Part shown: one piece after another, positions 1 through 64,000 of the stretch | Layout of the letters: every line of letters begins with the position of its first letter | How positions within the stretch are numbered: the first letter of the stretch is position 1 | The notes under the pieces: generated by a model | Told to the model about the DNA's origin: nothing | Databases searched by the model: none | Seen by the model: only the letters and a program-made list of their open reading frames with translations | Program-made: the position numbers and the translations under genes | DNA from: Escherichia coli | GTDB taxonomy: Bacteria > Pseudomonadota > Gammaproteobacteria > Enterobacterales > Enterobacteriaceae | Reading direction: 5' to 3' (one strand) | NCBI RefSeq assembly: GCF_003334305.1 | Contig: NZ_QOWS01000004.1 | Length of the DNA: 64,000 nt

Positions 1-657
1 GAGCAGACCATCACAGACCGGTTTATCCCCGCTGGCGCGGGGAACACGCAGACTATAACGAGGGTCGCACGCGGATCATCGGTTTATCCCCGCTGGCGCG
101 GGGAACACTACCAAACCGGAATCTTTCCATATAACGGCGGCGGTTTATCCCCGCTGGCGCGGGGAACACTTACTCGCCGGGGAATACGCCCCGCGCCACG
201 CCGGTTTATCCCCGCTGGCGCGGGGAACACCTTACTCATTCAGAACGCTGCATGAAATATGCCGGTTTATCCCCGCTGGCGCGGGGAACACACCCTCCAG
301 ATCTCGGGTGTCGGTAATGAAAACGGTTTATCCCCGCTGGCGCGGGGAACACGAGCGCGTGCCGTGCCTGGGTTCATATGATGGCGGTTTATCCCCGCTG
401 GCGCGGGGAACACGTGGTTGTTTAGGCGGGATTTGTTGCGTAAGTCGGTTTATCCCCGCTGGCGCGGGGAACACCCATTTCATCATGAACGGCGGAAATA
501 TCGTGGCGGTTTATCCCCGCTGGCGCGGGGAACACTCGTTTCAGTTCAGTTAGATTTATATCCAGCGCGGTTTATCCCCGCTGGCGCGGGGAACACGCTG
601 GCCGTCGTTTTTACTCAGTAACCGCCAACGGTTTATCCCCGCTGGCGCGGGGAACAC
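1..657 (-). CRISPR. Type I-E CRISPR array, truncated by the window edge; 11 repeats and 10 complete 32-nt spacers
   Basis: 29-nt repeat CGGTTTATCCCCGCTGGCGCGGGGAACAC (plus-strand reading) at 19,80,141,202,263,324,385,446,507,568,629 with a constant 61-nt period; leader and cas2 lie at the 3' side on plus, so the array is transcribed on the minus strand. Confidence 0.97.
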
Positions 658-753
658 ACTAAGCATACATAACTGTTTTTAAACAAATTTATTCCGCATC
701 AACAATCTACCAACTAAATTAAAACATTTCCTTATTTTTAAAGAACGGATAAC
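658..753 (-). promoter_or_regulatory. CRISPR leader (AT-rich) between the last repeat and the cas2 stop
   Basis: AT-rich 96 nt immediately after the leader-proximal repeat; contains ACAATCTACCAACT, a motif shared with the leader of the second array. Confidence 0.8.
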
Positions 754-1963
<1,210 letters not shown>

Positions 1964-1967
<4 letters not shown>

Positions 1968-2614
1968 GCCTCTGCTCCGGGTTTGATCAGCATCAGACCA
2001 CAGCCGAACGCCCGGCTTTTGCCATACCCCTGACTGAGACGTTGCAGAAATAACCCGGGATCGGTGACCGTAAGCATCCCCGTATAATCCACGCTACTGA
2101 ACTGGATCAGTTGCCGGGTGTTTTCCCGCCGGGGTTGTTGTTGTCGGTAGGCATCAACCGAGGTATCCAGTAGTGTAAAACCACTTCTTTCCCCCTGCGC
2201 TGCCAGCCAGTCCAGCGCCGCCTGTTGTTGATGCAACCAGATATCACGCCCTTCCGCCTGCCCCTTCACCTGCCGTTTCGCCTCCATCAGCAGATCGTGG
2301 CGCTTGCCCGCTTTACAGATTGTTGGATTCGCCCGCAGGTTGAAACAAAGAGATTGTCCGGTACGCAGCTCGGACACAAATGGTCGGCATTCGATGGTGA
2401 AAGTTTCACTTTCCGCCGGGCGTGCCTGCGAGAGGACAAAAAAGCGAAACGCGCCCTGGAGTTCTTCCCGACGATAAAGAAATTGCCTTTCTTTGCCGCC
2501 AGGGAAGAGATCCCACAGCCACTGATGCATCACATATTCACCGCGATCCACCAGATGCAGCAACTGCGCAGGCGAAAGCTGGCCGGTATGTAAGGTTATT
2601 CTTGAGAGGTACAT
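1964..2614 (-). CDS. casE: Cas6e (CasE/Cse3) pre-crRNA endoribonuclease
   Basis: Start chosen at internal ATG giving MYLSRITLHTG... (216 aa) with AAGGAGG Shine-Dalgarno just upstream; conserved FNLRANP and GCGLM motifs; the annotated ORF extension to 2752 overlaps cas5 and is rejected. Confidence 0.85.
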
Positions 2615-3342
2615 GGTTCCTCCTTGCTGAGCCACGGCCCCTGATTGACGGTGCGTTCCCCAAACAGCCACTGCTGACGATTTAAAGGAACATCCCGGCG
2701 GCGTAATATTTTGCTCGCGACCAGGCCGTCGTGTTTCCCTTCCCACCAGCATTCATCCTGAAGTTTTGGGAGTGAGACTTTCAGTTTATGGAAATGATCC
2801 TGATACTGTTGGTATGCATTACATAAGGCATCACACGCGTTGCCTTCGAGCAGTAACGGCGCAAGAGGTAATGCCAGCGGATGACTTTTTCGCCCCAGAT
2901 AAAGCGGAAAAACTGGATGGCGTAAACCGTCCTGCAACTGTTCGAGGCTGTAAGGCGCATCGGCTGTTGTTGCCACCGCCACCATCCACCAGGCATCGGT
3001 GTAGTAGTCGCGCCGGGAGATAATCGCGCTCAAAAGCTCAGGGTCGCTCAACTCTTCGCGACGGCTGAAATAACGTGCTTTACGCACCTCTTTTGGCATC
3101 TGGACCGTGTGATAATCCCGTGCCCAGCGCGGGTTACGGCTGGCGCAAACCACCAGTGAATAGTGGCGATTAAACGCGTTTAAGCGTTCGGTATCATCAC
3201 GCCGAATCCCTACCCCGGCAGCCAGTAGCCCCAGCAATGCTGAGCGCGAAGGAAGTTCATGGGTATGACGAACTTCACCTGGAGCATCGCCCCCCCAGGA
3301 CGCCATCGGCCCATGAAGCTGAAAAATCAGATATTGGCTCAT
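2596..3342 (-). CDS. casD: Cas5e (CasD) Cascade subunit
   Basis: 248-aa ORF MSQYLIFQLHGPMASWG...; position between cas7 and cas6e. Confidence 0.9.
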   Translation of the reverse strand: MSQYLIFQLHGPMASWGGDAPGEVRHTHELPSRSALLGLLAAGVGIRRDDTERLNAFNRHYSLVVCASRNPRWARDYHTVQMPKEVRKARYFSRREELSDPELLSAIISRRDYYTDAWWMVAVATTADAPYSLEQLQDGLRHPVFPLYLGRKSHPLALPLAPLLLEGNACDALCNAYQQYQDHFHKLKVSLPKLQDECWWEGKHDGLVASKILRRRDVPLNRQQWLFGERTVNQGPWLSKEEPCTSQE

Positions 3343-3352
3343 AAGCCGCCCC

Positions 3353-4408
3353 TTACGCGCAGATAAAGTCCAGCACGTCCTTCATGCTTCCCTGTTTGTT
3401 CATCACGTCAAAACTTGCGCATTCGGTCTTCTGTTCGTAGACCGTATTCATGTTTTCGCGAAGCGTTGTAATACGCTGCACCGCCACATCTAACTGACGT
3501 GTGCCATTAATGGGTTCATAGAAAGCCGCCGCCAGAGAGCGTGGTTGATCGGTGCCTTTTTCTGCCAGCGCCCAGGAGGCGTAGGCACGGCTGGCAAAGC
3601 TGTTCTGTTTGCCGGTTGGGGAGACTTTAAGTGCGGCTTCCGTAAAGGCACGTATGGTCTGATTAGCTAACGCTTCGTCACCGCCAAGGTTTTCGACCAG
3701 CAGATCTTTATCAATGCAGATATAGGTGTAGAACAGTGCAGAACCGAATCCGGTTTCACCAAGATGCCCGGCACCGGCATCTTCAGAAGCCTGGCGCAAA
3801 TCATCAACGGCGGTGAAAAAATCATCTTCGACAATCGTTTCACTGACACCAAATGCGTGCGCTACCTGGCAGGCGGCTTCAACATTAAACTCGGGTTTAT
3901 TCGCCAGCATACGACCAGACATGGCAATATCTACCGCCATACGGTCTTTGCGTAACAACGCGAGATCTTCCTCTTTTGGCGCGCGCTTTTCTTCTGCAAG
4001 CTGATGGGCCAGCGCTTTTACGGCGTCAAATTCTGCCGGGCTGATATGGACTAACTGTTCAGTTTCGGCGTTAGTGAGCGGATCTTTTGGTTTTTTGTCG
4101 TTTTTAGCTTTCCCAAGATAATCTGCAATTTTTGCCGCCCATTCGATGGCTTTTTTCTCTTCGATTCCTTTCTCAATCAGGATAGTTGCCGCCTCACGCG
4201 CAATACGCCCACTGCGAATACCAATATGGCCCGCCAGTGCCTGTTCAAAAAGTGCAGAAGTGCGCCACGCACGTTTCAGACTTTTCGAGGAAACGCGCAG
4301 ACGCGTTGCTCCACCCAGCACCACAGTTTTTGGCGCACCGGTATCATCACGGTTAAGGTTGGCAGCAGGGTAAGCGGTTAACAAATGAAGCTGAATAAAT
4401 GTTGTCAT
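3353..4408 (-). CDS. casC: Cas7e (CasC) Cascade backbone subunit
   Basis: 351-aa ORF MTTFIQLHLLTAYPAANLNRDDTG... matches the Cas7e N-terminal signature. Confidence 0.92.
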   Translation of the reverse strand: MTTFIQLHLLTAYPAANLNRDDTGAPKTVVLGGATRLRVSSKSLKRAWRTSALFEQALAGHIGIRSGRIAREAATILIEKGIEEKKAIEWAAKIADYLGKAKNDKKPKDPLTNAETEQLVHISPAEFDAVKALAHQLAEEKRAPKEEDLALLRKDRMAVDIAMSGRMLANKPEFNVEAACQVAHAFGVSETIVEDDFFTAVDDLRQASEDAGAGHLGETGFGSALFYTYICIDKDLLVENLGGDEALANQTIRAFTEAALKVSPTGKQNSFASRAYASWALAEKGTDQPRSLAAAFYEPINGTRQLDVAVQRITTLRENMNTVYEQKTECASFDVMNKQGSMKDVLDFICA

Positions 4409-4419
4409 GAGATAGTCCT

Positions 4420-4956
4420 TTATTGATTTTGTTCGTTATCGGCGTCGCCAGCCTGGTAATATTCCAGCGCCCAGCGGATACGGATAAATTCGGTTGGCCG
4501 CTGCTGGCGGCGGTGATGATTGAGCAGGTCGTCGCTCTCCTGGCACCAACGGAAGACCCCCTCTGCCAGAGAGTCAAGATTGACGGAACCGTTTAATAAT
4601 CTGACTGCGCGGCGTAACTGGCGCAGTAATTCATCCGGTGTTTTTACTGCCGACAGACGAGTAAAACGCCCCTTTGACATTACCGCCGCCAGCTGCGCGG
4701 CAAAAGGCTGCCGTTCATCAATAGCTTTAACATTGGCGCTAACTGCGGCTATCAGCGCCAGTGCGGTGATACGCCACTCAGGTTCATCCTGCCACTTTAT
4801 TTGTCTGTTCTTCAGAAACAGGCGAAATCCATCCGTCAGACAAACATCATTAACCGTCGTACTACGCCGCAGACTGGCACGTTCGCCACGTTTCTCCTGC
4901 AATTCCTCGTGCCATTTGCGCAGCGTGGCTTTGTGCTCCTCTTTTACAATACTCAT
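4420..4956 (-). CDS. casB: Cse2 (CasB) Cascade small subunit
   Basis: 178-aa ORF between cse1 and cas7; start overlaps cse1 stop. Confidence 0.85.
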   Translation of the reverse strand: MSIVKEEHKATLRKWHEELQEKRGERASLRRSTTVNDVCLTDGFRLFLKNRQIKWQDEPEWRITALALIAAVSANVKAIDERQPFAAQLAAVMSKGRFTRLSAVKTPDELLRQLRRAVRLLNGSVNLDSLAEGVFRWCQESDDLLNHHRRQQRPTEFIRIRWALEYYQAGDADNEQNQ

Positions 4957-6515
4957 TCAGCAGCCTCCTGCTTTTTCTCCCTGGCGGCTTTAGCACTTTG
5001 CTTCTCCGCCGATGTTGTGAAATATTTCTTGCGCGCGGTCATAACGCGTTTCAAATCAACAGGCTCATATGGATTGGTGAATACACGCTCGTCAAAATCC
5101 TGACGCGCGAATAACCAAATTTCCTTTTGCCATTTGCCGAGTAATTCGTCCGCATCCTGACCTTCTTCAATTTGGCGCACTAACCTCAGGAAGCGATGCT
5201 GAGTTTTGTTCCAGAAGTCGATATCCACAAAACTGAAATCACCCCGTGCACCTTTTGGATCGGAGAACCACGCTTCTTTCAATGCACTTCGTAACAGACT
5301 TAGAATCCGTGAAGCCGTTTGCGCAGCCAGACGCAGTTTCGGTATCTGGCCTTCTTTTTTCTTGAGCAGCAGCGGGAAATGGTGTTCGTACCAACAGCGC
5401 GCTTTCATGTTGTCGAAATCATAGCCAAATCCCCACAGGCCTACTTTTGCCTGTTTCAGACTGCTGGCATTAAAGAGTTTCACCACCAGCGCGGGAAGTT
5501 CCGTATTGTTTTCTGATTTACCCGTTTCGATAAGGCCTAACCAGTCGCGCCAGATTAAACCGCCCGGTTGTGGTTTGACCGAGTAAAACTCGCCCCCCTC
5601 TTTAAGTGGTATACGGTAAGGCGTTAAGGGATGCTGCCACATGGCATAATTCGCACCGTAATTTTTGGTCGTCATCAGGCTCAGGAGCGCGTCGCTCTGT
5701 TCACCGCAAATATCGCAGTTGCCGACTGTCGTGGTATTAAAATCAATACGAATACGGCGCGGCATTCCCCAGTAAGCCTGGAGTTTATTGACCTGATCAT
5801 GGGTTACCACCGCACCGGCCAGTTCGCTGGTTCGCGTCGGGCCAAGCCAGGGGAAAACCAGATCGTCAAATTTTTTGGGTAGCGGTAAGTCGGCTTCATC
5901 CTGCGGCATCACATTGGGCCACAGTTTGCGCCACAAGGGCGTTTGTTGATTGCCTTGATATTCCTGTAATTCAATCAGAGTGGTCATCGGCCCACCGCCG
6001 CGCAAACCGGTGCGATAGCCTTTGCCGCCTGATGGCGCATTTAACTGTAGGGAGAACAGAGCTAACGCGGAACAATGAGGGCATACGTGTTCAGTCACGC
6101 CACGCTTAATAAAGTGGTCTTTATTAAACTTCGTTGTTTGAGCGCCGGGAATCTCAGGCAGTAGCGAAGCGACCTGAACTTTATCTCCCTTGAGCGCCTC
6201 GAAATCCTGCATAAATGAAGGGGAATCTGCCCCAAACTGGAAAGCGTGTTCTAAGGACAGCAATGCTTCCCGTAGCTTTTCAGCCTCCAGTCCGTCTTCC
6301 CAGATATCATCCCAACGACCGTGATTTTTGGGCGCGAAGCTGGTTTGTAGTAGCCCCAGCAAAAACTGCCAGGCCGCACCCTGGAGATCTGCCCGCGGCG
6401 CAGCGATATCGACAACATTTTCATCAGCCAGATCGACTGGTGCCAGCTTGCCTGTCGTTCCGTCTTTAAAACGAACAGGCAACCACGGGGTTGTCAGAAG
6501 TGAAAACGAGTTCAT
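4953..6515 (-). CDS. casA: Cse1 (CasA) Cascade large subunit
   Basis: Start taken at ATG giving MNSFSLLTTPWLPVRF... (520 aa), preceded by GAGAGG; the longer ORF to 6584 lacks an RBS; length and order fit Cse1. Confidence 0.85.
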   Translation of the reverse strand: MNSFSLLTTPWLPVRFKDGTTGKLAPVDLADENVVDIAAPRADLQGAAWQFLLGLLQTSFAPKNHGRWDDIWEDGLEAEKLREALLSLEHAFQFGADSPSFMQDFEALKGDKVQVASLLPEIPGAQTTKFNKDHFIKRGVTEHVCPHCSALALFSLQLNAPSGGKGYRTGLRGGGPMTTLIELQEYQGNQQTPLWRKLWPNVMPQDEADLPLPKKFDDLVFPWLGPTRTSELAGAVVTHDQVNKLQAYWGMPRRIRIDFNTTTVGNCDICGEQSDALLSLMTTKNYGANYAMWQHPLTPYRIPLKEGGEFYSVKPQPGGLIWRDWLGLIETGKSENNTELPALVVKLFNASSLKQAKVGLWGFGYDFDNMKARCWYEHHFPLLLKKKEGQIPKLRLAAQTASRILSLLRSALKEAWFSDPKGARGDFSFVDIDFWNKTQHRFLRLVRQIEEGQDADELLGKWQKEIWLFARQDFDERVFTNPYEPVDLKRVMTARKKYFTTSAEKQSAKAAREKKQEAAE

Positions 6516-6612
6516 ACGCATCCTCTCGTAAAAAAGACCATCCCAGGTCGGTTGTCCATCTTTCCATCCTTTTCGGTGTATCAACTATTCAGAGAGTCCT
6601 GTCGCAGACATC

Positions 6613-9312
6613 TCAACCAACCTTGCCAATCAATCCTTCCGTAGCCGAATACCCGCAACTTTCGTCATCGTTGACTAAAATCACGTTTGCCATCTCCGGA
6701 TCTTGTCGCTGTTCAATGCACCACAGCCTGAACGCCTCTCCCTCCAGTAAAGAAAACTCATCCCGATGTTTTTTCCACCAGCTTCGGCGCACTCTGACAA
6801 CGCTCATTTCCCATGCGTGAGCACCGGTGGCATAAGGCTTCACCACACCGTCAATACAGGTAGCCAGCCACAGGGAAACAGACTCCTCAGCCAGACGTGT
6901 CGACAGTTTTTCCGGGAGGTAATCGTTGATATTGGCGGCATAGCCGGGCCTGAAGTTCAGCACAAACTTTTTAGCCATTGCGCGATCGCAGTAATATTTG
7001 CCCACTTGCTCCTGCTCGCTGCGGGCAAATCCTTCCGGCATTACCACGTCCTCACCGTAGACGGATTCAATAAGAAGCCGGGCTGCGTATGGCATCTGAA
7101 TAGCACCTTGCTCACGCAGCACACGCTGCGTCAGCCAGATTCGCCCATGATCGGGATAGACAAATGCACTGTTACGCATGGCACTGCCAAACCATTCGTC
7201 GCCAGGAGAGTCGTCCCAGACGGGAGCCAGAATCAGCAATTCAGGGGGGGAACGCTCGTCCTTTCCGTCACGCTTTAACTGACCATTAATATCGCGGATA
7301 TGCCGCTGTAATCGTCCTGCTCGCTGAATCAGCAAATCAACAGGGGCCAGGTCGGAGATCATTTCGTCCAGGTCAATATCCACGCTTTGCTCAATTACTT
7401 GTGTACAAACAATGACTTGCGACGCTCTCTGTAAACTACAATATTTACCAAAGCGTGCCAGTGTCTCCGTTTCAATTCGCTGGCGATCGCTAAAAGCAAA
7501 GCGGCTATGAAAAAGTGAAAGGCTGGAAGCAGGAATGACGCCGCGGGCAAGCAGCTGACGATGAACCTTAATAGCGTCATCGACAGAATTCCGGATCCAG
7601 GCGATGCATTTCCCCTGACTTACCGCCGATTCGATACGCGCAATACACTCTTGTTCACTATGAAGCCAACCCACGCTGACGCTACGCTCAACGTCTTTGC
7701 GCGTCGCTACCCGGTGTGAGTTCACATCGGATTTCGTGACATGCGTCAGCCAGGGGTAATCATCCTTTTCCAGGAACGGAGCTTCTTGCAGGCCCTCTGT
7801 ACCCCGCGCAAAGGCAGCGACGAGTTTGTCGCGCTGCTGTTGAGATAACGTGGCAGAAAGCAAAATAACGCTGTTTCCGCCACGCGCCTGCCGCTCGATC
7901 AACCCTTCAAGAATGCACGACATGTAAGCGTCACAGGCGTGGATCTCATCAGCCAGCAGGATTTTGTTACTCAGCCCCAGAAGCCGCAGATTATTATGTT
8001 TGAACGGCATCACCGCCATCATCGCCTGATCCAGCGTGCCGACGCCAATTTCAGCCAGCAACGCCTTCTTGTTACTGTCGGCAAACCAGGCCGCACATCC
8101 CTGACTGAACGTTTGTTCATCCGGTTCTTCTGACCCGACTAAATCACCAGACCAGAGTGATTCATTAAAGCGGTCCATTAATGTGCGGGCACTATGTGCC
8201 AGCACCAGGCTGGGGCGGGATTCTGGCGAATAGAAAGCAAGCCAGGTTTTGACCAGCCGATCGTACATGGCATTGGCCGTTGCCATTGTTGGCAGACCAA
8301 AAAACAGCCCCTGAGCTTTCCCCGCAGCTATCAACCTGTGCGCCAGGATAAGCGCCGCTTCTGTTTTACCTGCGCCAGTCACATCTTCCAGAATAAATAA
8401 CTGCGGTCCTTGCTGGCTGATATCCAGATCCAGCACCTTTTGCTGTAACGGTGTCGGATTCTCAATAAAAGGAAACAGCGTATTAATTCCGTTGAAAGGC
8501 GCGACTTTTGCTTTTAGAGGAAAGACGGTTAAGGCGTTTTGAGCCTGAATTAAAGTTTTCTGCCAGTAACCTTTAATATCCATTGGGTGTGCGACGCGTG
8601 GAAAAAATCGCGTTGACGAACCCGTCCAGTCTGCGAGCACGACGGTTGCAGAGATATACCAGGAAAGGTGTTTTATAAGTTCAATGCCCTCATCATCATC
8701 CCAGAATGCGGGGATCTCTATGAGCGGAAACAGTGGTTTGATTTCAAGGAGAAAATCTCGTGCTGCAGCTTTGTCTTCAGGCAGAAAATTATCCAATTCA
8801 TCCATACGATCAGGGGGCCGACCATGATGCCCTGTCGTCACGGGCATCCACATTTCTATCACTCGCCTAAGTTTGCGCGGAGAGAGCGAAGATGAAGGAA
8901 GTAACTCCTGACATTCACTTAAATAATGATTCCACAACCAGTAGCCCAGCGTTGAATGAGAGATTTTTTCGTAATTTTTTCTGGCACCTTCCTGAATCTT
9001 GAGTTCAGGGGGCAGGTAAAGTTGTTGAAAAGAGCGGGCAAATTTTCCAATATCGTGCCAGCACAGCAACCAGGCGAAAAATTGAGCCGCCTGTTCCTTG
9101 TCAGAAATCCCTAATTGACGAAAATAATCAGCCAGCCCGAAGCAATTTCTTTTAACCATTAAATAGCCCATCGCGGCTACATCCAGCGAATGCCAGCAAA
9201 GAAGGTGATAGTCGTCGCCCCCGTCTTTCTCGCCGCGTCGGGTTTTTCCCCAGAAATCAAAAAAAGTCACAATATTTTTATCCTTCAGTAAACTTAAAGG
9301 ATATTTACGCAT
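6613..9312 (-). CDS. cas3: Cas3 HD nuclease / SF2 helicase
   Basis: 899-aa ORF; HD-type N-terminus (LLCWHSLDVAAMGYL), helicase motifs (DVTGAGKTEAA, DEIHACD); heads the cas operon. Confidence 0.95.
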   Translation of the reverse strand: MRKYPLSLLKDKNIVTFFDFWGKTRRGEKDGGDDYHLLCWHSLDVAAMGYLMVKRNCFGLADYFRQLGISDKEQAAQFFAWLLCWHDIGKFARSFQQLYLPPELKIQEGARKNYEKISHSTLGYWLWNHYLSECQELLPSSSLSPRKLRRVIEMWMPVTTGHHGRPPDRMDELDNFLPEDKAAARDFLLEIKPLFPLIEIPAFWDDDEGIELIKHLSWYISATVVLADWTGSSTRFFPRVAHPMDIKGYWQKTLIQAQNALTVFPLKAKVAPFNGINTLFPFIENPTPLQQKVLDLDISQQGPQLFILEDVTGAGKTEAALILAHRLIAAGKAQGLFFGLPTMATANAMYDRLVKTWLAFYSPESRPSLVLAHSARTLMDRFNESLWSGDLVGSEEPDEQTFSQGCAAWFADSNKKALLAEIGVGTLDQAMMAVMPFKHNNLRLLGLSNKILLADEIHACDAYMSCILEGLIERQARGGNSVILLSATLSQQQRDKLVAAFARGTEGLQEAPFLEKDDYPWLTHVTKSDVNSHRVATRKDVERSVSVGWLHSEQECIARIESAVSQGKCIAWIRNSVDDAIKVHRQLLARGVIPASSLSLFHSRFAFSDRQRIETETLARFGKYCSLQRASQVIVCTQVIEQSVDIDLDEMISDLAPVDLLIQRAGRLQRHIRDINGQLKRDGKDERSPPELLILAPVWDDSPGDEWFGSAMRNSAFVYPDHGRIWLTQRVLREQGAIQMPYAARLLIESVYGEDVVMPEGFARSEQEQVGKYYCDRAMAKKFVLNFRPGYAANINDYLPEKLSTRLAEESVSLWLATCIDGVVKPYATGAHAWEMSVVRVRRSWWKKHRDEFSLLEGEAFRLWCIEQRQDPEMANVILVNDDESCGYSATEGLIGKVG

Positions 9313-9480
9313 ATATTAAAAATTATCTGTGATATATATCATTCAATAAAATATTTACATTATGAATAATCAAATAATTTTCATCCGTAATATATATGAA
9401 TAATAAACATAGGCATAATATTCACATAAACAATATAAATTAAAAAAGGGTGCAGGAGACCAAACCATCACAATTCAGTA
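9313..9480 (-). promoter_or_regulatory. Extremely AT-rich cas3 upstream region (probable cas3 promoter, H-NS-type target)
   Basis: About 130 nt of roughly 85% A+T (tatatattaaaaattatctgtgatatatatcattcaataaaat...) immediately 5' of the cas3 start codon. Confidence 0.5.
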
Positions 9481-9500
9481 CGCGGGGTTTTACCCCCGCG
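9481..9500 (-). other. Stem-loop 6 nt downstream of the hok-like stop codon (mRNA 3' structure)
   Basis: CGCGGGG-loop-CCCCGCG inverted repeat; no U-tract follows on the minus strand, so not a canonical intrinsic terminator. Confidence 0.35.
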
Positions 9501-9506
9501 TGGTGG

Positions 9507-9659
9507 CTACTTCTTCGATTCGTAAGCGAGAACTGCCTTAAACTCCATACCACGTTCTCTGATACTCAACTCACACAACGAGTCGCCTACCATCAGCGTG
9601 AATCCCAGTACTGTAAAACACAGCACTATGATTGCCACAAGGGCATATTTTGTCAGCAT
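9507..9659 (-). CDS. Hok/Gef-family type I toxin (50 aa)
   Basis: Hand translation of minus strand: [50 protein letters not shown]; hydrophobic N-terminal helix plus the Hok signature SLCE-x-E-x-A-x-AYES; GGGAGG SD 6 nt upstream; same position as sokX in K-12 as recalled; not in the supplied ORF track (under 60 aa). Confidence 0.8.
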
Positions 9660-9757
9660 GTCTTGCCTCCCTGCAAAGAAGAGACTAACATTCGAATTGT
9701 TTGGGTTCGAACGTAAGCCTCAGGTTGATAGAAATATCGCCTGGGGCTTTTGTCCAT
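9653..9757 (-). CDS. mok-like upstream ORF (34 aa), translationally coupled to hok
   Basis: ATG preceded by GAGG; [34 protein letters not shown]; its TGA stop overlaps hok codons 1-2 (ACATGCTGA), the arrangement typical of hok/mok loci. Confidence 0.45.
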
Positions 9758-9865
9758 CTGGAACCTCGCGAATGCTTAACGCCAGACAGCCTCAAGCACC
9801 CGACGCCATTCTATACCTGATAATTCTTCCAGCGGCGTTCACGTTTAAAATCAGGAATACTGCTC

Positions 9866-9906
9866 GCAAAATAAAAACGCCCCCATCATTTCTGACAGAG
9901 GCGTTT
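9866..9906 (-). terminator. Probable cysJIH operon terminator
   Basis: On minus strand AAACGCC-18 nt loop-GGCGTTT followed by TTATTTTG, 18 nt after the cysH stop. Confidence 0.45.
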
Positions 9907-9923
9907 AATTTATCCGGCAATAT

Positions 9924-10658
9924 TTACCCTTCGTGCAATCCACATTCCCTTTTTAAGCCAAAGAAACGTGTTTCTTCTTCCGACATGCCAGGTTCCCATT
10001 TACGGGTTGTATGGGTATCACCGACCGATAAATATCCTTCATCCCATAATGGGTGATATTTCAGGCCATGTTTTTGCAGGTACTGATAAATAGTTCGGTT
10101 ATCCCAGTCGATAATCGGCAGCACTTTAAATACGCCACGCTGAATTGCCAGCACCGGTAAATTGGCGCGACTGCCGGATTGTTCACGGCGCAGGCCAGCA
10201 AACCAGGTTTGCGCGTTAAGTTCTTTCAGAGCCCGGTTCATCGGTTCGACTTTGTTGATGTCATTGTACTTTTCAATGCCTTCAACGCCCTGTTCCCACA
10301 GTTTGCCGTAGCGTGCTTCCTGCCAGGCGGCGCTTTCGGTAGCGCGGTACACTTTCAGGTTGAGCTTGAGTTTGTCCGTTAACTCGTCAATAAAGCGGTA
10401 GGTTTCCGGGAACAGATAGCCGGTGTCGGTGAGGATCACCGGAATATCCGGGTGAATCTGATTCACCAGATGCAGGCTCACCGCCGCCTGAATGCCAAAG
10501 CTGGAAGAAAGTACATATTCACCGGGCAGATTATCCAGCGCCCAGGCAACGCGGCCTTCAGCGTCCAGTTTTTCCAGTTCGGCGTTAGTTTCTGCCAGCG
10601 CCAGAATGCGATCTACCTTCGGCAGTTCGTTCAGGGCGTTTAGATCGAGTTTGGACAT
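9924..10658 (-). CDS. cysH: Phosphoadenosine phosphosulfate (PAPS) reductase
   Basis: 244 aa from [19 protein letters not shown]...; the longer ORF to 10811 runs across the REP and is rejected. Confidence 0.95.
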
Positions 10659-10680
10659 AGATTCCTCACTGTTTGCCTTG

Positions 10681-10716
10681 CCTGATGCGACGCTCACGCG
10701 TCTTATCAGGCCTACA
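10681..10716. repeat. REP (repetitive extragenic palindromic) element
   Basis: GCCTGATGCGACGCTCACGCGTCTTATCAGGCCTAC, the classic E. coli REP consensus, between cysI and cysH. Confidence 0.85.
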
Positions 10717-10731
10717 AGACCGGGCTGATGG

Positions 10732-12444
10732 TTAATCCCACAAATCGCGCGCCGGATCGAGCACCGGGCGAATGATGCCCGCACGCACCGTAAAGTCGCC
10801 GAAGCCTTCACCCGCTTCGCGCTCTTTCGCCCAGCGCCCTATCAGTTCATCAAGCGACGCCAGGATTTCCGGCTCGGTGATGTTTTCTTTATACATCCGT
10901 GGGATACGTGTCCCAATGCGGTTGCCGCCAAGATGCAGGTTGTAGCGACCCGGCGCTTTACCCACCAGGCCCACTTCCGCCAGCATCGCGCGACCACAAC
11001 CGTTCGGGCAGCCTGTTACACGCATCACGATATGCTCATCGCTGACACCATGTTTCGCCATTAAATTATCGATGTTGTCGATAAAAGACGGCAGGAAACG
11101 CTCTGCTTCCGCCATCGCCAGCGGGCAAGTCGGGAACGAGACGCAGGCCATCGAGTTTTCACGCTGCGGCGTGACGGCATTCATTAACCCGCTCTCTTTG
11201 GCGATCTTCTCGATCTTCGCTTTCTCGCTTTCCGGTACACCGGCGATGATCAGATTCTGGTTCGCCGTAATGCGGAAATCGCCTTTGTGGATCTTCGCGA
11301 TCTCCAGCAGGCCGGTTTTCAGCGGACGCCCCGGATAATCAAGGATGCGACCATTTTCGATAAACAGCGTCAGGTGCCAGTTATCATCAATGCCCTTAAC
11401 CCAGCCAATACGATCGCCTCGTCCGGTGAACTCATATGGACGGATCGGTTCAAATTTGATCCCCGCGCGACGCTCCACTTCCGCTTTAAACGTCTCAACC
11501 CCCACGCGCTCCAGCGTGTATTTGGTTTTGGCATTTTTACGATCGGTTCGGTTACCCCAGTCACGCTGAGTTGTCACGACGGCTTCGGCCACCGCCAGCG
11601 TATGCTCCAGCGGCAGATAGCCAAACTCGCTCGCCGTGCGGGCGTAGGTTTTCTTGTTGCCGTGTTCGATAGAAAGCCCACCGCCCACCAGCAGGTTGAA
11701 GCCTACCAGCTTGCCGTTTTCGGCGATTGCCACGAAGTTCATGTCGTTGGCATGCAGATCGATATCGTTCTGCGGCGGGATCACTACCGTGGTTTTGAAC
11801 TTACGCGGCAGGTAGGTCTGACCAAGGATCGGTTCTTCATCAGTAGTGGCGACTTTTTCCTGGTCGAGCCAGATCTCCGCATACGCGCGGGTACGAGGCA
11901 ACAGATGCTCAGAAATCTTCTTCGCCCACTCGTACGCTTCCGCGTGCAGCTGCGACTCGTAAGGGTTCGAGGTGCAGAGTACGTTACGGTTCATGTCGTT
12001 AGCTGTCGCCAGCGCATCAAGACCGACCGAGTGCAGCATCTGGTGCACCGGTTTGACGTTCTTTTTCAGAATGCCGTGGAACTGAAACGTCTGGCGGTTG
12101 GTCAGGCGAATGCTGCCATAGATGGTGTTTTCACCGGCAAATTTATCGATCGCTTGCCACTGTTTGGTGGTGATCACGCCACCCGGCAGACGACAGCGCA
12201 ACAGCATCGCATGGCGCGGCTCCAGCTTCTGTTCAGCACGTTCGGCGCGGATGTCGCGGTCATCCTGCTGATACATGCCGTGGAAGCGGATCAGCAGGAA
12301 GTTATCGCCCTTAAAGCCGCCGGTCAGACCGTCGTTTAAATCTTCCGCAATGGTGCCGCGCAGGTAGTTGCTTTCAAGCTTCATGCGCTCGGCGTCTGTC
12401 AGTTTACCTTCGACCACTAAAGGCCCTGGATGTTTTTCGCTCAT
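10732..12444 (-). CDS. cysI: Sulfite reductase hemoprotein beta subunit
   Basis: 570-aa ORF; siroheme/4Fe-4S cysteine cluster region CPNGCGR and TGCPNGC. Confidence 0.95.
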
Positions 12445-14243
12445 TAGTAGACATCTCGCTGATAACGGCGCTCTACGCGCAGCTCACTTAAAAATTCATC
12501 CGCCGCTTCGGTGTCCATGCCACCAAATTCGGCAATCACTTCCAGAAGTGCCTGCTCAACGTCTTTCGCCATGCGATTAGCGTCACCGCAGACATAAATA
12601 TGGGCACCGTCATTGATCCAGCGCCACAGCTCCGCGCCCTGTTCGCGCAGTTTGTCTTGTACGTAAACTTTTTCTTTTTGGTCGCGCGACCAGGCGAGAT
12701 CGATCCGCGTCAGCACACCCTCTTTGACGTAGCGCTGCCACTCCACCTGGTAGAGGAAATCTTCCGTAAAGTGCGGGTTGCCAAAGAACAGCCAGTTTTT
12801 ACCCGGTGCTTCGTCGGCAGCACGTTGCTGCATAAAGGCGCGGAACGGCGCGATGCCGGTGCCTGGGCCAATCATAATCACCGGGGTTTCCGGGTTAGCG
12901 GGCAGGCGGAAGTTATCGTTATGTTCGATAAATACGCGGAGTTCGCCCTCTTCTTCCACGCGGTCCGCGAGGAAGCTGGAGGCACCACCGGCACGGGCGC
13001 GGCCTTCCACGTCGTAACGCACCACACCAACGGTGACGTGTACTTCGTTCTCGACTTCCGCCTGCGAGGAGGCGATGGAATACAGACGCGGCGTCAGCGG
13101 GCGCAGCAGATTAATTAGCGCTTCGGCATCAAGCTGTGCCGGGGAGAAACGCACCATGTCAACAATCGGCGTCGTCGCGGCGTAATGCTGTAACTTCGCT
13201 TTATCGCCCACCAGCGGCAGCAGTGTTTCACTGCGGGTAAGCGTGGCGTAATTCTCAACAATGTTGGCGGTGTTGACGGTCAGTTCGAAGTGCCACTGTA
13301 GCGCTTCGTTCAGAGGCAACGTTTTGCCCTCGACGGTGACAGGTTCATCGCCTGTCAGCCACAGCAGTTCGACAAGTTCTTTCACCAGTGCCGGATCGTT
13401 CTGATACCAGACGCCCAGCGCGTCACCCGGCTGGTAACGCAGGCCCGAGTCACCTAAGTCAATTTCGATATGGCGAACGTCTTTTTCAGAGTTACGCCCG
13501 GTAATTTTCTGGTTAACAGAGAGGCTAGCCACCAGTGGCGCGTCTTTGCTGTACGGGCTGGTGTGGATTTCATTTACCGCGCCAGTAGCGACGGATTGCG
13601 AAGGTGCCGCGACAGGCGCACGCGATTTAAGCGCATCAACCACGCGGGCGCGCCACTCGCTGGCAGCAGCCTGGTATTCAACATCGGCATCGACACGGTC
13701 GAGCAGGCGTTCACCGCCCAGTTCCGCCAGCTTGCTGTCGAAATCTTTCCCGGACTGGCAGAAAAATTCATAAGAGCTATCGCCGAGGCTAAACACGGCA
13801 AACGCGGTGTTTTCCAGCTTTGGCGCTTTTTTGGAGAACAGGAACTTATGCAGCGCGACGGCTTCTTCCGGCGGTTCCCCTTCCCCTTGCGTTGACGTCA
13901 CCACGATAAGCAGTTTTTCGCTGGCGATTTGTTTGAATTTATAGTCGCCCGCGTTCACCAGCTTAACGTTCAGTTTTGCCGTCAATAAATCATCGCGTAA
14001 TGCTTCAGCAACCCGGCGCGCATTGCCGGTTTGCGAAGCAGAGATAATAGTTATACCCGGCATTTCTGCGGCTGGCGCTGGCGTCGCTGCAAGCGCAGCA
14101 GGCTGCTGATTGAGCACGCCCCAGAAATAGCCAGAAACCCAGGCAAGCTGGGTGGGAGTTAAATCGGTCGTGGCCGCCTGAAGGCGTGCCAGTTGCTCCG
14201 GGTTCAACGGAAGCAACGCGGAAGGTGGGACCTGTGTCGTCAT
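12444..14243 (-). CDS. cysJ: Sulfite reductase flavoprotein alpha subunit
   Basis: 599-aa ORF with flavodoxin-like N-terminal and FAD/NADPH C-terminal domains; directly upstream of cysI. Confidence 0.95.
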
Positions 14244-14558
14244 GCGTCGTTATGTTCCAGTAAGCAAAGCTGTTTCTGCGCCCTGTCAGCGCCCATAAAA
14301 CAGAAGAGAAGGTAAGGTTAACGGGGCAAATGGTGTGGATTAAAGACGGGATAGCGATAACTAATAACCAAATCGACTAACCTGTTTTAGCAATAGTCTT
14401 TAACAACAAAATAGATTAACCAACCCAATGAAAAACAAATGAATTTAGCCAATCATTAAGATAAATCAGCGATTTTGCGCAACAAAGTCGTTTTAGATAA
14501 TGCGAAAAAACAGCCTTTCCGGTACTCTACGGCGGTTTTATCGTCCTGTAGAGAAATT
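14244..14558. promoter_or_regulatory. Divergent cysJIH / queD promoter region (CysB-dependent cysJ promoter expected here)
   Basis: 315-nt AT-rich intergenic region between divergent cysJ and queD; individual sites not resolved by eye. Confidence 0.5.
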
Positions 14559-14924
14559 ATGATGTCCACCACGTTATTTAAAGATTTCACCTTCGAAGCC
14601 GCTCACCGCTTACCACACGTCCCGGAAGGGCATAAATGTGGTCGCCTGCACGGGCATTCCTTTATGGTGCGACTGGAAATTACCGGGGAAGTCGATCCGC
14701 ATACGGGCTGGATTATCGATTTCGCTGAACTAAAAGCGGCGTTTAAACCAACCTACGAGCGCCTCGATCACCATTATCTCAATGATATTCCAGGTCTGGA
14801 AAACCCAACCAGCGAGGTTTTAGCAAAATGGATTTGGGATCAGGTTAAACCCGTTGTGCCGCTGTTAAGTGCGGTGATGGTAAAAGAAACCTGTACCGCA
14901 GGTTGTATCTATCGCGGCGAATGA
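14559..14924 (+). CDS. queD: 6-carboxy-5,6,7,8-tetrahydropterin synthase (queuosine biosynthesis)
   Basis: 121 aa from [35 protein letters not shown]... Confidence 0.93.
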
Positions 14925-15001
14925 TAAGAGTGTGTCGGCGGTCAATTTCCCTTAAGTAACGCTATGTTAGGGTGTTGTGTTCTGGATATCTGGGGCATGA
15001 C

Positions 15002-16273
15002 ATGGAAGACGACTGCGACATTATTATTATTGGTGCCGGTATTGCAGGCACCGCTTGCGCGTTACGCTGCGCACGAGCGGGTTTATCCGTTTTGTTACTG
15101 GAACGCGCTGAAATCCCCGGCAGCAAAAATCTTTCCGGCGGGCGGTTATATACCCATGCACTCGCGGAACTCCTCCCGCAATTTCATCTGACCGCGCCTC
15201 TTGAACGACGCATCACTCACGAAAGCCTTTCCCTGTTAACGCCCGATGGCGTAACGACGTTTTCCAGCTTACAGCCCGGCGGTGAATCCTGGAGTGTATT
15301 ACGTGCACGGTTCGATCCGTGGCTGGTTGCCGAAGCCGAAAAAGAAGGTGTCGAATGCATCCCCGGAGCGACGGTGGATGCACTGTATGAAGAAAACGGC
15401 AGGGTGTGTGGTGTCATTTGTGGTGACGATATTCTCCGCGCCCGTTATGTGGTGCTGGCAGAAGGTGCCAACAGCGTCCTGGCTGAACGTCACGGATTAG
15501 TGACTCGTCCTGCTGGCGAAGCGATGGCGTTGGGGATCAAAGAAGTGCTGTCGCTGGAAACATCCGCTATTGAAGAACGTTTTCATCTGGAGAATAACGA
15601 AGGCGCAGCGTTGCTGTTCAGCGGCAGGATCTGTGATGACTTACCCGGCGGCGCATTTCTTTATACTAATCAACAAACGCTCTCGTTAGGGATTGTTTGC
15701 CCGCTCTCTTCCCTTACGCAAAGTCGTGTTCCGGCAAGCGAGCTGCTGACTCGCTTTAAAGCGCATCCGGCAGTGCGCCCGCTTATCAAAAACACGGAAT
15801 CACTGGAGTATGGTGCGCATCTGGTGCCAGAAGGTGGCTTGCACAGTATGCCGGTGCAATACGCCGGTAACGGCTGGCTGCTGGTGGGCGATGCGTTGCG
15901 CAGTTGCGTCAATACCGGAATTTCCGTGCGCGGCATGGATATGGCGCTGACTGGCGCGCAGGCGGCGGCACAAACGCTGATAAGCGCCTGCCAGCACCGC
16001 GAGCCGCAAAATCTGTTTGCGCTTTATCATCACAACGTAGAGCGCAGCCTGCTATGGGATGTTCTACAACGTTATCAGCATGTTCCGGCGCTTTTGCAAC
16101 GCCCTGGCTGGTATCGGGCGTGGCCTGCGTTAATGCAGGATATTTCCCGCGATTTATGGGATCAGGGTGATAAACCTGTTCCACCGCTGCGCCAGTTATT
16201 CTGGCGTCATTTACGTCGTCATGGCCTGTGGCATCTGGCGGGCGATGTTATCAGGAGTCTGCGATGTCTGTAG
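15002..16273 (+). CDS. ygcN: FAD-dependent oxidoreductase, FixC / ETF-quinone oxidoreductase-like
   Basis: Start at MEDDCDIIIIGAGIAGTACAL (Rossmann GxGxxG at N-terminus), 423 aa; alternative start at 14972. Confidence 0.85.
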   Translation: MEDDCDIIIIGAGIAGTACALRCARAGLSVLLLERAEIPGSKNLSGGRLYTHALAELLPQFHLTAPLERRITHESLSLLTPDGVTTFSSLQPGGESWSVLRARFDPWLVAEAEKEGVECIPGATVDALYEENGRVCGVICGDDILRARYVVLAEGANSVLAERHGLVTRPAGEAMALGIKEVLSLETSAIEERFHLENNEGAALLFSGRICDDLPGGAFLYTNQQTLSLGIVCPLSSLTQSRVPASELLTRFKAHPAVRPLIKNTESLEYGAHLVPEGGLHSMPVQYAGNGWLLVGDALRSCVNTGISVRGMDMALTGAQAAAQTLISACQHREPQNLFALYHHNVERSLLWDVLQRYQHVPALLQRPGWYRAWPALMQDISRDLWDQGDKPVPPLRQLFWRHLRRHGLWHLAGDVIRSLRCL

Positions 16274-16524
16274 CCCATAATCTCTGGCGCGTTGCTGATG
16301 CGCCGCACATTGTTCCGGCTGACTCCGTTGAGCGTCAGATGGTACAACGGTTGATTAACGCCTGTCCGGCAGGTCTTTTTTCGCTCACACCGGAAGGTGA
16401 CTTACGCGTTGATTATCACGGCTGCCTGGAGTGTGGCACCTGCCGTTTGCTGTGCGACGAATCCACACTACAACAGTGGCGCTATCCGCCTTCCGGATTC
16501 GGCATCACCTACCGCTTTGGATAA
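16264..16524 (+). CDS. ygcO: Ferredoxin-like protein (FixX-like)
   Basis: 86 aa MSVAHNLWRV... with cysteine motif CLECGTCRLLC; overlaps ygcN stop. Confidence 0.85.
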   Translation: MSVAHNLWRVADAPHIVPADSVERQMVQRLINACPAGLFSLTPEGDLRVDYHGCLECGTCRLLCDESTLQQWRYPPSGFGITYRFG

Positions 16525-16540
16525 ATAATAAGGATAATTT

Positions 16541-17116
16541 ATGCCCCTCTTACACCTGCTCCGCCAGAATCCGGTGATTGCTGCCGTTAAAGATAATGCC
16601 AGCCTGCAACTGGCAATCGACTCTGAATGCCAGTTTATTTCCGTGTTGTACGGCAATATCTGCACCATCAGTAATATCGTTAAAAAGATTAAGAACGCCG
16701 GGAAATATGCTTTTATTCATGTTGATTTGCTGGAAGGCGCGTCAAATAAAGAAGTCGTGATTCAGTTTTTGAAACTGGTGACCGAGGCGGACGGCATTAT
16801 CAGTACCAAAGCCTCAATGTTGAAAGCGGCAAGAGCGGAAGGTTTTTTCTGTATTCATCGCCTGTTTATTGTTGATTCAATTTCGTTTCACAACATTGAT
16901 AAGCAAGTTGCGCAATCGAATCCGGATTGTATTGAGATCCTGCCAGGCTGTATGCCCAAAGTGCTGGGCTGGGTGACAGAGAAAATCCGCCAACCGCTGA
17001 TTGCCGGTGGGCTGGTGTGCGATGAAGAAGATGCGCGTAATGCGATTAACGCGGGTGTCGTGGCGCTTTCCACCACGAATACCGGGGTCTGGACGTTAGC
17101 GAAAAAATTACTTTGA
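16541..17116 (+). CDS. ygcP: GlpP-family (glycerol-3-phosphate-responsive antiterminator-like) regulator
   Basis: 191-aa ORF MPLLHLLRQNPVIAAVKDNASLQ...; family assignment recalled from K-12 annotation, not re-derived by alignment. Confidence 0.75.
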   Translation: MPLLHLLRQNPVIAAVKDNASLQLAIDSECQFISVLYGNICTISNIVKKIKNAGKYAFIHVDLLEGASNKEVVIQFLKLVTEADGIISTKASMLKAARAEGFFCIHRLFIVDSISFHNIDKQVAQSNPDCIEILPGCMPKVLGWVTEKIRQPLIAGGLVCDEEDARNAINAGVVALSTTNTGVWTLAKKLL

Positions 17117-17152
17117 CGGGATAATCGTAACCAATTGAATTTGGTTTGATTT

Positions 17153-17222
17153 GTAGGCCGCACGCCACATCCGACATTCAGCGCCTGATGCGACGCTTGA
17201 CGCGTCTTATCAGGCCTACAAG
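17153..17222. repeat. REP element pair between convergent ygcP and ygcQ
   Basis: GTAGGCCGCACGCC...GCCTGATGCGACGCTTGACGCGTCTTATCAGGCCTAC. Confidence 0.8.
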
Positions 17223-17263
17223 TCCCCAGGCCAGAACCGTAGGCAGGATCATCCGGCAACACG

Positions 17264-18124
17264 TTATTGGCAATCTGCGTGAATGTTTGTCACCAGTGCC
17301 TCCAGCACCACTTTCCAGTCATCAACCACGCCAACATCTGCCTGTGAAAATACCGCAGCGCTGGCGTCATGATTAATCGCCACCACAAACTTGCTATTGC
17401 GTACGCCCGCCATTAACGCTGCTGCGCCAGAAGCGCCAACAACAATACACACCTCAGGTGCCAGCAGATGTCCGGAAATACCAATCACTTTTTCAGCATC
17501 AACGCCACCGTTCATCACTCGCGCCCGACTGTAGCCCACTTCGGCTCCCAGCTTTTCTGCCAGCATAGCGATTTCCTGGTTATCTGCCTCTCCGCCCTGC
17601 CCCACCACCAGCACCCGTCTGGCCTCAGCTAATGGGTCGCGAGTAACATTTTTCAGATCCTCTGTGCTAACCAGCCAGTCGGGAAGCGCACCCGGGACAA
17701 TGTTCAGTTGTTGCATTCCAGAGGGCAACGTGGCGTTTTTCGCTGCTCCCGCCTGACGCGCCAGGGAAAGGCATAGCGGGCGTTTTTCTGTTTGCAGCGT
17801 CGCCGTTAGCGCATTTCCCCAGTGGGATTTGCGCACGCTTACGGTTGGAATATCTAACGAAGTCACCTGGCAGATGCTTGCACCATGTAAACGCCAGGCC
17901 AGCCGGGTCGACAGTTCATCGCCAAACGTTCCCGGCGGAAAGAGAACAACGTCCGCAGGCGTTCGCTGCCACTGTTCCACCAACGCATCCAGCACCTGTT
18001 CCGCCACTACAGGCTGAGGTTCAATCTGCCAGTGCGCCAGGGTACAACCGCTGAAATCCTGCGCCGCCAGCCAGCTTGCTATTGCGGCATTCTCCTGATT
18101 TATTGTCACAATTGCGATATTCAT
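17264..18124 (-). CDS. ygcQ: Electron transfer flavoprotein alpha subunit-like (FixB-like)
   Basis: 286 aa from MNIAIVTINQ...; start overlaps ygcR stop (ATGA). Confidence 0.85.
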   Translation of the reverse strand: MNIAIVTINQENAAIASWLAAQDFSGCTLAHWQIEPQPVVAEQVLDALVEQWQRTPADVVLFPPGTFGDELSTRLAWRLHGASICQVTSLDIPTVSVRKSHWGNALTATLQTEKRPLCLSLARQAGAAKNATLPSGMQQLNIVPGALPDWLVSTEDLKNVTRDPLAEARRVLVVGQGGEADNQEIAMLAEKLGAEVGYSRARVMNGGVDAEKVIGISGHLLAPEVCIVVGASGAAALMAGVRNSKFVVAINHDASAAVFSQADVGVVDDWKVVLEALVTNIHADCQ

Positions 18125-18900
18125 GGCTGCATCCTTTGGCGTAAATAGTCCTGCCATAGCTTTTGAGCTTTTTCTGCTACCGTTTGCCCATCAATCAGCG
18201 TCGCTCCGCGTCGTTGCTCTGCTCTTGCCAGTTGCAGACACTGCATCGCTGGCATTTCGGCAGCAACAGTTTTACGGATAATTTCTGCTTTCCCCGCAGC
18301 CATTCGCTGGCGCATTCCCGGTACTGGCAAGGCCACTTCACCGCACTGACGCACGGCAATCACCGCAGGCAAGCGAACCCGGCAACAACGCAAACCATGT
18401 TCAGTACGCTGTTCGAGGGTGATAAACAGCGCGTCGAGAGTGAAACGCTCCACCTGGGTGAAGCAGGGCCAGCCCAGCATTTCCGCCAGCAAAAATGGCG
18501 TTTGCCCATTCTGCCCTTCGCTGCTTTGGCAGCCGGTAATTATCAGATCCAGCGGATTCTGATGCTGCCATTCGGCAATATGGCGAGCGACAAATTCCGG
18601 CGCAAAGCGCAGATCTGCCGCCGTCTCCAGCAATACAGCTTCCTCAAACCCAAGAGCCATGAGATAGCGCAGCCAGTGCAATGCCCGTTCATCCCCCATG
18701 CTCAACGCGGTTAAAGACATCGGCGTACCGTTTTTTCTCTGCGCCAACAGCAGCGCGGCAGCGGCCTGTTCATCAGCACCGAGTAAACTTCGCAGTAGCG
18801 AAATATCCGGTCCGCTTTTACCCTGAGCCGCCGCCTGCCACTCTTTTTCCGCCAGCATTCCGGCATCCGGTTCGGCTTTAAACGCTAACAGAATGTTCAT
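18121..18900 (-). CDS. ygcR: Electron transfer flavoprotein beta subunit-like (FixA-like)
   Basis: 259 aa from MNILLAFKAEPDAGML...; the ORF offers ATG two codons upstream as well. Confidence 0.85.
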   Translation of the reverse strand: MNILLAFKAEPDAGMLAEKEWQAAAQGKSGPDISLLRSLLGADEQAAAALLLAQRKNGTPMSLTALSMGDERALHWLRYLMALGFEEAVLLETAADLRFAPEFVARHIAEWQHQNPLDLIITGCQSSEGQNGQTPFLLAEMLGWPCFTQVERFTLDALFITLEQRTEHGLRCCRVRLPAVIAVRQCGEVALPVPGMRQRMAAGKAEIIRKTVAAEMPAMQCLQLARAEQRRGATLIDGQTVAEKAQKLWQDYLRQRMQP

Positions 18901-20215
18901 TCGCACCTCCTACATTTCCCGCCGCCACCAGCGGGAGGGCTTTAGTTTCTGGTGCCCATAGCCAGGTCACAACAAAACCAACCAACAACACTGTCGCCAG
19001 GAGCAATAAGGTGACTTGCATTCCCCACTGCGCCAGCACCCACGGCAGCAGGCCAGTACTTACCGCCGCGCCAAGTCGACTCATGGCGGTGGCAAAACCG
19101 ACGCCCAGCGAGCGAATGTCAGTAGGAAAACTTTCCGCAGGCAAAATGCCCACCAGATTACTGACTGCCGAAATGGTGGTGCTGAAGAGAACAAAAAGCA
19201 GCAGCGTTAATGAACTGCCGGAAGGCAAACAGGCCATGACTACCAGCGTTGCCGCCAGCAGCAAAAAACTTCCCAGCAAAAATTTGCGATGTGCCAGCAG
19301 GTGCGTCAGAACTAATCCCAGCAGCGCGCCCACAATTAACAACGCATTAAGCATCAGGCTGGCAGTCAGCGCATCTTCCAGACCAATAGTCTGGGCGATA
19401 GTTGGCAGCCAGGTATAAATCACAAACCATGGGATTACGAGGCAGACAAAGAAGACGCTGTTAAACGCCGTTCGCCGCCAGTAACGCGAAGAGAACAAGG
19501 TTTTGATGTGTTTATGGGTCGCCGTTACCACTTCATCGCCCAGTAAAACATGGGGACCAAAATAGCGATGCACGATAGCGTGAGCTTCTGCAAAACGCCC
19601 CTGGCGCAGTAGCCAGCGTGGTGATTCTGGCGTTCCCCAGCGTAATAACGTAATCAACAACGCGGGCAGAGCTGCCGATGCCAGTAGCCAGCGCCAGGCC
19701 TCCGGGTTTTCGGAAATAAAGTGATGTCCGGCAATACTTGCCAGCACATAGCCTACGGTCCACACCACGCTGAATGCGCCCAGCAAAATACCGCGATGGC
19801 GGCGCGGGGAAAATTCAGCCAGCAAGGTGTGACCTACTGAATAATCGCCTCCCAGACCAATGCCAATCAAAATGCGCAGTCCAATAAGATGCTCTGGCGT
19901 GGTGGCAAAAAATTGTAAAAACGAAGCAAGCGTAATCAGCAAAAAGCTGAAGGTGAAGATTTTTTGCCGACCAATATGGTCGGAGATCCACCCAAGAACC
20001 AGGCTGCCAAGGAACAAACCAAGGAGCGCCGAGCCGCCGATCATTCCCGCCATAAACGGCGTCAGTTGCATGGCGGGCGTAAGCTGAATAATGGCGTAAC
20101 CAATGACGCCGAGAACATAACCGTCGGTCAGGTGTGCGCCGAAAGTGAGCGCAGCAATGCGGCAGTGAAAACGGTTAAGCGGTAAATCATCCATTCGCAC
20201 CGGTGAAGTGTTCAT
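18878..20215 (-). CDS. ygcS: MFS transporter
   Basis: 445 aa from MNTSPVRMDD...; multiple hydrophobic spans; start choice by length, the ORF extends to 20287. Confidence 0.8.
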   Translation of the reverse strand: MNTSPVRMDDLPLNRFHCRIAALTFGAHLTDGYVLGVIGYAIIQLTPAMQLTPFMAGMIGGSALLGLFLGSLVLGWISDHIGRQKIFTFSFLLITLASFLQFFATTPEHLIGLRILIGIGLGGDYSVGHTLLAEFSPRRHRGILLGAFSVVWTVGYVLASIAGHHFISENPEAWRWLLASAALPALLITLLRWGTPESPRWLLRQGRFAEAHAIVHRYFGPHVLLGDEVVTATHKHIKTLFSSRYWRRTAFNSVFFVCLVIPWFVIYTWLPTIAQTIGLEDALTASLMLNALLIVGALLGLVLTHLLAHRKFLLGSFLLLAATLVVMACLPSGSSLTLLLFVLFSTTISAVSNLVGILPAESFPTDIRSLGVGFATAMSRLGAAVSTGLLPWVLAQWGMQVTLLLLATVLLVGFVVTWLWAPETKALPLVAAGNVGGANEHSVSV

Positions 20216-20308
20216 CTTTACCCCTTCATTGTCCGGTAATAAGAACGGCTTCTCGCCTGAGAAGCCGAAAAGGCAACGCCCCGTCATCGCGGAACGCTGC
20301 CTGACACA

Positions 20309-21763
20309 TTATTTTTCAATCGGATAGATAGTACCCGTATTCATAATGCCATTAGGATCGAACTGCTTTTTCAGCCCTTCCAGCAACGCCCACGCGCTGC
20401 CGTGTTCCAGTTTGCTCCAGTGAACGCGATGTTTACCGATACCGTGGTGGTGCACCATCGAACCGCCGAGGCGAATGGTTTCTTCACAGATGATCTTGTT
20501 GAGCGGATTGTGGTACTTGTCGATTTCCTCTTCCGGCTTACAGTCAACGACGTTGTAATCGTAGACGAAGTACATGTTGGTGCCGTTCTGATAGCTATGA
20601 GAGGAATGACCGCCCAGCATGGTGATGTCGTCGGCGTGCGGGAACTCAGTACGAATACGGTTAATAACGCTTTCGTAGATTTCGTGGATGCAGCTCCAGC
20701 AGCCGGACACTTCAGTGGTAAAGCCCATGTTGCCGGTTTTGAGGATCTGCACACGTTCGGCAGCCACTTTATCCGGTCCCCAGTTCAGGTTGTTAAACCA
20801 GGTTTCGATCAGCTTGCTGTCCACGCGCTGGCATTGCGGGTAGCGGGCAACGATTTCCGCAATCCCTTCGCCCGTCGCCTTCGCAATGCGAGGGTTACCT
20901 TCAGCCATAAAGATCAGCACGCATTTTCCGTCTGCAAAATGGGTGAAGTGTTGGGTGCCATCTTCAGCGTCATACAAACGAGCGATCGACGGACGATACC
21001 CTTCCACCATGACTTCACGCAGGATGTTGAAGCCGGTTTTCATGTCTTCCAGGATATAGCCGTAGAAGAGGTTGTTTTCCGGGGTGAATTTAAAGATTTT
21101 CACTGTTACTTCAGTGATATAGCAAAGTGCACCTTCGTTACCGATGATGATGTGGCGAATGTCCGGGCCAGCCGCGCGGCGTGGCACGTTTTTAATGCGT
21201 GTGACGGTGCCATCAGCCAATACTGCTTCCAGACCAACGACCATATCTTCGATTGCGCCGTAGAGTGTGGAGAACTGCCCGATACTGCGGGTTGCTACCA
21301 GGCCGCCCATCTGAGCCAGCGGCTTTGACTGCGGAGAATGCCCCGTGGTGTAACCTTTTTCACGCAACGCATTTTCCAGCACCTCCAGCGGAACGCCACA
21401 TTGCGCCGTCGCCTGCATATTCTCAATATCAATATTAATGATTTGATTCATGGCGGAGCCGTCGAGCACCACCGAGTTTTCCACAACGGTTTCCAGCCCA
21501 CCTTCAGTGGCGGAAGCGCCGGTACGCGGCACACCGTTAATTTTGTGCGCATTCATAAAATTCAGCACACGGGAGACTTGTTCTGTGGAACCGAGTTTTA
21601 CGACCGCTGCCGGAATCGGCAAAGTATAAATACCATGAATATCCGGAAATTTACGAAAACGGTCAATACTGTTCTTCTTTAATACTGTTTCATCGGTAAT
21701 TACGCGATCTGCACCAACAATTTCCTTTAGCTGGTCGACAATCGCTGCGCGAGATAAAGACAT
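20309..21763 (-). CDS. ygcU: FAD-linked oxidase (alkyl-DHAP synthase / D-lactate dehydrogenase-like)
   Basis: 484-aa ORF with FAD-binding PCMH-type region. Confidence 0.85.
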   Translation of the reverse strand: MSLSRAAIVDQLKEIVGADRVITDETVLKKNSIDRFRKFPDIHGIYTLPIPAAVVKLGSTEQVSRVLNFMNAHKINGVPRTGASATEGGLETVVENSVVLDGSAMNQIINIDIENMQATAQCGVPLEVLENALREKGYTTGHSPQSKPLAQMGGLVATRSIGQFSTLYGAIEDMVVGLEAVLADGTVTRIKNVPRRAAGPDIRHIIIGNEGALCYITEVTVKIFKFTPENNLFYGYILEDMKTGFNILREVMVEGYRPSIARLYDAEDGTQHFTHFADGKCVLIFMAEGNPRIAKATGEGIAEIVARYPQCQRVDSKLIETWFNNLNWGPDKVAAERVQILKTGNMGFTTEVSGCWSCIHEIYESVINRIRTEFPHADDITMLGGHSSHSYQNGTNMYFVYDYNVVDCKPEEEIDKYHNPLNKIICEETIRLGGSMVHHHGIGKHRVHWSKLEHGSAWALLEGLKKQFDPNGIMNTGTIYPIEK

Positions 21764-21832
21764 AGTAATTCCTTCCTGATAATAAAAATGGAATAATCAT
21801 TAATAAGAGAAAACAGAAACCACCGTTATGGA

Positions 21833-22618
21833 TTAGCGCACTAAATAACCACCATCGACCACTAATAAATGCCCATTGACATAATTTGAAGCCGGACTTG
21901 CGAGGAATACAGCTGCGCCCATTAAATCCTGAGTATCGCCCCAACGGTTTGCCGGAATATGATCAAGAACGCGCTGATTGGTTTCTGGATTACTGCGTGT
22001 CGCCAGCGTAATATCTGTTGCATAATAGCCAGGGGCGATACCATTTACCTGAATATTATATTGACCTAGCTCATCACAATAAGCTTTGGTGAACCCGGCA
22101 AGAGCATGTTTAGTGGCAGAATATGCAGGTGACCATTGTCCACCTAAGTAAGAGAACAATGAACAGATATTAATAATTTTGCCGCTTTTCTGCGGGATCA
22201 TAATTTTTGCAGCTTCATAGCTTAACTCGAATGCGGCGGTCAGGTTCACATCAATCATCGGATCCCAGTCGGCACGACCGAAGTCCAGCACCTTATTCAG
22301 CTTACAAATACCGGCATTGTTTACCAGAATATCAACTGTACCGAAACGCTCACAGCAAGCAGCGATAATCTTCTGCGGCGCGCCTTCTGCGGTGATATCC
22401 ACCTGCATGAAGTCCACCTCAACACCCTGTTTTTCAATCATTTCCTTTGTTTCGCCGTTATCTTTGACGAAACTAGGAATAAAGATATTTGCGCCAGCTT
22501 TGGCCAACGCCATGGCAAATGCCTGGCCTAAACCGCTATTCCCACCGGTAACAATTGCGGTTTTACCTTTCAGTGAGAAAAAATCCATTGAGAACGCATT
22601 GAGAGATTCGATTGACAT
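21833..22618 (-). CDS. ygcW: Short-chain dehydrogenase/reductase (KduD / gluconate-5-dehydrogenase-like)
   Basis: 261 aa from MSIESLNAFSMDFFSLKGKTAIVTGGNSGLGQAF (TGxxxGxG), later NNAG and YxxxK elements. Confidence 0.88.
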   Translation of the reverse strand: MSIESLNAFSMDFFSLKGKTAIVTGGNSGLGQAFAMALAKAGANIFIPSFVKDNGETKEMIEKQGVEVDFMQVDITAEGAPQKIIAACCERFGTVDILVNNAGICKLNKVLDFGRADWDPMIDVNLTAAFELSYEAAKIMIPQKSGKIINICSLFSYLGGQWSPAYSATKHALAGFTKAYCDELGQYNIQVNGIAPGYYATDITLATRSNPETNQRVLDHIPANRWGDTQDLMGAAVFLASPASNYVNGHLLVVDGGYLVR

Positions 22619-22642
22619 AGTTAGCTCCAATTTCCGTAAGGC

Positions 22643-22690
22643 AAAAAAAAAGAAAGGTAACTTCCCCCGCGAGAGGGAAGTTACCTTTCT
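22643..22690 (-). terminator. Intrinsic-terminator-type hairpin in the ygcW 5' leader (candidate attenuator)
   Basis: Minus-strand RNA: AGAAAGGUAACUUCCC-UCUCGCGG-GGGAAGUUACCUUUCU followed by U8; perfect 16-bp stem; U-tract ends 24 nt before the ygcW ATG. Confidence 0.65.
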
Positions 22691-22742
22691 CATTATCTCT
22701 GGTAACTGGAGATAATTTTTAGCATAACGGCATAACTGCTAA

Positions 22743-22758
22743 TGTGATCGTAATCACA
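22743..22758. promoter_or_regulatory. CRP-binding site (perfect TGTGA-N6-TCACA)
   Basis: TGTGATCGTAATCACA in the ygcW/yqcE divergent intergenic region; overlapping TGTGA repeats follow at 22760 and about 22792-22808. Confidence 0.65.
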
Positions 22759-22864
22759 GTGTGATATTCGTATTGTCAAATAGTTTTAAAAAGCAGAAGC
22801 GTGATTACTCTCACACAACACCTCTGCTTTCCATGTTATTTCTTATTGCAATTACTAGAGACCT

Positions 22865-22912
22865 GAGAAAAGTAATCCACCTGAAAGGGCGGCTTACTTT
22901 TCTCTTTTTTTT
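22865..22912 (+). terminator. Intrinsic-terminator-type hairpin in the yqcE 5' leader (candidate attenuator)
   Basis: GAGAAAAGTAA-18 nt loop-TTACTTTTCTC followed by T8; T-tract ends 24 nt before the yqcE ATG; 5' arm resembles that of the ygcW leader hairpin. Confidence 0.6.
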
Positions 22913-22936
22913 GTCTATTACAAATGGGAATACGAT

Positions 22937-24214
22937 ATGCAACACAACTCATATCGCCGTTGGATAACCCTCGCGATAATTAGTTTTAGCGGCGGCGTTA
23001 GTTTCGACCTGGCTTATTTACGTTATATTTATCAAATTCCCATGGCGAAATTTATGGGATTCAGCAATACCGAGATAGGTTTAATAATGAGTACCTTTGG
23101 TATTGCGGCTATTATTCTTTATGCCCCCAGCGGCGTTATTGCCGATAAATTTTCACACCGCAAAATGATTACTTCCGCGATGATCATTACCGGATTACTG
23201 GGTCTGTTAATGGCAACGTATCCACCGCTGTGGGTAATGCTCTGTATTCAGGTCGCCTTTGCGATAACGACGATTTTAATGCTGTGGTCGGTGTCGATTA
23301 AAGCCGCCTCGTTGCTGGGCGATCATAGTGAGCAAGGGAAAATTATGGGCTGGATGGAAGGGCTGCGCGGCGTCGGTGTAATGTCGCTGGCGGTGTTTAC
23401 CATGTGGGTCTTTTCTCGCTTTGCACCGGATGACAGCGCCAGCCTGAAAACAGTCATTATCATCTACAGTGTGGTTTACATCTTGTTGGGGATTCTGTGC
23501 TGGTTTTTTGTTAGCGATAACAACAACCTGCGCAGTGCCAATAACGAAGAAAAACAGTCATTCCAGCTTAGCGACATCCTTGCCGTTTTGCGTATCAGCA
23601 CCACCTGGTATTGCAGCATGGTGATTTTTGGTGTCTTCACAATCTACGCCATTCTGAGTTACTCCACCAACTATCTGACCGAAATGTACGGCATGTCGCT
23701 GGTGGCAGCGAGCTACATGGGGATTGTGATCAACAAAATCTTCCGCGCGCTGTGCGGCCCACTTGGCGGCATTATCACCACCTACAGTAAAGTGAAATCC
23801 CCTACCCGCGTGATCCAAATCCTTTCCGTACTCGGCCTGCTGGCGTTAACTGCCCTGCTCGTCACGAACTCTAACCCGCAATCGGTCGCGATGGGGATTG
23901 GCCTGATTTTACTGCTGGGATTCACCTGTTACGCCTCACGCGGGCTGTACTGGGCCTGCCCTGGCGAAGCGAGAACACCGTCTTACATTATGGGCACCAC
24001 GGTAGGTATTTGTTCGGTGATTGGATTCCTGCCGGATGTCTTCGTTTACCCGATTATCGGCCACTGGCAAGACACCCTGCCCGCAGCAGAAGCCTACCGC
24101 AATATGTGGCTGATGGGAATGGCGGCGCTTGCCATGGTGATTGTCTTTACCTTTTTGCTGTTCCAAAAAATTCGTACTGCTGATAGCGCCCCCGCAATGG
24201 CTAGCAGCAAGTAA
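22937..24214 (+). CDS. yqcE: MFS transporter
   Basis: 425-aa ORF, multi-pass hydrophobic. Confidence 0.88.
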   Translation: MQHNSYRRWITLAIISFSGGVSFDLAYLRYIYQIPMAKFMGFSNTEIGLIMSTFGIAAIILYAPSGVIADKFSHRKMITSAMIITGLLGLLMATYPPLWVMLCIQVAFAITTILMLWSVSIKAASLLGDHSEQGKIMGWMEGLRGVGVMSLAVFTMWVFSRFAPDDSASLKTVIIIYSVVYILLGILCWFFVSDNNNLRSANNEEKQSFQLSDILAVLRISTTWYCSMVIFGVFTIYAILSYSTNYLTEMYGMSLVAASYMGIVINKIFRALCGPLGGIITTYSKVKSPTRVIQILSVLGLLALTALLVTNSNPQSVAMGIGLILLLGFTCYASRGLYWACPGEARTPSYIMGTTVGICSVIGFLPDVFVYPIIGHWQDTLPAAEAYRNMWLMGMAALAMVIVFTFLLFQKIRTADSAPAMASSK

Positions 24215-24240
24215 GCCAGGAAAATTACAGGAGAAAAATC

Positions 24241-25719
24241 ATGTCGAAAAAATACATCATAGGGATTGATGGCGGAAGTCAGAGCACAAAAGTGGTGATG
24301 TACGATCTGGAAGGTAACGTGGTTTGCGAAGGCAAAGGCTTATTACAGCCGATGCACACGCCAGATGCCGATACTGCAGAACATCCTGACGACGATTTAT
24401 GGGCATCATTATGTTTTGCAGGTCACGATTTGATGAGCCAGTTTGCCGGGAATAAAGAAGATATTGTTGGCATCGGCCTGGGCTCCATCCGTTGCTGCCG
24501 TGCGTTATTGAAAGCCGACGGCACGCCAGCTGCGCCGTTGATTAGCTGGCAGGATGCACGCGTTACACGCCCTTACGAACATACGAATCCTGACGTGGCG
24601 TATGTCACCTCTTTTTCGGGTTATCTGACGCATCGCTTAACCGGCGAGTTTAAAGACAATATCGCCAACTATTTTGGTCAGTGGCCGGTGGATTATAAGA
24701 GCTGGGCATGGAGCGAAGATGCTGCGGTAATGGATAAGTTTAATATCCCCCGTCATATGCTGTTTGATGTGCAAATGCCTGGCACCGTCCTCGGACATAT
24801 CACACCACAAGCCGCACTGGCGACACATTTCCCGGCAGGACTGCCGGTTGTTTGTACCACCAGTGATAAACCGGTAGAAGCTCTGGGGGCCGGATTACTG
24901 GATGATGAAACTGCGGTAATTTCTCTTGGCACTTACATCGCATTGATGATGAACGGCAAAGCACTGCCGAAAGATCCGGTGGCGTACTGGCCGATTATGT
25001 CTTCTATTCCGCAAACATTGCTGTATGAAGGTTACGGTATTCGCAAAGGTATGTGGACGGTGAGCTGGCTGCGTGACATGTTAGGCGAGTCGTTAATTCA
25101 GGATGCCAGGGCGCAGGATCTTTCACCGGAAGATTTACTCAACAAGAAAGCCTCTAGTGTGCCACCTGGCTGTCATGGGCTGATGACGGTGCTGGACTGG
25201 CTGACCAATCCGTGGGAACCGTACAAACGCGGGATTATGATCGGCTTTGATTCCAGCATGGATTACGCATGGATATATCGTTCGATATTGGAAAGTGTGG
25301 CGCTAACGCTGAAGAACAATTACGACAATATGTGTAATGAAATGAATCACTTTGCGAAGCATGTGATCATTACTGGCGGCGGTTCGAACAGCGATCTGTT
25401 TATGCAAATTTTTGCCGACGTGTTCAACCTTCCGGCACGCCGTAACGCCATTAACGGTTGTGCAAGTCTGGGAGCAGCGATTAATACAGCGGTAGGTCTG
25501 GGGCTATACCCGGATTACGCAACGGCTGTTGATAAGATGGTTCGCGTGAAAGATATCTTTATACCGATTGAGAGCAATGCCAAACGCTACGACGCGATGA
25601 ATAAAGGCATTTTCAAAGACCTAACCAAACATACTGATGTGATCCTGAAAAAATCGTATGAAGTGATGCATGGGGAATTGGGGAATGTGGATTCGATCCA
25701 GAGCTGGTCGAATGCGTAA
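24241..25719 (+). CDS. ygcE: FGGY-family carbohydrate kinase
   Basis: 492-aa ORF MSKKYIIGIDGGSQSTKVVMYDLEGN... (sugar-kinase N-terminal motif), ...ITGGGSNSDLFMQIFADV. Confidence 0.88.
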   Translation: MSKKYIIGIDGGSQSTKVVMYDLEGNVVCEGKGLLQPMHTPDADTAEHPDDDLWASLCFAGHDLMSQFAGNKEDIVGIGLGSIRCCRALLKADGTPAAPLISWQDARVTRPYEHTNPDVAYVTSFSGYLTHRLTGEFKDNIANYFGQWPVDYKSWAWSEDAAVMDKFNIPRHMLFDVQMPGTVLGHITPQAALATHFPAGLPVVCTTSDKPVEALGAGLLDDETAVISLGTYIALMMNGKALPKDPVAYWPIMSSIPQTLLYEGYGIRKGMWTVSWLRDMLGESLIQDARAQDLSPEDLLNKKASSVPPGCHGLMTVLDWLTNPWEPYKRGIMIGFDSSMDYAWIYRSILESVALTLKNNYDNMCNEMNHFAKHVIITGGGSNSDLFMQIFADVFNLPARRNAINGCASLGAAINTAVGLGLYPDYATAVDKMVRVKDIFIPIESNAKRYDAMNKGIFKDLTKHTDVILKKSYEVMHGELGNVDSIQSWSNA

Positions 25720-25727
25720 GTGAGGAA

Positions 25728-25751
25728 GGCCGGGCGGGAAACTGCCCGGCC
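25728..25751 (+). terminator. GC-rich hairpin directly after the ygcE stop (possible terminator, no T-tract)
   Basis: GGCCGGGC-GGGAAACT-GCCCGGCC. Confidence 0.35.
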
Positions 25752-25765
25752 TGAACATACCTGAA

Positions 25766-25903
25766 TGGTTATCCCCGCTGACGCGGGGAACATAAGTTCG
25801 ACAACTTAAAAAATGATAACAAGTCCGGTTTATCCCCGCTGATGCAGGGAACATAATAAAAACTTTAACTAGTTCGGTTTATCCCTGTTTTTACAAGGAA
25901 TAT
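25766..25903 (-). CRISPR. Degenerate CRISPR remnant (three decayed I-E repeats)
   Basis: TGGTTATCCCCGCTGACGCGGGGAACAT, CGGTTTATCCCCGCTGATGCAGGGAACAT, CGGTTTATCCCTGTTTTTACAAGGAATAT; first interval 32 nt, second 20 nt. Confidence 0.8.
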
Positions 25904-26357
25904 TAACTACACTCGATGTCTTTAGAATAAAAGACAATACGAATCGCACTTTATCAATTTTCACTTAAAGTATGAACTGGATATCTTTATTCATAAGAAC
26001 TATTCATCAACAGCGTATAGAGGCGGTTATGTAAAACCACTCATTAGCCTCAAAACAAAGACAAACTTCCAGATTTATTACTTAACCAATGAATAACAAG
26101 CTTAAAAAATATACTGTTATTCTAAAGAAAAAATTAACAGGCATTAATTCAATATTAAAAAAATAATAGATTAAAATTTCTTAACGATTTAAGAATCATA
26201 CAAATAACACTTTGATTAAATTTAATTTTTTGTATCGATAATTGTGAACCTCTCTGGCATGGAGAACTATTTTGAACATGAGGTGTTACGTGGATATGTT
26301 GCTTATTACAAGTACTGCTAATATAAAAACTTGAGAAAGAGATAACGGGTTATATGG

Positions 26358-26935
26358 TGGTTTATCCCCGCTGGCGCGGGGAGCTCAACATCGGAAACGG
26401 CTTCGCGGCGGCGGCGTCCGGTTTATCCCCGCTGGCGCGGGGAGCTCTACGTGAAGAATATTTGCAACACCCGCAAGAACGGTTTATCCCCGCTGGCGCG
26501 GGGAGCTCGGCATAGCCAGGCTGATCCGGCGACGGCCTTACGGTTTATCCCCGCTGGCGCGGGGAACACTGTTCGGCGGGGCGGTAGTACCACTGTTTTT
26601 TCGGTTTATCCCCGCTGGCGCGGGGAACACATCAACATGCAGCGCGAACGGCTGCCCCTCGCCGGTTTATCCCCGCTGGCGCGGGGAACACTCTTATTCA
26701 GTCCCCTTTTCCATCTGCTGTGGCGGTTTATCCCCGCTGGCGCGGGGAACACGTAAATTGCGACGTCCTGCGCCAGTAATTCAACGGTTTATCCCCGCTG
26801 GCGCGGGGAACACGATGCGGCAGCGGCGGCGGGAAGTTATCGCGGCGGTTTATCCCCGCTGGCGCGGGGAACACCTTTCAATATAGTCAGAAAAGTCTTT
26901 TGGCAACGGTTTATCCCCGCTGGCGCGGGGAACAC
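26358..26935 (-). CRISPR. Type I-E CRISPR array 2: 10 repeats, 9 spacers of 32 nt
   Basis: Repeats at 26358,26419,26480,26541,26602,26663,26724,26785,26846,26907; the three leader-distal repeats end GAGCTC rather than GAACAC; leader at the 3' side on plus, so minus-strand transcription. Confidence 0.97.
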
Positions 26936-27130
26936 TCTAAACATAACCTATTATTAATTAATGATTTTTTAAGCCAGTCACAATCTACCAACTTTATAGT
27001 ATCACACAAACAACACATCCATTATGTTAAAGAGCACTTAATCCATTGATTAAAAAGGTAAATATTTAAAATAACTCTATACAAACTAAAATCTACCAAA
27101 CTTTACCGCAATAATTTTCACTCCAGCGAA
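26936..27130 (-). promoter_or_regulatory. Leader of CRISPR array 2
   Basis: AT-rich; shares CTAA-CATA and ACAATCTACCAACT motifs with the array-1 leader; a second AAATCTACCAAACT copy near 27090. Confidence 0.75.
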
Positions 27131-27274
27131 AAATTAATGCCACAGAATTTGTAGAGAATGCTAATGATTAGCCCTGGATGGGTAAAATGGAGGAGTTTTC
27201 AGAGGCGACAAACAATATAAATGAGTAGAAGTCTTTACAGGTTCCACCCATTTATAACGCTTATAAATGTTTAA

Positions 27275-27946
27275 TCAGGCAATATTTAGATATTTATGTG
27301 TTTGCATCGACAAACGCCAATTACGCGCAATGCAGGTTTCAATGCACAAACGTGTGGCATCATCCTTTTGGCTAATCGGCTGCAGTGCAATGACTCGCGG
27401 TTTATCATCGGTCAGCGTTGCCAGTAGTTCATCCAGTGCTTCAATATCACGTACGCGCCCCACTGGATGCTTGATTTCGTTGGCTCGCTCCAGTGCCTGT
27501 GACAACACGTCATAGCCGCCGCGCATGTTCAGCTTTGGCGATACGGTAACCCAGGTATTCGGTGTGCAGCGTACTTCATGAGTTCCACTGGTTTCGATCT
27601 GGCAGCTAAAACCGTTCTTTTCGAGCAGGTCAGTCAGTGGCAGCAAATCATGAATGCAAGGCTCACCACCCGTAATCACCACATGCCGCGCGGTATATCC
27701 CTGCCGACCAATGACAGCCAGCAAATCTTCACTGCTCGCCGCCCCCCACTTATCACTCTCTTTGGTCTTCGCCAGAATGCTGAAAAGGGAGACTTCCCGA
27801 TCCTCAAGCTTTTCCCAGGTGTGTTTGGTGTCGCACCAGGCACAGCCAACCGGGCATCCCTGTAAACGAATAAAAATGGCGGGGACGCCGGTAAAGTAAC
27901 CCTCACCTTGCAGGGTCTGGAACATCTCGTTAATCGGGTACTGCAT
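27275..27946 (-). CDS. queE: 7-carboxy-7-deazaguanine synthase (radical SAM)
   Basis: 223-aa ORF MQYPINEMFQTLQGEGYFTGVPAIFIRLQGCPVGCAWCDTKHTW (CxxxCxxC radical SAM motif). Confidence 0.95.
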   Translation of the reverse strand: MQYPINEMFQTLQGEGYFTGVPAIFIRLQGCPVGCAWCDTKHTWEKLEDREVSLFSILAKTKESDKWGAASSEDLLAVIGRQGYTARHVVITGGEPCIHDLLPLTDLLEKNGFSCQIETSGTHEVRCTPNTWVTVSPKLNMRGGYDVLSQALERANEIKHPVGRVRDIEALDELLATLTDDKPRVIALQPISQKDDATRLCIETCIARNWRLSMQTHKYLNIA

Positions 27947-28238
27947 AGCATTCTCTGTGAAGTGGATAATTGTTAATTATTGCAGATCCTGCCACAACAA
28001 TCATGTCTTATTAACATTCTGTTACAGGCAGATTTAAAGAAAAATGCGAAACATATCGTTAATAATTAAAGGGAGTAACGTATTATGTCAGAAGAAAATA
28101 AAGAAAATGGATTTAATCATGTCAAAACATTCACCAAAATTATATTTATTTTTTCTGTGTTAGTTTTTAATGATAACGAATCTAAAATTACCGATGCCGC
28201 CGTCAATTTATTTATCCAGATTTAATGAGAAATTTATA

Positions 28239-29111
28239 ATGCGCTATTTCATACTAATGTTCACTTTCGTGTGTTCCTTTGTTGCAGCCCAACCAACTAT
28301 TGTCCCACAATTACAGCAACAAGTTACGGATCTTACGAGTAGCTTAAACTCACAAGAAAAGAAAGAACTGACGCACAAGTTAGAATCTATTTTCAATAAT
28401 ACCCAAGTGCAAATTGCTGTATTAATTGTTCCCACAACCAAAGACGAGACAATTGAACAATATGCTACAAGAGTTTTTGACAATTGGCGTTTAGGAGATG
28501 CCAAACGTAATGATGGGATACTGATCATTGTTGCCTGGTCAGATCGTACTGTCCGCATCCAGGTAGGTTATGGGCTGGAAGAAAAGGTAACCGATGCTCT
28601 GGCTGGAGATATCATCCGTAGCAACATGATACCCGCATTTAAACAACAAAAATTTGCTCAGGGATTAGAGCTAGCTATAAACGCTTTGAATAACCAACTC
28701 ACTTCACAACACCAATATCCGACTAATCCTTCAGAAAGTGAATCAGCGTCTTCCAGTGATCATTATTACTTTGCTATTTTTTGGGTATTTGCAGTGATGT
28801 TCTTCCCTTTCTGGTTTTTTCATCAAGGCAGTAATTTTTGTCGCGCATGTAAAAGTGGAGTCTATATTTCAGCAATCTATCTTTTAGATTTATTCCTGTT
28901 CTCCGATAAAATTTTTTCCATTGCTGTATTTTCCTTCTTTTTTACTTTCACCATATTTATGGTCTTTACCTGTTTATGTGTACTTCAGAAAAGAGCATCA
29001 GGTAAAAGTTATCATTCAGACAACAGCGGTTCCGGTGGAGGCTCAAGTGGCGGCGGATTTAGCGGCGGTGGCGGTTCTTCTGGAGGTGGCGGCGCATCCG
29101 GCCGCTGGTAA
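28239..29111 (+). CDS. ygcG: TPM-domain membrane protein with Gly/Ser-rich C-terminal tail
   Basis: 290 aa from [17 protein letters not shown] (signal-like); C-terminus [28 protein letters not shown]. Confidence 0.8.
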
Positions 29112-29120
29112 CTCAACCAT

Positions 29121-29152
29121 AAAAAATGCCAGCCCGGAGGCTGGCATTTTTA
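29121..29152. terminator. Bidirectional intrinsic terminator between convergent ygcG and eno
   Basis: AAAAAATGCCAGCC-CGGA-GGCTGGCATTTTTAAA: stem flanked by an A-run and a T-run. Confidence 0.8.
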
Positions 29153-29170
29153 AATCAGATAAAGTCAGTC

Positions 29171-30484
<1,314 letters not shown>

Positions 30485-30556
30485 TCACTAGTTAAACTGA
30501 AACTCCAGACAAACAACGCGTACCCAGGGTACGCGTTGCCGTTCTAACTTTTTTAC

Positions 30557-32209
<1,653 letters not shown>

Positions 32210-32421
32210 TTAGGTTGAAAAGACGATGGAATAACCAGGACGGGAAAGCAGTATACCCGAACATGACCTGTGCCACAAACTTTCATTATCCCTCCTCTTC
32301 GCCAGCGCACTATTGAAATCAGGAGTGAGAAAATAGCCCCTTTGGGGTAAATGTTTTTGACGCAAATCAAGCGCTTGTCATTTAAAAAATGACACAAATG
32401 GCGCTTGACCGCGTAATTCCC

Positions 32422-33213
32422 TTAGAGATCAATTTCCTGCCGTTTTACCTGTTGCCAGACTTCTTCCATTGTTTCGAGGTCAACACCTGTCATTTCCAGT
32501 CCACGCGCGGCAACAATACGCTCCACTTCGCGAAAACGACGCTCAAATTTTTCGTTCGCTTTTTGCAATGCGATTTCCGCTTTTGTCCCTAAATGACGAG
32601 CCAGATTGACCGTGGCAAACAGCAGGTCCCCCATTTCCTCCTCCAGTTTAGCCTGGTCGACAACAGCCTGCCGCGCTTCGTACATCACCTCGTCGATCTC
32701 TTCGTAGACTTTATCGACTACCGGACCAAGCGTCGTCCAATCGAAGCCAACGTTGGCGCAACGTTTCTGGATTTTTTGCGCACGCATTAAAGCCGGTAAA
32801 CTACGAGGAATATCGTCCAGCGCCGAATGCTGCGCTTTCTGCGCGCGCTCTTCGGTTTTGATTTGCTCCCAACGGGCAAGCACTTCACTACTGTTTTCGG
32901 CAGAACTGTCAGCAAAAACATGCGGATGGCGACGCTCTAATTTATCGCTAATCGCAGCGCAAATATCATTAAAGTCAAAGCGCCCTTCTTCCTGAGCCAT
33001 TTGCGCGTAAAACACCACCTGGAACAGCAGATCGCCGAGTTCACCGCGCAGATCGTCAAAATCTTCACGGGCGATGGCGTCCAGCACTTCGTAGGTTTCT
33101 TCAAGGGTGTAAGGCGCAATGGTGGCAAATGTCTGCTCTTTATCCCACGGGCAGCCGTTTTCCGGATCGCGCAGGCGCTGCATAATAGTGAGCAAACGGT
33201 CGATTTGATTCAT
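32422..33213 (-). CDS. mazG: Nucleoside triphosphate pyrophosphohydrolase MazG
   Basis: 263-aa ORF MNQIDRLLTIMQRLRDPENGCPWDKEQTF... Confidence 0.95.
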   Translation of the reverse strand: MNQIDRLLTIMQRLRDPENGCPWDKEQTFATIAPYTLEETYEVLDAIAREDFDDLRGELGDLLFQVVFYAQMAQEEGRFDFNDICAAISDKLERRHPHVFADSSAENSSEVLARWEQIKTEERAQKAQHSALDDIPRSLPALMRAQKIQKRCANVGFDWTTLGPVVDKVYEEIDEVMYEARQAVVDQAKLEEEMGDLLFATVNLARHLGTKAEIALQKANEKFERRFREVERIVAARGLEMTGVDLETMEEVWQQVKRQEIDL

Positions 33214-33283
33214 TAGAATGTCCTGAAAATTGCGGGTCTGTCAGGTGGAAACCTGTGACCAGAATAGAAGTGAGTTAGTAACA

Positions 33284-33619
33284 CTACCCAATCAGTACGT
33301 TAATTTTGGCTTTAATGAGTTGTAATTCCTCTGGGACAACCGTTCCTTTCTTCGTTGCTCCTCTTGCCCGCCAGGCGATACTTTTTACCTGATCAGCTAA
33401 CGCTACGCCATCACGTTCCTGACCGGATAAAACAACTTCGAACGGATATCCTTTTGATTGCGTTGTACAAGGAACACACAGACACATACCTGTTTTGTTG
33501 TTGTACATGAAAGGACTCAGGACAACAGCTGGACGATGTCCAGCTTGCTCGCTACCTTTTGTCGGGTCAAAATCAACACAAATCAGATCGCCCATATCGG
33601 GTACGTATCGGCTTACCAT
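33284..33619 (-). CDS. mazF: MazF mRNA interferase toxin
   Basis: 111-aa [56 protein letters not shown]... Confidence 0.97.
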   Translation of the reverse strand: MVSRYVPDMGDLICVDFDPTKGSEQAGHRPAVVLSPFMYNNKTGMCLCVPCTTQSKGYPFEVVLSGQERDGVALADQVKSIAWRARGATKKGTVVPEELQLIKAKINVLIG

Positions 33620-33867
33620 TACCAGACTTCCTTATCTTTCGGCTCTCCCCAGTCGATATTCTCGTGGAGGTTTTCCGGCGTGATGTCGTTGACCAGTTCA
33701 GCAAGCGTAAATACGGGCTCTTTACGCACTGGCTCAATAATTAATTTGCCATCCACCAGGTCAATCTTCACTTCATCATCAATATTCAGATTGAGCGCCT
33801 GCATTAACGTAGCCGGGATCCGCACCGCCGGTGAATTTCCCCAACGCTTTACGCTACTGTGGATCAT
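33619..33867 (-). CDS. mazE: MazE antitoxin
   Basis: 82-aa [40 protein letters not shown]...; stop overlaps mazF start. Confidence 0.97.
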
Positions 33868-33944
33868 AACCCTTTCCTCAAACCGCTATCATATGTAGAT
33901 ACAGTATATATCAATCTACATTGTAGATACGAGCAAATTTCTGC
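33868..33944 (-). promoter_or_regulatory. mazEF promoter/operator region with repeated palindromic GTAGATAC / ATCTACAT elements
   Basis: atatgtagatacagtatatatcaatctacattgtagatac between the relA stop and the mazE start. Confidence 0.6.
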
Positions 33945-36179
33945 CTAACTCCCGTGCAACCGACGCGCGTCGATAACATCCGGCACCTGGTTGAGTTTAC
34001 CCAGCACGCGGCCCAGCACCTGCAGGTTGTAAATCTCAATGGTCATGTCGATGGTTGCCAGTTGCTGTTTGGTGTCGCTACGGCTGGCAACACCAAGCAC
34101 GTTCACCTTCTCGTTGGCGAGAATGGTCGTGATATCACGTAACAACCCACTACGATCATTAGCCACCACGCGGACCACCAGCGAATATCCGGCGGAGTAG
34201 CTCTCACCCCATACCGCGTCAACAATGCGTTCTGGCGCATGGGAGCGCAGTTCCGCCAGTTGTTCGCAATCGGCGCGGTGTACTGAAATACCGCGCCCCT
34301 GGGTAATGAAGCCGACAATCTCATCTCCAGGAATCGGCTGGCAGCAGCGCGCGATGTGGTGCATCAGGTTGCCAACACCTTCGACCACCACGCGACCGTT
34401 ATCTTTACTGCGGTTTTGCGGCGTGTAGCTTTTTTGCTGAAGTTGCTTCAGCGCGGCGGCGTCCTGCTCTTCGGCACTCGGCTTATTAAATTGCGATTGC
34501 AGGAAGTTCACCATCTGATTGAGACGGATATCCCCGCCACCAATCGCCGCCAGCAACTCGTCGACATCATTAAAGTTGTAACGCGGCAGCAGATGTTTTT
34601 CTGCTTCTTTCAGGCTGATCCCCAGATGTTCCAGCTCGTCGTCAAGGATTTGCCGCCCAGCCAGAATGTTTTTGTCACGGTCCTGTTTACGGAACCAGGC
34701 GTGAATTTTCGAACGCCCACGGCTGGTTGTGACGTAACCGAGGTTTGGGTTTAACCAGTCACGGCTGGGGTTCGGCTGTTTCTGGGTGATAATTTCAATC
34801 TGGTCGCCCATCTGCAGCTGGTAGGTGAACGGCACAATGCGCCCGCCAATTTTTGCCCCGATGCAGCGGTGTCCGACATCACTGTGGATGTGGTAAGCGA
34901 AGTCCAGCGGCGTTGATCCCGCAGGCAAATCAACGACATCACCTTTCGGCGTAAAGACATACACCCGGTCGTCAAAGACCTGGCTGCGTACTTCGTCGAG
35001 CATTTCGCCGGAATCAGCCATCTCTTCCTGCCACGCAATCAGTTTACGCAGCCAGGCAATCCGGTCTTCATGTCCCGAACGTGCGCCGCCAGCTGCCGCG
35101 CCCTCTTTATATTTCCAGTGCGCAGCAACACCCAACTCTGCATCTTCATGCATCTGTTTGGTGCGGATTTGGATCTCAACGGTTTTGCCACCTGGCCCCA
35201 GAACCACGGTATGAATAGACTGATAACCGTTTGGTTTCGGGTTAGCGACATAATCGTCAAACTCATCCGGCAGGTGGCGATAGTGAGTGTGCACTATCCC
35301 CAGTGCGGCATAACAATCCTGTAAACGCTCGGCGACAATACGTACCGCACGCACATCAAACAGCTCATCGAAGGCGAGGTTCTTTTTCTGCATTTTGCGC
35401 CAGATGCTGTAGATGTGTTTCGGTCGACCATACACTTCAGCTTTAACGCCTTCAGCTTTCATCTCAGCGCGCAGATGGCCGACAAACTCTTCGATATAGT
35501 GTTCGCGGTCGAGACGGCGTTCATGCAGCAGTTTTGCGATGCGTTTGTATTCGGTCGGGTGGAGATAACGGAAGCAGTAATCTTCCAGCTCCCATTTCAG
35601 TTGCCCAATCCCAAGACGGTTCGCCAACGGCGCGTAGATATTGGTGCACTCTTTTGCCGCCAGTACGCGTTCATCTTCCGGCGCATCTTTTACTTCGCGC
35701 AGATGAGCAATACGCTCCGCCAGTTTGATGACCACGCAGCGAAAATCATCGACCATCGCCAATAACATCCGGCGAACGTTATCGACCTGTTCGGAGGAAA
35801 CAGAATCAGTGTGCGTCGCTTTCAGCTGGCGGATCGCCGCCATATCACGCACGCCGTGAATAAGGTTAACAACCGACTTACCGACGCTCTCACGCAGCAC
35901 ATCTTCGCTAACTACGTTGGCATCAGCCAGAGGGAACAGCAGCGCCGCCCGCAGCGTGTCAATGTCCATACTTAATGTCGAGAGGATCTCCACCATCTCA
36001 ACACCACGCCACAATAACAGACTGGCATCCGGATGCCCCTGCGTCTGTTGCAGACAATACGCCCAGGTTTCGGCTAAGCACTCACACGACTTCTGGCTGG
36101 TAATACCCAGACTTGCGATCCATTTTTCCGGATCAAATTCACCAGCCTTATTGATATGTGCACTTCTTACCGCAACCAT
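33945..36179 (-). CDS. relA: GTP pyrophosphokinase ((p)ppGpp synthetase I)
   Basis: 744-aa ORF MVAVRSAHINKAGEFDPEKWIASLGI... Confidence 0.98.
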   Translation of the reverse strand: MVAVRSAHINKAGEFDPEKWIASLGITSQKSCECLAETWAYCLQQTQGHPDASLLLWRGVEMVEILSTLSMDIDTLRAALLFPLADANVVSEDVLRESVGKSVVNLIHGVRDMAAIRQLKATHTDSVSSEQVDNVRRMLLAMVDDFRCVVIKLAERIAHLREVKDAPEDERVLAAKECTNIYAPLANRLGIGQLKWELEDYCFRYLHPTEYKRIAKLLHERRLDREHYIEEFVGHLRAEMKAEGVKAEVYGRPKHIYSIWRKMQKKNLAFDELFDVRAVRIVAERLQDCYAALGIVHTHYRHLPDEFDDYVANPKPNGYQSIHTVVLGPGGKTVEIQIRTKQMHEDAELGVAAHWKYKEGAAAGGARSGHEDRIAWLRKLIAWQEEMADSGEMLDEVRSQVFDDRVYVFTPKGDVVDLPAGSTPLDFAYHIHSDVGHRCIGAKIGGRIVPFTYQLQMGDQIEIITQKQPNPSRDWLNPNLGYVTTSRGRSKIHAWFRKQDRDKNILAGRQILDDELEHLGISLKEAEKHLLPRYNFNDVDELLAAIGGGDIRLNQMVNFLQSQFNKPSAEEQDAAALKQLQQKSYTPQNRSKDNGRVVVEGVGNLMHHIARCCQPIPGDEIVGFITQGRGISVHRADCEQLAELRSHAPERIVDAVWGESYSAGYSLVVRVVANDRSGLLRDITTILANEKVNVLGVASRSDTKQQLATIDMTIEIYNLQVLGRVLGKLNQVPDVIDARRLHGS

Positions 36180-36226
36180 CGTCCTCTCCTTTAGGGACCA
36201 GACCTGCCGAAATCGGCAAATCGTAA

Positions 36227-37528
36227 CTATTTAACGCGCGAGAAAAGTACCATCGATTCCAGATGTCCCGTGTGTGGGAACATATCCAGCATCGCCAGTC
36301 GCGCAATGGTATATCCTGCTTTTAATAACGCTTCGCTATCCCGAGCCAGCGTTGCAGGATTACAGGATACATAAACTATACGAATAGGTTCCAGTTTTAT
36401 AATTTGCTGTATAACACCTGCGGCACCTGCTCGCGCGGGGTCCAGCAACACTTTATCGAAGCCGTTTTTCGCCCACGGCTGCTTTGTGACATCTTCTTCA
36501 AGATTTTCATGATAAAACGTCACATTCTGTAAACCATTAAGACGCGCATTCTGCTGGCCTTTTTCCACCAGCGCCGGAACACCTTCTACACCCACCACAC
36601 TGGCAGCTTGTGTCGCCAATGGCAGTGTAAAGTTGCCCATACCGCAGAACAGATCCAGTACGCGATCTTCAGGTTGCACATCCAGCCATTCCAACGCACG
36701 CGCTACCATTTTTTGGTTCACACCCGCATTGACCTGAATAAAATCGCGCGGGCTAAAAGTTAAGCGCAACCCGTTTGAGTCATACCAGGGCATCTCACCA
36801 GAGACGGTTTCGAGTATCTCACTATCGGGGGCGAGATACAGATCCAGGCCTTCAGAATGCGAAAAGCGTTCCAGTTTTTCGCGATCAGCCGAACTTAGCG
36901 GTGCGGTATGGCGCAAAATCATCAGCGTGCCGCTGGTTGCCTGTACCAGTTCAACATGACCAAGATGGCGTATAGCTTGTAAGCTGCCCAGGCATGCCCT
37001 GACTTTGGGCAGCAATGCTTCAAGTTGGGGCACTAAAATGGGGCATTGTTTAACGTCGACAATGTCACTGGAGCCCGCTTTGCGAAAGCCCATCTGAAGT
37101 TGCTGTGTTTTCGGTAAGTAGTTCAAACTTAAACGCGCGCGACGGCGATAGCCCCAGGGAACATCGGCGATCACTTCAGAGACTTCGTGTTTCATTAATC
37201 GGGCGAGTGCCGCACTTTTGCTTCGCTGCTGTAAATCCACGCTGGCGTGTTGTTGCTGACAGCCGCCGCATACGCCAAAATGAGGACAGCGTGGCGTTTC
37301 GCGTTCCGGGCTATCGCTTAACCGGCGCACGACTTTAGCGCGGGCGTACTGTTTTTTATCTTCAGTAACAGTAACTTCCGCGTTTTCCTGTGGCAGTAAT
37401 CCAGGAATAAATAACGCTTTGCCGTTATGTCGCGCCACGCCCTGACCAAAAGAGTCGAGGTCGTTGACTGAAACGGTTATGATCTGACGCGTCGTCGTGC
37501 GTCGTTTTGCAGAGTAGAATTGCGCCAT
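36227..37528 (-). CDS. rlmD: 23S rRNA (uracil1939-C5)-methyltransferase
   Basis: 433-aa ORF with TRAM domain and 4-Cys cluster ([13 protein letters not shown]) plus SAM-MTase C-terminus. Confidence 0.93.
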
Positions 37529-37584
37529 TGGCGAGACTTTCTCAATTTAACAGTGTGACCTTAATTGTCCCATAACGGAACTCC

Positions 37585-40341
37585 ATGACCAACTACAGCC
37601 TGCGCGCACGCATGATGATTCTGATCCTGGCACCGACCGTCCTTATTGGTTTATTGCTGAGTATCTTTTTCGTCGTGCATCGCTATAACGACTTGCAGCG
37701 TCAACTGGAAGATGCCGGTGCCAGCATTATTGAGCCGCTTGCAGTTTCTACTGAATATGGCATGAGCCTGCAAAATCGCGAATCTATCGGTCAGTTAATA
37801 AGCGTACTGCATCGTCGCCATTCCGATATTGTTCGCGCGATTTCGGTTTATGATGAAAATAACCGACTCTTTGTCACCTCCAATTTTCATCTTGATCCCT
37901 CATCAATGCAGCTCGGCAGCAACGTGCCGTTTCCTCGCCAGCTCACTGTCACTCGTGACGGCGATATTATGATCCTCCGCACGCCGATTATTTCTGAGAG
38001 TTACTCCCCCGACGAATCGCCCAGTAGCGATGCCAAAAATAGTCAAAATATGTTGGGATATATTGCGCTTGAGCTGGATCTTAAATCGGTTCGCTTGCAG
38101 CAATATAAAGAGATCTTTATTTCCAGCGTGATGATGCTGTTTTGTATCGGTATTGCGCTTATTTTTGGCTGGCGCTTAATGCGCGATGTAACCGGTCCGA
38201 TTCGCAACATGGTGAATACCGTCGACCGCATCCGTCGCGGGCAACTCGACAGCCGGGTGGAAGGATTTATGCTCGGCGAGCTGGATATGCTGAAAAACGG
38301 TATCAACTCGATGGCAATGTCGCTGGCTGCTTATCACGAAGAGATGCAGCACAATATCGACCAGGCGACGTCCGATCTGCGTGAAACGCTGGAGCAGATG
38401 GAAATTCAGAACGTTGAGTTAGATCTGGCGAAAAAGCGCGCCCAGGAAGCGGCGCGTATTAAATCCGAGTTTCTGGCAAATATGTCACACGAGCTGCGTA
38501 CACCACTGAATGGTGTTATTGGCTTTACCCGCCTGACGCTGAAAACAGAATTAACACCAACGCAGCGCGATCACCTGAATACGATTGAACGTTCGGCAAA
38601 TAATTTGCTGGCAATTATTAATGATGTTCTCGACTTCTCGAAACTGGAAGCAGGTAAGCTGATTCTGGAAAGTATTCCATTCCCACTACGCAGCACGCTG
38701 GATGAAGTCGTTACTCTGCTGGCACATTCTTCTCACGATAAAGGGTTGGAACTGACGCTCAATATTAAAAGCGACGTGCCTGATAACGTGATCGGCGACC
38801 CACTGCGATTACAGCAAATCATCACTAACCTGGTGGGGAATGCAATTAAATTCACCGAGAATGGCAACATTGATATTCTGGTAGAAAAACGTGCGCTGAG
38901 TAATACCAAAGTGCAGATTGAAGTGCAGATTCGGGATACCGGCATTGGTATTCCTGAACGCGATCAATCGCGCTTATTCCAGGCCTTCCGACAGGCTGAT
39001 GCCAGTATTTCCCGCCGTCATGGTGGCACCGGTCTGGGGCTGGTGATTACACAAAAACTGGTTAATGAAATGGGCGGCGATATTTCGTTCCATAGCCAGC
39101 CGAATCGCGGTTCAACTTTCTGGTTCCACATTAATCTCGATCTGAACCCGAACATTATTATCGAAGGGCCATCCACCCAGTGCCTCGCCGGTAAGCGCCT
39201 GGCCTATGTCGAACCAAACTCCGCAGCAGCGCAATGCACGCTGGATATTTTAAGTGAAACGCCGCTGGAAGTGGTTTATAGCCCAACGTTCTCCGCGCTG
39301 CCTCCCGCGCATTACGACATGATGTTGTTAGGCATCGCGGTGACCTTCCGCGAGCCGCTAACAATGCAACATGAGCGATTAGCGAAAGCGGTATCGATGA
39401 CCGATTTCCTGATGCTGGCACTTCCTTGCCATGCACAAGTCAATGCAGAAAAACTCAAGCAAGATGGTATCGGCGCGTGTCTGCTGAAACCATTAACACC
39501 TACGCGCCTGTTGCCTGCCCTGACGGAATTTTGTCATCACAAACAAAACACGCTTTTGCCTGTAACCGATGAAAGCAAGCTGGCAATGACAGTCATGGCA
39601 GTTGATGACAACCCCGCTAACCTGAAACTTATCGGCGCATTGCTGGAAGATATGGTGCAACATGTGGAACTTTGCGATAGCGGGCATCAGGCGGTTGAAC
39701 GGGCGAAACAGATGCCGTTCGATTTGATCTTAATGGATATTCAAATGCCTGACATGGATGGCATTCGGGCCTGCGAGCTCATCCACCAGCTCCCCCATCA
39801 GCAACAAACGCCGGTTATCGCGGTAACGGCGCATGCAATGGCCGGGCAAAAAGAGAAGCTGCTTGGCGCAGGGATGAGCGATTATCTGGCGAAACCGATT
39901 GAAGAAGAGCGATTGCATAATTTGTTGTTGCGCTACAAGCCTGGCAGCGGTATTTCCTCTCGCGTCGTGACGCCCGAAGTCAACGAAATTGTGGTGAACC
40001 CGAATGCGACCCTCGACTGGCAACTGGCACTACGCCAGGCAGCAGGAAAAACCGATTTAGCGCGCGATATGCTGCAAATGTTACTCGATTTCCTGCCTGA
40101 AGTTCGCAACAAAGTTGAGGAACAGCTGGTTGGAGAAAACCCGGAAGGCCTGGTTGATTTGATTCATAAACTGCATGGCAGTTGCGGCTATAGCGGTGTG
40201 CCGCGTATGAAGAATCTCTGCCAACTGATCGAACAACAGCTACGTAGCGGTACTAAAGAAGAAGATTTGGAGCCGGAGCTGCTGGAACTGTTGGACGAGA
40301 TGGATAATGTAGCGCGCGAAGCCAGCAAAATTCTCGGGTAA
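37585..40341 (+). CDS. barA: Hybrid sensor histidine kinase BarA
   Basis: 918-aa ORF; HAMP, HisKA (SHELRTPLN), HATPase, receiver and HPt domains. Confidence 0.97.
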
Positions 40342-40403
40342 CGGACGTCTTGTCGAGTAGCAATCGGCTTTTTATGACGCTGGTTTCAGATTGGTGACAA
40401 AGT

Positions 40404-40455
40404 GCCTGTGTTTATGCCGGATGCGGCGTTAACGCCTTATCCGGCCTACAAAACC
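40404..40455. repeat. REP element downstream of barA
   Basis: GCCTGTGTTTATGCCGGATGCGGCGTTAACGCCTTATCCGGCCTACAAAACC. Confidence 0.8.
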
Positions 40456-40536
40456 AATTAAATTCAATGAATTAAAAAATGATGTAGACCTGATACATAG
40501 CACAACAGGCTATTTTGCGTTTAGCATCAGTCTCAA

Positions 40537-40567
40537 GCCGGCTCCAGATAGAGCCGGTTTTGGTTTT
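40537..40567 (+). terminator. Intrinsic terminator (plus-strand orientation), barA/gudD convergent gap
   Basis: GCCGGCTC-CAGATA-GAGCCGG followed by TTTTGGTTTT. Confidence 0.55.
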
Positions 40568-40572
40568 CTGTC

Positions 40573-41913
40573 TTAACGCACCATGCACGGGCGCTTGTTA
40601 TCGAACGTCCAGCCAGGAATCAGATACTGCATTCCCATCGCATCGTCACGCGCGCCAAGCCCGTGTTTCTGATACAGCTCATGGGCTTTCATCACTTGAT
40701 CCATATCGATTTCTACACCCAGCCCCGGTTTTTCCGGCACCTGAACCAGACCGCCTTTGATCTCAAACGGTTCTTTGGTCAGGCGCTGATTACCTTCCTG
40801 CCAGATCCAGTGCGTATCAATAGCAGTAATTTTACCCGGTGCAGCGGCGGCAACATGGGTAAACATCGCCAGGGAAATATCGAAGTGGTTGTTTGAGTGT
40901 GAACCCCAGGTCAGGCCAAATTCATGGCACATTTGCGCCACACGTACCGAACCTTGCATCGTCCAGAAATGCGGATCCGCCAGCGGGATATCAACGGATT
41001 GCAGGGAGAGCGTATGGCCCATCTGCCGCCAGTCGGTGGCGATCATATTGGTTGCGGTCGGCAGGCCAGTTGCGCGACGGAACTCTGCCATCACTTCACG
41101 CCCGGAGAAACCTTGCTCCGCACCACACGGATCTTCTGCATAAGCCAGCGACCCTTTCAGGTATTTACCAATTTTAATCGCTTCGTTCAGCGACCAGGCA
41201 CCGTTAGGATCGAGCGTAATACGCGCCTGCGGGAAGCGTTGCGCCAGTGCCACAATAGACTCGGCCTCTTCTTCCCCGGCCAGTACACCGCCTTTCAGTT
41301 TGAAATCGTTGAAGCCATATTTTTCATACGCCGCTTCCGCCAGGCGCACCACCGCATCCGGCGTCATCGCTTCTTCATGACGCAGGCGATACCAGTCGCA
41401 TGAGTCATCCGACTGGCTTTGATACGGCAGCGGTGTGGCTTTGCGATCACCGACGAAGAACAGATAACCGAGCATTTCGACTTCGCTACGCTGTTGACCA
41501 TCGCCCAGCAGGGATGCCACGTTTACCCCCAGATGCTGCCCCAGCAGATCCAGCATTGCCGCTTCTATCCCGGTAACTACATGAATAGTGGTACGCAAAT
41601 CAAATGTCTGCAAACCGCGCCCACCAGCATCACGATCGGCAAAAGTATTACGCACCAGCGTCAGAACGTTTTTGTATTCACCCAGCGTTTTACCTACCAC
41701 CAGCGGAATCGCATCTTCCAGCGTTTTACGGATTTTCTCGCCGCCGGGAATTTCCCCTACGCCAGTGTGACCAGAATTATCTTTGATAATCACAATATTA
41801 CGCGTAAAGAACGGTGCGTGTGCACCACTCAGATTCATCAGCATACTGTCATGACCCGCCACCGGGATGACCTGCATTTCAGTAACAACAGGCGTCGTAA
41901 ATTGAGAACTCAT
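40573..41913 (-). CDS. gudD: Glucarate dehydratase
   Basis: 446 aa from [32 protein letters not shown]...; enolase superfamily. Confidence 0.93.
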
Positions 41914-41933
41914 ATTTATGTCCTTTTTCAGAA

Positions 41934-43274
41934 TCAATGACGGCCGAAAACGGGACGTTTACGGTCAAAGGTCCAGCCGGGGATCAGGTACTGCATCGGA
42001 CCTGCGTCGTTACGCGCACCGACAGGCAGACGTTTATAGGCCTCATGTGCCTTTTGTACCTGTTCCCAGTCCAGTTCCACGCCCAGACCGGGCGCATCAG
42101 GAACGGCAATTTTTCCGTTTTTAATCTCCAGCGGATTTTTGGTCAGGCGACAATCGCCCTCCTGCCAAATCCAGTGGGTATCGATAGCGGTAGGATTACC
42201 CGGTGCCGCCGCGCCCACATGGGTAAACATCGCCAGAGAGATATCGAAATGGTTATTAGAATGGCAGCCCCAGGTCAGCCCCCAGTCGTCGCAAAGCTGC
42301 GCCACACGGACTGCACCGGAAAGCGTCCAGAAGTGCGGATCGGCAAGTGGAATATCTACCGCATTGAGCATCACCGCATGACCCATTTCGCGCCAGTTGG
42401 TGGCGATCATGTTAGTCGCGACGGGCAAGCCGGTCGCCCGCCGAAACTCCGCCATCACTTCACGACCGGAGAAACCCTGTTCTGCGCCGCATGGATCTTC
42501 GGCATAGGTAAGAACATCATTCAGCCCTTTGCATAGAGAAATGGCTTCATCAAGTAGCCAGGCACCGTTGGGATCAACGGTAATCCGCGCATCAGGGAAG
42601 CGTTTCTTCAATGCCCGAACAGTGTCGATTTCTTGCTCGCCAGGTAACACCCCGCCCTTAAGTTTGAAATCTTTAAAGCCATAGCGATCCTGTGAGGCTT
42701 CCGCCAGACGCACAACGGCTTCGCTGTTCATCGCTTTCTGATGGCGCAACTGATACCACTCATGGTTGCCCGGCGTATTTTCCAGATAAGGAAGATCGGT
42801 TTTGGTCCGATCACCGATATAAAACAGATAACCGAGGACGGTAATAGTCTCGCGTTGCTTGCCTGGCCCCAACAGTTCGCAGACCGGAACATTCAGCGCC
42901 TTACCTAGCAGGTCAAGCAAGGCGGCTTCCAGCGCCGCCACGGCATTAACGCGCAATTCAAAAGTCCAGGCACCTTTGCCGAAGGTATCAAAATCGGCTG
43001 CCTGATTACCTTTATGCACCTGCTGAACCACTTTATTCAGGCGCGCAACTTCCTGGCCCAGAACCATCGGAATAGCATCGACCAGTGTTTGATAAATCAC
43101 CTCTCCGCCCGGCGCTTCACCAATGCCGGTATGCCCGGCGTTATCGGTGAGTACCACAATATTGCGGGTGAAATATGCGTTATGTGCCCCACCAATATTA
43201 AGCAACATGCTATCGTGCCCGGCGACCGGAATGACTTTCATATCAGTAATAACAGGACTGGATTGTGTCGTCAT
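41934..43274 (-). CDS. gudX: Glucarate dehydratase-related protein
   Basis: 446-aa paralog of gudD directly upstream ([31 protein letters not shown]...). Confidence 0.93.
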
Positions 43275-43275
43275 C

Positions 43276-44628
43276 TTATTGCCCCGCGACAGGTTTCAGC
43301 TCGATACGCTTGATATCGCCCACCAGCACCAGGTAGCTCAGTACCGCGATTAAGGCATGAACACCAACATAAATCAGCGCCCCATTAAAGGAGCCAGTCG
43401 TGCCAACGATATAACCAATTGCGATTGGCGTGACGATGCCAGAAATGTTACCGAACATGTTGAACAGGCCACCGGAAAGACCGCTGATCTCTTTTGGCGC
43501 GGTATCTGCCATTACTGCCCAACCCAGCGCCCCGATGCCCTTACCGAAGAAGGCCAGCGCCATAAAGCCGATGATCATCCACTCAACGTTGACGTAGTTG
43601 CAGAACACCATCACCATCGACAGCAACATGCCCATTACGATCGGTGTTTTACGCGCAATGTTCAGCGATCCCGTGCGGCGCATCAGCCAGTCGGAAATAA
43701 TCCCACCCAGCACACCGCCGATAAAACCGCAAACCGCCGGAACGGAAGCCACAAAGCCCGCTTTCAGAATCGACATCCCACGCGCCTGCACCAGATAAAC
43801 CGGAAACCAGGTAATGAAAAAGTAAGTCAGGGCGTTGATACAGTACTGACCGATATAAACGCCGATCATCATCCGTGACCCGAGCAGTTGTTTGATCTGC
43901 CCCCACTTCACGCTGAACGGCACTTTAACTTTGGTGTTTTGCTGATCCATATTGATCAGCGCGCCACCCGCGGCGATGTACTCCAGCTCTTTCTGATTTA
44001 CCCCCGGATGTTGATTTGGCTCGTGGATGACTTTCAACCAGATAAAGCTGATGACAATCCCCAGACCGCCCATAAAGAAGAAGACGTGTGACCAGCCCAC
44101 TTCATGCGTCAGCCAGCCCATAATCGGCGCGAAGATCACCGTTGCGAAGTATTGAGCGGAGTTAAAAATCGACACCGCCGTTCCCCTTTCCTGCGCCGGA
44201 AACCAGGCCGCAACAATGCGACTGTTGCCGGGGAAAGATGGCGCTTCAGCAAGCCCGACCAGGAAGCGCAGAGTAAACAGGGCAACGATAATGCCGAATC
44301 CACTAAAGATATCGACGAAGCCTTGCAGCAAGGTAAACATCGACCAGATAAAGATCGACCAGAAGTAGACGCGTTTTGAACCAAAACGATCCAGCAACCA
44401 ACCACCAGGGATCTGCCCGATAACATAAGCCCATGAGAAGGCAGAGAACACATAGCCCATTCCCACGGGATCAAGGCCGATATCTTTGGCCATTTCCGAA
44501 CCGGCAATAGAAAGCGTAGCGCGGTCGCCGTAGTTGAAGGATGTGACGATAAACAACATCACCACTATCCAGTAACGAGCATTCGTGCGTTTTTCCACAC
44601 TGCTCGCAGCCTGACTTAAAGAACTCAT
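43276..44628 (-). CDS. gudP: MFS glucarate/galactarate transporter
   Basis: 450-aa multi-pass ORF heading the gudPXD operon. Confidence 0.93.
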
Positions 44629-45062
44629 TGTTGCACTCCTGAAAATTCGCGTTAGCCACGCTCACTCTGGACTGCGACATAGCCAGGAAATCAGAGGTGA
44701 CGTAGGGTGTTTTTTGCCGTTTTTATAGGTCGTTCGCCGAATACGGCGCGTGTTTATATCTGGCAATAGCAGTATAAAAAGCGCGCCATAGCGGCTCACC
44801 GTGCAACAACACAACATTAATGCGTTCAATGAGGCCCGATTTTGGCATTAGCCCTGGACGGTGGAATCCACTTCACGGAAATGAAAACAAGAACAAGAAA
44901 GGAAGGGTTAAAACGAAGAAATAAAGAAGAGTATGAAATGGATCGCTTGACTCCAGGCAAACGCCAGTAAAAATCCGCGCTATGAAGCAGTTTTTACTGG
45001 CATTTGCCTGAAAATATTCGATTCAGCACCGCTAAAACGACATTTACCGCTCGCTGAACATA

Positions 45063-45512
45063 TCAGGACAACAGCGTGCCCCACTGTTCGACCCACGGAT
45101 TTGATTCCGTTTCCGGTTCCGGGTTCTCACTGGCGTCAATCAACAGCATTTCGCCAACCCGCTGAGCGCTCTGTTCCTGCAACAAGGCATCGAACTGTTT
45201 GCCGCCATTGCAGAAATTTACATAACTGCTGTCACCGAGCGCAATCACGCCATAACGCAGATTCGGCTGGAAGCCCAGACTATCTTTGATTCCCTGAAAG
45301 AGCGGCACAATGCTATCAGGAAGGTCGCCCTGCCCGGTCGTGGACGTAACCACCAGAACATACTTATCCTGATAGGGCAGCCAGTCGCTTAATTCAGGAT
45401 CTTCAAATACCGTTGCTTTGTGGCCCTGTGCGGTCAGAATTGCTTCTGCTTCTTCCGCCACTAACAGCGAATTTCCGTACATGGTGCCGACAAAAATACC
45501 AATTTCCGCCAT
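45063..45512 (-). CDS. yqcA: Flavodoxin-like protein
   Basis: 149-aa [29 protein letters not shown]... Confidence 0.88.
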
Positions 45513-45529
45513 ACCGTTTTCTCCCTGGA

Positions 45530-46312
45530 TTAGGAACTTATCTCTCCATCCTGACCCGATGGCGCACTGAACTCAACCCTTTCATTTTCAGGAAGCAGAC
45601 CGCGCCAGCCAAATTGTGATAACGCCTGCATCCAGGTGTCGTCCAGGCCCGCGTGAATAGTCAGCGGCTCGCCAGTAAAAGGATGCGTCAATGACAACTG
45701 ACTGGCATGTAGCATTAACCGCTGGAGGCCAAAATGCTCAGCACCGCTGCGATTCTGGCGTAAATCGCCATGTTTGCTATCGCCAATAATCGGATGACGC
45801 AAATGGGCAAGATGTCGGCGAAGCTGATGTTTGCGTCCGGTTTTCGGCTCCAGTTCCACCAGGCCGTAGCGCGTGGTCGGGTAACGTCCGGTCGCTACCG
45901 GCATTTCTACGGTCGCCAGACCGCGATAATGCGTCACTGCTGGCTGCGAGCCTTTATCTTCGCGGGCAAATTTATCAGCGATTTTGTCCAGTTCTTCCAC
46001 CAGTGGATAATCCAGAACTGCTTCTTCCATCAACCAGCCGCGCACAATCGCATGGTAACGTTTCTGGATTTGGTGCTGTTCAAACTGTTGTGCCAGCAGC
46101 CGTCCGGCCTCGCTGGATAATCCCATCAACAACACACCAGAAGTGGGTCGGTCCAGACGATGAGCGGTAAAAACGTGCTGGCCAATCTGATCACGCACGG
46201 TTTGCATGACCACTACTTTCTCGTCGCGATCCAGCCAGCTGCGGTGAACCAGCCAGCCGGAGGGTTTATTTACCGCAACCAGCCATTCATCCTGATAGAG
46301 TATTTCCAGCAT
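45530..46312 (-). CDS. truC: tRNA pseudouridine(65) synthase
   Basis: 260-aa [28 protein letters not shown]... with RluA-family HRLDRPTSG motif. Confidence 0.93.
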
Positions 46313-46641
46313 TAGCTCGCATCATCCGCAAAAAGAGCATCCAGTTTTTCCAGCTCAGCCAGAATAAGCGCGCGTTGCGGATGGTCCGTCGCCAGCGCCA
46401 TTTCATAATAGGGTGCAACGGCAAAAGCGCCCGGTAACGGCTGTTTGTTATCTAACAAATCGTGCATTCGCGGGATCAGCACCCACTGCAACCACTCCAG
46501 TGGTTCCATGGTGTCCATAAAGAACGGTTGGGTACTATTAAATTGATGCGGCTGGGGTTCATCGTTTCGCCAGTGCTGATGTTCACGCAGTAACGCTTCA
46601 AGCGCCTGCAACTGGAGACGAACGCGGTCATGAGTGGTCAT
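46312..46641 (-). CDS. yqcC: DUF446-type small protein
   Basis: 109-aa ORF; overlaps the truC start. Confidence 0.85.
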   Translation of the reverse strand: MTTHDRVRLQLQALEALLREHQHWRNDEPQPHQFNSTQPFFMDTMEPLEWLQWVLIPRMHDLLDNKQPLPGAFAVAPYYEMALATDHPQRALILAELEKLDALFADDAS

Positions 46642-46685
46642 AAAGCAACCTCAATAAGAAAAACTGCCGCGAAGGATAGCAGGAA

Positions 46686-47052
46686 TAAAAAAAGGGAGCA
46701 CTGTATTCACAGCGCTCCCGGTTCGTTTCGCAGCATTCCAGCTACTTTTGTTGCTCCCTGCTCATCCTTGACAACTTTTCCTCTGGCCTTGCGGCCAATC
46801 GTTCATCCTGAACTATTGCTTCCTGCTCACACCACCCCGATGTGATACTTCATCCTGAAGTGTCCCTGGCCTTCCTGACCCACCGAATCATCCTGACCGG
46901 TTCTCATTCTCCATCCTGGAGGTGTCCTTTAACGCGTCCTGCGTCATCCTCTTCGCTTCATCCAGAAGCCTTTCCCTGAAACACCATCCTGGTGTGTCCT
47001 GCAGAAGTGTCATCATCCTGATGTTCACTTCGTTGTCTGACTCCCTGTCGAC
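46686..47052 (-). ncRNA. csrB: CsrB small RNA (CsrA-sequestering)
   Basis: Minus strand begins GTCGACAGGGAGTCAGACAACGAAG and carries many CAGGAUG/AGGAUG GGA motifs (plus-strand catcctg repeats); ends with hairpin GGGAGCGCTGTGAATACAGTGCTCCC + U8 at 46686-46725. Confidence 0.95.
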
Positions 47053-47225
47053 GAAGATAGAATCGTCTTTTTCGCGAAGTCTTACAAGGCGCTTACAGAC
47101 AATGCCTTAAGGAAAATTTCATATGAAAGTTAAGAATTAACAATCAACATTTTGATTTTAAATGAAAATAACGATTCTTATCTTTTTAAGTATTCGCTTA
47201 TTTCCTGGCGATCTCCTACAGAGTC

Positions 47226-47243
47226 TGTAAGAGATCTCTCACA
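47226..47243. promoter_or_regulatory. UvrY (SirA) binding box upstream of csrB
   Basis: Reverse complement reads TGTGAGAGATCTCTTACA, an 18-bp near-palindrome about 175 bp upstream of the csrB 5' end. Confidence 0.75.
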
Positions 47244-47262
47244 ACCAGATGGGGTATTTGGA

Positions 47263-47808
47263 TTACAGAAGAGGCTTAAGTTGATTAAGGAATTCCGCAA
47301 GATTTGAGGCTAAATGCGTCCGTTTACGTGTTCCCAGCGTCTCTTTGCACACTTCACCGGAGAGATTACACACCGAGATGACCTCTAACTCTTCTTCCAG
47401 CGTCGCGATAAATAGCGTGGGCGGCAGTTTTAGCCTTTTCTGAGTCACCAGATGACCAATCAGATTTTCCTGCACCCGACGGAAGTCGTCTTCACTCCAG
47501 GTTTGCAGCAATGTCAGTTTGATATCGCCAAACTGCGCGTGCATATCCCCGGCAAACTGAGTCGTATAAAAGGTATGAATTGTGGGTTGTATCACAATAT
47601 CAAAAGCGCGTTCAACCGCGTTTACATTTTGTTCCCCGGTAAACGGCTGGGGTTGCCAGTATACGGCATCTTCGGTAGTTGAAATAATGCACGGTGAAGG
47701 AACACCGTACAGTTCCTCACTTAACGGCCAGCTTTTATGCTCTTCATGCCACGCATCGCAGTAGCGTGCAGTAAAATCTTTCAGGGCTTGTGCGGTCAAA
47801 TCGTCCAC
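47263..47808 (-). CDS. syd: SecY-interacting protein Syd
   Basis: 181-aa [45 protein letters not shown]... Confidence 0.93.
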
Positions 47809-47875
47809 TAATTTCTCTCTTCACTTAAACCAGATACACTTGTCGTTTAGTTTATCTGGTTTATGACGGTGAAAC

Positions 47876-48724
47876 ATGTCTTCTTATGCAAACCATCAGG
47901 CACTTGCGGGCCTGACTCTTGGAAAATCAACCGATTACCGGGATACCTATGACGCCAGCCTACTGCAAGGCGTTCCACGCAGCCTGAATCGCGACCCGCT
48001 GGGTCTGAAAGCGGATAACCTGCCTTTTCACGGTACGGATATCTGGACGCTGTATGAACTTTCCTGGCTGAATGCGAAAGGTTTGCCGCAGGTCGCTGTC
48101 GGTCATGTTGAACTTGATTACACCAGCGTAAATCTGATTGAGTCGAAGAGTTTTAAGCTCTATCTCAACAGTTTTAACCAGACGCGTTTTAATAACTGGG
48201 ATGAGGTGCGCCAGACGCTGGAGCGCGACTTAAGCACTTGCGCCCAGGGTAAGGTTAGCGTGGCGTTATATCGTCTTGATGAACTGGAAGGCCAGCCGAT
48301 AGGTCATTTCAATGGCACCTGCATTGATGACCAGGATATCACTATCGATAACTATGAATTCACTACTGACTATCTGGAGAATGCCACCAGCGGTGAAAAA
48401 GTAGTGGAAGAGACGCTTGTCAGCCACCTGCTGAAATCAAACTGCCTGATCACCCATCAACCAGATTGGGGTTCGATCCAAATTCAGTATCGTGGACGCC
48501 AAATTGACAGAGAAAAACTGCTGCGTTACCTGGTCTCATTCCGTCATCACAACGAGTTCCACGAACAGTGCGTGGAACGCATCTTTAATGACCTGTTACG
48601 CTTCTGCCAGCCAGAGAAATTAAGCGTTTACGCACGTTATACCCGTCGTGGCGGTCTGGACATTAACCCGTGGCGCAGTAATAGCGATTTTGTCCCATCG
48701 ACCACAAGACTGGTTCGGCAATAA
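47876..48724 (+). CDS. queF: NADPH-dependent 7-cyano-7-deazaguanine reductase
   Basis: 282-aa [38 protein letters not shown]... Confidence 0.95.
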
Positions 48725-48835
48725 ATTTTTTCTCAATTTTGCGTGCTGGATTCACGCAGAAGGTTGTGAAAGGTCATCAGGCAGGGCTATTGTAATCAAA
48801 GGGAATGACGATATTCGTCCCATAAGGAGTTTTTC

Positions 48836-50200
48836 TTGATTACACATATTAGCCCGCTTGGCTCCATGGATATGTTGTCGCAGCTGGAAGTGGATATGCT
48901 TAAACGCACCGCCAGCAGCGACCTCTATCAACTGTTTCGCAACTGTTCACTTGCCGTACTGAACTCCGGTAGTTTGACCGATAACAGCAAAGAATTGCTG
49001 TCTCGTTTTGAAAATTTCGATATTAACGTCCTGCGCCGTGAACGCGGCGTAAAGCTGGAACTGATTAATCCCCCGGAAGAGGCTTTTGTCGATGGGCGAA
49101 TTATTCGCGCTTTGCAGGCCAACTTGTTCGCGGTCCTGCGTGACATTCTCTTCGTTTACGGGCAAATCCATAACACCGTTCGTTTTCCCAACCTGAATCT
49201 CGACAACTCCGTCCACATCACTAACCTGGTCTTTTCCATCTTGCGTAACGCTCGCGCGCTGCATGTGGGTGAAGCGCCAAATATGGTGGTCTGCTGGGGC
49301 GGTCACTCAATTAACGAAAACGAGTATTTGTATGCCCGTCGCGTCGGAAACCAGCTGGGCCTGCGTGAGCTGAATATCTGCACCGGCTGTGGTCCGGGAG
49401 CGATGGAAGCGCCGATGAAAGGTGCTGCGGTCGGACACGCGCAGCAGCGTTACAAAGACAGTCGTTTTATTGGTATGACAGAGCCGTCGATTATCGCCGC
49501 TGAACCGCCTAACCCGCTGGTCAACGAATTGATCATCATGCCAGATATCGAAAAACGTCTGGAAGCGTTTGTCCGTATCGCTCACGGTATCATTATCTTC
49601 CCTGGCGGTGTGGGTACGGCAGAAGAGTTGCTGTATTTGCTGGGAATTTTAATGAACCCGGCCAACAAAGATCAGGTTTTACCATTGATCCTCACCGGCC
49701 CGAAAGAGAGCGCCGACTACTTCCGCGTACTGGACGAGTTTGTCGTGCATACGCTGGGTGAAAACGCGCGCCGCCATTACCGCATCATCATTGATGACGC
49801 CGCTGAAGTCGCTCGTCAGATGAAAAAATCGATGCCGCTGGTGAAAGAAAATCGCCGCGACACAGGCGATGCCTACAGCTTTAACTGGTCAATGCGCATT
49901 GCGCCAGATTTGCAAATGCCGTTTGAGCCGTCTCACGAGAATATGGCTAATCTGAAGCTTTACCCGGATCAACCCGTTGAAGTGCTAGCTGCCGACCTGC
50001 GCCGTGCGTTCTCCGGTATTGTGGCGGGTAACGTAAAAGAAGTCGGTATTCGCGCCATTGAAGAGTTTGGTCCTTACAAAATCAACGGCGATAAAGAGAT
50101 TATGCGTCGTATGGACGACCTGCTACAGGGTTTTGTTGCCCAGCATCGTATGAAGTTGCCAGGCTCAGCCTACATCCCTTGCTACGAAATCTGCACGTAA
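48836..50200 (+). CDS. ppnN: Nucleotide 5'-monophosphate nucleosidase (LOG family)
   Basis: 454-aa ORF, formerly ygdH in K-12. Confidence 0.9.
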
Positions 50201-50757
50201 TCTCCCCCTCCCCCGGTGACGTTTGTTGCCGGGTTTTCTCGTTTTTGGTCACTTACTCATCAACTCATTTCATTTGTTATATGAATGTTTCTTACCACCC
50301 TCACGCGACAAATATCATCACAGTTAATATGTCATACAATTTATGTTGCAACGCAAACGTTTCCCTATTTTCATAAACCGTATTTTATCGCTATGAAAAA
50401 GAAATTATCGCCATGATTAACTAAAAGTATTGATTTTTTCAGTTCAACCTACATATATTGCGCGCCCCGGAAGAAGTCAGATGTCGTTTAATGGGCAAAT
50501 ATTGCCCTTAAATTCTCTTTTACTTTTGATTTACAGAGTAAAGCGTTGGGATAATCTATCTTCCAAGTAGATTATTGTATTTGAGATCAAGATCACTGAT
50601 AGATACATAACTTGTGTGTATCTTTCCGCCCTCAAATTATTACGGCGGTAAATGATTAAGCCATCGCCGATAGACAGATTTCATTTTTACGGTCAGGCAC
50701 CTTCCCGGGCTGAACTGGCTAAAAGCTGAATTATTTGCATTCCTCCAGGAGAAATAG

Positions 50758-52047
50758 ATGGAAACGACTCAAACCAGCACGATTGCGTCGAAAGACTCTC
50801 GTAGTGCCTGGCGCAAGACAGACACCATGTGGATGCTGGGCCTTTACGGCACGGCAATCGGCGCGGGCGTGCTGTTCCTGCCAATCAACGCCGGTGTTGG
50901 CGGTATGATCCCGCTGATCATCATGGCTATCCTTGCGTTCCCGATGACATTTTTTGCACACCGCGGCCTGACTCGCTTCGTACTGTCTGGTAAAAACCCG
51001 GGCGAAGACATCACCGAGGTTGTAGAAGAACACTTTGGTATTGGCGCAGGTAAACTGATTACCCTGCTCTATTTCTTCGCTATCTACCCGATCCTGCTGG
51101 TTTATAGCGTAGCAATCACCAATACAGTTGAAAGCTTCATGTCTCACCAGCTGGGTATGACACCACCGCCGCGTGCGATTCTGTCGCTGATCCTGATCGT
51201 GGGTATGATGACCATCGTTCGCTTCGGTGAGCAGATGATCGTTAAAGCGATGAGTATTCTGGTATTCCCGTTTGTTGGCGTACTGATGCTGCTGGCTCTG
51301 TACCTGATCCCGCAGTGGAACGGCGCAGCACTGGAAACGCTGTCTCTGGACACTGCATCTGCAACCGGGAACGGTTTGTGGATGACCCTGTGGCTGGCAA
51401 TTCCGGTAATGGTGTTCTCGTTCAACCACTCTCCGATCATCTCTTCTTTCGCCGTTGCGAAGCGTGAAGAGTACGGCGATATGGCAGAACAGAAATGCTC
51501 GAAGATCCTTGCATTCGCACACATCATGATGGTGCTGACCGTAATGTTCTTCGTCTTCAGCTGCGTACTGAGCCTGACTCCGGCAGACCTGGCTGCGGCT
51601 AAAGAGCAGAACATCTCGATTCTGTCTTACCTGGCTAACCACTTTAACGCACCGGTTATCGCGTGGATGGCTCCGATTATCGCGATTATCGCTATCACCA
51701 AATCCTTCCTCGGCCACTACCTGGGCGCACGTGAAGGCTTCAACGGTATGGTGATTAAATCTCTGCGTGGTAAAGGTAAGTCTATCGAAATCAACAAGCT
51801 GAACCGTATCACTGCGCTGTTCATGCTGGTAACGACCTGGATTGTTGCCACCCTGAACCCGAGCATCCTGGGTATGATTGAAACCCTGGGCGGCCCAATC
51901 ATCGCGATGATCCTGTTCCTGATGCCGATGTACGCAATTCAGAAAGTACCGGCAATGCGTAAGTACAGCGGTCACATCAGCAACGTATTCGTTGTCGTGA
52001 TGGGTCTGATTGCAATCTCCGCAATCTTCTACTCTCTGTTCAGCTAA
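50758..52047 (+). CDS. sdaC: Serine:H+ symporter
   Basis: 429-aa multi-pass ORF directly upstream of sdaB; long upstream leader region 50201-50757. Confidence 0.95.
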
Positions 52048-52104
52048 GTCCTTTCGCGCCGCTTTCGGGCGGCGCTTCCTCCGTTTTAACGCGATGTATT
52101 TCCT

Positions 52105-53472
52105 ATGATTAGCGTATTCGATATTTTCAAAATCGGCATTGGCCCTTCCAGTTCTCATACCGTTGGACCAATGAAAGCGGGTAAACAATTTACCGACGAT
52201 CTGATTGCCCGTAACCTGCTTAAAGACGTGACCCGCGTGGTGGTTGACGTGTACGGCTCGCTCTCTCTGACCGGTAAAGGCCACCACACTGATATCGCCA
52301 TTATTATGGGCCTGGCGGGTAACCTGCCGGATACCGTGGATATCGATTCCATCCCCGGTTTTATTCAGGATGTGAATACTCATGGTCGCCTGATGCTGGC
52401 AAACGGTCAGCATGAAGTGGAGTTCCCGGTTGATCAGTGCATGAACTTCCATGCCGACAACCTTTCTCTGCATGAAAACGGTATGCGCATTACCGCACTG
52501 GCGGGCGATAAAGTCATTTACAGCCAGACTTACTACTCTATCGGCGGTGGCTTTATCGTTGATGAAGAACATTTTGGCCAGCAGGATAGCGCACCGGTTG
52601 AAGTTCCTTATCCGTACAGTTCAGCAGCCGATCTGCAAAAACATTGTCAGGAAACCGGGCTGTCACTCTCTGGCCTGATGATGAAAAACGAGCTGGCGCT
52701 GCACAGCAAAGAAGAGCTGGAACAGCACCTGGCGAACGTCTGGGAAGTCATGCGCGGCGGTATTGAGCGCGGTATTTCTACCGAAGGCGTGTTGCCTGGC
52801 AAACTGCGCGTACCACGCCGTGCTGCGGCACTACGCCGGATGCTGGTCAGCCAGGATAAAACCACCACTGACCCGATGGCGGTTGTTGACTGGATCAACA
52901 TGTTTGCACTGGCAGTGAACGAAGAGAACGCCGCTGGCGGTCGCGTGGTGACTGCGCCGACTAACGGTGCGTGCGGGATTATCCCGGCTGTGCTGGCGTA
53001 CTACGATAAGTTTATCCGCGAAGTGAACGCTAACTCACTGGCTCGTTACCTGCTGGTAGCCAGTGCCATTGGTTCTCTTTATAAGATGAACGCGTCAATT
53101 TCTGGTGCTGAAGTCGGCTGCCAGGGTGAAGTTGGTGTGGCGTGCTCAATGGCGGCGGCTGGTCTGGCAGAACTGTTAGGTGCAAGCCCGGCGCAGGTGT
53201 GCATCGCGGCGGAAATCGCCATGGAGCACAACCTCGGTCTGACGTGTGACCCGGTCGCCGGACAGGTCCAGGTGCCATGCATCGAGCGTAACGCCATTGC
53301 GGCAGTAAAAGCGGTGAACGCCGCACGTATGGCGCTACGCCGTACCAGCGAGCCGCGCGTCTGCCTCGATAAAGTTATCGAAACCATGTACGAAACAGGT
53401 AAAGATATGAACGCCAAGTACCGCGAAACCTCTCGCGGCGGCCTGGCAATGAAGATCGTTGCCTGCGATTAA
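52105..53472 (+). CDS. sdaB: L-serine dehydratase 2 (Fe-S)
   Basis: 455-aa ORF MISVFDIFKIGIGPSSSHTVGPMKAG... Confidence 0.95.
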   Translation: MISVFDIFKIGIGPSSSHTVGPMKAGKQFTDDLIARNLLKDVTRVVVDVYGSLSLTGKGHHTDIAIIMGLAGNLPDTVDIDSIPGFIQDVNTHGRLMLANGQHEVEFPVDQCMNFHADNLSLHENGMRITALAGDKVIYSQTYYSIGGGFIVDEEHFGQQDSAPVEVPYPYSSAADLQKHCQETGLSLSGLMMKNELALHSKEELEQHLANVWEVMRGGIERGISTEGVLPGKLRVPRRAAALRRMLVSQDKTTTDPMAVVDWINMFALAVNEENAAGGRVVTAPTNGACGIIPAVLAYYDKFIREVNANSLARYLLVASAIGSLYKMNASISGAEVGCQGEVGVACSMAAAGLAELLGASPAQVCIAAEIAMEHNLGLTCDPVAGQVQVPCIERNAIAAVKAVNAARMALRRTSEPRVCLDKVIETMYETGKDMNAKYRETSRGGLAMKIVACD

Positions 53473-54339
<867 letters not shown>

Positions 54340-54345
54340 CGGCGA

Positions 54346-54375
54346 GCCGGATACGCCGCAAACGTCGTATCCGGC
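54346..54375. terminator. Inverted-repeat hairpin between convergent xni and fucO (probable bidirectional terminator/REP-like)
   Basis: GCCGGATACG-10 nt-CGTATCCGGC. Confidence 0.45.
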
Positions 54376-54393
54376 ATTATCACATCAGCGCAT

Positions 54394-55545
54394 TTACCAG
54401 GCGGTATGGTAAAGCTCTACAATATCCTCAAGCGTTGCTTCACGCGGGTTGCCACCGGTACAAACATCATCCAGTGCCGCCTGCGCCAGTGCCGGAATGT
54501 CTTCCTTGCGTACACCAACATCACGCAAATGTGGCGGAATACCGACATCACGGTTGAGAGCAAACACCGCTTCAACAGCGGCATTACGCGCCTCTTCCAG
54601 GCTCATACCTTCCACTTTCACGCCCATAACGCGCGCGATATCGCGGTACTTCTCACCGGTAAAGTCAGCGTTATAGCGCATGACATGCGGTAACAGGATG
54701 GCGTTCGCAACACCGTGTGGAGTGTTGTAAAACGCGCCCAGTGGATGCGCCATACCATGCACCAACCCTAACCCAACATTCGAGAAGCCCATACCCGCAA
54801 CATACTGCCCGAGCGCCATTTCTTCTCCGGCATCCTTATCACCAGCAACCGATCCTCGCAGCGCCCCAGCAATGATTTCAATCGCTTTAATGTGCAGTGC
54901 ATCGGTTAGTGCCCACGCGCCACGGGTAATATACCCCTCAATAGCATGAGTGAGCGCATCGACACCCGTCGCGGCTTTCAGCGCTGGAGGCATACCATCC
55001 ATCATGTCAGCGTCAATAAACGCCACCTGCGGGATATCATGCGGATCAACGCAAACAAACTTGCGCCGTTTCTCTTCGTCAGTGATCACGTAGTTAATGG
55101 TCACTTCTGCCGCAGTACCTGCTGTGGTAGGAATTGCCAGAATCGGTACACTGGGTTTATTGGTCGGGGAAAGCCCTTCCAGGCTACGCACATCGGCAAA
55201 CTCCGGGTTGTTGCTGATAATGCCAATCGCTTTACAGGTATCCTGTGGAGAACCACCACCAATAGCGATCAGGTAATCCGCGCCGCTATTCTGGAATACA
55301 CCGAGCCCTTCTTTGACGACAGTAATTGTTGGGTTGGGCACTACGCCGTCGTAAATCGCCCATGCCAGCCCTGCAGCATCCATCTTATCGGTCACTTTCG
55401 CCACCACGCCGCATTGCACCAGCGTTTTATCGGTGACGATCAGCGCCTTCTGATAACCACGGCGTTTCACCTCATCGGTTAAAGCCCCAACAGCACCCCG
55501 ACCAAACCATGCCGTTTCGTTCAGAATCATTCTGTTAGCCATCAT
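54394..55545 (-). CDS. fucO: L-1,2-propanediol oxidoreductase (lactaldehyde reductase)
   Basis: ORF MMANRMILNETAWFGRGAVGALTDEV...; the true start may be the second ATG (55542). Confidence 0.96.
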   Translation of the reverse strand: MMANRMILNETAWFGRGAVGALTDEVKRRGYQKALIVTDKTLVQCGVVAKVTDKMDAAGLAWAIYDGVVPNPTITVVKEGLGVFQNSGADYLIAIGGGSPQDTCKAIGIISNNPEFADVRSLEGLSPTNKPSVPILAIPTTAGTAAEVTINYVITDEEKRRKFVCVDPHDIPQVAFIDADMMDGMPPALKAATGVDALTHAIEGYITRGAWALTDALHIKAIEIIAGALRGSVAGDKDAGEEMALGQYVAGMGFSNVGLGLVHGMAHPLGAFYNTPHGVANAILLPHVMRYNADFTGEKYRDIARVMGVKVEGMSLEEARNAAVEAVFALNRDVGIPPHLRDVGVRKEDIPALAQAALDDVCTGGNPREATLEDIVELYHTAW

Positions 55546-55569
55546 CCTTCTCCTTGTTGCTTTACGAAA

Positions 55570-56217
55570 TTACTCTTCAATCCGTAACCCATAGGTTTTG
55601 AATTTCTCCAGCACTACGGCAATCTCTTCATCGCTCAGCACTGGCACCGGGTCCGTAATCGCCAGGGTCGTCAGGTAAAGTTGCGCCAGCACTTCAACTT
55701 CATGCGCCAGCCATAACGCTTTTTCCAGATTCACCTCACAAGCGATAAGCCCATGATGTTGTAACAAAGTTGCCTTACGATTTTTGAGAGCCAGCGCAAC
55801 ATGTTCAGAAAGTTCGCGTGTTCCAAAGGTCGCATAAGGCGCGCAAGGAATAGAATTACCACCTGCCGCCGCAATCATGTAGTGAATAGCGGGGATCGGT
55901 CGGTTAAGAATGGAAACTGCTGTGCAATGAACGGCATGATTGTGAACAACCGCGTTGGCATCCGGTCTGCTTTGATAGGCCGCCATATGGAAACGCCATT
56001 CGCTTGAGGGGAGCTTTCCTTCCTCATGTTTACCGTTGCCATCAATAAAGACAATATGCGACTCCGTCAGTTTTTCATATGGAATGCCTGTAGGCGTAAT
56101 CAGCATCCCATCCTGATAACGTACACTGACGTTCCCCGCTGTCCCCTGGTTCAGTCCCAGGCGGGTCATTTCCAGGCAAGTGTCAATAATCTGACGAGCA
56201 AGTTTATTTCGTTCCAT
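55570..56217 (-). CDS. fucA: L-fuculose-phosphate aldolase
   Basis: 215-aa ORF MERNKLARQIIDTCLEMTRLGLNQGTAGNVSVRY... Confidence 0.96.
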   Translation of the reverse strand: MERNKLARQIIDTCLEMTRLGLNQGTAGNVSVRYQDGMLITPTGIPYEKLTESHIVFIDGNGKHEEGKLPSSEWRFHMAAYQSRPDANAVVHNHAVHCTAVSILNRPIPAIHYMIAAAGGNSIPCAPYATFGTRELSEHVALALKNRKATLLQHHGLIACEVNLEKALWLAHEVEVLAQLYLTTLAITDPVPVLSDEEIAVVLEKFKTYGLRIEE

Positions 56218-56763
56218 TAGCTACCTCTCTCTGATTCAAAACAGGGCAATAATGTTGTTCCTTTCACACTATTGAATTAGCCGTTTAATTACCCACCATC
56301 TTCTTCCTGATTAACAAGAAAGAAATTCACAAGCTTATATTTTGTGACCTGGTTCAACTAATCACAGTAAATAACTGCAAGTTCTCTTTTTATAACCCCA
56401 TTAAAAATGACCGCTCTTAAAAATATTTATCAAAACGGTCATTTTTCTATTCACCCAAGCCAGGAATGCCCGTTTTCGGCATAAACAATTAATACGGTCA
56501 TCTGGTTTGTGTTTTTTATGATTTATTTTCTGAAACGGGCATGAAATTTCGATTATTAAAGTGATGGTAGTCACATAAAGTCACCTTCCAGCTAATAAGT
56601 GTGACCGCCGTCATATTACAGAGCGTTTTTTATTTGAAAATGAATCCATGAGTTCATTTCAGACAGGCAAATATTCACTGATATGAAGCCCGAACTCGCT
56701 GGTTTTGCACTTTTGAAAACATAACCGATTACGTGCTTAAGCTTCTGAACCTAAGAGGATGCT
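56218..56763. promoter_or_regulatory. Divergent fucAO / fucPIKUR control region
   Basis: 546-nt AT-rich intergenic region between divergent fucA and fucP; CRP/FucR sites expected but not individually resolved by eye. Confidence 0.6.
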
Positions 56764-58080
56764 ATGGGAAACACATCAATACAAACGCAGAGTTACCGTG
56801 CGGTAGATAAAGATGCAGGGCAAAGCAGAAGTTACATTATTCCATTCGCGCTGCTGTGCTCACTGTTTTTTCTTTGGGCGGTAGCCAATAACCTTAACGA
56901 CATTTTATTACCTCAATTCCAGCAGGCTTTTACGCTGACAAATTTCCAGGCTGGCCTGATCCAATCGGCCTTTTACTTTGGTTATTTCATTATCCCAATC
57001 CCTGCTGGGATATTGATGAAAAAACTCAGCTATAAAGCAGGGATTATTACCGGATTATTTTTATATGCCTTGGGCGCTGCATTATTCTGGCCCGCTGCAG
57101 AAATAATGAACTACACCTTATTTTTAGTTGGCCTATTTATTATTGCAGCCGGATTAGGTTGTCTGGAAACTGCCGCAAACCCTTTTGTTACGGTATTAGG
57201 GCCAGAAAGCAGTGGTCACTTCCGCTTAAATCTTGCGCAAACATTTAACTCGTTTGGCGCAATTATCGCGGTTGTCTTTGGGCAAAGTCTTATTTTGTCT
57301 AACGTGCCACATCAATCGCAAGACGTTCTCGATAAAATGTCTCCAGAGCAATTGAGTGCGTATAAACACAGCCTGGTATTATCGGTACAGACACCTTATA
57401 TGATCATCGTGGCTATCGTGTTACTGGTCGCCCTGCTGATCATGCTGACGAAATTCCCGGCATTGCAGAGTGATAATCACAGTGACGCCAAACAAGGATC
57501 GTTCTCCGCATCGCTTTCTCGTCTGGCGCGTATTCGTCACTGGCGCTGGGCGGTATTAGCGCAATTCTGCTATGTCGGCGCACAAACGGCCTGCTGGAGC
57601 TATTTGATTCGCTACGCTGTAGAAGAAATTCCAGGTATGACTGCCGGCTTTGCCGCTAACTATTTAACCGGAACCATGGTGTGCTTCTTTATTGGTCGTT
57701 TCACCGGTACCTGGCTCATCAGTCGCTTCGCACCACACAAAGTCCTGGCCGCCTACGCATTAATCGCTATGGCACTGTGCCTGATCTCAGCCTTCGCTGG
57801 CGGTCATGTGGGCTTAATAGCCCTGACTTTATGCAGCGCCTTTATGTCGATTCAGTACCCAACAATCTTCTCGCTGGGCATTAAGAATCTCGGCCAGGAC
57901 ACCAAATACGGTTCGTCCTTCATCGTTATGACCATTATTGGCGGCGGTATTGTCACTCCGGTCATGGGTTTTGTCAGTGACGCGGCGGGCAACATCCCCA
58001 CTGCTGAACTGATCCCCGCACTCTGCTTCGCGGTCATCTTTATCTTTGCCCGTTTCCGTTCTCAAACGGCAACTAACTGA
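56764..58080 (+). CDS. fucP: L-fucose:H+ symporter
   Basis: 438-aa multi-pass ORF MGNTSIQTQSYRAVDKDAGQSRSYIIPFALLC... Confidence 0.96.
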   Translation: MGNTSIQTQSYRAVDKDAGQSRSYIIPFALLCSLFFLWAVANNLNDILLPQFQQAFTLTNFQAGLIQSAFYFGYFIIPIPAGILMKKLSYKAGIITGLFLYALGAALFWPAAEIMNYTLFLVGLFIIAAGLGCLETAANPFVTVLGPESSGHFRLNLAQTFNSFGAIIAVVFGQSLILSNVPHQSQDVLDKMSPEQLSAYKHSLVLSVQTPYMIIVAIVLLVALLIMLTKFPALQSDNHSDAKQGSFSASLSRLARIRHWRWAVLAQFCYVGAQTACWSYLIRYAVEEIPGMTAGFAANYLTGTMVCFFIGRFTGTWLISRFAPHKVLAAYALIAMALCLISAFAGGHVGLIALTLCSAFMSIQYPTIFSLGIKNLGQDTKYGSSFIVMTIIGGGIVTPVMGFVSDAAGNIPTAELIPALCFAVIFIFARFRSQTATN

Positions 58081-58112
58081 ACATATTTTCCGAATAAAGT
58101 GAGGAATCTGTA

Positions 58113-59888
58113 ATGAAAAAAATCAGCTTACCGAAAATTGGTATCCGCCCGGTTATTGACGGTCGTCGCATGGGTGTTCGTGAGTCGCTTGAAGAACAAA
58201 CAATGAATATGGCGAAAGCTACGGCCGCACTGCTGACCGAGAAACTGCGCCATGCCTGCGGAGCTGCCGTCGAGTGTGTCATTTCCGATACCTGTATCGC
58301 GGGTATGGCTGAAGCCGCTGCTTGCGAAGAAAAATTCAGCAGCCAGAATGTAGGCCTCACCATTACGGTAACGCCTTGCTGGTGCTATGGCAGTGAAACC
58401 ATCGACATGGATCCAACCCGCCCGAAAGCCATTTGGGGCTTTAACGGCACTGAACGTCCCGGCGCTGTTTACCTGGCAGCGGCTCTGGCAGCTCACAGCC
58501 AGAAAGGCATCCCGGCATTCTCCATTTACGGTCATGACGTTCAGGATGCCGATGACACATCGATTCCTGCCGATGTTGAAGAAAAACTGCTGCGCTTTGC
58601 CCGCGCCGGTTTGGCCGTCGCCAGCATGAAAGGTAAAAGCTATCTGTCGCTGGGCGGCGTTTCGATGGGTATCGCCGGTTCCATCGTTGATCACAACTTC
58701 TTTGAATCCTGGCTGGGAATGAAAGTCCAGGCGGTGGATATGACCGAACTGCGTCGCCGTATCGATCAGAAGATTTACGACGAAGCCGAACTGGAAATGG
58801 CACTGGCCTGGGCTGATAAAAACTTCCGCTATGGCGAAGATGAAAATAACAAACAGTATCAACGCAATGCCGAGCAAAGCCGCGCAGTTCTGCGCGAAAG
58901 TTTACTGATGGCGATGTGTATCCGCGACATGATGCAAGGCAACAGCAAACTGGCCGATATTGGTCGCGTGGAAGAATCACTTGGCTACAACGCCATCGCT
59001 GCGGGCTTCCAGGGGCAACGTCACTGGACCGATCAATATCCCAATGGTGACACCGCCGAAGCGATCCTCAACAGTTCATTTGACTGGAATGGCGTGCGCG
59101 AACCCTTTGTCGTGGCGACCGAAAACGACAGTCTTAACGGCGTGGCAATGCTAATGGGTCACCAGCTCACCGGCACCGCTCAGGTATTTGCCGATGTGCG
59201 TACCTACTGGTCACCAGAAGCAATTGAGCGTGTAACGGGGCATAAACTCGATGGACTGGCAGAACACGGCATCATCCATTTGATCAACTCAGGTTCTGCT
59301 GCGCTGGACGGTTCCTGTAAACAACGCGACAGCGAAGGTAACCCGACGATGAAGCCGCACTGGGAAATCTCTCAGCAAGAGGCTGACGCTTGCCTCGCCG
59401 CTACCGAATGGTGCCCGGCGATCCACGAATACTTCCGTGGCGGCGGTTACTCTTCCCGCTTCCTTACCGAAGGCGGCGTCCCGTTCACCATGACTCGTGT
59501 CAACATCATCAAAGGCCTGGGACCGGTACTGCAAATCGCGGAAGGCTGGAGCGTGGAATTGCCGAAGGATGTGCATGACATCCTCAACAAACGCACCAAC
59601 TCAACCTGGCCAACCACCTGGTTTGCACCGCGCCTCACCGGTAAAGGGCCGTTTACGGATGTGTATTCGGTAATGGCGAACTGGGGCGCTAACCACGGGG
59701 TTCTGACCATCGGCCACGTTGGCGCAGACTTTATCACTCTCGCCTCCATGCTGCGTATCCCGGTATGTATGCACAACGTTGAAGAGACCAAAGTATATCG
59801 TCCTTCTGCCTGGGCCGCGCACGGCATGGATATTGAAGGTCAGGATTACCGCGCTTGCCAGAACTACGGCCCGTTGTACAAGCGTTAA
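58113..59888 (+). CDS. fucI: L-fucose isomerase
   Basis: 591-aa [33 protein letters not shown]... Confidence 0.97.
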
Positions 59889-59996
59889 TACATTACTCCC
59901 TGATGTGATGCCCGGTCGCTCCGGCTACCGGGCCTGAACAAGCAAGAGTGGTTAGCCGGATAAGCAATGTTATCCGGCTATATTGCAGGAGCGATT

Positions 59997-61415
59997 ATGA
60001 AACAAGAAGTTATCCTGGTACTCGACTGTGGCGCGACCAATGTCAGGGCCATCGCGGTTAATCGGCAGGGAAAAATTGTTGCCCGCGCCTCAACGCCTAA
60101 TGCCAGCGATATCGCGATGGAAAACAACACCTGGCACCAGTGGTCTTTAGACGCCATTTTGCAACGCTTTGCTGATTGCTGTCGGCAAATCAATAGTGAA
60201 CTGACTGAATGCCACATCCGCGGTATCGCCGTCACCACCTTTGGTGTGGATGGCGCTCTGGTAGATAAGCAAGGCAATCTGCTCTATCCGATCATTAGCT
60301 GGAAATGTCCGCGAACAGCAGCGGTTATGGACAATATTGAACAGTTGATCTCCGCACAGCGGTTGCAGGCTATTTCTGGCGTCGGAGCCTTTAGTTTCAA
60401 TACGTTATATAAGTTGGTGTGGTTGAAAGAAAATCATCCACAACTGCTGGAACGCGCGCACGCCTGGCTCTTTATTTCGTCGCTGATTAACCACCGTTTA
60501 ACCGGCGAATTCACTACTGATATCACGATGGCCGGAACCAGCCAGATGCTGGATATCCAGCAACGCGATTTCAGTCCGCAAATTTTACAAGCCACCGGTA
60601 TTCCACGCCGACTCTTCCCTCGTCTGGTGGAAGCGGGTGAACAGATTGGTACGCTACAGAACAGCGCCGCAGCAATGCTCGGCTTACCCGTTGGCATACC
60701 GGTGATTTCCGCAGGTCACGATACCCAGTTCGCCCTTTTTGGCGCTGGTGCCGACCAAAATGAACCCGTGCTCTCTTCCGGTACATGGGAAATTTTAATG
60801 GTCCGTAGCGCCCAGGTTGATACTTCGCTGTTAAGTCAGTACGCCGGTTCCACCTGCGAACTGGATAGCCAGGCAGGGTTGTATAACCCAGGTATGCAAT
60901 GGCTGGCATCCGGCGTGCTGGAATGGGTGAGAAAACTGTTCTGGACGGCTGAAACACCCTGGCAAATGTTGATTGAAGAAGCTCGTCTGATCGCGCCTGG
61001 CGCGGATGGCGTAAAAATGCAGTGTGATTTATTGTCGTGTCAGAACGCTGGCTGGCAAGGAGTGACGCTTAATACCACGCGGGGGCATTTCTATCGCGCG
61101 GCGCTGGAAGGGTTAACTGCGCAATTACAGCGCAATCTACAGATGCTGGAAAAAATCGGGCACTTTAAGGCCTCTGAATTATTGTTAGTCGGTGGAGGAA
61201 GTCGCAACACATTGTGGAATCAGATTAAAGCCAATATGCTTGATATTCCGGTAAAAGTTCTCGACGACGCCGAAACGACCGTCGCAGGAGCTGCGCTGTT
61301 CGGTTGGTATGGCGTAGGGGAGTTTAACAGCCCGGAAGAAGCCCGCGCACAGATTCATTATCAGTACCGTTATTTCTACCCGCAAACTGAACCTGAATTT
61401 ATAGAGGAAGTGTGA
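59997..61415 (+). CDS. fucK: L-fuculokinase
   Basis: Start at [21 protein letters not shown] (GGAG SD 5 nt upstream), 472 aa; the ORF extends upstream to 59967. Confidence 0.93.
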
Positions 61416-61416
61416 A

Positions 61417-61839
61417 ATGCTGAAAACAATTTCGCCGTTAATTTCTCCCGAACTATTGAAAGTGCTGGCAGAGATGGGACATGGAGATGAAATTATTTTT
61501 TCCGATGCTCACTTTCCCGCCCATTCGATGGGACCGCAGGTGATCCGCGCTGATGGCCTGTTGGTGAGCGACTTGCTCCAGGCGATTATCCCGTTATTTG
61601 AGCTGGACAGTTATGCCCCGCCGCTGGTGATGATGGCAGCGGTAGAAGGTGACACTCTCGATCCTGAAGTAGAACGACGTTACCGTAATGCGCTTTCACT
61701 ACAAGCCCCGTGTCCTGACATCATCCGCATCAATCGTTTTGCGTTTTATGAACGGGCGCAAAAAGCCTTTGCGATCGTTATCACAGGCGAACGAGCGAAG
61801 TACGGGAATATTCTTTTAAAAAAAGGGGTAACACCGTAA
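61417..61839 (+). CDS. fucU: L-fucose mutarotase
   Basis: 140-aa [37 protein letters not shown]... Confidence 0.95.
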
Positions 61840-61896
61840 TCTCATACCGGTACGCCCGCATGACGCGGGCGGTTATCGAATGATGGGGTGAAAAAT

Positions 61897-62628
61897 ATGA
61901 AAGCGGCACGCCAGCAAGCGATAGTCGACCTGCTGCTGAACCATACCAGCCTGACCACGGAAGCTCTCTCTGAACAGCTAAAGGTCAGTAAAGAAACCAT
62001 TCGTCGTGATCTCAATGAATTACAGACGCAGGGTAAAATTCTGCGCAATCATGGACGCGCTAAATATATCCACCGTCAAAATCAAGACAGTGGCGATCCC
62101 TTTCACATCCGGCTGAAAAGCCATTATGCGCATAAAGCAGATATCGCGCGCGAGGCGCTCGCGTGGATTGAAGAAGGGATGGTGATAGCCTTAGACGCCA
62201 GTTCAACTTGCTGGTATCTGGCACGCCAGTTGCCTGACATCAACATTCAGGTCTTCACCAATAGCCATCCGATTTGCCATGAACTCGGTAAACGCGAACG
62301 CATTCAACTGATCAGTTCCGGCGGCACACTTGAGCGCAAATATGGCTGTTACGTCAATCCCTCGCTGATTTCCCAACTTAAATCGCTGGAAATCGATCTG
62401 TTTATTTTTTCTTGTGAAGGGATCGATAGCAGCGGCGCACTGTGGGACTCCAATGCCATCAACGCTGATTACAAATCGATGCTATTAAAACGTGCCGCGC
62501 AATCGTTGTTATTGATTGATAAAAGTAAATTTAATCGTTCAGGGGAAGCCCGCATCGGGCATCTGGATGAGGTAACGCACATTATTTCTGATGAGCGCCA
62601 GGTTGCAACTTCTTTGGTAACAGCCTGA
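61897..62628 (+). CDS. fucR: DeoR-family activator of the fuc regulon
   Basis: 243 aa from MKAARQQAIVDLLLNHTSLTTEALSEQLKVSKETIRRDL (HTH). Confidence 0.93.
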   Translation: MKAARQQAIVDLLLNHTSLTTEALSEQLKVSKETIRRDLNELQTQGKILRNHGRAKYIHRQNQDSGDPFHIRLKSHYAHKADIAREALAWIEEGMVIALDASSTCWYLARQLPDINIQVFTNSHPICHELGKRERIQLISSGGTLERKYGCYVNPSLISQLKSLEIDLFIFSCEGIDSSGALWDSNAINADYKSMLLKRAAQSLLLIDKSKFNRSGEARIGHLDEVTHIISDERQVATSLVTA

Positions 62629-62671
62629 CGGAAAGGGTAGCAGGCCGGAGACGACGCCCCGGCCTTGCCTG

Positions 62672-63772
62672 TTATCGCTCGTCGCGACGACCACCCACCG
62701 CAGCCCAGATGCGGCGGACGTGCACCGTCACTTCTTCGCGATCGTGATACAACTGCCGCGCCTGAATCTGAGCATTTATGCCATGTTCATCAAGCTGTGC
62801 CTGAATATACGCCAGATTGTGTGACACTTCTTCGTAGCGTTTTTTCATCGGCAGTTTGAGGTTGAAAATGGTTTCACGACACCAGCCATTAACCAGCCAC
62901 TGCGCCATCAATGCCGCAACTTTCGCCGGTTTTTCAACCATATCGCATACCATCCAGGAGATATTGCTGCGCGTCGGACGGAATTTGAAACCATCTTCCC
63001 GCAGCCACGTCACCTGTCCGGTATCCATCAGACTTTGCGCCATCGGGCCGTTGTCGACGGAATAAACCCACATGTTGCGCTTCACCAGTTGGTAGGTCCA
63101 GCCGCCAGGGCAAGCGCCTAAATCCACCGCCCACATCCCGTTCGCCAGGCGTTCATCCCACTCATCCGCAGGAATAAACACATGAAATGCCTCTTCCAGT
63201 TTGAGCGTGGAACGACTCGGCGCATCTGCCGGAAATTTCAGGCGCGGAATGCCCATATAGAACGGCGAATTATTGTTGCTGTATGAGTAACCGGTATAGC
63301 AGCAGCCTGGTGCAATAAAGAATACATGCACAACCGGACGCTTCGGCGTTTCATAGTTCGCCAGCACCCCAGCATCGCGCAAGGCAGCGCGTAGCGGAAC
63401 AGTGAATTTACGGCAGAATTTCAGCAACTCTTTGCTTTCGTTGGTATCGGCAACTTCAACACGCAGTTCACCGCCCTTCTCTACTACGCCCTGTAACATG
63501 CCGACAATGGGGGTAATACGATCTTCTGGCGGCAAATGCTGCAGGAGCTCCCCCACCACAAACCACTGGCGGGCAAAAATTAATGAACTGAACGGCAGCT
63601 CACGGATTAACTTATCGCCATCATCAGGTTGATAACATTCATAAATGACATAACCCGCATTCTCTTTCACGCGGGCAAAACCGAAAATTTCCCGCTGGCC
63701 GGCTTTATCGGTAATTTCTGCGGCGCACTCTTTTTCAAAGCCCGGACGGCACAGCAATACAACCTTATTCAT
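62672..63772 (-). CDS. rlmM: 23S rRNA 2'-O-ribose C2498 methyltransferase
   Basis: 366-aa [29 protein letters not shown]... Confidence 0.93.
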
Positions 63773-64000
63773 GACTTACGCCCTTGCGCTTTAAACGGAT
63801 AGCACCAACTAACATTAACGCCCAGCCCGCGAGGAAGCTCACGCCGCCAACCGGAGTGACAAACGCCCACAAACGCAGATGGGACAGTGCCAGGCAATAA
63901 AGGCTGCCGCTGAACAGCACCGTGCCTAACGCGAGGAAAACGCTACTCCAGTAAAACCAGATACTGATGCGACGCTGCATTGCCACCGCCAGACCTAAGA
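63765..64000 (-). CDS. ygdD: DUF423 inner-membrane protein (C-terminal part; 5' end beyond the window)
   Basis: Hydrophobic ORF ...[36 protein letters not shown]...; reading frame stays open to the window edge. Confidence 0.8.

Follow-up and report, generated by a model that had tools for sequence, protein, structure and literature searches.

Background

Nearly all knowledge about the regulation of CRISPR-Cas in Escherichia coli has been obtained with strain K-12, which carries the other known variant of the type I-E system (PMC12736100, PMC3737337). The intergenic region between cas3 and casA of K-12 (IGLB) is cited as bound by H-NS (Pul 2010, as quoted in PMC8616872) and, according to papers citing Pul et al. 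2010 and Westra et al. 2010, holds the Pcas promoter, which is silenced by H-NS and relieved by LeuO. The strong target of H-NS in K-12 is the casA promoter and not the cas3 promoter, and cse1 is 20-fold up in an hns mutant (PMC7019758). The effects reported for K-12 cas3 include no response to hns deletion in the mid-log phase (Westra 2010, as quoted in PMC4782391), a slight rise of a reporter in an hns mutant together with activation by CRP (Yang et al. 2020, PMC7019758), an approximately 5-fold effect of hns deletion (PMC5394155), and an approximately 8-fold effect limited to the stationary phase (PMC4782391). The dependence of K-12 cas3 on H-NS is therefore weak or conditional, and strong silencing of cas3 is no general rule.

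The best experimental precedent for an action of H-NS at cas3, by analogy, is provided by Salmonella Typhi. There, cas3 is described as an independent transcription unit that is silenced by H-NS and induced at basic pH (Medina-Aparicio 2017, as quoted in PMC8039139), and a separate promoter of cse1 is mentioned in the same source.

In this work, we analyzed a 64,000-nt segment of an E. coli chromosome (hereafter, the window), one part of which is a 100% match to strain 120899 and another part to strain A7. The window carries a type I-E cassette of the non-K-12 variant with a block of AT-rich DNA between hok and cas3, which a preliminary description had read as a likely silenced cas3 promoter. 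We determined the location, extent, composition, conservation pattern and cassette association of this block and revised the start of cas3; from these data we infer a promoter position, H-NS binding, silencing and co-transcription. An H-NS-targeted AT-rich promoter region of cas3 is the best explanation of the block overall, and one that we hold with somewhat better than even confidence. Features of the cas3-hok region are on the minus strand unless stated otherwise.

Results and discussion

Composition and limits of the block

The block lies downstream of hok and directly 5' of cas3, with both genes on the minus strand and no gene between them, as had been described. Base counts gave 85.2% A+T for the 135 nt at 9313-9447 and 84.6% for the 130 nt at 9313-9442, in agreement with the earlier estimate of approximately 85% over about 130 nt. 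This level is approximately 5.4 SD above the window mean of 49.3% A+T (SD 6.7%; windows of 130-136 nt) and, as also claimed, far above the flanking coding DNA, which has 46-54% G+C. The block is single-copy within the window, and an equal level of A+T is reached elsewhere in the 64 kb only at 26023-26300.

The limits proposed in the preliminary description, 9313-9480, are correct only in part. The interval as a whole has 78.6% A+T; its AT-rich portion is 9313-9447, whereas the remaining 33 nt (9448-9480, 51.5% A+T) belong to the 3' tail of the hok mRNA and lie outside the block. On the other side, the block continues past the annotated start codon of cas3 into the gene. As the full non-coding block we take the AT segment with the maximal score upstream of cas3, 9271-9447 (177 nt, 83.1% A+T), which spans exactly from the probable GTG start of cas3 at 9270 to the U-run of hok. 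The composition of the block is thus extreme and sharply bounded. The statement that it abuts the 3' end of hok holds for the hok transcript (U-run at 9442-9447) but not for the coding sequence, the stop of which is at 9507.

The ORF, repeat and Rfam scans revealed no repeat or credible ORF inside 9271-9447. With a permissive threshold, Rfam matches within 9000-10100 were limited to the hok/sok leader, apart from weak ones at the cysH terminator, and none fell in the block. The only small ORF in the block, a 33-codon frame opened by GTG (9370-9471), was considered and rejected. That the block encodes its own small RNA or small peptide is, in our estimate, a highly improbable explanation: this ORF and promoter-like sites on the plus strand could be taken in its favor, but the ORF spans the variable, indel-rich distal part of the block and the hok 3'UTR, no Rfam family matches the block, and its fold as RNA is unremarkable (z = -2.3).

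A revised start of cas3

In RefSeq, cas3 is annotated at 6613-9312 with an ATG start (9310-9312) that is preceded by no Shine-Dalgarno sequence. Fourteen codons further into the gene, a GTG codon (9268-9270) has the Shine-Dalgarno sequence AAGGA at 9281-9285, 10 nt upstream. The first 300 residues of Cas3 were used as the query in a search of one genome per species, which yielded 12 related cas3 loci from nine genera, among them Pseudocitrobacter, Escherichia, Citrobacter, Klebsiella, Phytobacter, Salmonella, Franconibacter and Chimaeribacter. The protein matches at the 12 loci begin at query residues 7-17. Most of these loci have a GTG, TTG or ATG codon with a Shine-Dalgarno sequence at the position of codon 15 of the window gene or at most two codons from it, and an in-frame stop within 15 codons upstream of the conserved start position is present at 7 of the 12. 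Moreover, one extra nucleotide in Pseudocitrobacter, Escherichia sp. and E. coli B-8794 places the annotated ATG out of frame. In these three sister lineages the ATG opens an 11-codon ORF that ends at a TAA just before the GTG, in the Shine-Dalgarno region; in most E. coli, this short upstream ORF is fused in frame to cas3.

Taken together, the start codons and stops of the related loci, the out-of-frame ATG and the presence of a Shine-Dalgarno sequence at the GTG only point to GTG 9270, in place of the annotated ATG 9312, as the most likely start of cas3. The RefSeq models of this Cas3 lineage then probably begin 14 codons too far upstream. From the GTG, cas3 (6613-9270) encodes 885 aa in place of the annotated 899 aa, and its intact relatives have 885-889 aa. 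The revision bears on expression constructs as well as on the protein models that RefSeq gives for the lineage.

A separate observation concerns the length of the gene in strain 120899. This strain matches the window exactly across the block, and its cas3 (locus positions 1320-4163; annotated 947 aa) has an extra 144 nt, corresponding to a 48-codon in-frame duplication or insertion, with 98.6% identity further downstream. The window is therefore from a strain other than 120899.

The Shine-Dalgarno sequence may be affected by RNA structure. A predicted 9-bp hairpin (UAUCCUUUA / UGAAGGAUA; 9279-9303; -8.2 kcal/mol, z = -1.9) would sequester it through pairing of AAGGA to AUCCUU further upstream. 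Four lineages retain the stem, and the indel is located in the loop; compensatory changes or covariation were absent from the four-lineage comparison. We regard the hiding of the Shine-Dalgarno sequence by this hairpin as a weak lead.

Two parts of the block and candidate promoters

Five lineages were aligned across the block: the window haplotype, the majority E. coli haplotype, Pseudocitrobacter, Escherichia sp. and E. coli B-8794. The alignment divides the block into two parts. The proximal part (9271-9369) has 99-100 nt and 74-83% A+T across the lineages, with 93-98% identity among four of them and 77-81% to E. coli B-8794. The distal part, an AT-rich spacer (9370-9441), has 68-82% identity, 33-72 nt and 79-88% A+T in all five lineages.

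In the proximal part, the window shares 95-98% identity with Escherichia sp. and Pseudocitrobacter and 80% with E. coli B-8794, the latter being approximately the neutral level. Identity in these pairs over the first 900 nt of cas3 is approximately 90% overall and 80-92%, mostly 80-84%, at third codon positions. Since the identity of the proximal part exceeds that of the third positions of cas3 in two of the three comparisons, it is under purifying selection in those two, and we consider 9271-9369 to be probably the core promoter and 5'UTR of cas3. The 72 nt of the distal part diverge at or above the synonymous rate and have indels of up to 39 nt; here, constraint looks to be on composition only.

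The latter pattern, together with the coincidence of the block edge with the cassette boundary of cas-less strains (see below), is what would be expected of a junction scar or neutral spacer, that is, of unconstrained AT-rich DNA that fills the margin of a mobile cassette in the downstream context of the hok terminator and has no regulatory role beyond separating hok from cas3. Several observations argue against this explanation, and we consider it quite unlikely. In two lineage comparisons, conservation of the proximal 99 nt exceeds that of synonymous sites, high A+T is retained in every haplotype despite the turnover of sequence, and cas3 needs a promoter, for which there is no other candidate region between hok and cas3. 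In addition, an AT-rich tract recurs upstream of cas3 in other genera and lineages with different neighboring genes: at 8 of the 12 related loci, a segment of at least 77 nt with at least 77% A+T lies within 250 nt upstream of cas3.

A strict scan for sigma-70 promoters and terminators found no site in the block. A looser weight-matrix scan returned many similar sigma-70 candidates on both strands, as expected of AT-rich DNA, and with comparable candidates on both strands the cas3 promoter could not be located in this way. The best conserved sigma-70-like candidate on the minus strand, which lies inside the proximal part, consists of TTTATT (9350-9345), a 17-nt spacer and GATAAT (9327-9322), with 8 of 12 positions matching. 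A CRP-like half-palindrome, TGTGA-N6-TCATT (9328-9343, plus strand), with two mismatches to the consensus, lies in the conserved proximal part; CRP-like sites occur in the window at the chance rate (30 found vs 24 expected), and this site alone is not significant.

Cassette context and distribution

On the minus strand, the locus consists of the CRISPR2.1 array (19-669), its leader, cas2, cas1, cas6e, cas5, cas7, casB, casA (to ~6515), cas3, the block, hok, cysH, cysI and cysJ. Of 5426 complete E. coli genomes, 2767 contain at least 80% of the region 9240-9520; thus, about half of the complete genomes, including O157:H7, have this variant of the cassette. In strains without type I-E cas genes, the block is missing, and only 58 nt separate iap from the hok U-run; the homology of these strains to the window begins within ~2 nt of 9441, forming a clean junction. 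Because this junction coincides with the hok U-run, the block is part of the cas cassette, whereas hok belongs to the core on the cysH side. The block therefore belongs to horizontally mobile or variable DNA and travels with the cas cassette. Presence/absence polymorphism of this sort is typical of the DNA on which xenogeneic silencing acts.

AT-rich DNA in the 9.4-kb cassette is confined to the block and the CRISPR leader; the cas genes have 47-58% G+C. The gap between cas3 and casA (6516-6612) has 97 nt and 52.6% A+T, and no promoter-like site was found in it. Such a short gap that is not AT-rich suggests a transcriptional layout unlike that of K-12, and the block may accordingly be the main transcription entry for the genes downstream of it. 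The separate cse1 promoter reported for S. Typhi (PMC8039139) counts against such a single-operon reading.

The other AT maxima of the window are CRISPR leaders, located at approximately 670-753, 26023-26300 and 26931-27171. The CRISPR2.1 array has at least 10 repeats with a spacing of 61 nt and touches the left edge of the window; its repeats are of the 'A' variant (…GGGGAACAC), which fits the non-K-12 cas variant. The CRISPR2.1 leader (670-753; 84 nt, 75% A+T) adjoins cas2. The segment 26023-26300 (85% A+T) is located in the ygcE-queE region, flanked by a degenerate remnant of CRISPR2.2 on one side and the CRISPR2.3 array on the other, and the peak at 26931-27171 is on the leader side of array 2.3; further coordinates of the CRISPR2.2/2.3 region are 25756-25903 and 26349-26940. 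Given the position of these two peaks at CRISPR2.2/2.3, the strongest AT maxima of the window mark control regions of CRISPR-Cas.

The hok locus at the edge of the block

The neighboring gene is part of a hok/sok type I toxin-antitoxin locus, in which the leader with the sok region, the Hok ORF and the 3' fold-back element are all present. The mRNA 5' leader and sok region (9644-9801) matches Rfam RF01794 over the full model length (113 bits, E = 1e-26), the 5' end of the mRNA being near 9801 with the sequence GGGUGCUUGAGGCU. The toxin gene (9507-9659; Hok/Gef family protein in RefSeq) is an ORF of 50 aa. It is followed by a strong 3'UTR hairpin according to fold prediction (CGCGGGGG-UAAA-ACCCCGCG; 9481-9500) and by the 3' tail of the mRNA (9448-9480), which is unchanged across all E. 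coli lineages compared. The tail includes the fold-back (fbi) element GGUCUCCUGCACCC (9448-9461), which pairs with the 5' end of the mRNA; in the minimum-energy fold of 9801-9443, the 5' GGGUGC..GAGGCU pairs with the 3' end (z = -3.8). This 5'-3' fold-back arrangement is typical of hok mRNAs. A run of six U (9442-9447) directly after the fbi element ends the hok mRNA and is also the junction between the cas cassette and the core genome. The suggestion that hok sits at a boundary stands structurally, by the location of the cassette junction at the U-run; the silenced domain that would end there is hypothetical.

The proximity of the two genes allows a further explanation, in which read-through from hok would supply much of the cas3 mRNA and the block would be a long AT-rich leader and not a promoter. 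It would account for the co-directional arrangement of hok and cas3 at a distance of 177 nt, for the weakness of the local stem before the U-run (-3.1 kcal/mol) and for the absence of a strict promoter match from the block. However, an AT-rich block is also found upstream of related cas3 genes of other genera that have no hok beside them, strains with IS421 between hok and the block retain annotated cas3, and transcription could be terminated by the long-range 5'-3' pairing together with the U6 run. We consider this explanation very unlikely.

The hok locus itself is interrupted in several ways. In strain PI12, IS421 (locus positions 1457-3040) is inserted inside the GC-rich hairpin 9481-9500 with the target duplication GGGTTTTACCCC, and the pattern of BLAST coverage suggests the same insertion in several other strains; the insertion parts the hok coding sequence from the 3' fold-back element and from cas3. 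The block was also considered as a hotspot for insertion sequences, and this was rejected because the recurrent IS421 sits in the GC-rich hok hairpin outside the AT block. Strain IAL7254 has a partial integrase or IS element (locus positions 3071-4105; window position ~9663) just upstream of the hok start codon, and in K-12 (locus positions 7221-7353) a deletion has removed the hok coding sequence and 3'UTR and left sokX alone. Such recurrent inactivation is reminiscent of other chromosomal hok loci.

Candidate H-NS targeting of the block

Targets of H-NS are much richer in A+T than the genome as a whole, over stretches of approximately 100 bp or more, and the block has 83% A+T over 177 nt and 85% over 135 nt. 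It lies in horizontally variable DNA, and AT-rich tracts recur upstream of cas3 across the lineage. Composition, location in mobile DNA and recurrence together make the block a good candidate for H-NS nucleation, as judged from its sequence. The density of TpA steps is 0.18 in the block vs 0.045 in the window, the base composition by itself giving an expected value of 0.17. Enrichment of the 10-bp H-NS nucleation consensus TCGATAAATT was not seen in the block, in which one site with two mismatches was found (9343-9352). Both observations weaken the case for H-NS. The proposal that the cas3 promoter region is an AT tract of the H-NS type is upheld as far as A+T content, the position at the 5' flank of cas3, the location in mobile DNA and the S. 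Typhi precedent are concerned. Its general premise, that the type I-E cas operons of E. coli are silenced by H-NS, does not carry over to this locus: the premise rests on K-12, which has a different variant and a non-homologous region upstream of cas3. As K-12 has no ortholog of the block, H-NS ChIP data from K-12 would be uninformative about it, and the searchable literature contained no H-NS occupancy, ChIP, footprinting or hns-mutant data for the non-K-12 cas variant of E. coli.

The block is a 5' regulatory region of cas3 of an ordinary kind. Silencing by H-NS at the block seems to us somewhat more probable than not. In the mechanism that we propose, the hok mRNA would end at the U6 run (9447-9442). 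It would be followed by the 72-nt spacer (9441-9370), the sequence of which would drift freely while its A+T is held near 80-88%, and then by the conserved 99-nt segment (9369-9271) with the cas3 promoter and a leader of ~40-60 nt, from which cas3 would be translated starting at GTG 9270. The 177-nt tract, which is TpA-rich and has 83% A+T, would serve as a nucleation site for H-NS (and StpA), and the filament formed by H-NS/StpA would occlude the cas3 promoter and keep cas3 low under standard growth. Reports on S. Typhi cas3 and, in K-12, on the casA promoter and the CRISPR leader provide parallels to such a mechanism. The block would possibly also serve as the main transcription entry for the whole string of genes from cas3 to cas2.

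The same features could belong to an ordinary promoter that is not silenced. Its AT-richness would then reflect an UP-element or curvature together with activator (CRP) sites, and cas3 would be expressed at a low constitutive level or in dependence on cAMP, with little effect of H-NS. In accordance with this explanation, the K-12 cas3 promoter is activated by CRP and gains little activity when hns is mutated, in contrast to the 20-fold increase for cse1 (PMC7019758); the CRP-like site at 9328-9343 is in the conserved proximal part; and no H-NS nucleation motif is enriched. However, the K-12 promoter is non-homologous, so its behavior transfers in neither direction, and the CRP-like match is at the chance level. 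The A+T content of 83-85% over 135-177 nt is well beyond the need of a promoter and equals or exceeds that of tracts cited as bound by H-NS, and cas3 of S. Typhi is reported to be silenced by H-NS (as quoted in PMC8039139). An unsilenced promoter is, in our view, possible but doubtful.

A more elaborate version of H-NS targeting would make the 177-nt block a three-layer master control point of the cas3-to-cas2 operon in the majority E. coli variant of the type I-E system, which is conceivable in that this variant has no internal Pcas like that of K-12. The layers would be H-NS nucleation on the composition-constrained spacer, the Shine-Dalgarno-hiding hairpin (9279-9303) in the conserved leader combined with the short upstream ORF as a modulator of Cas3 translation, and read-through from hok. 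We consider such a combination unlikely; if true, it would tie a type I toxin-antitoxin locus to the capacity for CRISPR interference.

If the simpler mechanism that we favor operates and H-NS acts at the block, cas3 and possibly the whole operon would be silenced through a different site than in K-12. This would affect the extrapolation of CRISPR silencing, LeuO activation and Cas3 limitation from K-12 to natural and pathogenic isolates.

Comparison with known systems

Among the AT-rich control regions of the same cassette, the block resembles the E. coli CRISPR leaders 2.1 and 2.3, which are located at the other end. The leaders adjoin repeat arrays and direct the integration of spacers, whereas the block is next to a protein-coding gene, without an adjacent repeat.

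In Salmonella, the locus compared here is that of S. diarizonae, while the H-NS experiments were performed with S. Typhi. The cas3 of S. diarizonae is of the same lineage as that of the window (64% identity over the N-terminal 300 aa), has a GTG start at the same position and is preceded by a 154-nt segment with 79% A+T. The upstream sequence is not alignable with the block, and the neighboring gene is different.

The K-12 cas3 promoter region has the same location as the block, directly upstream of cas3 and beside cysH and the remnant of the same hok/sokX locus. It differs in that it is non-homologous, has lost hok, is not AT-rich (63% A+T, with the longest AT-rich segment of 15 nt) and responds to H-NS weakly or in a growth-phase-limited manner. 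The K-12 IGLB is, like the block, an AT-rich non-coding tract in an E. coli type I-E cas locus, with comparable or lower A+T (414 nt, 70.5% A+T, a maximum of 81% in any 130-nt window). However, the IGLB is located between cas3 and casA, whereas the block is upstream of cas3. A comparison of the block with the K-12 casE-cysH region, including the cas3 upstream region and the IGLB, revealed no similarity, the best local match being at most 19 nt (E = 0.26). By these alignments the block is not an ortholog of Pcas/IGLB, having no homology with it and a different position. Binding of H-NS to the IGLB is documented in the literature, and that to the block is predicted.

The regulatory data obtained with K-12 thus do not map onto this variant of the cassette. 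About half of the complete E. coli genomes have the other layout, with AT-rich control DNA upstream of cas3 and not in the cas3-casA gap. Compared with the systems described to date, the block is conceptually nothing new; it is probably an H-NS-targeted cas promoter region in an uncharacterized but very common variant of the cassette.

Follow-up and report, generated by a model that had tools for sequence, protein, structure and literature searches.

Introduction

The tac/fbi arrangement, in which the 5′- and 3′-ends of a full-length mRNA pair with one another, is known from hok of plasmid R1. Small toxin-antitoxin modules also occur in the company of cas genes: in haloarchaea, RNA toxin-antitoxin pairs of the CreTA type safeguard CRISPR-Cas, and depend on Cascade and a crRNA-like RNA. 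In Escherichia coli, a “hok sok system” has been described at the CRISPR-I (iap-cysH) locus in all arrangements except the cas-E2 variant, along with IS186 insertions at the GC-rich boundary that adjoins it (Almendros et al., 2014). The gene of the cysH-iap region was named hokX in a 2020 survey, after E. coli B, while a 2025 survey reported hok and sokX beside cysH in 90% of urinary isolates; both hokX and sokX also figure in toxin-antitoxin gene lists. SokX RNA has been detected under all growth conditions in K-12, the strain to which its demonstrated expression is confined. As for the chromosomal hok loci of K-12, PMC7232551 cites Pedersen and Gerdes (1999) to the effect that they are non-functional.

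This article deals with such a locus in a 64,000-nucleotide stretch of E. coli DNA, hereafter the window, where a Hok-like frame lies between cysH and cas3. It is close to certain that the frame belongs to the intact form of hokX/sokX, a chromosomal type I toxin-antitoxin module of E. coli, and it is highly probable that this identity and the general mode of action outlined below both hold; the activity of the window's own allele is less certain than its identity. The locus is already described, named and routinely annotated. Particular attention is paid here to its RNA elements, to its conservation and loss among strains, and to what its position beside cas3 does and does not mean.

The locus and its surroundings

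The window is a piece of E. coli chromosome, and it carries the cas-E1 CRISPR variant, since the cas3E1-R primer of Almendros et al. (2014) matches positions 9229-9248. A 701-bp region of it is 100% identical to E. coli strain 120899, and all 5426 complete E. coli genomes match at least part of this region. At one end of the window, downstream of cas2 (754-1047, minus strand), a CRISPR array with 61-bp spacing and at least 10 units occupies positions 19-669; it belongs to the type I-E (cas-E1) system, as its CRISPR2.1 array. Far from it, at 46684-47043 on the minus strand, lies the gene for the small RNA CsrB (Rfam RF00018, 380 bits).

The earlier note on this DNA placed an intact Hok-family type I toxin between cysH and cas3, a proposal that is borne out by profile matches, RefSeq annotation, homology with hokE and hokB, and the published descriptions. 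Along the minus strand, the order is cysH stop, cysH terminator, TAGAAT box, GGGUGC, mok-like ORF, GGGAGG, hok, GC hairpin, GGUCUCCUGCACCC, U6, spacer and cas3 (Table 1). The module extends roughly from 9441 to 9815. Its end lies 40 nt past the lower bound of 9481 given before, and these additional nucleotides hold the element at 9448-9461 and the U-run at 9442-9447, so that the former limit cuts off the last functional element. At the other side, the upper part of the range first noted (9866-9923) is the cysH terminator, and is outside the hok locus.

Table 1. Features of the hokX/sokX locus and its flanks, from cysH to cas3 (window coordinates).
Feature	Position	Strand	Description	Basis
cysH intrinsic terminator	9906-9875 (hairpin)	-	hairpin, then T-run	consensus terminator scan
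Putative hok promoter, -10 box	9808..9813	-	TAGAAT, 6 nt upstream of predicted mRNA 5′-end	inferred from sequence
Predicted full-length hok mRNA	9441..9801	-	~361 nt, GGGUGC 5′-end to U6 3′-end	RF01794 start 9801; homology end 9441
tac-like element	9788..9801	-	5′-terminal, GGGUGCUUGAGGCU; pairs with fbi-like element	predicted folds
mok-like leader ORF	9653..9757	-	34 codons; GAGG Shine-Dalgarno at ~9769-9766	sequence
SokX antisense RNA	9699..9757	+	59 nt; 5′ single-stranded tail and terminator hairpin with U-tract	homology to K-12 sokX b4701
sokT-like target hairpin in hok leader	9681..9721	-	in both predicted folds	third helix of RF01794 alignment
Sok promoter	9663..9691	+	-35 TTGCCT 9663-9668, 17-nt spacer, -10 TAACAT 9686-9691	sequence; identical in K-12
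hok Shine-Dalgarno	9666..9671	-	GGGAGG, 6 nt before ATG (9659-9657); invariant in 8 alleles	
hokX toxin ORF	9507..9659	-	50 aa, ATG start	Pfam HOK_GEF, HokE identity, RefSeq
GC-rich 3′ hairpin	9480..9501	-	ACGCGGGG-GTAAAA-CCCCGCGT (RNA: ACGCGGGG GUAAAA CCCCGCGU)	sequence
fbi-like 3′ element and U-run	9442..9461	-	GGUCUCCUGCACCC 9461-9448, then U6 9447-9442	complementary to mRNA 5′-end
AT-rich spacer	between U6 and cas3 ATG	-	128 nt	
cas3 ATG	9312	-		

The toxin ORF

The 50-residue minus-strand ORF reported before is present, its peptide exactly as quoted, and so is the strong GGGAGG Shine-Dalgarno sequence in front of it. Aligned to the Pfam family HOK_GEF (PF01848), the peptide scores 43.0 bits (i-Evalue 3.5e-11), with residues 5-46 covering the full length of the model (1-42/42). 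RefSeq annotates it as “Hok/Gef family protein” (WP_000956460.1), and the identical protein occurs in many RefSeq genomes. Its best NCBIfam match is HokA (NF007290), at 57.7 bits; this being below the curated cut-off of 89, the peptide is not HokA, and PGAP accordingly gives it the generic family name. The cut-off of 73 bits for the Hok family subfamily NF007279 is not reached either (41 bits). Among the K-12 paralogues, identity is 78% with HokE, 50% with HokA and 33% with HokB, and the residues invariant in this comparison are M1, C14, T16, L18, F20, T21, L28, E30, E39, A42 and A45. A hydrophobic membrane segment can be read at the N-terminus. Within this segment, codon 15 (window position 9616) separates WP_000956460.1, the window's protein, which has phenylalanine, from WP_000956458.1, which has cysteine. 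Genes like hokX are missed by the length cut-offs of ORF tracks.

A plasmid or phage origin was considered and set aside: of the plasmid records, only H64 was shown with 100% identity, and it is a mislabelled 4.9-Mb chromosome; the closest true plasmid among matches sampled across the list carries a Hok-family peptide that is ~59% identical.

The leader, the mok-like ORF and the promoters

Upstream of hok, the leader (9801-9644) matches the whole of Rfam model RF01794 (1-157/157) with 113 bits (E 1.4e-26), the gathering score being 59. Both this match and that of the peptide to Pfam are far beyond chance. The strand recognised by RF01794 is the hok-sense one, which is equally the case for K-12 hokB and hokE, and the match thus marks the region of overlap between leader and Sok rather than the strand of Sok. 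Placing the Sok strand by RF01794 was rejected, given that the annotated sokB and sokE run opposite to the match strand at K-12 hokB and hokE. For annotation purposes, the “sok antitoxin” strand call of this family is misleading, being opposite to the annotated sokB, sokE and sokX. The leader is transcribed in O157:H7 EDL933.

Neither the hok promoter nor the Sok promoter was reported by a consensus scan with a threshold of 9 of 12, because both score under it; the two were placed by homology with K-12 sokX, hokE and hokB. Where the window has TAGAAT as a putative hok -10 box, hokE of K-12 has TAAGAT and hokB has TAGGAT. There is no good -35 box, which fits a weak promoter. The Sok promoter scores 8 of 12, and equivalent boxes are conserved in hokE and hokB; its -35 box overlaps the hok Shine-Dalgarno sequence on the opposite strand.

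The leader also carries a short ORF, for which a mok-like coupling to hok had been proposed. In the window, both the 34-residue ORF and the overlap of its stop with the hok start are there, the TGA (9655-9653) overlapping the hok ATG inside ACATGCTGA (9661-9653), so that the ORF ends 7 nt into hok. This overlap is however not conserved across alleles. The ORF has 34 codons in four of the eight alleles sampled and 18 codons in the other four, in which a 1-nt deletion and substitutions (within 9699-9757, codons 15-19) create a TAG 40 nt before the hok ATG and leave hok itself intact. At an identity of at least 99%, the 18-codon allele is found in 1012 complete genomes, including O157:H7, while the window's 34-codon allele is found in 2330. 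What is conserved is the start of the mok-like ORF and its Shine-Dalgarno sequence, not the stop-start coupling, and a comparison of the ORF with NCBIfam gave no match. By analogy with plasmid R1, translation of hok would require that of mok; the coupling step may differ from that of R1, mok being cut to 18 codons in a common allele.

The SokX antisense RNA

On the plus strand, the K-12 non-coding RNA sokX (b4701) aligns to 9699-9757 with 56 of 59 nucleotides identical, and the 3′-end of SokX abuts the mok ATG at 9757. An antisense RNA had been anticipated on this strand at about 9700-9850. Its start and strand were rightly placed, but the upper limit overshoots by ~90 nt, the homology with sokX giving a molecule of ~59 nt instead of ~150 nt. 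The predicted fold (-24.7 kcal/mol, z -4.6) consists of a free 5′ tail and a strong hairpin, after which comes CUUUUGU. Opposite to it, the loop and upper stem of the sokT-like hairpin are complementary to this 5′ tail.

Where Sok and hok overlap, the differences between alleles are concentrated at 9700-9704 and 9714-9716, which correspond to the 5′ tail of Sok and the loop of sokT. At least three variants exist there (CCCAAAC, CGU-AGC and CCUAAGC), the remainder of the leader being nearly invariant. Such variation may reflect a diversified specificity of antisense recognition among paralogous sok RNAs.

The ends of the hok mRNA

For the predicted full-length hok mRNA, the minimum free energy fold (-132.8 kcal/mol, z -4.26) has the 5′- and 3′-ends paired. 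The duplex between 9801-9788 and 9461-9448 amounts to -21.8 kcal/mol, a value equalled by only 1 of 1000 shuffled 3′ UTRs, and the 3′ strand is the best partner of the 5′-terminal 16 nt in the whole RNA. The pairing recurs with compensatory differences: GGGUGC/GCACCC here, GGGUGCC/GGCACCC in hokB, and GGGUGUCUG/CAGACACCC in a plasmid hok-family locus, and in these last two the complementarity lies ~40-60 nt past the stop codon. This 5′/3′ pairing is the tac/fbi arrangement. Once the last 37 nt are removed, the tac-like element is predicted to form a local hairpin.

The stem-loop noted previously on the 3′ side of hok is present at 9501-9480, beyond the stop codon. As no T-run follows it, it does not qualify as a canonical terminator. 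Cas-less strains remain homologous as far as 9441, directly after the U-run. What has been described as “conserved intergenic” pieces of the CRISPR-I locus is the 3′ UTR and fold-back element of the hok mRNA.

One further interaction, a masking of sokT by the 3′ UTR, was examined and is not claimed: the predicted full-length fold pairs 9462-9477, directly upstream of the fbi-like element, with 9693-9708 at the top of the sokT hairpin, and its support among alleles is mixed. The adjacent positions 9692 and 9478 read A/C, A/U or G/U across alleles, and another pair is broken in one allele.

Proposed mode of action

By analogy with hok/sok of plasmid R1, the weak promoter would give rise to a stable full-length hok mRNA (9801 to ~9441), whose paired 5′- and 3′-ends would keep it untranslatable and unable to bind Sok. 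Slow trimming at the 3′-end would then remove the fbi-like element, after which the 5′-end would refold, exposing the mok start and the sokT hairpin. SokX, an RNA expected to be abundant, short-lived and constitutive, would pair with sokT via its 5′ tail, blocking the translation of mok and hence of hok, and marking the duplex for RNase III. Should SokX fall, mok and hok would be translated, and the membrane peptide would depolarise the cell, killing or arresting it.

Conservation and loss

Of 5426 complete E. coli genomes, 4221 (78%) contain the hok coding region and its 3′ UTR, always on the chromosome. Eight alleles, from cas-E1 strains, cas-less strains and one IS-carrying strain, were compared. 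Among the 50 codons of hok, eight vary in a synonymous manner only and one carries an amino-acid change (F15C). In the 5′ leader (9758-9801), a single site of 44 is variable, and again a single one of 39 in the segment made of the Sok promoter and the hok Shine-Dalgarno sequence; the spacer upstream of the promoter varies at 20 of 73 sites. Judged from these alleles, both the Hok peptide and the leader RNA are under purifying selection, across phylogroups, and the counts of variable sites argue for a maintained gene and RNA and against a relic.

Loss nevertheless takes place. The homology with K-12 sets in precisely at the start codon of hok (CAT, 9657); what K-12-type strains retain is limited to the stretch from this ATG upward, hence the orphan sokX of K-12. 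The cas-E2 replacement took out the hok ORF and left the hok promoter, the leader, the mok start, the hok Shine-Dalgarno sequence and ATG, and sokX, a remnant that sits ~100 nt upstream of K-12 cas3. At the other end of the gene, the GC hairpin (9480-9501) is a hot spot for IS186/IS421 insertion, and in K-12 hokE the equivalent site holds IS186. ETEC4089 and strain 300444 carry IS421 (IS186-like) at ~9485, in the 3′ arm of the hairpin, where it cuts hok from the fbi-like element. Up to ~800 of the 4221 hok-bearing genomes are without a contiguous 3′ UTR. With the hok ORF lost from K-12-type strains and IS insertions frequent 3′ of hok, the hokX locus is dispensable.

Could the locus then be a silent chromosomal relic in decay, its sequence intact but its toxin activity and Sok control of no consequence to the cell, as with the hok loci of K-12? 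The losses just described would agree with this, namely the reduction to leader and sokX in K-12-type (cas-E2) strains, the interrupted 3′ UTRs and the IS421 insertions, as would the shortening of mok in ~1000 genomes and the inactivity of the K-12 chromosomal loci, as far as PMC7232551 reports it. Silence is nonetheless unlikely, given a locus kept in 78% of complete genomes, all elements of the family present and in register, and a pattern of purifying selection in which eight codons vary only synonymously against one that is changed, and in which the leader varies at 1 of 44 sites. A maintained hokX/sokX module remains the preferred reading.

The neighbourhood of cas3

A second alternative couples hok to CRISPR-Cas, either by readthrough feeding cas3 expression or by an addiction cassette that stabilises the cas island. 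Its appeal lies in the layout, hok, the 128-nt AT-rich spacer and cas3 being collinear on the minus strand, and in the report that all cas-E1 strains carry hok sok (Almendros et al., 2014). In addition, the consensus terminator scan found only the cysH terminator and no intrinsic terminator from the stop codon of hok to the ATG of cas3, and local folds have no hairpin ahead of the U6 run. The 5′/3′ helix that abuts U6, here as in hokB, does however fit a defined mRNA end.

The comparison between strains speaks against coupling. Where cas genes are missing, the module still adjoins the convergent iap, encoding an identical Hok and having the same end at 9441, and it is therefore not a cas3-linked element; conversely, cas-E2 strains have functional cas genes and no hok ORF. 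Neither a consistent co-occurrence with cas genes nor a dependence on them is seen. In some strains, IS421 parts hok from cas3; the hok promoter is without a -35 box; and K-12 cas3 has its own CRP-activated promoter, though in E2-specific DNA that is absent from the window. The literature searches brought up nothing that connects hok with the expression of cas3, and the one study of a cas3 promoter among their results deals with K-12-specific (cas-E2) DNA. Coupling is consequently very improbable, and the position of the module beside cas3 reflects neighbourhood rather than function. Readthrough into cas3, which the earlier note thought conceivable, is pure conjecture. In its most specific form, it would have hok transcripts of cas-E1 strains run in part through the 128-nt spacer, with the supply of Cas3 partly set by the hok promoter and by folding and processing of the hok mRNA, or would have the module help to retain the cas island, and this is a shade more improbable still. 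If true, only cas3 readthrough would add to what is understood of CRISPR regulation.

As for the hok ORF being a chance open frame and no gene, its small size is all that speaks for it, and this practically negligible possibility is already refuted by the profile matches (Pfam E 3.5e-11, Rfam 113 bits), together with the 78% identity to HokE and the synonymous bias of the substitutions.

Comparison with known systems

With the CreTA pairs, the hokX/sokX module of the window shares the trait of being a small toxin-antitoxin module beside cas genes. In contrast to CreTA, it has a conventional Sok antisense RNA as its antitoxin, and strains without cas genes keep it unchanged.

With hok/sok of plasmid R1, the paradigm of the family from the Gerdes laboratory, it shares the Hok peptide, the leader ORF, the cis-antisense RNA opposite the leader and the 5′/3′ pairing of the full-length mRNA; the plasmid hok-family locus that was examined has the same architecture as well. 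Plasmid Hok-family peptides are at most ~59% identical to the window's Hok, among the matches listed. Because the window locus is chromosomal, post-segregational killing does not apply. In R1, mok overlaps most of hok, whereas the window has a short mok of 34 codons that overlaps hok by 7 nt and is variable. Another difference from R1 is that the fbi-like element of the window runs directly into U6, without a separate terminator hairpin.

Among chromosomal loci, hokX/sokX is a paralogue of hokE/sokE of K-12, and this is the closest one: the proteins are 78% identical, the mRNAs are collinear and start with the same 5′ GGGUGC, the Sok promoter has the same positions, and the same GC hairpin stands 3′ of the stop. 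The window's hok mRNA is also collinear with the hokB locus. The two modules occupy different chromosomal sites, and while K-12 hokE is interrupted by IS186 19 nt past its stop, the window locus is uninterrupted. Furthermore, the upstream ATG of K-12 hokE is in frame with hokE, whereas in the window the mok-like ORF is in a different frame from hok and terminates 7 nt inside it.

Finally, the locus is one and the same as the hokX/sokX known under these names from E. coli B (hokX) and K-12 (sokX, b4701) and as the “hok sok system” of Almendros et al. (2014), with the same site between cysH and cas3 or iap. The leader and Sok region are 96.8% identical to K-12 over window positions 9657-10000. 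K-12 is without the hok ORF and the form in the window is intact; otherwise, nothing of substance sets them apart. Beyond correct annotation, the significance of the locus is therefore small: it is the intact, widespread form of a named module that K-12 has partly lost.

Follow-up and report, generated by a model that had tools for sequence, protein, structure and literature searches.

We analysed a stretch of 64,000 nt of Escherichia coli DNA (contig NZ_QOWS01000004.1, hereafter the window), in which the ten-gene ygc cluster occupies positions 15002-25719, within the queD...queE interval of the chromosome. Genes were taken from an ORF scan and from the way RefSeq annotates the chromosome of E. 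coli strain A7, which is 100% identical. The genes and the elements around them are listed below.

14562-14924, plus strand: queD (ORF scan and RefSeq annotation of strain A7)
15002-16273, plus strand: ygcN, FixC/YdiS-like FAD oxidoreductase, similar to ETF:quinone oxidoreductases (RefSeq annotation)
16264-16524, plus strand: ygcO, FixX-like ferredoxin, overlapping ygcN by 10 nt
16541-17116, plus strand: ygcP, GlpP-family RNA-binding antiterminator (Pfam G3P_antiterm)
about 17150-17220, no strand given: REP element in the convergent ygcP/ygcQ gap (weak Rfam naRNA4 match and exact REP consensus)
17264-18124, minus strand: ygcQ, ETF alpha-like subunit (NCBIfam ETF-alpha, weak)
18121-18900, minus strand: ygcR, ETF beta-like subunit (NCBIfam ETF-beta, weak)
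18878-20287, minus strand: ygcS, MFS transporter, sugar-porter-, aromatic-acid- or organic-cation-like (NCBIfam, below cutoff)
20309-21763, minus strand: ygcU, AGPS-family FAD enzyme (Pfam FAD_binding_4 and FAD-oxidase_C)
21833-22618, minus strand: ygcW, SDR similar to KduD and gluconate-5-dehydrogenase (NCBIfam PRK06935, below cutoff)
22643-22713, minus strand: ygcW leader attenuator, its end lying about 25 nt 5' of the ygcW ATG
22743-22758, no strand given: CRP site TGTGATCGTAATCACA, both half-sites matching the consensus perfectly, about 41 bp in front of the start of the ygcW leader
22800-22815, no strand given: second, CRP-like site cGTGATTACTCTCACA, about 41 bp in front of the start of the yqcE leader
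22844-22912, plus strand: yqcE leader attenuator, second copy of the element, its end lying about 25 nt 5' of the yqcE ATG
22937-24214, plus strand: yqcE, MFS_1 transporter (weak match to the D-galactonate-transporter subfamily)
24241-25719, plus strand: ygcE, FGGY-family kinase (XylB, LsrK and GlpK models, far below cutoff)
about 25765-25900, plus strand: two to three degenerate CRISPR repeats (families D1 and D2) right after ygcE, in the flank and outside the system
26358-26935, plus strand: complete type I-E CRISPR array of 10 repeats and 9 spacers (RefSeq CRISPR feature, 61-nt periodicity), also in the flank and outside the system
27275-27946, minus strand: queE (ORF scan and RefSeq annotation of strain A7)

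The genes are arranged in three units, ygcNOP (plus strand), ygcWUSRQ (minus strand) and yqcE-ygcE (plus strand), and the gaps of -23 to +69 nt inside each unit fit three transcription units. An earlier sequence-only reading had started the cluster at 14972, which corresponds to a GTG upstream of the annotated ygcN start at 15002. It had also described the cluster as bracketed by REPs and a CRISPR remnant. The degenerate repeats 3' of ygcE are present as described, but the complete type I-E array lies there as well, and no REP was found at the cluster borders; the single REP detected is internal, with a weak match to the REP-derived naRNA4 at 17143-17216 and the exact consensus at 17183-17197.

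Conservation of the cluster and its core

The family calls made from sequence alone for YgcN (FixC-like), YgcO (FixX-like), YgcR/YgcQ (ETF beta/alpha), YgcU, YgcW, YgcE, YgcS/YqcE and YgcP were confirmed; none of the ten proteins reached a curated NCBIfam cutoff. YgcN scored 382 bits with PRK10015 and 365 bits with FixC, both below cutoff, YgcO reached 84 bits with FixX (cutoff 166), YgcQ and YgcR matched the ETF-alpha and ETF-beta models weakly, and YgcW narrowly missed PRK06935 (351 versus 369 bits). The nearest PDB relatives of YgcE were LsrK and glycerol kinases. The placement of YgcS is ambiguous, with sub-cutoff scores against TIGR00895 (182 bits), TIGR00879 (143 bits) and the "cation transport protein" model TIGR00898 (139 bits); it has been chosen as a NiaP homologue (~26% identity), and its overexpression gave more NMN from nicotinamide (PMC8601175). 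As proposed earlier, the genes form a coherent, co-conserved catabolic set of transporters, kinase, dehydrogenases, ETF module and GlpP-like regulator, and full-text literature searches returned no published pathway assignment for it, in agreement with the claim that the pathway is uncharacterised.

The description of the cluster as an island inserted between queD and queE did not hold. The same site carries it in Escherichia, Klebsiella, Citrobacter, Enterobacter, Cedecea, Yokenella, Mixta, Pluralibacter and others, its GC content is host-like, and 5045 (93%) of the 5426 complete E. coli genomes carried it at 95-100% identity. The ~7% of genomes that lack it retain a 3' remnant of ygcE, indicating that its absence is a secondary deletion, and in some strains IS elements are inserted inside it. 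From these comparisons, the cluster is no island peculiar to E. coli.

Across four phyla, loci from Enterobacterales, Desulfobacterales, Bacillota and Actinomycetes shared a conserved unit of YgcW, YgcU and YgcE, with or without YgcP (YgcU in 83 loci, YgcW in 79, YgcE in 71 of the 83 and YgcP in 58), and cross-phylum identity was 66-93% for YgcU and 66-97% for YgcW. The kinases fell into two subtypes, that of E. coli YgcE being shared with Bacillota linked to BCCT or OpuC genes (54-57% versus 43-49% identity). YqcE-like MFS genes were present in 45 loci, among them those of Photobacterium and of two Bacillota; YgcS was limited to Enterobacterales, as were YgcN and YgcO. The order YgcU-YgcR-YgcQ was kept in ~60 loci, YgcR being only 29-45% identical beyond the closest genera, and the ETF genes were missing from ~17 loci (about one-quarter), suggesting that a dedicated ETF is not strictly needed by YgcU. 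These genes were absent in aerobes, and the loci containing them came mostly from anaerobes or facultative anaerobes. Judged by gene content, YgcW, YgcU and YgcE make up the invariant core, which YgcP usually joins, and the ETF pair is an accessory part. Being "ETF-linked" therefore does not define the cluster, and the ETF genes do not accompany the kinase and transporters in every locus.

Leader RNAs and CRP sites

A conserved 70-nt terminator/antiterminator leader heads both divergent operons. In the ygcW leader, a terminator scan found an AGUUAC/GUAACU antiterminator helix overlapping a 19-bp terminator followed by U9 (folding energy -37.1 kcal/mol, z -7.9), while the yqcE leader combined an AAUUAC/GUAAU helix with an imperfect 17-bp terminator and U8 (-22.3 kcal/mol, z -4.0). 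A covariance model of the element (R1) matched them with 72 bits (E 3e-13) and 70 bits (E 9e-13), respectively, and these were its only full-length matches in the window. It gave 79 full-length matches and one partial antisense match in the enterobacterial loci, and 35 full-length matches and one partial match in the remaining loci. The antiterminator helix was 94.8% paired, with compensatory changes in five of six pairs and a score reached by none of 500 shuffles, controls that only partly remove the effect of shared ancestry; the terminator helix was 99.2% paired and shares columns 31-36 with the antiterminator. Rfam has no entry for the element, and this leader RNA switch is conserved and previously undescribed.

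YgcP matched Pfam G3P_antiterm over its full length (E 1.6e-62) and the Listeria GlpP-like structure 3kts (1.2e-27). Outside the enteric bacteria, 20 of the 21 loci that have YgcP carried the leader motif, against two of the 19 that lack YgcP. The Desulfobacterales loci keep the core without YgcP or the leader, showing that this regulation is not universal. The 5' UTR of Bacillus subtilis glpD is a known GlpP target (PMC9604022), and by eye its layout matches that of the ygc leader (Table S4 of that paper), a register that MAFFT did not reproduce.

The CRP site on the ygcW side coincides with a CRP ChIP peak in ETEC H10407 (PMC4287617) and was among the top PhyloScan predictions (PMC1794230). 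On the other side, a list of Crp-activated genes includes yqcE-ygcE (PMC8085971), and the promoter geometry at the CRP-like site there is putative. The two attenuators and the CRP sites, absent from the sequence-only reading, are the regulatory heart of the locus.

YgcU and the proposed pathway

On sequence and model evidence, YgcU is an AGPS-family flavoenzyme and the hallmark of the cluster, not a generic oxidase; a March 2026 paper mentions it merely as "an additional FAD-binding oxidoreductase". AGPS was its closest PDB relative by both sequence (E 4e-40 with a single sequence, 9e-56 with a profile) and fold, being the top structural match of the AF2 model (pLDDT 94, TM 0.86-0.87). Residues R262, Y398 and H438-440 of YgcU align to AGPS R419, Y578 and H615-617 and were invariant or nearly so even in relatives 28-58% identical. 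YgcU differs from AGPS in missing its N-terminal domain, the alignment beginning at AGPS residue ~179, and AGPS itself is redox-neutral, so that YgcU is only assumed to act as a net dehydrogenase. The conserved DHAP-binding residues fit GlpD-like dehydrogenation and AGPS-like substitution equally well.

Betaine-type genes recurred in other phyla: 13 loci have BCCT genes, ~9 have ABC transporters of the OpuA/OpuC type and nine have MttB homologues. An OpuAC-type ABC transporter accompanies a 58%-identical YgcU relative, again together with an SDR and an FGGY kinase. Outside Enterobacterales, four loci have the leader directly 5' of BCCT genes (L002, L056, L059 and L063), L072 has it directly before an OpuC-type ABC operon and L071 before an operon led by an MttB-family methyltransferase gene, which indicates that these genes are co-regulated and more than neighbours. 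As core and leader are shared there with betaine-type transporters and an MttB homologue, the substrate is probably a quaternary-ammonium derivative. The transporters of the E. coli cluster are MFS proteins, neither BCCT nor OpuC, and for E. coli the quaternary-amine reading is carried over from the other phyla. The earlier proposal of a polyol or sugar-acid-like substrate thus shifts towards a glycerol-like compound with a quaternary ammonium group, the AGPS-like YgcU and the betaine-type genes speaking against a plain sugar acid.

Likened part by part to B. subtilis glpPFKD, the locus would be, with a probability of roughly 0.55, a glp-like inducible regulon converting a glycerol-like, probably quaternary-ammonium (betaine- or choline-like), compound to a DHAP-like phosphate and passing the electrons to quinone. 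The analysis establishes the gene content and its conservation, the AGPS-type active-site residues, the leader RNA with its covariation and its link to YgcP, and the CRP site; which ligand YgcP takes, how the enzyme steps are ordered, which way the electrons run and what class the substrate belongs to are what we infer from these. Transcription would start at two divergent cAMP-CRP-dependent promoters and, without inducer, halt at the leader terminators ~25 nt 5' of ygcW and yqcE. A phosphorylated intermediate, a glycerol-3-phosphate analogue, would load YgcP, which would then bind the purine-rich loop closed by the AGUUAC/GUAACU helix; the bound helix would sequester the 5' arm of the terminator and allow RNA polymerase to read through. 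A small hydroxylated substrate with a glycerol-like end would enter via YqcE and/or YgcS, YgcW (as a KduD-type SDR) would oxidise the penultimate CHOH beside the terminal CH2OH, and YgcE would phosphorylate the latter. YgcU would act on the resulting DHAP-like or glycerol-phosphate-like moiety, its flavin electrons being taken up by the dedicated ETF, YgcRQ, and passed on in Enterobacterales to the quinone pool by way of the FixCX-like YgcNO.

Alternative explanations and the substrate class

A plain polyol or sugar-acid route (erythritol/threitol-like or keto-deoxy-sugar-acid), in which MFS carriers set the E. coli substrate and the betaine transporters elsewhere are unrelated neighbours, is rather unlikely. 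It would suit the near-cutoff KduD score of YgcW, the weak likeness of YqcE to galactonate-type carriers, the presence of a CUT2 sugar ABC transporter and an Fe-ADH, besides an FGGY kinase, with a 46%-identical YgcU relative, and the two kinase subtypes, which may reflect substrates varying by lineage. However, the leader directly before BCCT, OpuC-type ABC and MttB genes denotes co-regulation, the E. coli YgcE subtype is the BCCT-/OpuC-linked one, and YgcU/YgcW conservation (66-97%) is too high to suggest differing substrates.

Turning a glycerol end into a DHAP moiety would take a KduD-type SDR and an FGGY kinase. A decidedly unlikely ether-cleaving variant builds on this: from a glyceryl ether or other C1-substituted glycerol, such as glyceryl-N,N,N-trimethylhomoserine (the deacylated head group of the betaine lipid DGTS), YgcW and YgcE would form 1-O-substituted DHAP, which YgcU would split by hydrolytic AGPS chemistry into DHAP and an alcohol (homoserine betaine), the ETF merely keeping the flavin oxidised without O2. 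The conserved AGPS residues and fold, the YgcW and YgcE families, the restriction of ETF genes to anaerobes and facultative anaerobes, and the betaine transporters and MttB homologues in the same regulon are consistent with it. So is an Alkalihalobacillus locus in which genes for an aspartase-like lyase (also found in a Desulfopila locus), an ALDH and a Zn-ADH lie co-oriented directly 5' of BCCT-SDR-FGGY-YgcU, a trio that would take homoserine betaine to fumarate and trimethylamine; literature searches found no bacterial route for betaine-lipid head groups, which we count in its favour. The variant is nevertheless wholly inferential, the trio occurs in only one or two loci, E. coli has little obvious exposure to DGTS, the PanB-like and Fae genes of some loci are left unexplained, and YgcU lacks the AGPS N-terminal domain.

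The quaternary amine carnitine is the compound to which E. coli FixABCX is linked, and FixABCX probably serves crotonobetaine reduction. A similar reductive module, in which NADH or quinol would supply electrons that reach YgcU by way of YgcNO and then YgcRQ for anaerobic substrate reduction, would accord with that link, with YgcN and YgcO having FixC and FixX as their nearest relatives and with the mostly anaerobic or facultative hosts of ETF-containing loci. It is very improbable, as the kinase, CRP activation and GlpP-type regulator are hallmarks of carbon catabolism, aerobes retain the core without ETF, and the solved YgcU relatives all oxidise or substitute their substrates, none being a reducer. 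That the genes are silent, functionless relics in present-day E. coli is hardly credible: the cluster has no known phenotype and suffers the deletions and IS insertions described above, but all ten ORFs are intact, 93% of genomes keep it nearly identical, its proteins and both leader RNAs persist across genera and phyla, and CRP binds the region in vivo (PMC4287617).

For the favoured reading, a glp-like regulon for a glycerol-like and probably quaternary-ammonium compound, the fact that the core travels with betaine-type transporters elsewhere makes the substrate directly testable.

Gene content and chromosomal setting of the ygc cluster

The ygc cluster was delimited with an ORF scan and with the RefSeq annotation of an identical record, and both gave ten genes in three transcription units between queD and queE, as the sequence-only reading had described. 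Positions 14000-27000 were 100% identical to the chromosome of E. coli strain A7. Within each unit the genes overlapped or were separated by no more than 69 nt, and ygcN was annotated to start at 15002, which corrects the cluster start given in that reading.

Features of the cluster and its flanks
14562-14924, queD, flanking gene
15002-17116, + strand, ygcN-ygcO-ygcP (ORF scan and RefSeq annotation of the identical record, in agreement)
22618-17264, - strand, ygcW-ygcU-ygcS-ygcR-ygcQ (ORF scan and RefSeq annotation of the identical record)
22937-25719, + strand, yqcE-ygcE (ORF scan and RefSeq annotation of the identical record)
~25765-25900, 2-3 degenerate CRISPR repeats, 40-180 nt past the ygcE stop codon
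26358-26935, type I-E CRISPR array of 10 repeats (RefSeq feature and repeat search)
27275-27946, queE, flanking gene

The earlier outline of the cluster was accurate and its family calls held against NCBIfam and Pfam: YgcN is FixC-like, YgcO FixX-like, YgcR and YgcQ are ETF beta and alpha subunits, YgcU carries FAD_binding_4 and FAD-oxidase_C domains (Pfam), YgcE is an FGGY kinase, YgcS and YqcE are MFS transporters and YgcW is a KduD-like SDR. Since none of the ten proteins reached a curated NCBIfam cutoff, none inherits a specific name. YgcN scored 365 against FixC (cutoff 610) and 382 against PRK10015 (cutoff 466), YgcO scored 84 against FixX (cutoff 166) and the ETF subunits YgcR and YgcQ scored 43-76 bits, in each case within the right family and below its cutoff; these four are best described as divergent paralogues of the Fix/ETF families. 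YgcW missed the KduD equivalog cutoff (276 versus 339 for TIGR01832; 350.6 versus 369 for PRK06935) and is best called KduD-like rather than KduD. The best named-kinase scores of YgcE were 143 for XylB (cutoff 380) and 141 for LsrK (cutoff 528), and it reached the NCBIfam equivalog cutoff of none of XylB, LsrK, GlpK, GntK, AraB, FucK and RhaB.

The cluster had also been read as an inserted island bracketed by REPs and a CRISPR remnant. Composition, mobility genes, distribution and the 'empty' sites all argue against an insertion. The GC content across the cluster was host-like (0.43-0.57) with no sharp borders, and the RefSeq annotation held no mobility genes in the cluster and no integrase or tRNA at its borders. 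Matches to the region were obtained in all 5426 complete E. coli genomes, 5045 of which (93%) carried at least 80% of it, and the order queD-cluster-queE was shared by Klebsiella, Citrobacter, Enterobacter, Superficieibacter, Pluralibacter, Mixta, Yokenella, Cedecea and others. Most of the cluster was missing in 381 of the 5426 genomes (~7%). In two low-coverage genomes among those listed, queD was followed by a 3' FGGY-kinase fragment and then by the CRISPR array; in the one inspected closely (E. coli MMC-J-0020, 3163-6834, corresponding to 14562-27946 of the window), queE was also present past the array. Because the 3' fragment of ygcE is kept next to queD, absence of the cluster is best read as secondary, and this arrangement indicates a probable deletion from just past queD into ygcE. 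IS3/IS1397 insertions were seen within the cluster in other E. coli strains.

The sole REP found lies inside the cluster (~17150-17220); an inverted-repeat scan gave none at its borders, and Rfam at E<=1 over 14300-27400 returned only a weak REP/naRNA4 match and a chance nadA match. The CRISPR remnant downstream of ygcE is real, consisting of the degenerate repeats, and a complete 10-repeat array lies there besides, which Tandem Repeats Finder missed on account of its differing spacers and a repeat-family search recovered. Repeats 1-3 of the array end in ...GGGGAGCTC and the remaining seven in ...GGGGAACAC. Upstream of cysH, the window also carries Cas3 (up to ~9312) and a hok/gef gene (9507-9659). 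A role of the cluster in the adjacent CRISPR-Cas system was rejected, since PADLOC gave no defence-system match for the five proteins submitted, and we take the neighbouring array to be coincidental.

The conserved core and its AGPS-like flavoenzyme

Gene content was scored by comparing the E. coli proteins with six-frame ORFs of 83 loci, 80 from a one-genome-per-species collection and 3 from assemblies. YgcU was present in 83 loci, YgcW in 79, YgcE in 71 and YgcP in 58, and many of the loci with missing core genes were short contigs. The YgcR-YgcQ pair followed YgcU in ~60 of the 83 and was missing from Halobacillus, Virgibacillus, Thalassobacillus, Saccharopolyspora, Prauserella, Pantoea/Erwinia, some Serratia and SAR324, lineages that are aerobic or plant-associated; YgcN/YgcO and YgcS were confined to Enterobacterales loci. 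The question raised earlier, whether the ETF genes always travel with the kinase, is thus answered in the negative for these loci, and the conserved core consists of the SDR, the AGPS-like flavoenzyme, the kinase and the antiterminator. Annotation of the ORFs flanking the Saccharopolyspora and Halobacillus loci yielded nothing informative.

Across very distant bacteria, YgcU orthologues shared 64-100% identity. Compared with the E. coli proteins, YgcU was 66-93% and YgcW 66-97% identical, and the ETF subunits outside the closest genera were 27-45% identical to those of E. coli. Two loci of other nominal origin, L006 (MAG 'Planctomycetota bacterium') and L024 ('Chryseobacterium sp. 18061'), encoded YgcU proteins 100% and 89% identical to that of E. 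coli, the latter within the full enterobacterial gene order including queD; both look like enterobacterial contamination or mis-binned contigs. The FGGY kinase occurred as two subtypes (24241-25719 of the window versus L029-L045). The E. coli subtype, also found in Citrobacter and Cedecea, was 54-57% identical to the Bacillota kinases, and E. coli YgcE was 43-49% identical to the kinases of Serratia, Rahnella, Erwinia, Photobacterium, Desulfopila and actinomycetes. In Serratia, Rahnella and Erwinia, YgcU and YgcW were 78-86% identical to those of E. coli despite the other kinase subtype, suggesting that the kinase may have been replaced or horizontally exchanged within the cluster.

An aldo-keto reductase was encoded in most of the ETF-less Erwiniaceae, Serratia and SAR324 loci and in the ETF-containing Desulfopila locus L047 (L033, L039, L042-L047). 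These proteins are well conserved, scoring ~500 bits to one another, and are related to L-glyceraldehyde-3-phosphate reductase and methylglyoxal reductase; the enterobacterial loci among them also carried an aldehyde dehydrogenase and a LysR regulator. The reductase hints at a reactive aldehyde or 2-oxoaldehyde as a possible by-product of the pathway.

The best solved relative of YgcU by sequence was alkyl-dihydroxyacetone-phosphate synthase (AGPS), with E values of 4e-40 for the single sequence and 9e-56 for a profile, ranking above glycolate oxidase, ETF-dependent LctD, D-LDH and D2HGDH. In HMMER alignments AGPS Arg419, Tyr578 and His615-617, the Tyr and Arg positions being readable directly from the Y578F and R419H mutant entries, matched YgcU R262 (in ARLYD), Y398 (in NMYFVY) and H438-440 (in HHHGIGK). 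All five residues were invariant in 11 YgcU orthologues; among 40 homologues reaching down to 28% identity R262, Y398, H439 and H440 remained invariant and H438 was at least 90% conserved. The AlphaFold model of YgcU (mean pLDDT 94.3, pTM 0.91) had AGPS as its top 29 Foldseek matches (TM 0.78-0.87), the best being mammalian AGPS (TM 0.86-0.87, 25% identity), and D-lactate dehydrogenases came next at TM 0.80-0.82, so that the margin in favour of AGPS is small. By its Pfam domains YgcU has a PCMH/VAO-type FAD domain plus a cap domain, and AGPS is its closest fold.

YgcU has 484 aa and AGPS 658 aa, and their alignment starts at AGPS residue ~179; neither the N-terminal AGPS domain nor the hydrophobic tunnel for the fatty alcohol/acyl chain was found in YgcU. 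Because these N-terminal ~170 residues are missing, we call YgcU AGPS-like and not an ether-lipid synthase. It shares with this eukaryotic ether-lipid enzyme the best sequence and fold match and the catalytic residues, but its gene lies among those for a kinase, an SDR, an ETF and solute transporters, in an apparently catabolic, inducible operon, and no lipid-metabolism genes lie near ygcU. The ETF-dependent D-2-hydroxyacid dehydrogenases (LctBCD; D2HGDH-ETF-ETF:QO) likewise place a VAO-type FAD dehydrogenase beside an ETF pair, from which electrons pass on to an ETF:quinone oxidoreductase-like protein; in contrast to LctD and D2HGDH, YgcU has an HHH and not an EHG motif and is closer to AGPS. 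In the loci of anaerobes a second FAD enzyme of the LctD/D2HGDH type, with the EHG motif and 20% identical to YgcU, followed YgcRQ (L002, L004, L047-L063, L074, L080, L082), and several of these loci also carried another ETF pair, of the electron-bifurcating type, its alpha subunit having a ferredoxin domain at the N terminus. Both the LctD-type enzyme and the ferredoxin-domain ETF are absent from E. coli.

A terminator/antiterminator leader associated with YgcP

Regulatory RNA leaders, which had escaped the sequence-only reading, were found before both ygcW and yqcE, and the region between these genes also holds two CRP sites.

Elements of the ygcW/yqcE intergenic region
22643-22713, - strand, ygcW leader, covariance model 72 bits
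22743-22758, perfect CRP site, TGTGATCGTAATCACA
22800-22815, second, near-consensus CRP site
22844-22912, + strand, yqcE leader, covariance model 70 bits

In the ygcW leader a terminator scan detected, at 22691-22650 (- strand), a 19-bp hairpin with a U-run behind it, and a similar, imperfect hairpin with U8 was read from the intergenic sequence in the yqcE leader; both end ~25 nt ahead of the start codon. Their fold energies were -37.1 kcal/mol (z -7.9) for ygcW and -22.3 kcal/mol (z -4.0) for yqcE. The element recurs upstream of YgcW in other phyla. A loose regular expression recovered 93 copies from the window and the loci, with the consensus cAGUUACUAGAG-N3-6-GAGAGAAAAGUAACUUCC-loop-GGAAG-N-GCUUUUCUCUC-U6-9 (alignment A2), and a covariance model was built from 45 diverse copies. 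This model gave exactly two full-length matches in the 64-kb window, all further matches there being antisense shadows of the palindromic stems. Nearly all enterobacterial loci had two copies, and the other loci together had 35 of full length. No Rfam family matched the leaders at E<=1.

The terminator stem (columns 24-31 with 63-70) was 99.2% paired, and at two of its pairs A-U is replaced by C-G and G-C. A second helix, AGUUAC/GUAACU (columns 7-12 with 31-36), takes its GUAACU from inside the 5' arm of the terminator; it was 94.8% paired with compensatory changes in five of the six pairs (21 cells), values that none of 500 shuffles reached, and slid registers were 18-51% paired. Covariation therefore supports two helices that would be mutually exclusive, a terminator and an antiterminator. 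The 6-bp antiterminator helix alone amounts to only ~-1 kcal/mol, as expected if it is stabilized by a protein. In the ygcW leader an extra hairpin, AUUAUCUC...GAGAUAAU (22690-22716, - strand), can form around the AGUUAC segment, where it would be in competition with the antiterminator helix; its conservation apparently does not extend beyond close relatives.

YgcP is a candidate for such a protein. Its residues 12-184 match G3P_antiterm (PF04309) over the full model (1-173 of 173, E 1.6e-62) and it matches PDB 3kts at 1.2e-27, which makes YgcP a GlpP-family member by domain, with a predicted role as an RNA-binding antiterminator; the best 120 matches of a homologue search were all YgcP orthologues, and the B. 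subtilis GlpP locus was not reached. Outside Enterobacterales the leader was present in 20 of 21 loci with YgcP and in 2 of 19 without it, both of them short contigs. The Desulfobacterales, SAR324 and Alkalihalobacillus loci lacked YgcP and leader together, and in the Desulfopila locus a LysR gene stands in their place.

The 5' UTR of B. subtilis glpD is a known GlpP target (PMC9604022, Table S4). It reads GGUC-CUGAGAUGAG-GAGAGACC..., and in it a GAGA-rich loop is closed by a short helix that overlaps the terminator's 5' arm, so that by eye it resembles the ygc leader in architecture. MAFFT alignment of this UTR with the leaders did not reproduce the proposed register, and we therefore treat the likeness as a resemblance and not as a test.

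The centre of each CRP site lies ~41 bp away from where the nearer leader starts, which suggests two putative class II CRP promoters. The first site coincides with a CRP ChIP peak in ETEC H10407 (PMC4287617), ygcW and yqcE are among the best cross-species CRP predictions (PMC1794230), and yqcE-ygcE is on a list of Crp-activated genes (PMC8085971).

Transporters, proposed chemistry and meaning

The sequence-only reading had taken the pathway to be uncharacterised, and full-text literature searches (to March 2026) indeed gave no assigned pathway. Outside Enterobacterales, the core lay next to BCCT carriers in 13 loci and next to OpuA/OpuC-type betaine/choline ABC systems, with OsmF/OpuAC/ProX-like binding proteins, in ~9; non-Pyl MttB-family homologues occurred in 9 loci (up to 397 bits, TIGR02369 cutoff 525). 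At least one BCCT, OpuA/OpuC or MttB gene was present in 26 of the 41 non-enterobacterial loci, and by a rough estimate the chance adjacency of such genes is ~1%. The leader stood directly before BCCT genes in Sporomusa and in three MAGs of Clostridia, each MAG having two divergent ones, before an OpuC-type ABC operon (L072) and before an operon led by an MttB homologue (L071), which argues that these genes are co-regulated with the core and not just adjacent to it. Around a 58%-identical YgcU relative lay genes for an OpuAC-type ABC system, an SDR, an FGGY kinase and a formaldehyde-activating enzyme (Fae), and a 46%-identical relative had an FGGY kinase, an Fe-ADH and an ABC system of the CUT2 sugar type as neighbours; the wider family would therefore apply the same logic of alcohol dehydrogenase, kinase and AGPS-like enzyme to different solutes.

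The MttB-led operon behind the leader in Syntrophomonadaceae/Bacillota MAGs (L067, L069, L071) also encoded a PanB-family hydroxymethyltransferase (330 bits, above the subfamily cutoff), an OpuC-type ABC transporter and a proline-racemase/hydroxyproline-epimerase-like protein; L086 is a further locus of this PanB/Fae observation. The PanB-like and Fae genes suggest a C1 unit at the oxidation level of formaldehyde, which would fit none of the models considered here.

E. coli has YqcE and YgcS in place of betaine-type carriers. YgcS scored comparably against the aromatic-acid, sugar-porter and organic-cation (TIGR00898) subfamilies, and it has been chosen as a NiaP homologue whose overexpression raises NMN formation from nicotinamide (PMC8601175); these data would fit a cationic or zwitterionic substrate but fall well short of proving one. 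The view that E. coli carries out the same chemistry as the BCCT/OpuC-linked Bacillota is supported by its kinase subtype and by the near invariance of YgcU and YgcW. The Opp/Gsi-type ABC genes beside the Pantoea/Erwinia loci were discarded as a substrate clue, their ATPase being essentially GsiA (1050 versus a cutoff of 1077), and are probably mere neighbours.

The named enzymes closest to YgcW are KduD and gluconate-5-dehydrogenase, which oxidise the penultimate CHOH beside a terminal CH2OH, and FGGY kinases phosphorylate the terminal CH2OH of polyols and ketoses. Because of these two chemistries, and because the AGPS residues that bind and activate the DHAP moiety are kept in YgcU, we infer a substrate class of the form X-CH2-CHOH-CH2OH. 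Such a compound would be converted to an X-substituted DHAP or glycerol-phosphate. In the order of steps that we favour, YgcU would then act either by GlpD-like dehydrogenation, with electrons presumably flowing to YgcRQ, to YgcNO and to quinone, or by AGPS chemistry that displaces X at C1 and releases DHAP. The phosphorylated intermediate would be the ligand of YgcP and cause antitermination at both leaders, with catabolite control via CRP. Across the locus set anaerobes and facultative anaerobes had the ETF genes and aerobes lacked them, which fits a need for oxidised flavin that O2 or a housekeeping acceptor would meet in aerobes.

This arrangement resembles B. subtilis glpP-glpFK-glpD, both having a GlpP-family regulator, a transporter, an FGGY kinase and a FAD-dependent dehydrogenase. 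GlpP would correspond to YgcP, GlpK to YgcE, GlpD to YgcU plus YgcRQ, and the carrier to YqcE/YgcS (BCCT/OpuC in other phyla); both systems have an intrinsic terminator in the 5' leader, which the regulator overrides in glp and is predicted to override in the case of YgcP. However, YgcE is distant from GlpK, the flavoenzyme is of the AGPS/VAO type with its own ETF and not GlpD, the SDR YgcW is extra and without a glp counterpart, the transporters differ, the leader consensus is another one without an Rfam family match, and YgcP presumably binds a ligand other than glycerol-3-phosphate itself. E. coli FixABCX (cai-fix) and YdiQRST are paralogous ETF-alpha/beta and FixC/FixX-like sets, the former tied to the metabolism of carnitine, a quaternary amine, but the four Ygc proteins fall below the Fix and Ydi cutoffs and their partner is an AGPS-like oxidase and not an acyl-CoA dehydrogenase. 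In the erythritol (ery) pathway of Brucella and Rhizobium, an FGGY kinase is followed by a FAD-dependent dehydrogenase that converts the polyol phosphate to a keto-phosphate; unlike ygc, ery uses the GlpD-like dehydrogenase EryB and repressor regulation and has neither an ETF nor a betaine-transporter link.

A narrower proposal, which we rate as a long shot, is that the ygc core forms a so far undescribed bacterial route that breaks the chemically stable glyceryl-ether (or another C1-X) bond of betaine-lipid head groups, for example of glyceryl-trimethylhomoserine from DGTS, with the AGPS homologue running in reverse and the new GlpP-class leader RNA sensing the phosphorylated intermediate and switching the entire regulon. 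The SDR and the FGGY kinase would convert the glycerol end to a 1-O-substituted DHAP, the AGPS homologue would reverse ether-lipid-synthase chemistry to give DHAP and a betaine alcohol, and in anaerobes MttB enzymes would demethylate the latter, which in aerobes would instead yield fumarate and trimethylamine. This would explain the need for an ether-lipid-synthase homologue, the preceding kinase and SDR as makers of the alkyl-DHAP form, and the betaine transporters and MttB enzymes in the regulon. In Alkalihalobacillus, genes for an aspartase-like lyase, an ALDH and a Zn-ADH stand in line with BCCT-SDR-FGGY-YgcU, a trio that could take homoserine betaine through aspartate betaine to fumarate and trimethylamine, and Desulfopila has a second aspartase-like gene. 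Full-text literature searches gave no described bacterial pathway for betaine-lipid head groups. Nevertheless, the loci concerned are few, the PanB-like and Fae genes are not accounted for and nothing suggests that DGTS is relevant to E. coli. Glycerophosphocholine, carnitine, DHPS and hydroxyproline betaine were each considered as the substrate, and none explains all the parts.

We describe the ygc system as a predicted GlpP-type antitermination regulon built around a different flavoenzyme. The ygc genes were already annotated and listed as of unknown function; what is new is the core that crosses phyla, the AGPS-type active site and, above all, the YgcP-associated leader with its betaine-transporter regulon. 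Ten contiguous E. coli genes without an assigned function, carried by 93% of strains, are thereby turned into a defined problem, with a core that spans E. coli, clostridia, halophilic bacilli, sulfate reducers and actinomycetes and with a bacterial flavoenzyme of the AGPS type that has an ETF of its own as partner. GlpP-type antitermination, studied so far in Bacillus, would reach into Proteobacteria and Actinomycetes, where its RNA consensus is a different one, and the 70-nt leader RNA is directly usable as a reporter to screen for the inducer. The links to betaine transporters and MttB enzymes suggest a so far unrecognised route of quaternary-amine turnover (choline, carnitine or betaine-lipid related), a turnover relevant to trimethylamine production in the gut and to osmolyte cycling in marine and hypersaline environments.

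Follow-up and report, generated by a model that had tools for sequence, protein, structure and literature searches.

The 318-bp gap between the divergent Escherichia coli genes ygcW (minus strand) and yqcE (plus strand), located at positions 22619-22936 of the window, i.e. of the whole 64-kb stretch of DNA that has been analysed, contains a back-to-back pair of CRP-dependent promoters of class II, with one CRP site apiece; each promoter is followed by a short leader in which a strong intrinsic terminator overlaps a weak upstream hairpin, which we refer to as “P1”. We favour, with a probability of about 0.7, a reading in which transcription is initiated by cAMP-CRP and is terminated by default within the leader, unless the ligand-bound protein YgcP stabilises P1 as an antiterminator; the binding of YgcP, its dependence on a ligand and the identity of that ligand are the parts of this reading that we infer.

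The two genes that flank the gap belong to a cluster of 11 genes in E. coli K-12 (ygcNOP, ygcQRSUW, yqcE-ygcE), where ygcP, 5.5 kb away from the gap, is the sole regulator-like gene according to the K-12 annotation. The genes that are relevant to the leaders are located as follows:

21833-22618, minus strand: ygcW, annotated as an SDR gene; the first gene of the unit ygcW-U-S-R-Q, under the minus-strand leader.
22937-24214, plus strand: yqcE, annotated as an MFS transporter gene; the first gene of the yqcE-ygcE unit, under the plus-strand leader.
16541-17116, plus strand: ygcP, encoding a PF04309 (G3P_antiterm) protein, the proposed trans-acting antiterminator.

The NCBIfam matches of ygcW are KduD-like SDR models. 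In the literature on ygcP, ygcW/yqcE, the other ygc genes, the short RNAs ecr2774 and ecr2775 and the family PF04309, we have found no description of this regulation or of the substrate of the cluster. The initial annotation had regarded such control as undescribed for this locus, which holds, in the literature that we found, for the attenuator reading but not for its components, since both short RNAs, the Term-seq 3' ends and a CRP site had already been catalogued.

The gap had been described as containing two strong terminators with similar 5' arms, each ending 24 nt before an ATG, and all the coordinates, stems and T-tracts of that description have been reproduced here:

22643-22691, minus strand: intrinsic terminator of the ygcW leader, with the 5' arm GAGAAAGGUAACUUCCC at 22691 to 22675, the 3' arm at 22666 to 22651 and the U-tract at 22650 to 22643.
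22865-22912, plus strand: intrinsic terminator of the yqcE leader, with an 11-bp base helix, inner pairs and a U8 tract at 22905-22912.

The stem of the ygcW terminator is perfect over 16 bp (22651-22666 with 22675-22690; 19 pairs in the ViennaRNA fold), and its U8 tract is followed by 24 nt (22642-22619) before the ATG at 22618; the yqcE stem is formed by 11 bp (22865-22875 with 22894-22904) and additional inner C-G pairs, and the ATG at 22937 is again located 24 nt beyond the T8 tract. The element GAGAAARGTAA, shared by both 5' arms, is confined to these two hairpins across the 64-kb window, and the flanks of the two hairpins are inverted copies of one another. The 82-nt leaders fold at -32.2 kcal/mol for ygcW (z = -5.05, equalled by 0 of 200 shuffles) and at -23.3 kcal/mol for yqcE (z = -3.51, equalled by 1 of 200). 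The hairpin-only energies are -27.8 kcal/mol (ygcW) and -19.3 kcal/mol (yqcE), and the ygcW hairpin ranks top among the terminator-like sites of the 14 kb that were scanned. In an alignment of 78 leader sequences, the base helix of the terminator is 97% paired, with covariation between AU and GC pairs.

Both hairpins are intrinsic, Rho-independent terminators. The dominant Term-seq 3' end of the ygcW leader is located at 22656 (intrinsic terminator score 15.8, Rho score 0.50) and a 3' end of the yqcE leader at 22901 (intrinsic terminator score 11.4, Rho score 0.61), where the cut-off of the intrinsic terminator score is 3. In the maps of Romero et al. 2014, whose coordinates we have calibrated on CsrB, MicA and the position of ygcW in NC_000913.3, the short RNA ecr2774 (Table S5) runs from 22711 to 22638 on the minus strand and ecr2775 occupies 22850-22913, the latter detected by RNA-seq and also by northern blot; both are abundant species of 63-73 nt in RNA-seq and were filed under “simple stem-loop, perhaps REP-like”. 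The mapped 5' ends are thus located upstream of the hairpins and the 3' ends at or inside them, as anticipated by the claim that transcripts traverse the terminators; with only 24 nt between hairpin and ATG in E. coli, no promoter fits, and therefore the mRNAs must read through the terminator. The 3' ends inside the hairpins would presuppose trimming after termination.

The mapped 5' ends also define the two promoters, whose elements are the following:

22743-22758: CRP site 1, TGTGATCGTAATCACA, at the class II position (about -41.5) of the ygcW promoter.
22800-22815: CRP site 2, cGTGATTACTCTCACA, at the class II position of the yqcE promoter.
22709-22711, minus strand: transcription start of ygcW, at the 5' end of ecr2774.
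22849-22850, plus strand: transcription start of yqcE, at the 5' end of ecr2775.
22834-22842, plus strand: putative extended -10 element of the yqcE promoter (TGtTATTTC), assigned from its spacing of 7 nt to the downstream 5' end mapped at 22850.

The distances between the mapped 5' ends and the centres of the CRP sites are 40.5 and 42.5 bp, in agreement with the class II distance of about 41.5 bp. In 56 of 56 Enterobacterales loci, the centre of site 1 is found 43.5-45.5 bp from the conserved box at the start of the ygcW-side leader, and the centre of site 2 is found 42.5-44.5 bp from the yqcE-side box, distances that hold despite a promoter-to-promoter spacing that varies from 126 to 262 bp; because the CRP-to-box distance is fixed, we place the ygcW start 2-3 nt before its box. 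The ATGTTATTT block of the yqcE promoter is kept in close relatives. The CRP box noted in the initial annotation corresponds to site 1, which CRP binds in vitro with a Kd of 1.7 nM (footprint-seq) and occupies in vivo in ETEC (ChIP-seq), so that the involvement of CRP stands; site 2 had been missed, and the arrangement is one site per promoter instead of one shared box.

The conserved box at the start of each leader is also one strand of P1, the alternative fold whose presence, together with short terminated transcripts and covariation of both hairpins, had been put forward among the means of judging the attenuator layout:

22680-22706, minus strand: P1 of the ygcW leader, in which GUUACC (22706 to 22701) pairs with GGUAAC (22685 to 22680) across the 15-nt loop AGAGAUAAUGAGAAA.
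22851-22876, plus strand: P1 of the yqcE leader, in which AUUACU (22851-22856) pairs with AGUAAU (22871-22876) across the loop AGAGACCUGAGAAA.

The 3' strand of P1 sits inside the 5' arm of the terminator; as in GlpP-type leaders, the 5' segment is able to form a structure that cannot coexist with the terminator. When the nascent 5' domain of either leader is folded, P1 has the minimum free energy, with -4.7 kcal/mol for ygcW and -1.0 kcal/mol for yqcE, where it is very weak. In the alignment, columns 2-7 are 94% paired with columns 27-32, compared with 15-55% when the partners are slid, and three of the pairs show compensatory changes: at pair 2/32, 58 sequences have GC and 19 have AU; at pair 7/27, 59 have UA and 15 have CG; and at pair 5/29, 77 have AU and 1 has GC. 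Because the sequences share descent, shuffle controls overstate the significance. The yqcE copy itself carries A-U at columns 2/32 instead of the G-C of the ygcW copy, and the change of column 32 from C to U is compensated in the box and uncompensated in the 3' arm of the terminator; four Rahnella/Ewingella leaders carry a C-A mismatch at pair 7/27. Judging by the aligned sequences, P1 covaries independently of the terminator, and covariation is thus found in both helices, P1 and terminator.

The leader motif as a whole, AGUUACY-AGAG-N3-5-GAGAAARGUAAC followed by the helix and the U-tract, is present as two full copies, no more and no fewer, with one on each strand, in 57 of 58 Enterobacterales loci, and no copy beyond the intergenic pair has been found in the 58 loci, each covering up to 21 kb; in the 58th locus (L037), the region is reduced to one palindromic hairpin. 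Within the 64-kb window, the two copies described here are the only matches of the covariance model. The motif also occurs in Vibrio, Thalassobacillus and Clostridium (Clostridium sediminicola), with diverged versions in Sporomusa and Fodinisporobacter; everywhere it precedes the same SDR, FGGY-kinase or FAD-oxidase genes, and the cluster also includes a PF04309 gene of the YgcP type; at most loci, across phyla, a short stretch of nearly constant length separates the motif from the start codons of the same gene families. In a motif-first metagenome scan, 64 of 64 complete instances adjoin ygc genes, while 0 of 14 unrelated chance matches do so, both counted among the 80 loci listed; the matches listed are mostly E. 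coli duplicates, with one locus (L130) as the sole added lineage, and we use the scan as a specificity control. The motif is absent from Rfam: a scan of the region against Rfam 15 (E <= 10) has returned noise only, with SurA (22.8 bits, gathering threshold 100) and L20_leader (15.5 bits, gathering threshold 58.7) as the best matches.

The GlpP-like gene that the initial annotation had placed in the cluster encodes a full-length PF04309 protein, since YgcP matches this model with E = 1.6e-62 over positions 1-173 of 173; it also matches GlpP of PDB ID:3KTS with E = 1e-27, and NCBIfam holds no model for it. Orthologues of ygcP travel with the motif across phyla: of the 59 loci that were fetched, 53 have one, and among the six others four are too short to hold it; YgcP-type genes adjoin the motif in the Vibrio and Firmicute clusters, and a YgcP-type gene is found alongside the motif in every examined cluster with enough DNA. 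The YgcP-type proteins are 51-65% identical to one another across phyla and 27-41% identical to GlpP-type proteins, and each of the two subfamilies has its own leader consensus. ygcP itself belongs to a separate transcription unit, ygcNOP, without a copy of the motif. YgcP is most likely the protein that opens the leader switch.

The initial annotation had proposed control by cAMP-CRP and antitermination by YgcP in response to a probably phosphorylated inducer, a reading that is supported in all the parts accessible to computation or to comparison with published maps. In the mechanism that we propose, each CRP-dependent promoter yields a transcript that starts 2-3 nt before the conserved leader RNA. 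P1 would form first, as a weak 6-bp hairpin between the GUUACC or AUUACU box and RGUAAY, closing a purine loop, AGAGA-N3-4-GAGAAA; the far more stable terminator would form next, its 5' arm, GAGAAARGUAAY..., holding the 3' strand of P1. Without help the terminator would win, and the polymerase would halt some 24 nt short of the start codon, releasing the 63-73-nt RNAs; this terminated state is the one observed in LB and in glucose medium. In the presence of the inducer, which by analogy with glycerol-3-phosphate is probably a phosphorylated product of the FGGY kinase YgcE, YgcP would bind the 5' domain, i.e. the box and the tandem GAGA loop, and keep P1 closed; with P1 held closed, the terminator would be unable to nucleate, and hence ygcWUSRQ and yqcE-ygcE would be transcribed.

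The nearest known counterparts are the glp leaders of Bacillus subtilis (glpD, glpFK, glpTQ), where, according to a review, G3P-bound GlpP binds the antiterminator. The two systems have in common the regulator family PF04309, the order of promoter, protein-binding 5' segment and intrinsic terminator within the 5' UTR, transcripts that open with AGUUA, a short stem whose 3' strand is located within the 5' arm of the terminator, and operons under catabolite control that include genes for an FGGY kinase and for an FAD-dependent oxidase. We have compared eight GlpP-type leaders, namely the GlpP-responsive 5' UTR of B. subtilis glpD and seven leaders beside GlpP genes from four other Bacillales: all eight have a terminator in the 5' UTR, seven start with AGUUAA and six with AGUUAAUA, and five carry, as do the ygc leaders in the loop of the stem, a tandem GAGA-N3-4-GAGA, whose second GAGA opens the terminator arm. 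Several features set the ygc leaders apart: the 5' box is itself a strand of P1 and the arm reads GAGAAARGUAAC, not GGAGAGNCCAC; catabolite control is exerted through class II CRP sites, not through CcpA/cre; a single intergenic region accommodates two divergent leaders; and the gene products are, in place of glycerol functions, an SDR, an ETF-linked FAD oxidase and transporters of the MFS or BCCT type. With the covariance model of the ygc leaders, the glpD leaders of Lysinibacillus and P. megaterium reach E = 0.13-0.32, values that unrelated terminators reach as well, so that any homology of the ygc and glp RNAs rests on short features that were recognised by eye and post hoc. The ygc leaders are most likely new members of the GlpP type of control, and we claim no detectable homology between the two classes of RNA.

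Other antitermination systems resemble the ygc leaders in part. The BglG/SacY/LicT proteins and their RAT targets (e.g. E. coli bgl) share the stabilisation of a weak antiterminator, overlapping the 5' arm of the terminator, by an RNA-binding protein, as well as CRP-dependent initiation, but the ygc regulator is a PF04309 TIM-barrel-like protein without the logic of PTS-dependent phosphorylation, and the RNA consensus is unrelated; no CAT/PRD regulator is present in the K-12 cluster annotation or in the Pfam lists of the Firmicute and Vibrio clusters. HutP, which acts on the B. subtilis hut leader, is a ligand-activated protein that prevents the terminator from forming by binding short purine-containing NAG repeats located upstream of and within it, but it differs in protein fold and in repeat (UAG/NAG three times, in two clusters), and no P1 hairpin is involved. 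In small transcriptional riboswitches, such as preQ1-I and guanidine-II, a compact conserved 5' domain is also set against an intrinsic terminator, whereas the ygc motif has no Rfam match and is invariably tied to the gene of a putative dedicated RNA-binding protein.

A defined recognition motif for the GlpP family has not been found in the searchable literature; comparison of the two leader types suggests that the family may recognise a 5'-terminal AGUUA box together with the tandem GAGA in the loop of the antiterminator. The uncharacterised ygc cluster of K-12 gains a concrete, testable control circuit, and YgcP, previously named by homology alone, is assigned candidate RNA targets; the new motif spans Enterobacterales, Vibrio, Bacilli, Clostridia and Negativicutes. 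The leaders also explain a pair of orphan “sRNAs” in the published E. coli maps, along with a pair of orphan 3' ends from Term-seq, and they can be used as reporters in screens for the inducer and, hence, for the substrate of the pathway.

The resemblance to small riboswitches raises the question of whether the protein is needed at all. The 5' domain of about 30 nt (box, AGAG and GAGAAA) could itself bind a metabolite of the pathway, probably a phosphorylated one, and stabilise P1, with YgcP as an accessory or with a different function, such as that of an enzyme, given the TIM-barrel-like character of PF04309 proteins; in a weaker form, RNA and protein would build a joint ligand pocket. Such an arrangement would accommodate nucleotides that hardly vary among Gammaproteobacteria and three classes of Firmicutes, a typical property of riboswitches, and the mutually exclusive layout of P1 and terminator, which is that of an expression platform. 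We consider it unlikely, since the candidate aptamer has only about 30 nt and a single 6-bp helix and matches no Rfam family, the YgcP-type gene, the only regulator-like one, accompanies the motif wherever there is enough DNA, and the GlpP-responsive glpD leader, which is reportedly bound by GlpP, has the same layout.

It is very unlikely that ecr2774 and ecr2775 are independent trans-acting sRNA genes or REP-like decay fragments and not cis regulators. Their abundance at 63-73 nt, the northern blot of ecr2775 and the combination of a stem with a U-tract, the usual Hfq-binding module, would fit sRNAs, but the motif is confined to this locus instead of being dispersed, both in the 64-kb window and in the 58 Enterobacterales loci, its distance to the start codons of the same gene families is short and near-constant in most loci across phyla, and the 24 nt that are available in E. 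coli make read-through obligatory; a trans role of the terminated by-products would come on top of the cis role. Membership in a REP-like class of dispersed palindromes, of which a genome has many copies, usually between convergent genes or at gene 3' ends, has been rejected, given that the motif is found in this intergenic region only and always in a 5' UTR (64-kb window; Enterobacterales loci of up to 21 kb).

Attenuation coupled to translation, in which an AUG that overlaps GAGAAA (22693-22691, in the ygcW frame) would initiate either a leader peptide or a longer N-terminus and the formation of the terminator would depend on ribosome occupancy, is highly improbable: the in-frame ATG at 22693 does open a 286-aa ORF through the hairpin, and 38 of the 78 aligned leaders contain ATGAGRAA, but the AUG is missing from the E. 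coli yqcE leader and, among distant taxa, from the Vibrio, Thalassobacillus and Clostridium leaders, on which ground a leader-peptide mechanism has been rejected, and it is preceded by no good Shine-Dalgarno sequence, is located merely about 17-19 nt from the 5' end, and the alignment with homologues of ygcW begins at the ATG at 22618.

As a separate observation on the window, TRF has returned no repeats in the CRISPR region, where repeats are detected by a general repeat search.

The leaders of the divergent genes ygcW and yqcE probably represent a new member of the GlpP type of antitermination; their RNA consensus is new. In the likeliest mechanism (probability about 0.7), initiation would depend on cAMP-CRP, transcription would by default end at an intrinsic terminator in the leader, and termination would be relieved by ligand-bound YgcP, the GlpP-like protein of the ygc cluster, through the stabilisation of a weak antiterminator hairpin, P1. 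The analysis supports the interpretation given in the initial annotation. We have found no paper on this regulation of the ygcW/yqcE cluster or on its substrate; the RNAs, their 3' ends and the CRP site had already been catalogued.

The genes are annotated in the order queD, ygcNOP (plus strand), ygcQRSUW (minus strand), yqcE-ygcE (plus strand), CRISPR and queE; the window is 99.3% identical to K-12 across the region compared, and the K-12-matching region was found in 5,072 of 5,426 complete genomes. The elements located between ygcW and yqcE are the following:

Elements of the ygcW-yqcE gap (terminators and CRP sites from the sequence, P1 from complementarity)
22651-22666 with 22675-22690, minus strand: ygcW-leader terminator, perfect 16-bp stem, U8 at 22650 to 22643
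22865-22875 with 22894-22904, plus strand: yqcE-leader terminator, 11-bp stem and inner C-G pairs, T8 at 22905-22912
22706 to 22701 (GUUACC) with 22685 to 22680 (GGUAAC), minus strand: P1 of the ygcW leader
22851-22856 (AUUACU) with 22871-22876 (AGUAAU), plus strand: P1 of the yqcE leader
22743-22758: CRP site 1, TGTGATCGTAATCACA
22800-22815: CRP site 2, cGTGATTACTCTCACA

The sequence check has returned both terminators exactly where the initial annotation had placed them, with 24 nt between each T-tract and the start codon (ygcW ATG at 22618, yqcE ATG at 22937). The 82-nt leaders fold with -32.2 kcal/mol (ygcW, z -5.05) and -23.3 kcal/mol (yqcE, z -3.51), and the ygcW hairpin is the top terminator-like site among the 14 kb scanned. 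The likeness of the 5' arms, also pointed out earlier, reaches far past the arms, the two leaders being mutual inverted copies; GAGAAARGTAA has no further occurrence in the 64 kb outside the two leader hairpins, and an Rfam scan of the leader region matched no family. An in-frame ATG is located within the antiterminator loop of the ygcW leader (22691-22693, minus strand) and lengthens the mechanically called ygcW ORF to 286 aa, across the terminator hairpin.

The attenuator layout that had been proposed is supported by published short transcripts that end at the hairpins and by the alternative hairpin, P1: a box at the start of each transcript is complementary to part of the 5' arm of its own terminator, enclosing a purine loop of 14-15 nt (AGAGA-N3-4-GAGAAA), and the nascent 5' domain has P1 as its minimum-free-energy fold. 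At -4.7 kcal/mol in ygcW and -1.0 in yqcE, P1 is weak compared with the terminators (-27.8 and -19.3 kcal/mol), so that termination is expected by default and a factor is needed to keep P1 closed. A riboswitch, which would do without a protein as this factor, survives best among the other explanations and is nevertheless unlikely.

Both hairpins covary across relatives in an alignment of 78 distinct leader sequences, which share descent, so that shuffle controls are generous. The base of the terminator helix is paired in 97% of cells, with an exchange at columns 27/61 (AU 62, GC 15), and its apical part varies in sequence with pairing retained. The P1 helix is paired in 94% of cells (15-55% with the partners slid), with compensatory changes at columns 2/32 (GC 58, AU 19), 7/27 (UA 59, CG 15) and 5/29 (AU 77, GC 1). 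In yqcE-type leaders, the change of column 32 from C to U is compensated in the box (G to A) but not in the terminator 3' arm, whose opposing base is left without a partner; P1 is therefore selected in its own right.

Romero et al. (2014) have listed two "potential novel sRNAs" in the gap: ecr2774, of 73 nt on the minus strand, and ecr2775, of 63 nt on the plus strand and also seen in a northern blot. Both were assigned to the class "simple, single extended stem-loop, perhaps REP-like". After calibration on CsrB and MicA (same table versus NC_000913.3, offset +1978) and placement through the ygcW coordinates and an alignment of the window with MG1655 without indels, they map to 22711 to 22638 and to 22850-22913, so their 3' ends are at the U-tracts; their 5' ends are 20 and 15 nt ahead of the terminator stems. 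The Term-seq data of Adams et al. (2021) place dominant 3' ends, both entered with no annotation, 38 nt ahead of ygcW (22656) and 36 nt ahead of yqcE (22901), with intrinsic terminator scores of 15.8 and 11.4 (cut-off 3.0) and Rho scores of 0.50 and 0.61; termination at both leaders is thus not Rho-dependent. The Term-seq ends fall within the stems, a few nucleotides into their AU-rich bases, whereas the RNA-seq ends are at the U-tracts, an offset that is probably due to 3' exonucleolytic trimming. As had been claimed, transcripts start upstream of the hairpins, and the refuting case named in the initial annotation, start sites downstream of them, does not hold; in LB and glucose medium, transcription begins upstream and ends, for the most part, at the hairpins.

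Class II CRP promoters have their site centred near -41.5. All 56 Enterobacterales intergenic regions analysed have one CRP site whose centre is 43.5-45.5 bp away from the ygcW-side box (counted from its first base) and another whose centre is 42.5-44.5 bp away from the yqcE-side box, with 126 to 262 bp between the two leaders. Such fixed spacing is that of two class II CRP promoters acting independently, and it puts each start 2-3 nt ahead of its own box, where the mapped 5' ends also place it. The initial annotation had noticed one CRP consensus between the hairpins; the site at 22743-22758 stands, but it has a second one beside it. CRP binds the first site in vitro with a Kd of 1.7 nM; binding there is also documented in vivo in ETEC, and has been predicted as well. 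In Vibrio hannami (L067, ~6620-6640), a perfect CRP-type palindrome, TGTGAGCATTTTCACA, precedes the box of the minus-strand leader by ~45 bp, and CRP control of the ygc-type cluster therefore seems to be conserved in Vibrionaceae. The putative yqcE -10 region of this strain differs from that of MG1655 (C/A at 22842, G/T at 22848), K-12 reading TATTAT; strains may differ in how strong their yqcE promoter is.

A YqcE-based scan with one genome per species has yielded 59 loci, from Escherichia to Serratia, Erwinia, Pantoea and Budvicia, where ygcW and yqcE are divergent and adjacent wherever both are present, and ygcP has an orthologue in 53 (four of the other six loci are too short for it). Of the 58 usable loci, 57 contain the full motif exactly twice, once on each strand, with no further copies within up to 21 kb. 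In the exception, Limnobaculum eriocheiris (L037, 9871-10000), the gap has shrunk to 130 bp and has lost the two promoters and the two 5' boxes, leaving one palindromic hairpin between A9 and T9; the inverted leaders seem to have recombined with each other, unless the assembly is at fault. In Serratia, Erwinia, Pantoea and relatives (L036, L040, L041, L043, L046-L049, L051-L053, L055-L057, L062), ygcP is relocated downstream, beyond ygcE and on the opposite strand, in most cases along with ygcS; both leaders are still in the ygcW-yqcE gap, with a 3-nt insertion in the yqcE-side box (GTTACTGAANGAG). Klebsiella spallanzanii and Citrobacter youngae (L010 and L012, ~9851-10000) carry an insertion of ~127 bp, starting TCCCGATGAGCTTACTGTAGTAAGTGATTCGGGTGAGTG, between the intact yqcE leader's terminator and the start codon, which looks like an ERIC/IRU-type element.

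YgcP matches PF04309 (G3P_antiterm) over its full length, and the GlpP structure 3KTS is a relative. The proteins closest to YgcP outside Enterobacterales (54-62% identity), compared in Vibrio hannami, Thalassobacillus, Clostridium sediminicola, Sporomusa and Fodinisporobacter, neighbour the same set of genes: an SDR, an FGGY kinase, an FAD oxidase, a transporter and usually ETF subunits. The operon leaders of the first three carry the same motif, starting 6-8 nt past the -10 box (in Thalassobacillus, AGTTACTAGAGCCGAGAGAAAAGTAACTTCCC...GCTTTTCTC-T8); in the last two it has diverged, with P1 still possible and terminator pairing preserved by compensatory changes. Vibrio, Clostridium, Sporomusa and Fodinisporobacter have two copies each. 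R1, the covariance model of the ygc leaders, recovers the Vibrio and Firmicute copies at E 4e-14 to 2e-5, except the second Fodinisporobacter copy (E 0.017); in the window it finds no copy beyond the two already known. In the clusters outside Enterobacterales (L064, L065, L067, L188 and L189), BCCT- or OpuA-type (betaine/choline/carnitine-like) transporters occur beside or in place of MFS permeases, a possible hint at the substrate; in Sporomusa, the second leader copy (L188, 17130-17190) precedes a BCCT gene.

A motif-first metagenome scan has matched 114 stretches, and among the 80 listed and analysed, 64 are complete instances, all adjoining ygc genes, two others have a deleted U-tract or are cut by a contig end, and 14 are chance matches without a terminator, none of which adjoins ygc genes. 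That the two RNAs are products of independent sRNA genes, as their published label has it, is more doubtful still than a riboswitch. Translation-coupled attenuation is very improbable, an ATG overlapping GAGAAA being found in 38 of the 78 leaders and absent in distant taxa.

For antitermination by YgcP, the closest comparison is with eight GlpP-type leaders: B. subtilis glpD, glpF and glpD of Priestia megaterium, Lysinibacillus and Paenibacillus, and Lentibacillus glpF; the B. subtilis glpD 5' UTR alone is enough to place foreign promoters under the control of GlpP and glycerol. Their common layout is a -10 box, 3-11 nt, AGUUAAUA, N4-9 and a short strand complementary to the terminator 5' arm, with tandem (G)GAGA-N3-4-GGAGA in 5/8, where the terminator arm begins at the second GGAGA. 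The ygc leaders condense this layout: their AGUUA box doubles as the P1 strand. R1 scores the glp leaders at E 0.13-0.32, no higher than the terminator background, so the resemblance is architectural, on short motifs, and homology has no statistical support. Identity is 51-65% within the YgcP-type and 44-57% within the GlpP-type proteins, and 27-41% between them; each subfamily is paired with its own leader consensus, as would be expected of cognate protein-RNA pairs.

Downstream of ygcE, type I-E-like CRISPR repeats (CGGTTTATCCCCGCTGGCGCGGGGAACAC, 61-bp period) are located at 25756-25859 and 26349-26940, as two degenerate repeats followed by an array of 10; they are the known ygcE-queE array, annotated in K-12.

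Follow-up and report, generated by a model that had tools for sequence, protein, structure and literature searches.

The region between ygcE and queE (ygcF) in Escherichia coli strain A7 is the E. coli CRISPR-II locus, and it very probably consists of a remnant array, CRISPR2.2, followed by a second array, CRISPR2.3, in which strata of repeat spelling have built up through growth at the leader end and have been thinned by the later deletion of units. As described here, the locus is the textbook locus of E. coli K-12, and the description itself contributes nothing beyond it; published work already covers the relic array, the gap of 0.5 kb and the polymorphisms of the repeats, all of which serve in CRISPR typing. 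The only surprise is the conservation of the relic across E. coli, which goes well past the neutral level.

The two arrays are named as in Diez-Villasenor et al. 2010, a scheme that PMC3903273 and PMC4489801 also follow; CRISPR2.2 and CRISPR2.3 lie between ygcE and ygcF, 0.5 kb apart (PMC3903273), and CRISPR2.2 is defined by three repeats and two invariable spacers (PMC4489801). The window matches E. coli A7 at 100%. The flanking of CRISPR-II by ygcE and queE is confirmed by the RefSeq annotation of both A7 and K-12, and a CRISPR array is annotated at this locus in A7 (Table 1). A complete type I-E operon (cas2e, cas1e, cas6e, cas5e, cas7e, casB, casA and cas3) is annotated at 754-9312 of the window, that is, of the whole 64-kb stretch of A7 DNA that was analysed, which also contains the CRISPR2.1 array. 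A7 and the published CRISPR-II locus are alike in their flanking genes, in the three degenerate repeats and two invariable spacers, in the spacing of about 0.5 kb and in the leader on the queE side. In fact, the relic and the gap of K-12 MG1655 are 100% identical to those of A7, base for base, and the sole difference at this locus is in the strain-specific content of CRISPR2.3, with 9 spacers in A7 as against 6 in K-12. CRISPR2.3 is the array that goes by the name of CRISPR II in E. coli K-12, and the CRISPR2.2 remnant is also called CRISPR III in papers on K-12. The CRISPR-II locus is absent outside Escherichia: in Citrobacter, Enterobacter, Klebsiella, Raoultella, Cedecea and Yokenella, ygcE adjoins queE with no CRISPR between them. 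The inverted repeat that lies beside ygcE resembles a terminator hairpin that lacks a T-run, and the terminator scan gave no call for it.

Table 1. Features of the CRISPR-II locus of E. coli A7, in positions of the window.
Feature	Position	Strand	Remarks
ygcE, FGGY-family carbohydrate kinase	24241..25719	+	Left boundary gene; RefSeq annotation of A7
GC-rich inverted repeat GGCCGGGCGGGAAACTGCCCGGCC	25728..25751	.	Directly past the ygcE stop; read from the sequence
Relic repeat R1 TGGTTATCCCCGCTGACGCGGGGAACAT	25766..25793	-	28 nt; terminal repeat of CRISPR2.2, abuts ygcE
Relic spacer S1	25794..25825	-	32 nt; invariable
Relic repeat R2	25826..25854	-	4 substitutions
Relic spacer S2	25855..25874	-	20 nt
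Relic repeat R3	25875..25903	-	Leader-proximal repeat of CRISPR2.2; 10 substitutions
First 115 nt of the gap	25904..26018	-	Leader position for CRISPR2.2; strongly conserved within E. coli
Remaining gap	26019..26357	.	AT-rich; changes at about the synonymous rate, with indels
Oldest CRISPR2.3 repeats, GAGCTC (transcribed GAGCUC)	26358..26508	-	Three repeats, with two spacers AACATCGG... and TACGTGAAG...
Third shared old spacer GGCATAGCC...	26509-26540	-	Directly past 26508, within the younger part
Younger CRISPR2.3	26509..26935	-	Seven GAACAC (transcribed GUGUUC) repeats and spacers
Leader of CRISPR2.3, TCTAAACATAACC...	26936..27274	-	69.6% AT; adjoins queE
queE (ygcF)	27275..27946	-	Right boundary gene; RefSeq annotation

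The three eroded type I-E repeats that an earlier note on this DNA had placed at 25766-25903 are indeed present there. R1 departs from the consensus CGGTTTATCCCCGCTGGCGCGGGGAACAC by one deletion and three substitutions, which leave the hairpin intact and the part for the 5' handle degenerate, R2 retains an intact 5' handle and a hairpin that is preserved by a G-U wobble, and R3 keeps its last eight transcribed nucleotides, ATAAACCG, unchanged (8/8), together with a weak hairpin that is maintained by two double changes. Both R2 and R3 begin with C, and the outermost repeats, R1 and the repeat at 26358, begin with T, in agreement with a PAM-derived last nucleotide of the repeat (PMC3338789); the relic repeats also share an old spelling of their own, ...GAACAT on the plus strand. 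The second spacer, S2, resembles the final 17 nt of S1 (12/17 matches). R1 is an ‘anchor’ repeat that is common to all Escherichia lineages examined, and it is found also in E. albertii, E. whittamii and strain MOD1-EC7003. In strain E69, which lacks R2 and S2 and so carries the minimal form R3-S1-R1, R3 is identical at 29/29 positions.

Of the 16 two-array E. coli loci that were parsed (the window included), 15 share the whole block R1-S1-R2-S2-R3 without a difference, and the remaining one, that of O157:H7, departs from it by a single base, in R1. Relic and gap together are found in 4,124 of 5,426 complete E. coli genomes (~76%) at a query coverage of at least 80%. Since the same relic and gap recur in thousands of independent assemblies, and without a difference in K-12 MG1655, an assembly artefact, which had been raised as a concern, is ruled out, and the GAGCTC block of CRISPR2.3 with its same spacers is likewise present in hundreds of assemblies. 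The proposal that an older array had been inactivated also stands, CRISPR2.2 being an old remnant without further spacer uptake whose two ‘spacers’ recur unchanged in over 4,000 genomes (PMC4489801). A search for the S1 protospacer in IMG/VR gave a single match, which is the E. coli chromosomal locus itself, and a search of phage genomes gave chance-level matches only.

The word ‘fossil’, which the earlier note had used of this region, is misleading, for the relic and the next 115 nt are far more conserved than neighbouring synonymous sites. Among 14 strains, one of the 138 positions of the relic and two of the next 115 are segregating, compared with 25/150 third codon positions in ygcE and 17/150 in queE, which amounts to about 12-fold fewer polymorphic sites than in the flanks. 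The region directly to the left (25720-25765) is polymorphic, with segregating sites at 7 of 46 positions. Furthermore, the 253-nt island formed by the relic and these 115 nt has an identity of 99% or more in 3,993 of 4,165 genomes, as against 2,370 of 4,159 for the adjacent 253 nt, and in the comparison of E69 with A7 the differences amount to 3/89 in the relic and 2/63 at gap positions 45-107, versus 20.7% at ygcE third positions. The signal recurs at three levels: the 14 strains, the set of over 4,000 genomes and the comparison with a second Escherichia lineage (E69). The relic is frozen rather than decaying, with a conservation beyond neutral expectation and sharp edges. A reading that takes the relic with its leader for a fossil in neutral decay, and in which the seven proximal repeats of CRISPR2.3 owe their uniformity to gene conversion or to replacement from another array, is improbable; its first half is contradicted both by the segregating sites of the relic and the next 115 nt and by the genome counts for the island.

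If this conservation reflects function, then K-12 would carry a cr-like RNA gene, or a site of regulation, that has gone unstudied, and what had been a nuisance, a ‘degenerate array’, would turn into a question that can be worked on. One form that such a function could take, which we regard as distinctly doubtful, is that CRISPR2.2 together with the ~115 nt upstream of it (25766-26018, in the minus-strand sense) forms a non-coding gene that is kept by selection, a candidate mini-CRISPR of the CreR/CreA kind. One or two fixed-spacer RNAs would be made, composed of the R2 handle, S1 and the R1 hairpin and of the R3 handle, S2 and the R2 hairpin, and, once taken up by Cascade, they would work through partial complementarity like CreA and CreR, in a regulatory or other non-immune role. 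The systems used for comparison, the Salmonella type I-E creR and a predicted E. coli cas3-cas8e mini-array (bioRxiv 10.1101/2023.03.10.532045; PMC10120712), are like CRISPR2.2 in having degenerate repeats around a fixed spacer, in keeping the handle in the first repeat and the hairpin in the last, and in a conservation well above neutral. In A7, R3, which is transcribed first, keeps its 8-nt 5' handle exactly and not the rest, and R1, the last repeat, keeps its hairpin exactly and not the handle, a pattern of degeneracy that has been reported for creR (bioRxiv 10.1101/2023.03.10.532045). Also in favor of such a gene are the sharp edges of the island, both within E. coli and in comparison with E69, the survival of the minimal form in E69, the length of S2 (20 nt, equal to 32 minus two 6-nt Cas7 steps), and the presence of the full Cascade/Cas6e set. 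A protein-coding reading of the island was considered and rejected, as no frame has a synonymous-type change between A7 and E69, and the lack of a reading frame with coding-type conservation is likewise in keeping with a non-coding gene.

However, the known creR and creA elements are situated within the cas operon or next to it (bioRxiv 10.1101/2023.03.10.532045; PMC10120712), whereas the island is ~16 kb and some fifteen genes away from cas3, and CRISPR2.2 has no PAM-flanked partial target of S1 or S2 (seed of at least 9/10; PAM AAG, ATG, AGG or GAG) within the 64-kb window, the cas operon and its promoters included. No promoter was called above chance, the promoter and terminator scan of 25600-27400 having returned nothing above shuffles, and a search of 25600-27300 against Rfam (E up to 1) gave nothing beyond one chance-level match. 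The island is also dispensable, since E. albertii, E. whittamii and some E. coli are without it, R1 aside, and its low diversity could in principle be due to something else, for instance a binding site or conversion among haplotypes.

Beyond R3 there is indeed an AT-rich stretch before array 2, given in the earlier note as about 450 nt; it measures 454 nt (25904-26357) and is 72.0% AT, compared with 49.3% across the whole window. The array polarity is as first read, with the plus strand the reverse complement of the transcribed repeat and the leader on the queE side. This gap abuts the leader-proximal repeat R3, opposite the degenerate terminal repeat R1, and it occupies the place expected of a leader because of the polarity that is given by the T/C first-base pattern and by the R1 terminal repeat that is shared across species. 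The description of the gap as a decayed leader agrees with its AT-richness and its position and has weak support from its sequence.

In register and without gaps, the first 100 nt past R3 match the leader of CRISPR2.3 at 46/100 positions, against a background of 30 +/- 5, which is the same ungapped identity as that between the functional leaders 2.1 and 2.3. The probability of such a match is roughly 0.005 after allowing for 13 offsets, and among roughly 128,000 windows on the two strands of the 64-kb stretch, ~3 unrelated ones reach the value. As to signals for promoter activity and integration (IHF site, upstream Cas1-Cas2 motif), the promoter scan did not exceed chance in the gap, and the ACAATCTACCAAC motif, which is common to leaders 2.1 and 2.3, is only partly kept there (13/20 in a 20-nt segment). 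A free local alignment of the gap with these two leaders (z 1.8-1.9) and an end-gap-free global alignment of its first 120 nt were not significant, and an nhmmer search of the gap of A7 and of E69 with a six-leader profile reached 0.7 bits at best, under many shuffles. The gap probably began as a leader. An extra eroded repeat within the gap was also considered and was rejected, since the best candidate (16/29 at 26241-26269) lies at the margin of what shuffles give and other strains do not conserve it.

It is rather unlikely, in comparison, that the gap never was a leader and is unrelated AT-rich DNA, either inserted or left within one ancestral ‘CRISPR2.2-3’ array in such a way that R1-R3 were stranded. 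The failure of the profile and local-alignment tests to detect leader homology is consistent with such an origin, as is the neutral rate of change, with indels, over most of the gap (26019-26357). In E. albertii, E. whittamii and some E. coli (E700025, GmF052), moreover, R1 is joined straight to the array or to leader 2.3 with no gap, and as this single-array state is widespread it could be ancestral. The same state is easily made, however, by recombination of R1 with a CRISPR2.3 repeat, a route that is fitted by the hybrid R1 of the gapless taxa, in which the left half is that of R1 and the right end is the ...CTC or ...CCC of the resident array. R3 and the first CRISPR2.3 repeat are both full length, so that no repeat was cut by an insertion, and the derived ...GAACAT that the relic repeats share is the mark that past growth from a first repeat of its own would leave in an array; the in-register alignment with leader 2.3 likewise speaks against an unrelated origin. 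Gap homologs were absent from 50,697 phage records, the only matches in 72,556 plasmid records (PLSDB) were three E. coli records of 4.8-4.9 Mb that are evidently chromosomes, and for the remaining gap (26019..26357) no homolog was found away from the CRISPR-II locus.

Array 2, CRISPR2.3, is made up of ten 29-nt repeats with a 61-nt period (26358-26935) and 32-nt spacers; the repeat search that located it gave 21 matches in the window versus 0 in 100 shuffles. As was first noticed, the three leader-distal repeats (26358, 26419 and 26480) end in GAGCTC and the seven proximal ones (26541 to 26935) in GAACAC. Compared with the type I-E (‘type 2’) repeat consensus GWGTTCCCCGCGCCAGCGGGGATAAACCG (PMC3338789), the seven are exact and the three differ at transcribed positions 2 and 4. 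The A/T polymorphism at position 2 corresponds to the published W (PMC3338789; PMC3384332; PMC2886076), and degenerate terminal repeats, variation of the last nucleotide, polarised growth and shared distal spacers are all known from published type I-E arrays. In the literature searched, no paper prints the spelling with C at position 4 (GAGCTC), yet it is carried by ~500 complete genomes. Over its first 60 nt (from 26936) the leader does not differ from that of K-12, and it is 94% identical to that of E69, versus 79% identity at ygcE third codon positions.

In E. coli the leader-proximal repeat always serves as the template for a new one (PMC3384332), and the oldest spacers are distal and shared, with a degenerate terminal repeat (PMC2886076). 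A change in the leader-proximal repeat is consequently inherited by all younger units, and old units retain the old spelling, so that in an array such as CRISPR2.3, which grows only at the leader end, the spellings form strata. Of the two arrays, both on the minus strand, CRISPR2.2 is a remnant without spacer uptake and CRISPR2.3 the working one. In the mechanism that we propose, CRISPR2.3 would extend only at its leader end by copying the leader-proximal repeat, such that its oldest units would carry GAGCUC or GAGUUC and the units added once the first repeat had become GUGUUC would carry GUGUUC; recombination between repeats would then have removed internal units and left strain-specific subsets, A7 having presumably lost the GACAGAACGG unit that K-12 retains.

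This order of events, which we infer, is consistent with a comparison of 18 parsed E. coli ygcE-queE loci (the window included), in which repeats spelled GAGCTC or GAACTC are confined to the distal end of GAACAC arrays and are accompanied by the same old spacers. The distal GAGCTC block was found in 505 genomes. The fullest order of the old spacers, AACATC / GACAGA / TACGTG / GGCATA, is that of 2013C-3277 and CI5, and A7, K-12, E2863, ETEC-2265 and 2014C-3051 carry subsets of it that are consistent with unit deletions; among the old units, A7 has kept three with GAGCTC and K-12 one with GAACTC. The earlier identification of the GAGCTC repeats as the oldest stratum of array 2 is thus upheld, and the spellings, together with the shared old spacers, make up a clean worked example of first-repeat copying followed by unit deletions as a readable array history. 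No protospacer was found for the old spacer TACGTGAAG....

The strata are not perfectly ordered. In the fullest arrays the sequence is non-monotonic (GAGCTC, GAACTC, GAGCTC, GAGCTC, GAACAC), so that at least one event of in-place mutation or conversion is needed besides simple propagation. The passage from GAGCUC to GUGUUC takes two changes, and no intermediate turned up where one would be expected. At one site, three alleles (G, T and A) of the terminal repeat occur. The second half of the fossil reading is the homogenisation or replacement of the proximal repeats, which had also been put forward in the earlier note. The GAGCTC / GAACTC / GAGCTC order in some strains does indicate that individual repeats have been affected by more than simple propagation, and a donor for conversion exists in A7, where all CRISPR2.1 repeats are GAACAC. 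Conversion is not expected, however, to stop exactly at the boundary between ancient shared and strain-specific spacers, yet this boundary holds in every strain, and copying from repeat 1 is experimentally established and alone explains the uniformity (PMC3384332). With the old units shared by ~500 genomes, polarised copying suffices and homogenisation is unnecessary.

The suggestion that base pairing in the stem is altered in the GAGCTC repeats proved to be wrong. The Cas6e hairpin occupies repeat positions 5-11 and 16-22 (transcribed orientation), and since the two bases that distinguish GAGCUC from GUGUUC (positions 2 and 4) lie outside it, the stem is unaltered; the GUGUUC, GAGCUC and GAGUUC forms have the same predicted 7-bp stem and tetraloop, at -15.1 kcal/mol each. 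The GAGCUC repeats are presumably still processed. The T with which the terminal repeat at 26358 begins, also recorded in the earlier note, is confirmed, and it is the last transcribed nucleotide of that repeat. The last nucleotide of a repeat is PAM-derived and comes in with each spacer (PMC3338789); the T is therefore not erosion, occupying as it does a PAM-derived position in a terminal repeat that is without such a spacer.

The intergenic region between ygcE and queE consists of three eroded relic repeats (R1-R3) separated by two spacers (S1 and S2), an AT-rich gap (454 nt; 72% AT versus 49% window-wide) and array 2, in which ten repeats with a 61-nt period end (+ strand) in GAGCTC in the first three and in GAACAC in the last seven, the outermost starting with T (26358). 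The observation of the earlier note is confirmed, and the 1,601 bases tested (25700-27300) are 100% identical in E. coli strain A7 (NZ_CP028767.1). RefSeq annotates array 2 as the only CRISPR at the locus, leaving the relic unannotated. The architecture is already known: in the account of Almendros and co-workers, ygcE and ygcF flank the CRISPR-II locus, a leader adjoins CRISPR2.3 (array 2), and there is either one array (CRISPR2.2-3) or CRISPR2.2 (the relic) and CRISPR2.3 0.5 kb apart (PMC3903273). An artefact, raised earlier as a possible objection, is excluded by comparison across genomes, with the 618 nt covering relic and gap 100% identical between K-12 MG1655 and A7 and found at at least 80% coverage in 4,124 of 5,426 complete E. 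coli genomes.

Table. Features of the window and of the ygcE-queE intergenic region.
Feature	Position	Strand	Remarks
Array 1 (CRISPR2.1)	1-657		every repeat CGGTTTATCCCCGCTGGCGCGGGGAACAC
Type I-E cas operon	754-9312	minus	complete, cas2e to cas3
hok/sok-type toxin-antitoxin locus	9507-9801		Hok/Gef CDS and Rfam sok match; immediately upstream of the cas operon, with cas3 on one side and cysH on the other
ygcE	24241-25719	+	left flank of intergenic region
R1	25766-25793		28 nt
S1	25794-25825		32 nt
R2	25826-25854		
S2	25855-25874		20 nt
R3	25875-25903		
Gap	25904-26357		
Array 2 (CRISPR2.3)	26358-26935		
Array 2 leader	26936-27274		
queE/ygcF	27275-27946	-	right flank of intergenic region
CsrB RNA gene	46684-47043	minus	full-length (Rfam, 380 bits)

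Together, the relic and the first 115 nt of the gap form an island (25766-26018) in which 3 of 253 sites segregate among 14 E. coli strains, versus 10-17% at the flanks and at synonymous sites (Fisher tests against third codon positions, p = 1e-6 for the relic and 7e-5 for the 115 nt). In ygcE, 10.8% of third positions separate A7 from O157:H7 and 9.5% separate it from strain 3347558; in the rest of the gap the differences amount to 7-9%, and in the island to only 1/253 and 0/253 positions, respectively. Strain E69 (CP089930.1), a separate GTDB species representative with 92% nucleotide identity in ygcE, differs from A7 at 20.7% of ygcE third positions and 28-29% of the rest of the gap, versus 3/89 positions of the relic and 2/63 at gap positions 45-107. 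Identity to the island is at least 99% in 3,993 of the 4,165 genomes having it (96%), compared with 2,370 of 4,159 (57%) for the adjacent 253 nt, where 1,481 genomes fall below 95%.

Table. Polymorphism in 14 E. coli strains, by region.
Region	Segregating sites
ygcE third codon positions	25/150
ygcE stop to R1	7/46
Relic R1-R3	1/138
Next 115 nt of gap	2/115
Gap 26019-26240	31/222
Gap 26241-26357	12/117
Leader 2.3	30/339
queE third codon positions	17/150

Because deep haplotypes flank this near-invariant, sharp-edged island, the comparison of sequences favours constraint over a recent spread. The view of the relic as a neutrally decaying fossil is not borne out, given 1/138 segregating sites against 25/150 at ygcE third positions. 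No reading frame in the island shows coding-type conservation, and the island deserves attention in work on E. coli CRISPR regulation.

By analogy, the island might be a CreA/CreR-like mini-CRISPR, although we consider this improbable. The degeneracy pattern of the relic is that reported for CreA/CreR mini-CRISPRs, where the handle is kept in the first repeat and the hairpin in the last: R3, the first transcribed, has the 8-nt 5' handle ATAAACCG exactly and little else, apart from a weak hairpin that two double changes preserve, R2 retains the handle as well as the hairpin, and R1, the last repeat, has an exact hairpin with a degenerate handle part. The relic of E69, moreover, has the minimal R3-S1-R1 form. 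However, in the 64-kb window, cas operon included, neither S1 nor S2 has a partial match flanked by a PAM, no protospacer was found in IMG/VR or phage genomes, and about 16 kb separate the relic from the cas genes, in contrast to the creR and mini-array cases described. Within the relic (25809-25903), S2 agrees with 12 of the last 17 nt of S1, and R2 and R3 have derived bases in common, so that the third relic repeat may have arisen by tandem duplication of 49 nt instead of by spacer acquisition; both R2 and S2 are missing from E69. The length of S2 equals 32 minus 12 nt, or two Cas7 steps.

On the + strand of the window, the transcribed I-E repeat (consensus GWGTTCCCCGCGCCAGCGGGGATAAACCG; PMC3338789) appears as its reverse complement, which places the array 2 leader on the right; its first 60 nt are the same as in K-12. 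The GAGCTC repeats are therefore leader-distal, as proposed earlier, and the oldest in array 2. This outer repeat base normally derives from the PAM and comes in with each spacer (PMC3338789). A terminal repeat has no spacer beyond it and takes as its outer base whatever was there, so that the initial T does not reflect erosion; the pattern recurs in the relic, where the first base is C in R2 and R3 and T in the outermost R1. These first bases are also the best evidence for relic polarity: R1 is the terminal and R3 the leader-proximal repeat, with the gap in leader position.

In RNA spelling, the distal three repeats of A7 array 2 read GAGCUC and the proximal seven GUGUUC, while GAGUUC is found in the K-12 terminal repeat and throughout the arrays of O104:H4, O157:H7 and others. 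An altered Cas6e stem pairing in the GAGCTC repeats is not supported by modeling, since positions 2 and 4, where GAGCUC and GUGUUC differ, lie outside the predicted stem (positions 5-11 with 16-22, 4-nt loop), and the predicted structure and energy (-15.1 kcal/mol) are equal in the GUGUUC, GAGCUC, GAGUUC and terminal ...CCA forms.

The composition and position of the gap fit a decayed leader, for which the sequence evidence is thin. Free local alignment to leaders 2.1 and 2.3 gave z = 1.8-1.9, and a leader profile (nhmmer) scored no better on the gap than on shuffles. With a 2-nt shift, the first 100 nt past R3 match leader 2.3 at 46/100 positions ungapped (other offsets, 21-34; AT-rich windows of equal length from other parts of the 64 kb, 30 +/- 5), as do the functional leaders 2.1 and 2.3 with each other, and the highest-scoring segment (13/20) lies over the ACAATCTACCAAC motif common to functional leaders. 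Only about three unrelated windows out of some 128,000 (both strands of the 64 kb) reach 46, and p is about 0.005 once 13 offsets are allowed for, which is no more than suggestive. The gap has no Rfam match, no promoter-like site above chance and no homologs in phage records; in the plasmid collection PLSDB it matches only three multi-megabase E. coli records (4.8-4.9 Mb), which are evidently misplaced chromosomes. Together with an IMG/VR 'viral' contig that carries the chromosomal ygcE-CRISPR2.2 locus, these produce false 'mobile element' matches for the region. The site ATTGTGAACCTCTCTGGCATGGAGAACTA (26241-26269) matches the repeat consensus at 16/29 positions (95th percentile of shuffle maxima, 15) and may be what is left of a fourth repeat, almost erased, some two units distal to array 2; in O157:H7 and E69 it is not preserved. 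The leaders of array 1 and array 2 (compared at 658-780 and 26936-27060) both contain ACAATCTACCAAC and are otherwise strongly different, in agreement with the published cas-E variant-specific leader 2.1 and uniform leader 2.3.

In Citrobacter, Enterobacter, Klebsiella, Raoultella, Cedecea, Yokenella and others, queE directly follows ygcE with no CRISPR between them, which makes the CRISPR-II locus an Escherichia feature. R1 with its 1-nt deletion adjoins ygcE in E. albertii, E. whittamii and strain MOD1-EC7003. In these, and likewise in the E. coli strains E700025 and GmF052, an array or leader 2.3 follows R1 directly, and the inner end of R1 matches the resident array (...CTC or ...CCC) and not ...CAT. 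The E69 locus comprises R1-S1-R3, a diverged gap copy and then a small array with leader. Recombination of R1 with any CRISPR2.3 repeat would give the single-array form readily and repeatedly.

The ygcE-queE loci of 17 further E. coli strains were parsed. In their GAACAC-type arrays, GAGCTC and GAACTC repeats are confined to the distal end and always accompanied by the same ancient spacers. The fullest order (2013C-3277, CI5) is T..GAGCTC / AACATCGG.. / GAACTC / GACAGAACGG.. / GAGCTC / TACGTGAAG.. / GAGCTC / GGCATAGCC.. / GAACAC... The GACAGA unit is missing from A7, KSC9, D7 and TUM12355, the arrays of K-12 and E2863 begin T..GAACTC / GACAGA and that of 2014C-3051 T..GAGCTC / TACGTG, and ETEC-2265 keeps only AACATC and GACAGA of the old units. 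Each variant looks like the product expected of deletion by recombination between two repeats, in which the outer T would stay and the inner end of the chimeric repeat would move with the next spacer. The A7 distal block is present at at least 80% coverage in 505 genomes.

The simplest reading of the spellings is stratigraphy: old units would retain the spelling that the first repeat carried when they were made and, after this repeat turned GUGUUC, all later units would carry GUGUUC. In E. coli, the leader-proximal repeat serves as template for each new one (PMC3384332). Natural GAG and GTG repeat variants served as labels for Yosef et al., and Touchon and Rocha (PMC2886076) described arrays as growing in a polarised manner, sharing their distal spacers and ending in degenerate terminal repeats. 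Homogenisation of the proximal repeats, as put forward in the earlier note, is not required, although the GAGCTC / GAACTC / GAGCTC order is non-monotonic and the terminal repeat (26358-26386) has three alleles at one site (G, T and A: GAGCTC in A7, GATCTC in ETEC-2265, GAACTC in K-12 and E24377A), which implies at least one in-place change. Of the points in that note, the old repeat stratum and the remnant array are real, and the stem change and neutral decay are not upheld. In strain A38, three repeats have 1-nt homopolymer deletions (CCCC -> CCC or GGGG -> GGG; at 3668-4304 of the A38 sequence), which are probably sequencing errors; PGAP divides this array in two, and ygcE is truncated. The old CRISPR2.3 spacer TACGTGAAGAATATTTGCAACACCCGCAAGAA (26448-26479), for which no phage or plasmid match was found, recurs with one mismatch between GAACAC repeats in the CRISPR2.1 (iap-cas2) array of strain Res13-Lact-PER04-33 (1530-1561 of that sequence), and its protospacer seems to have been captured twice.
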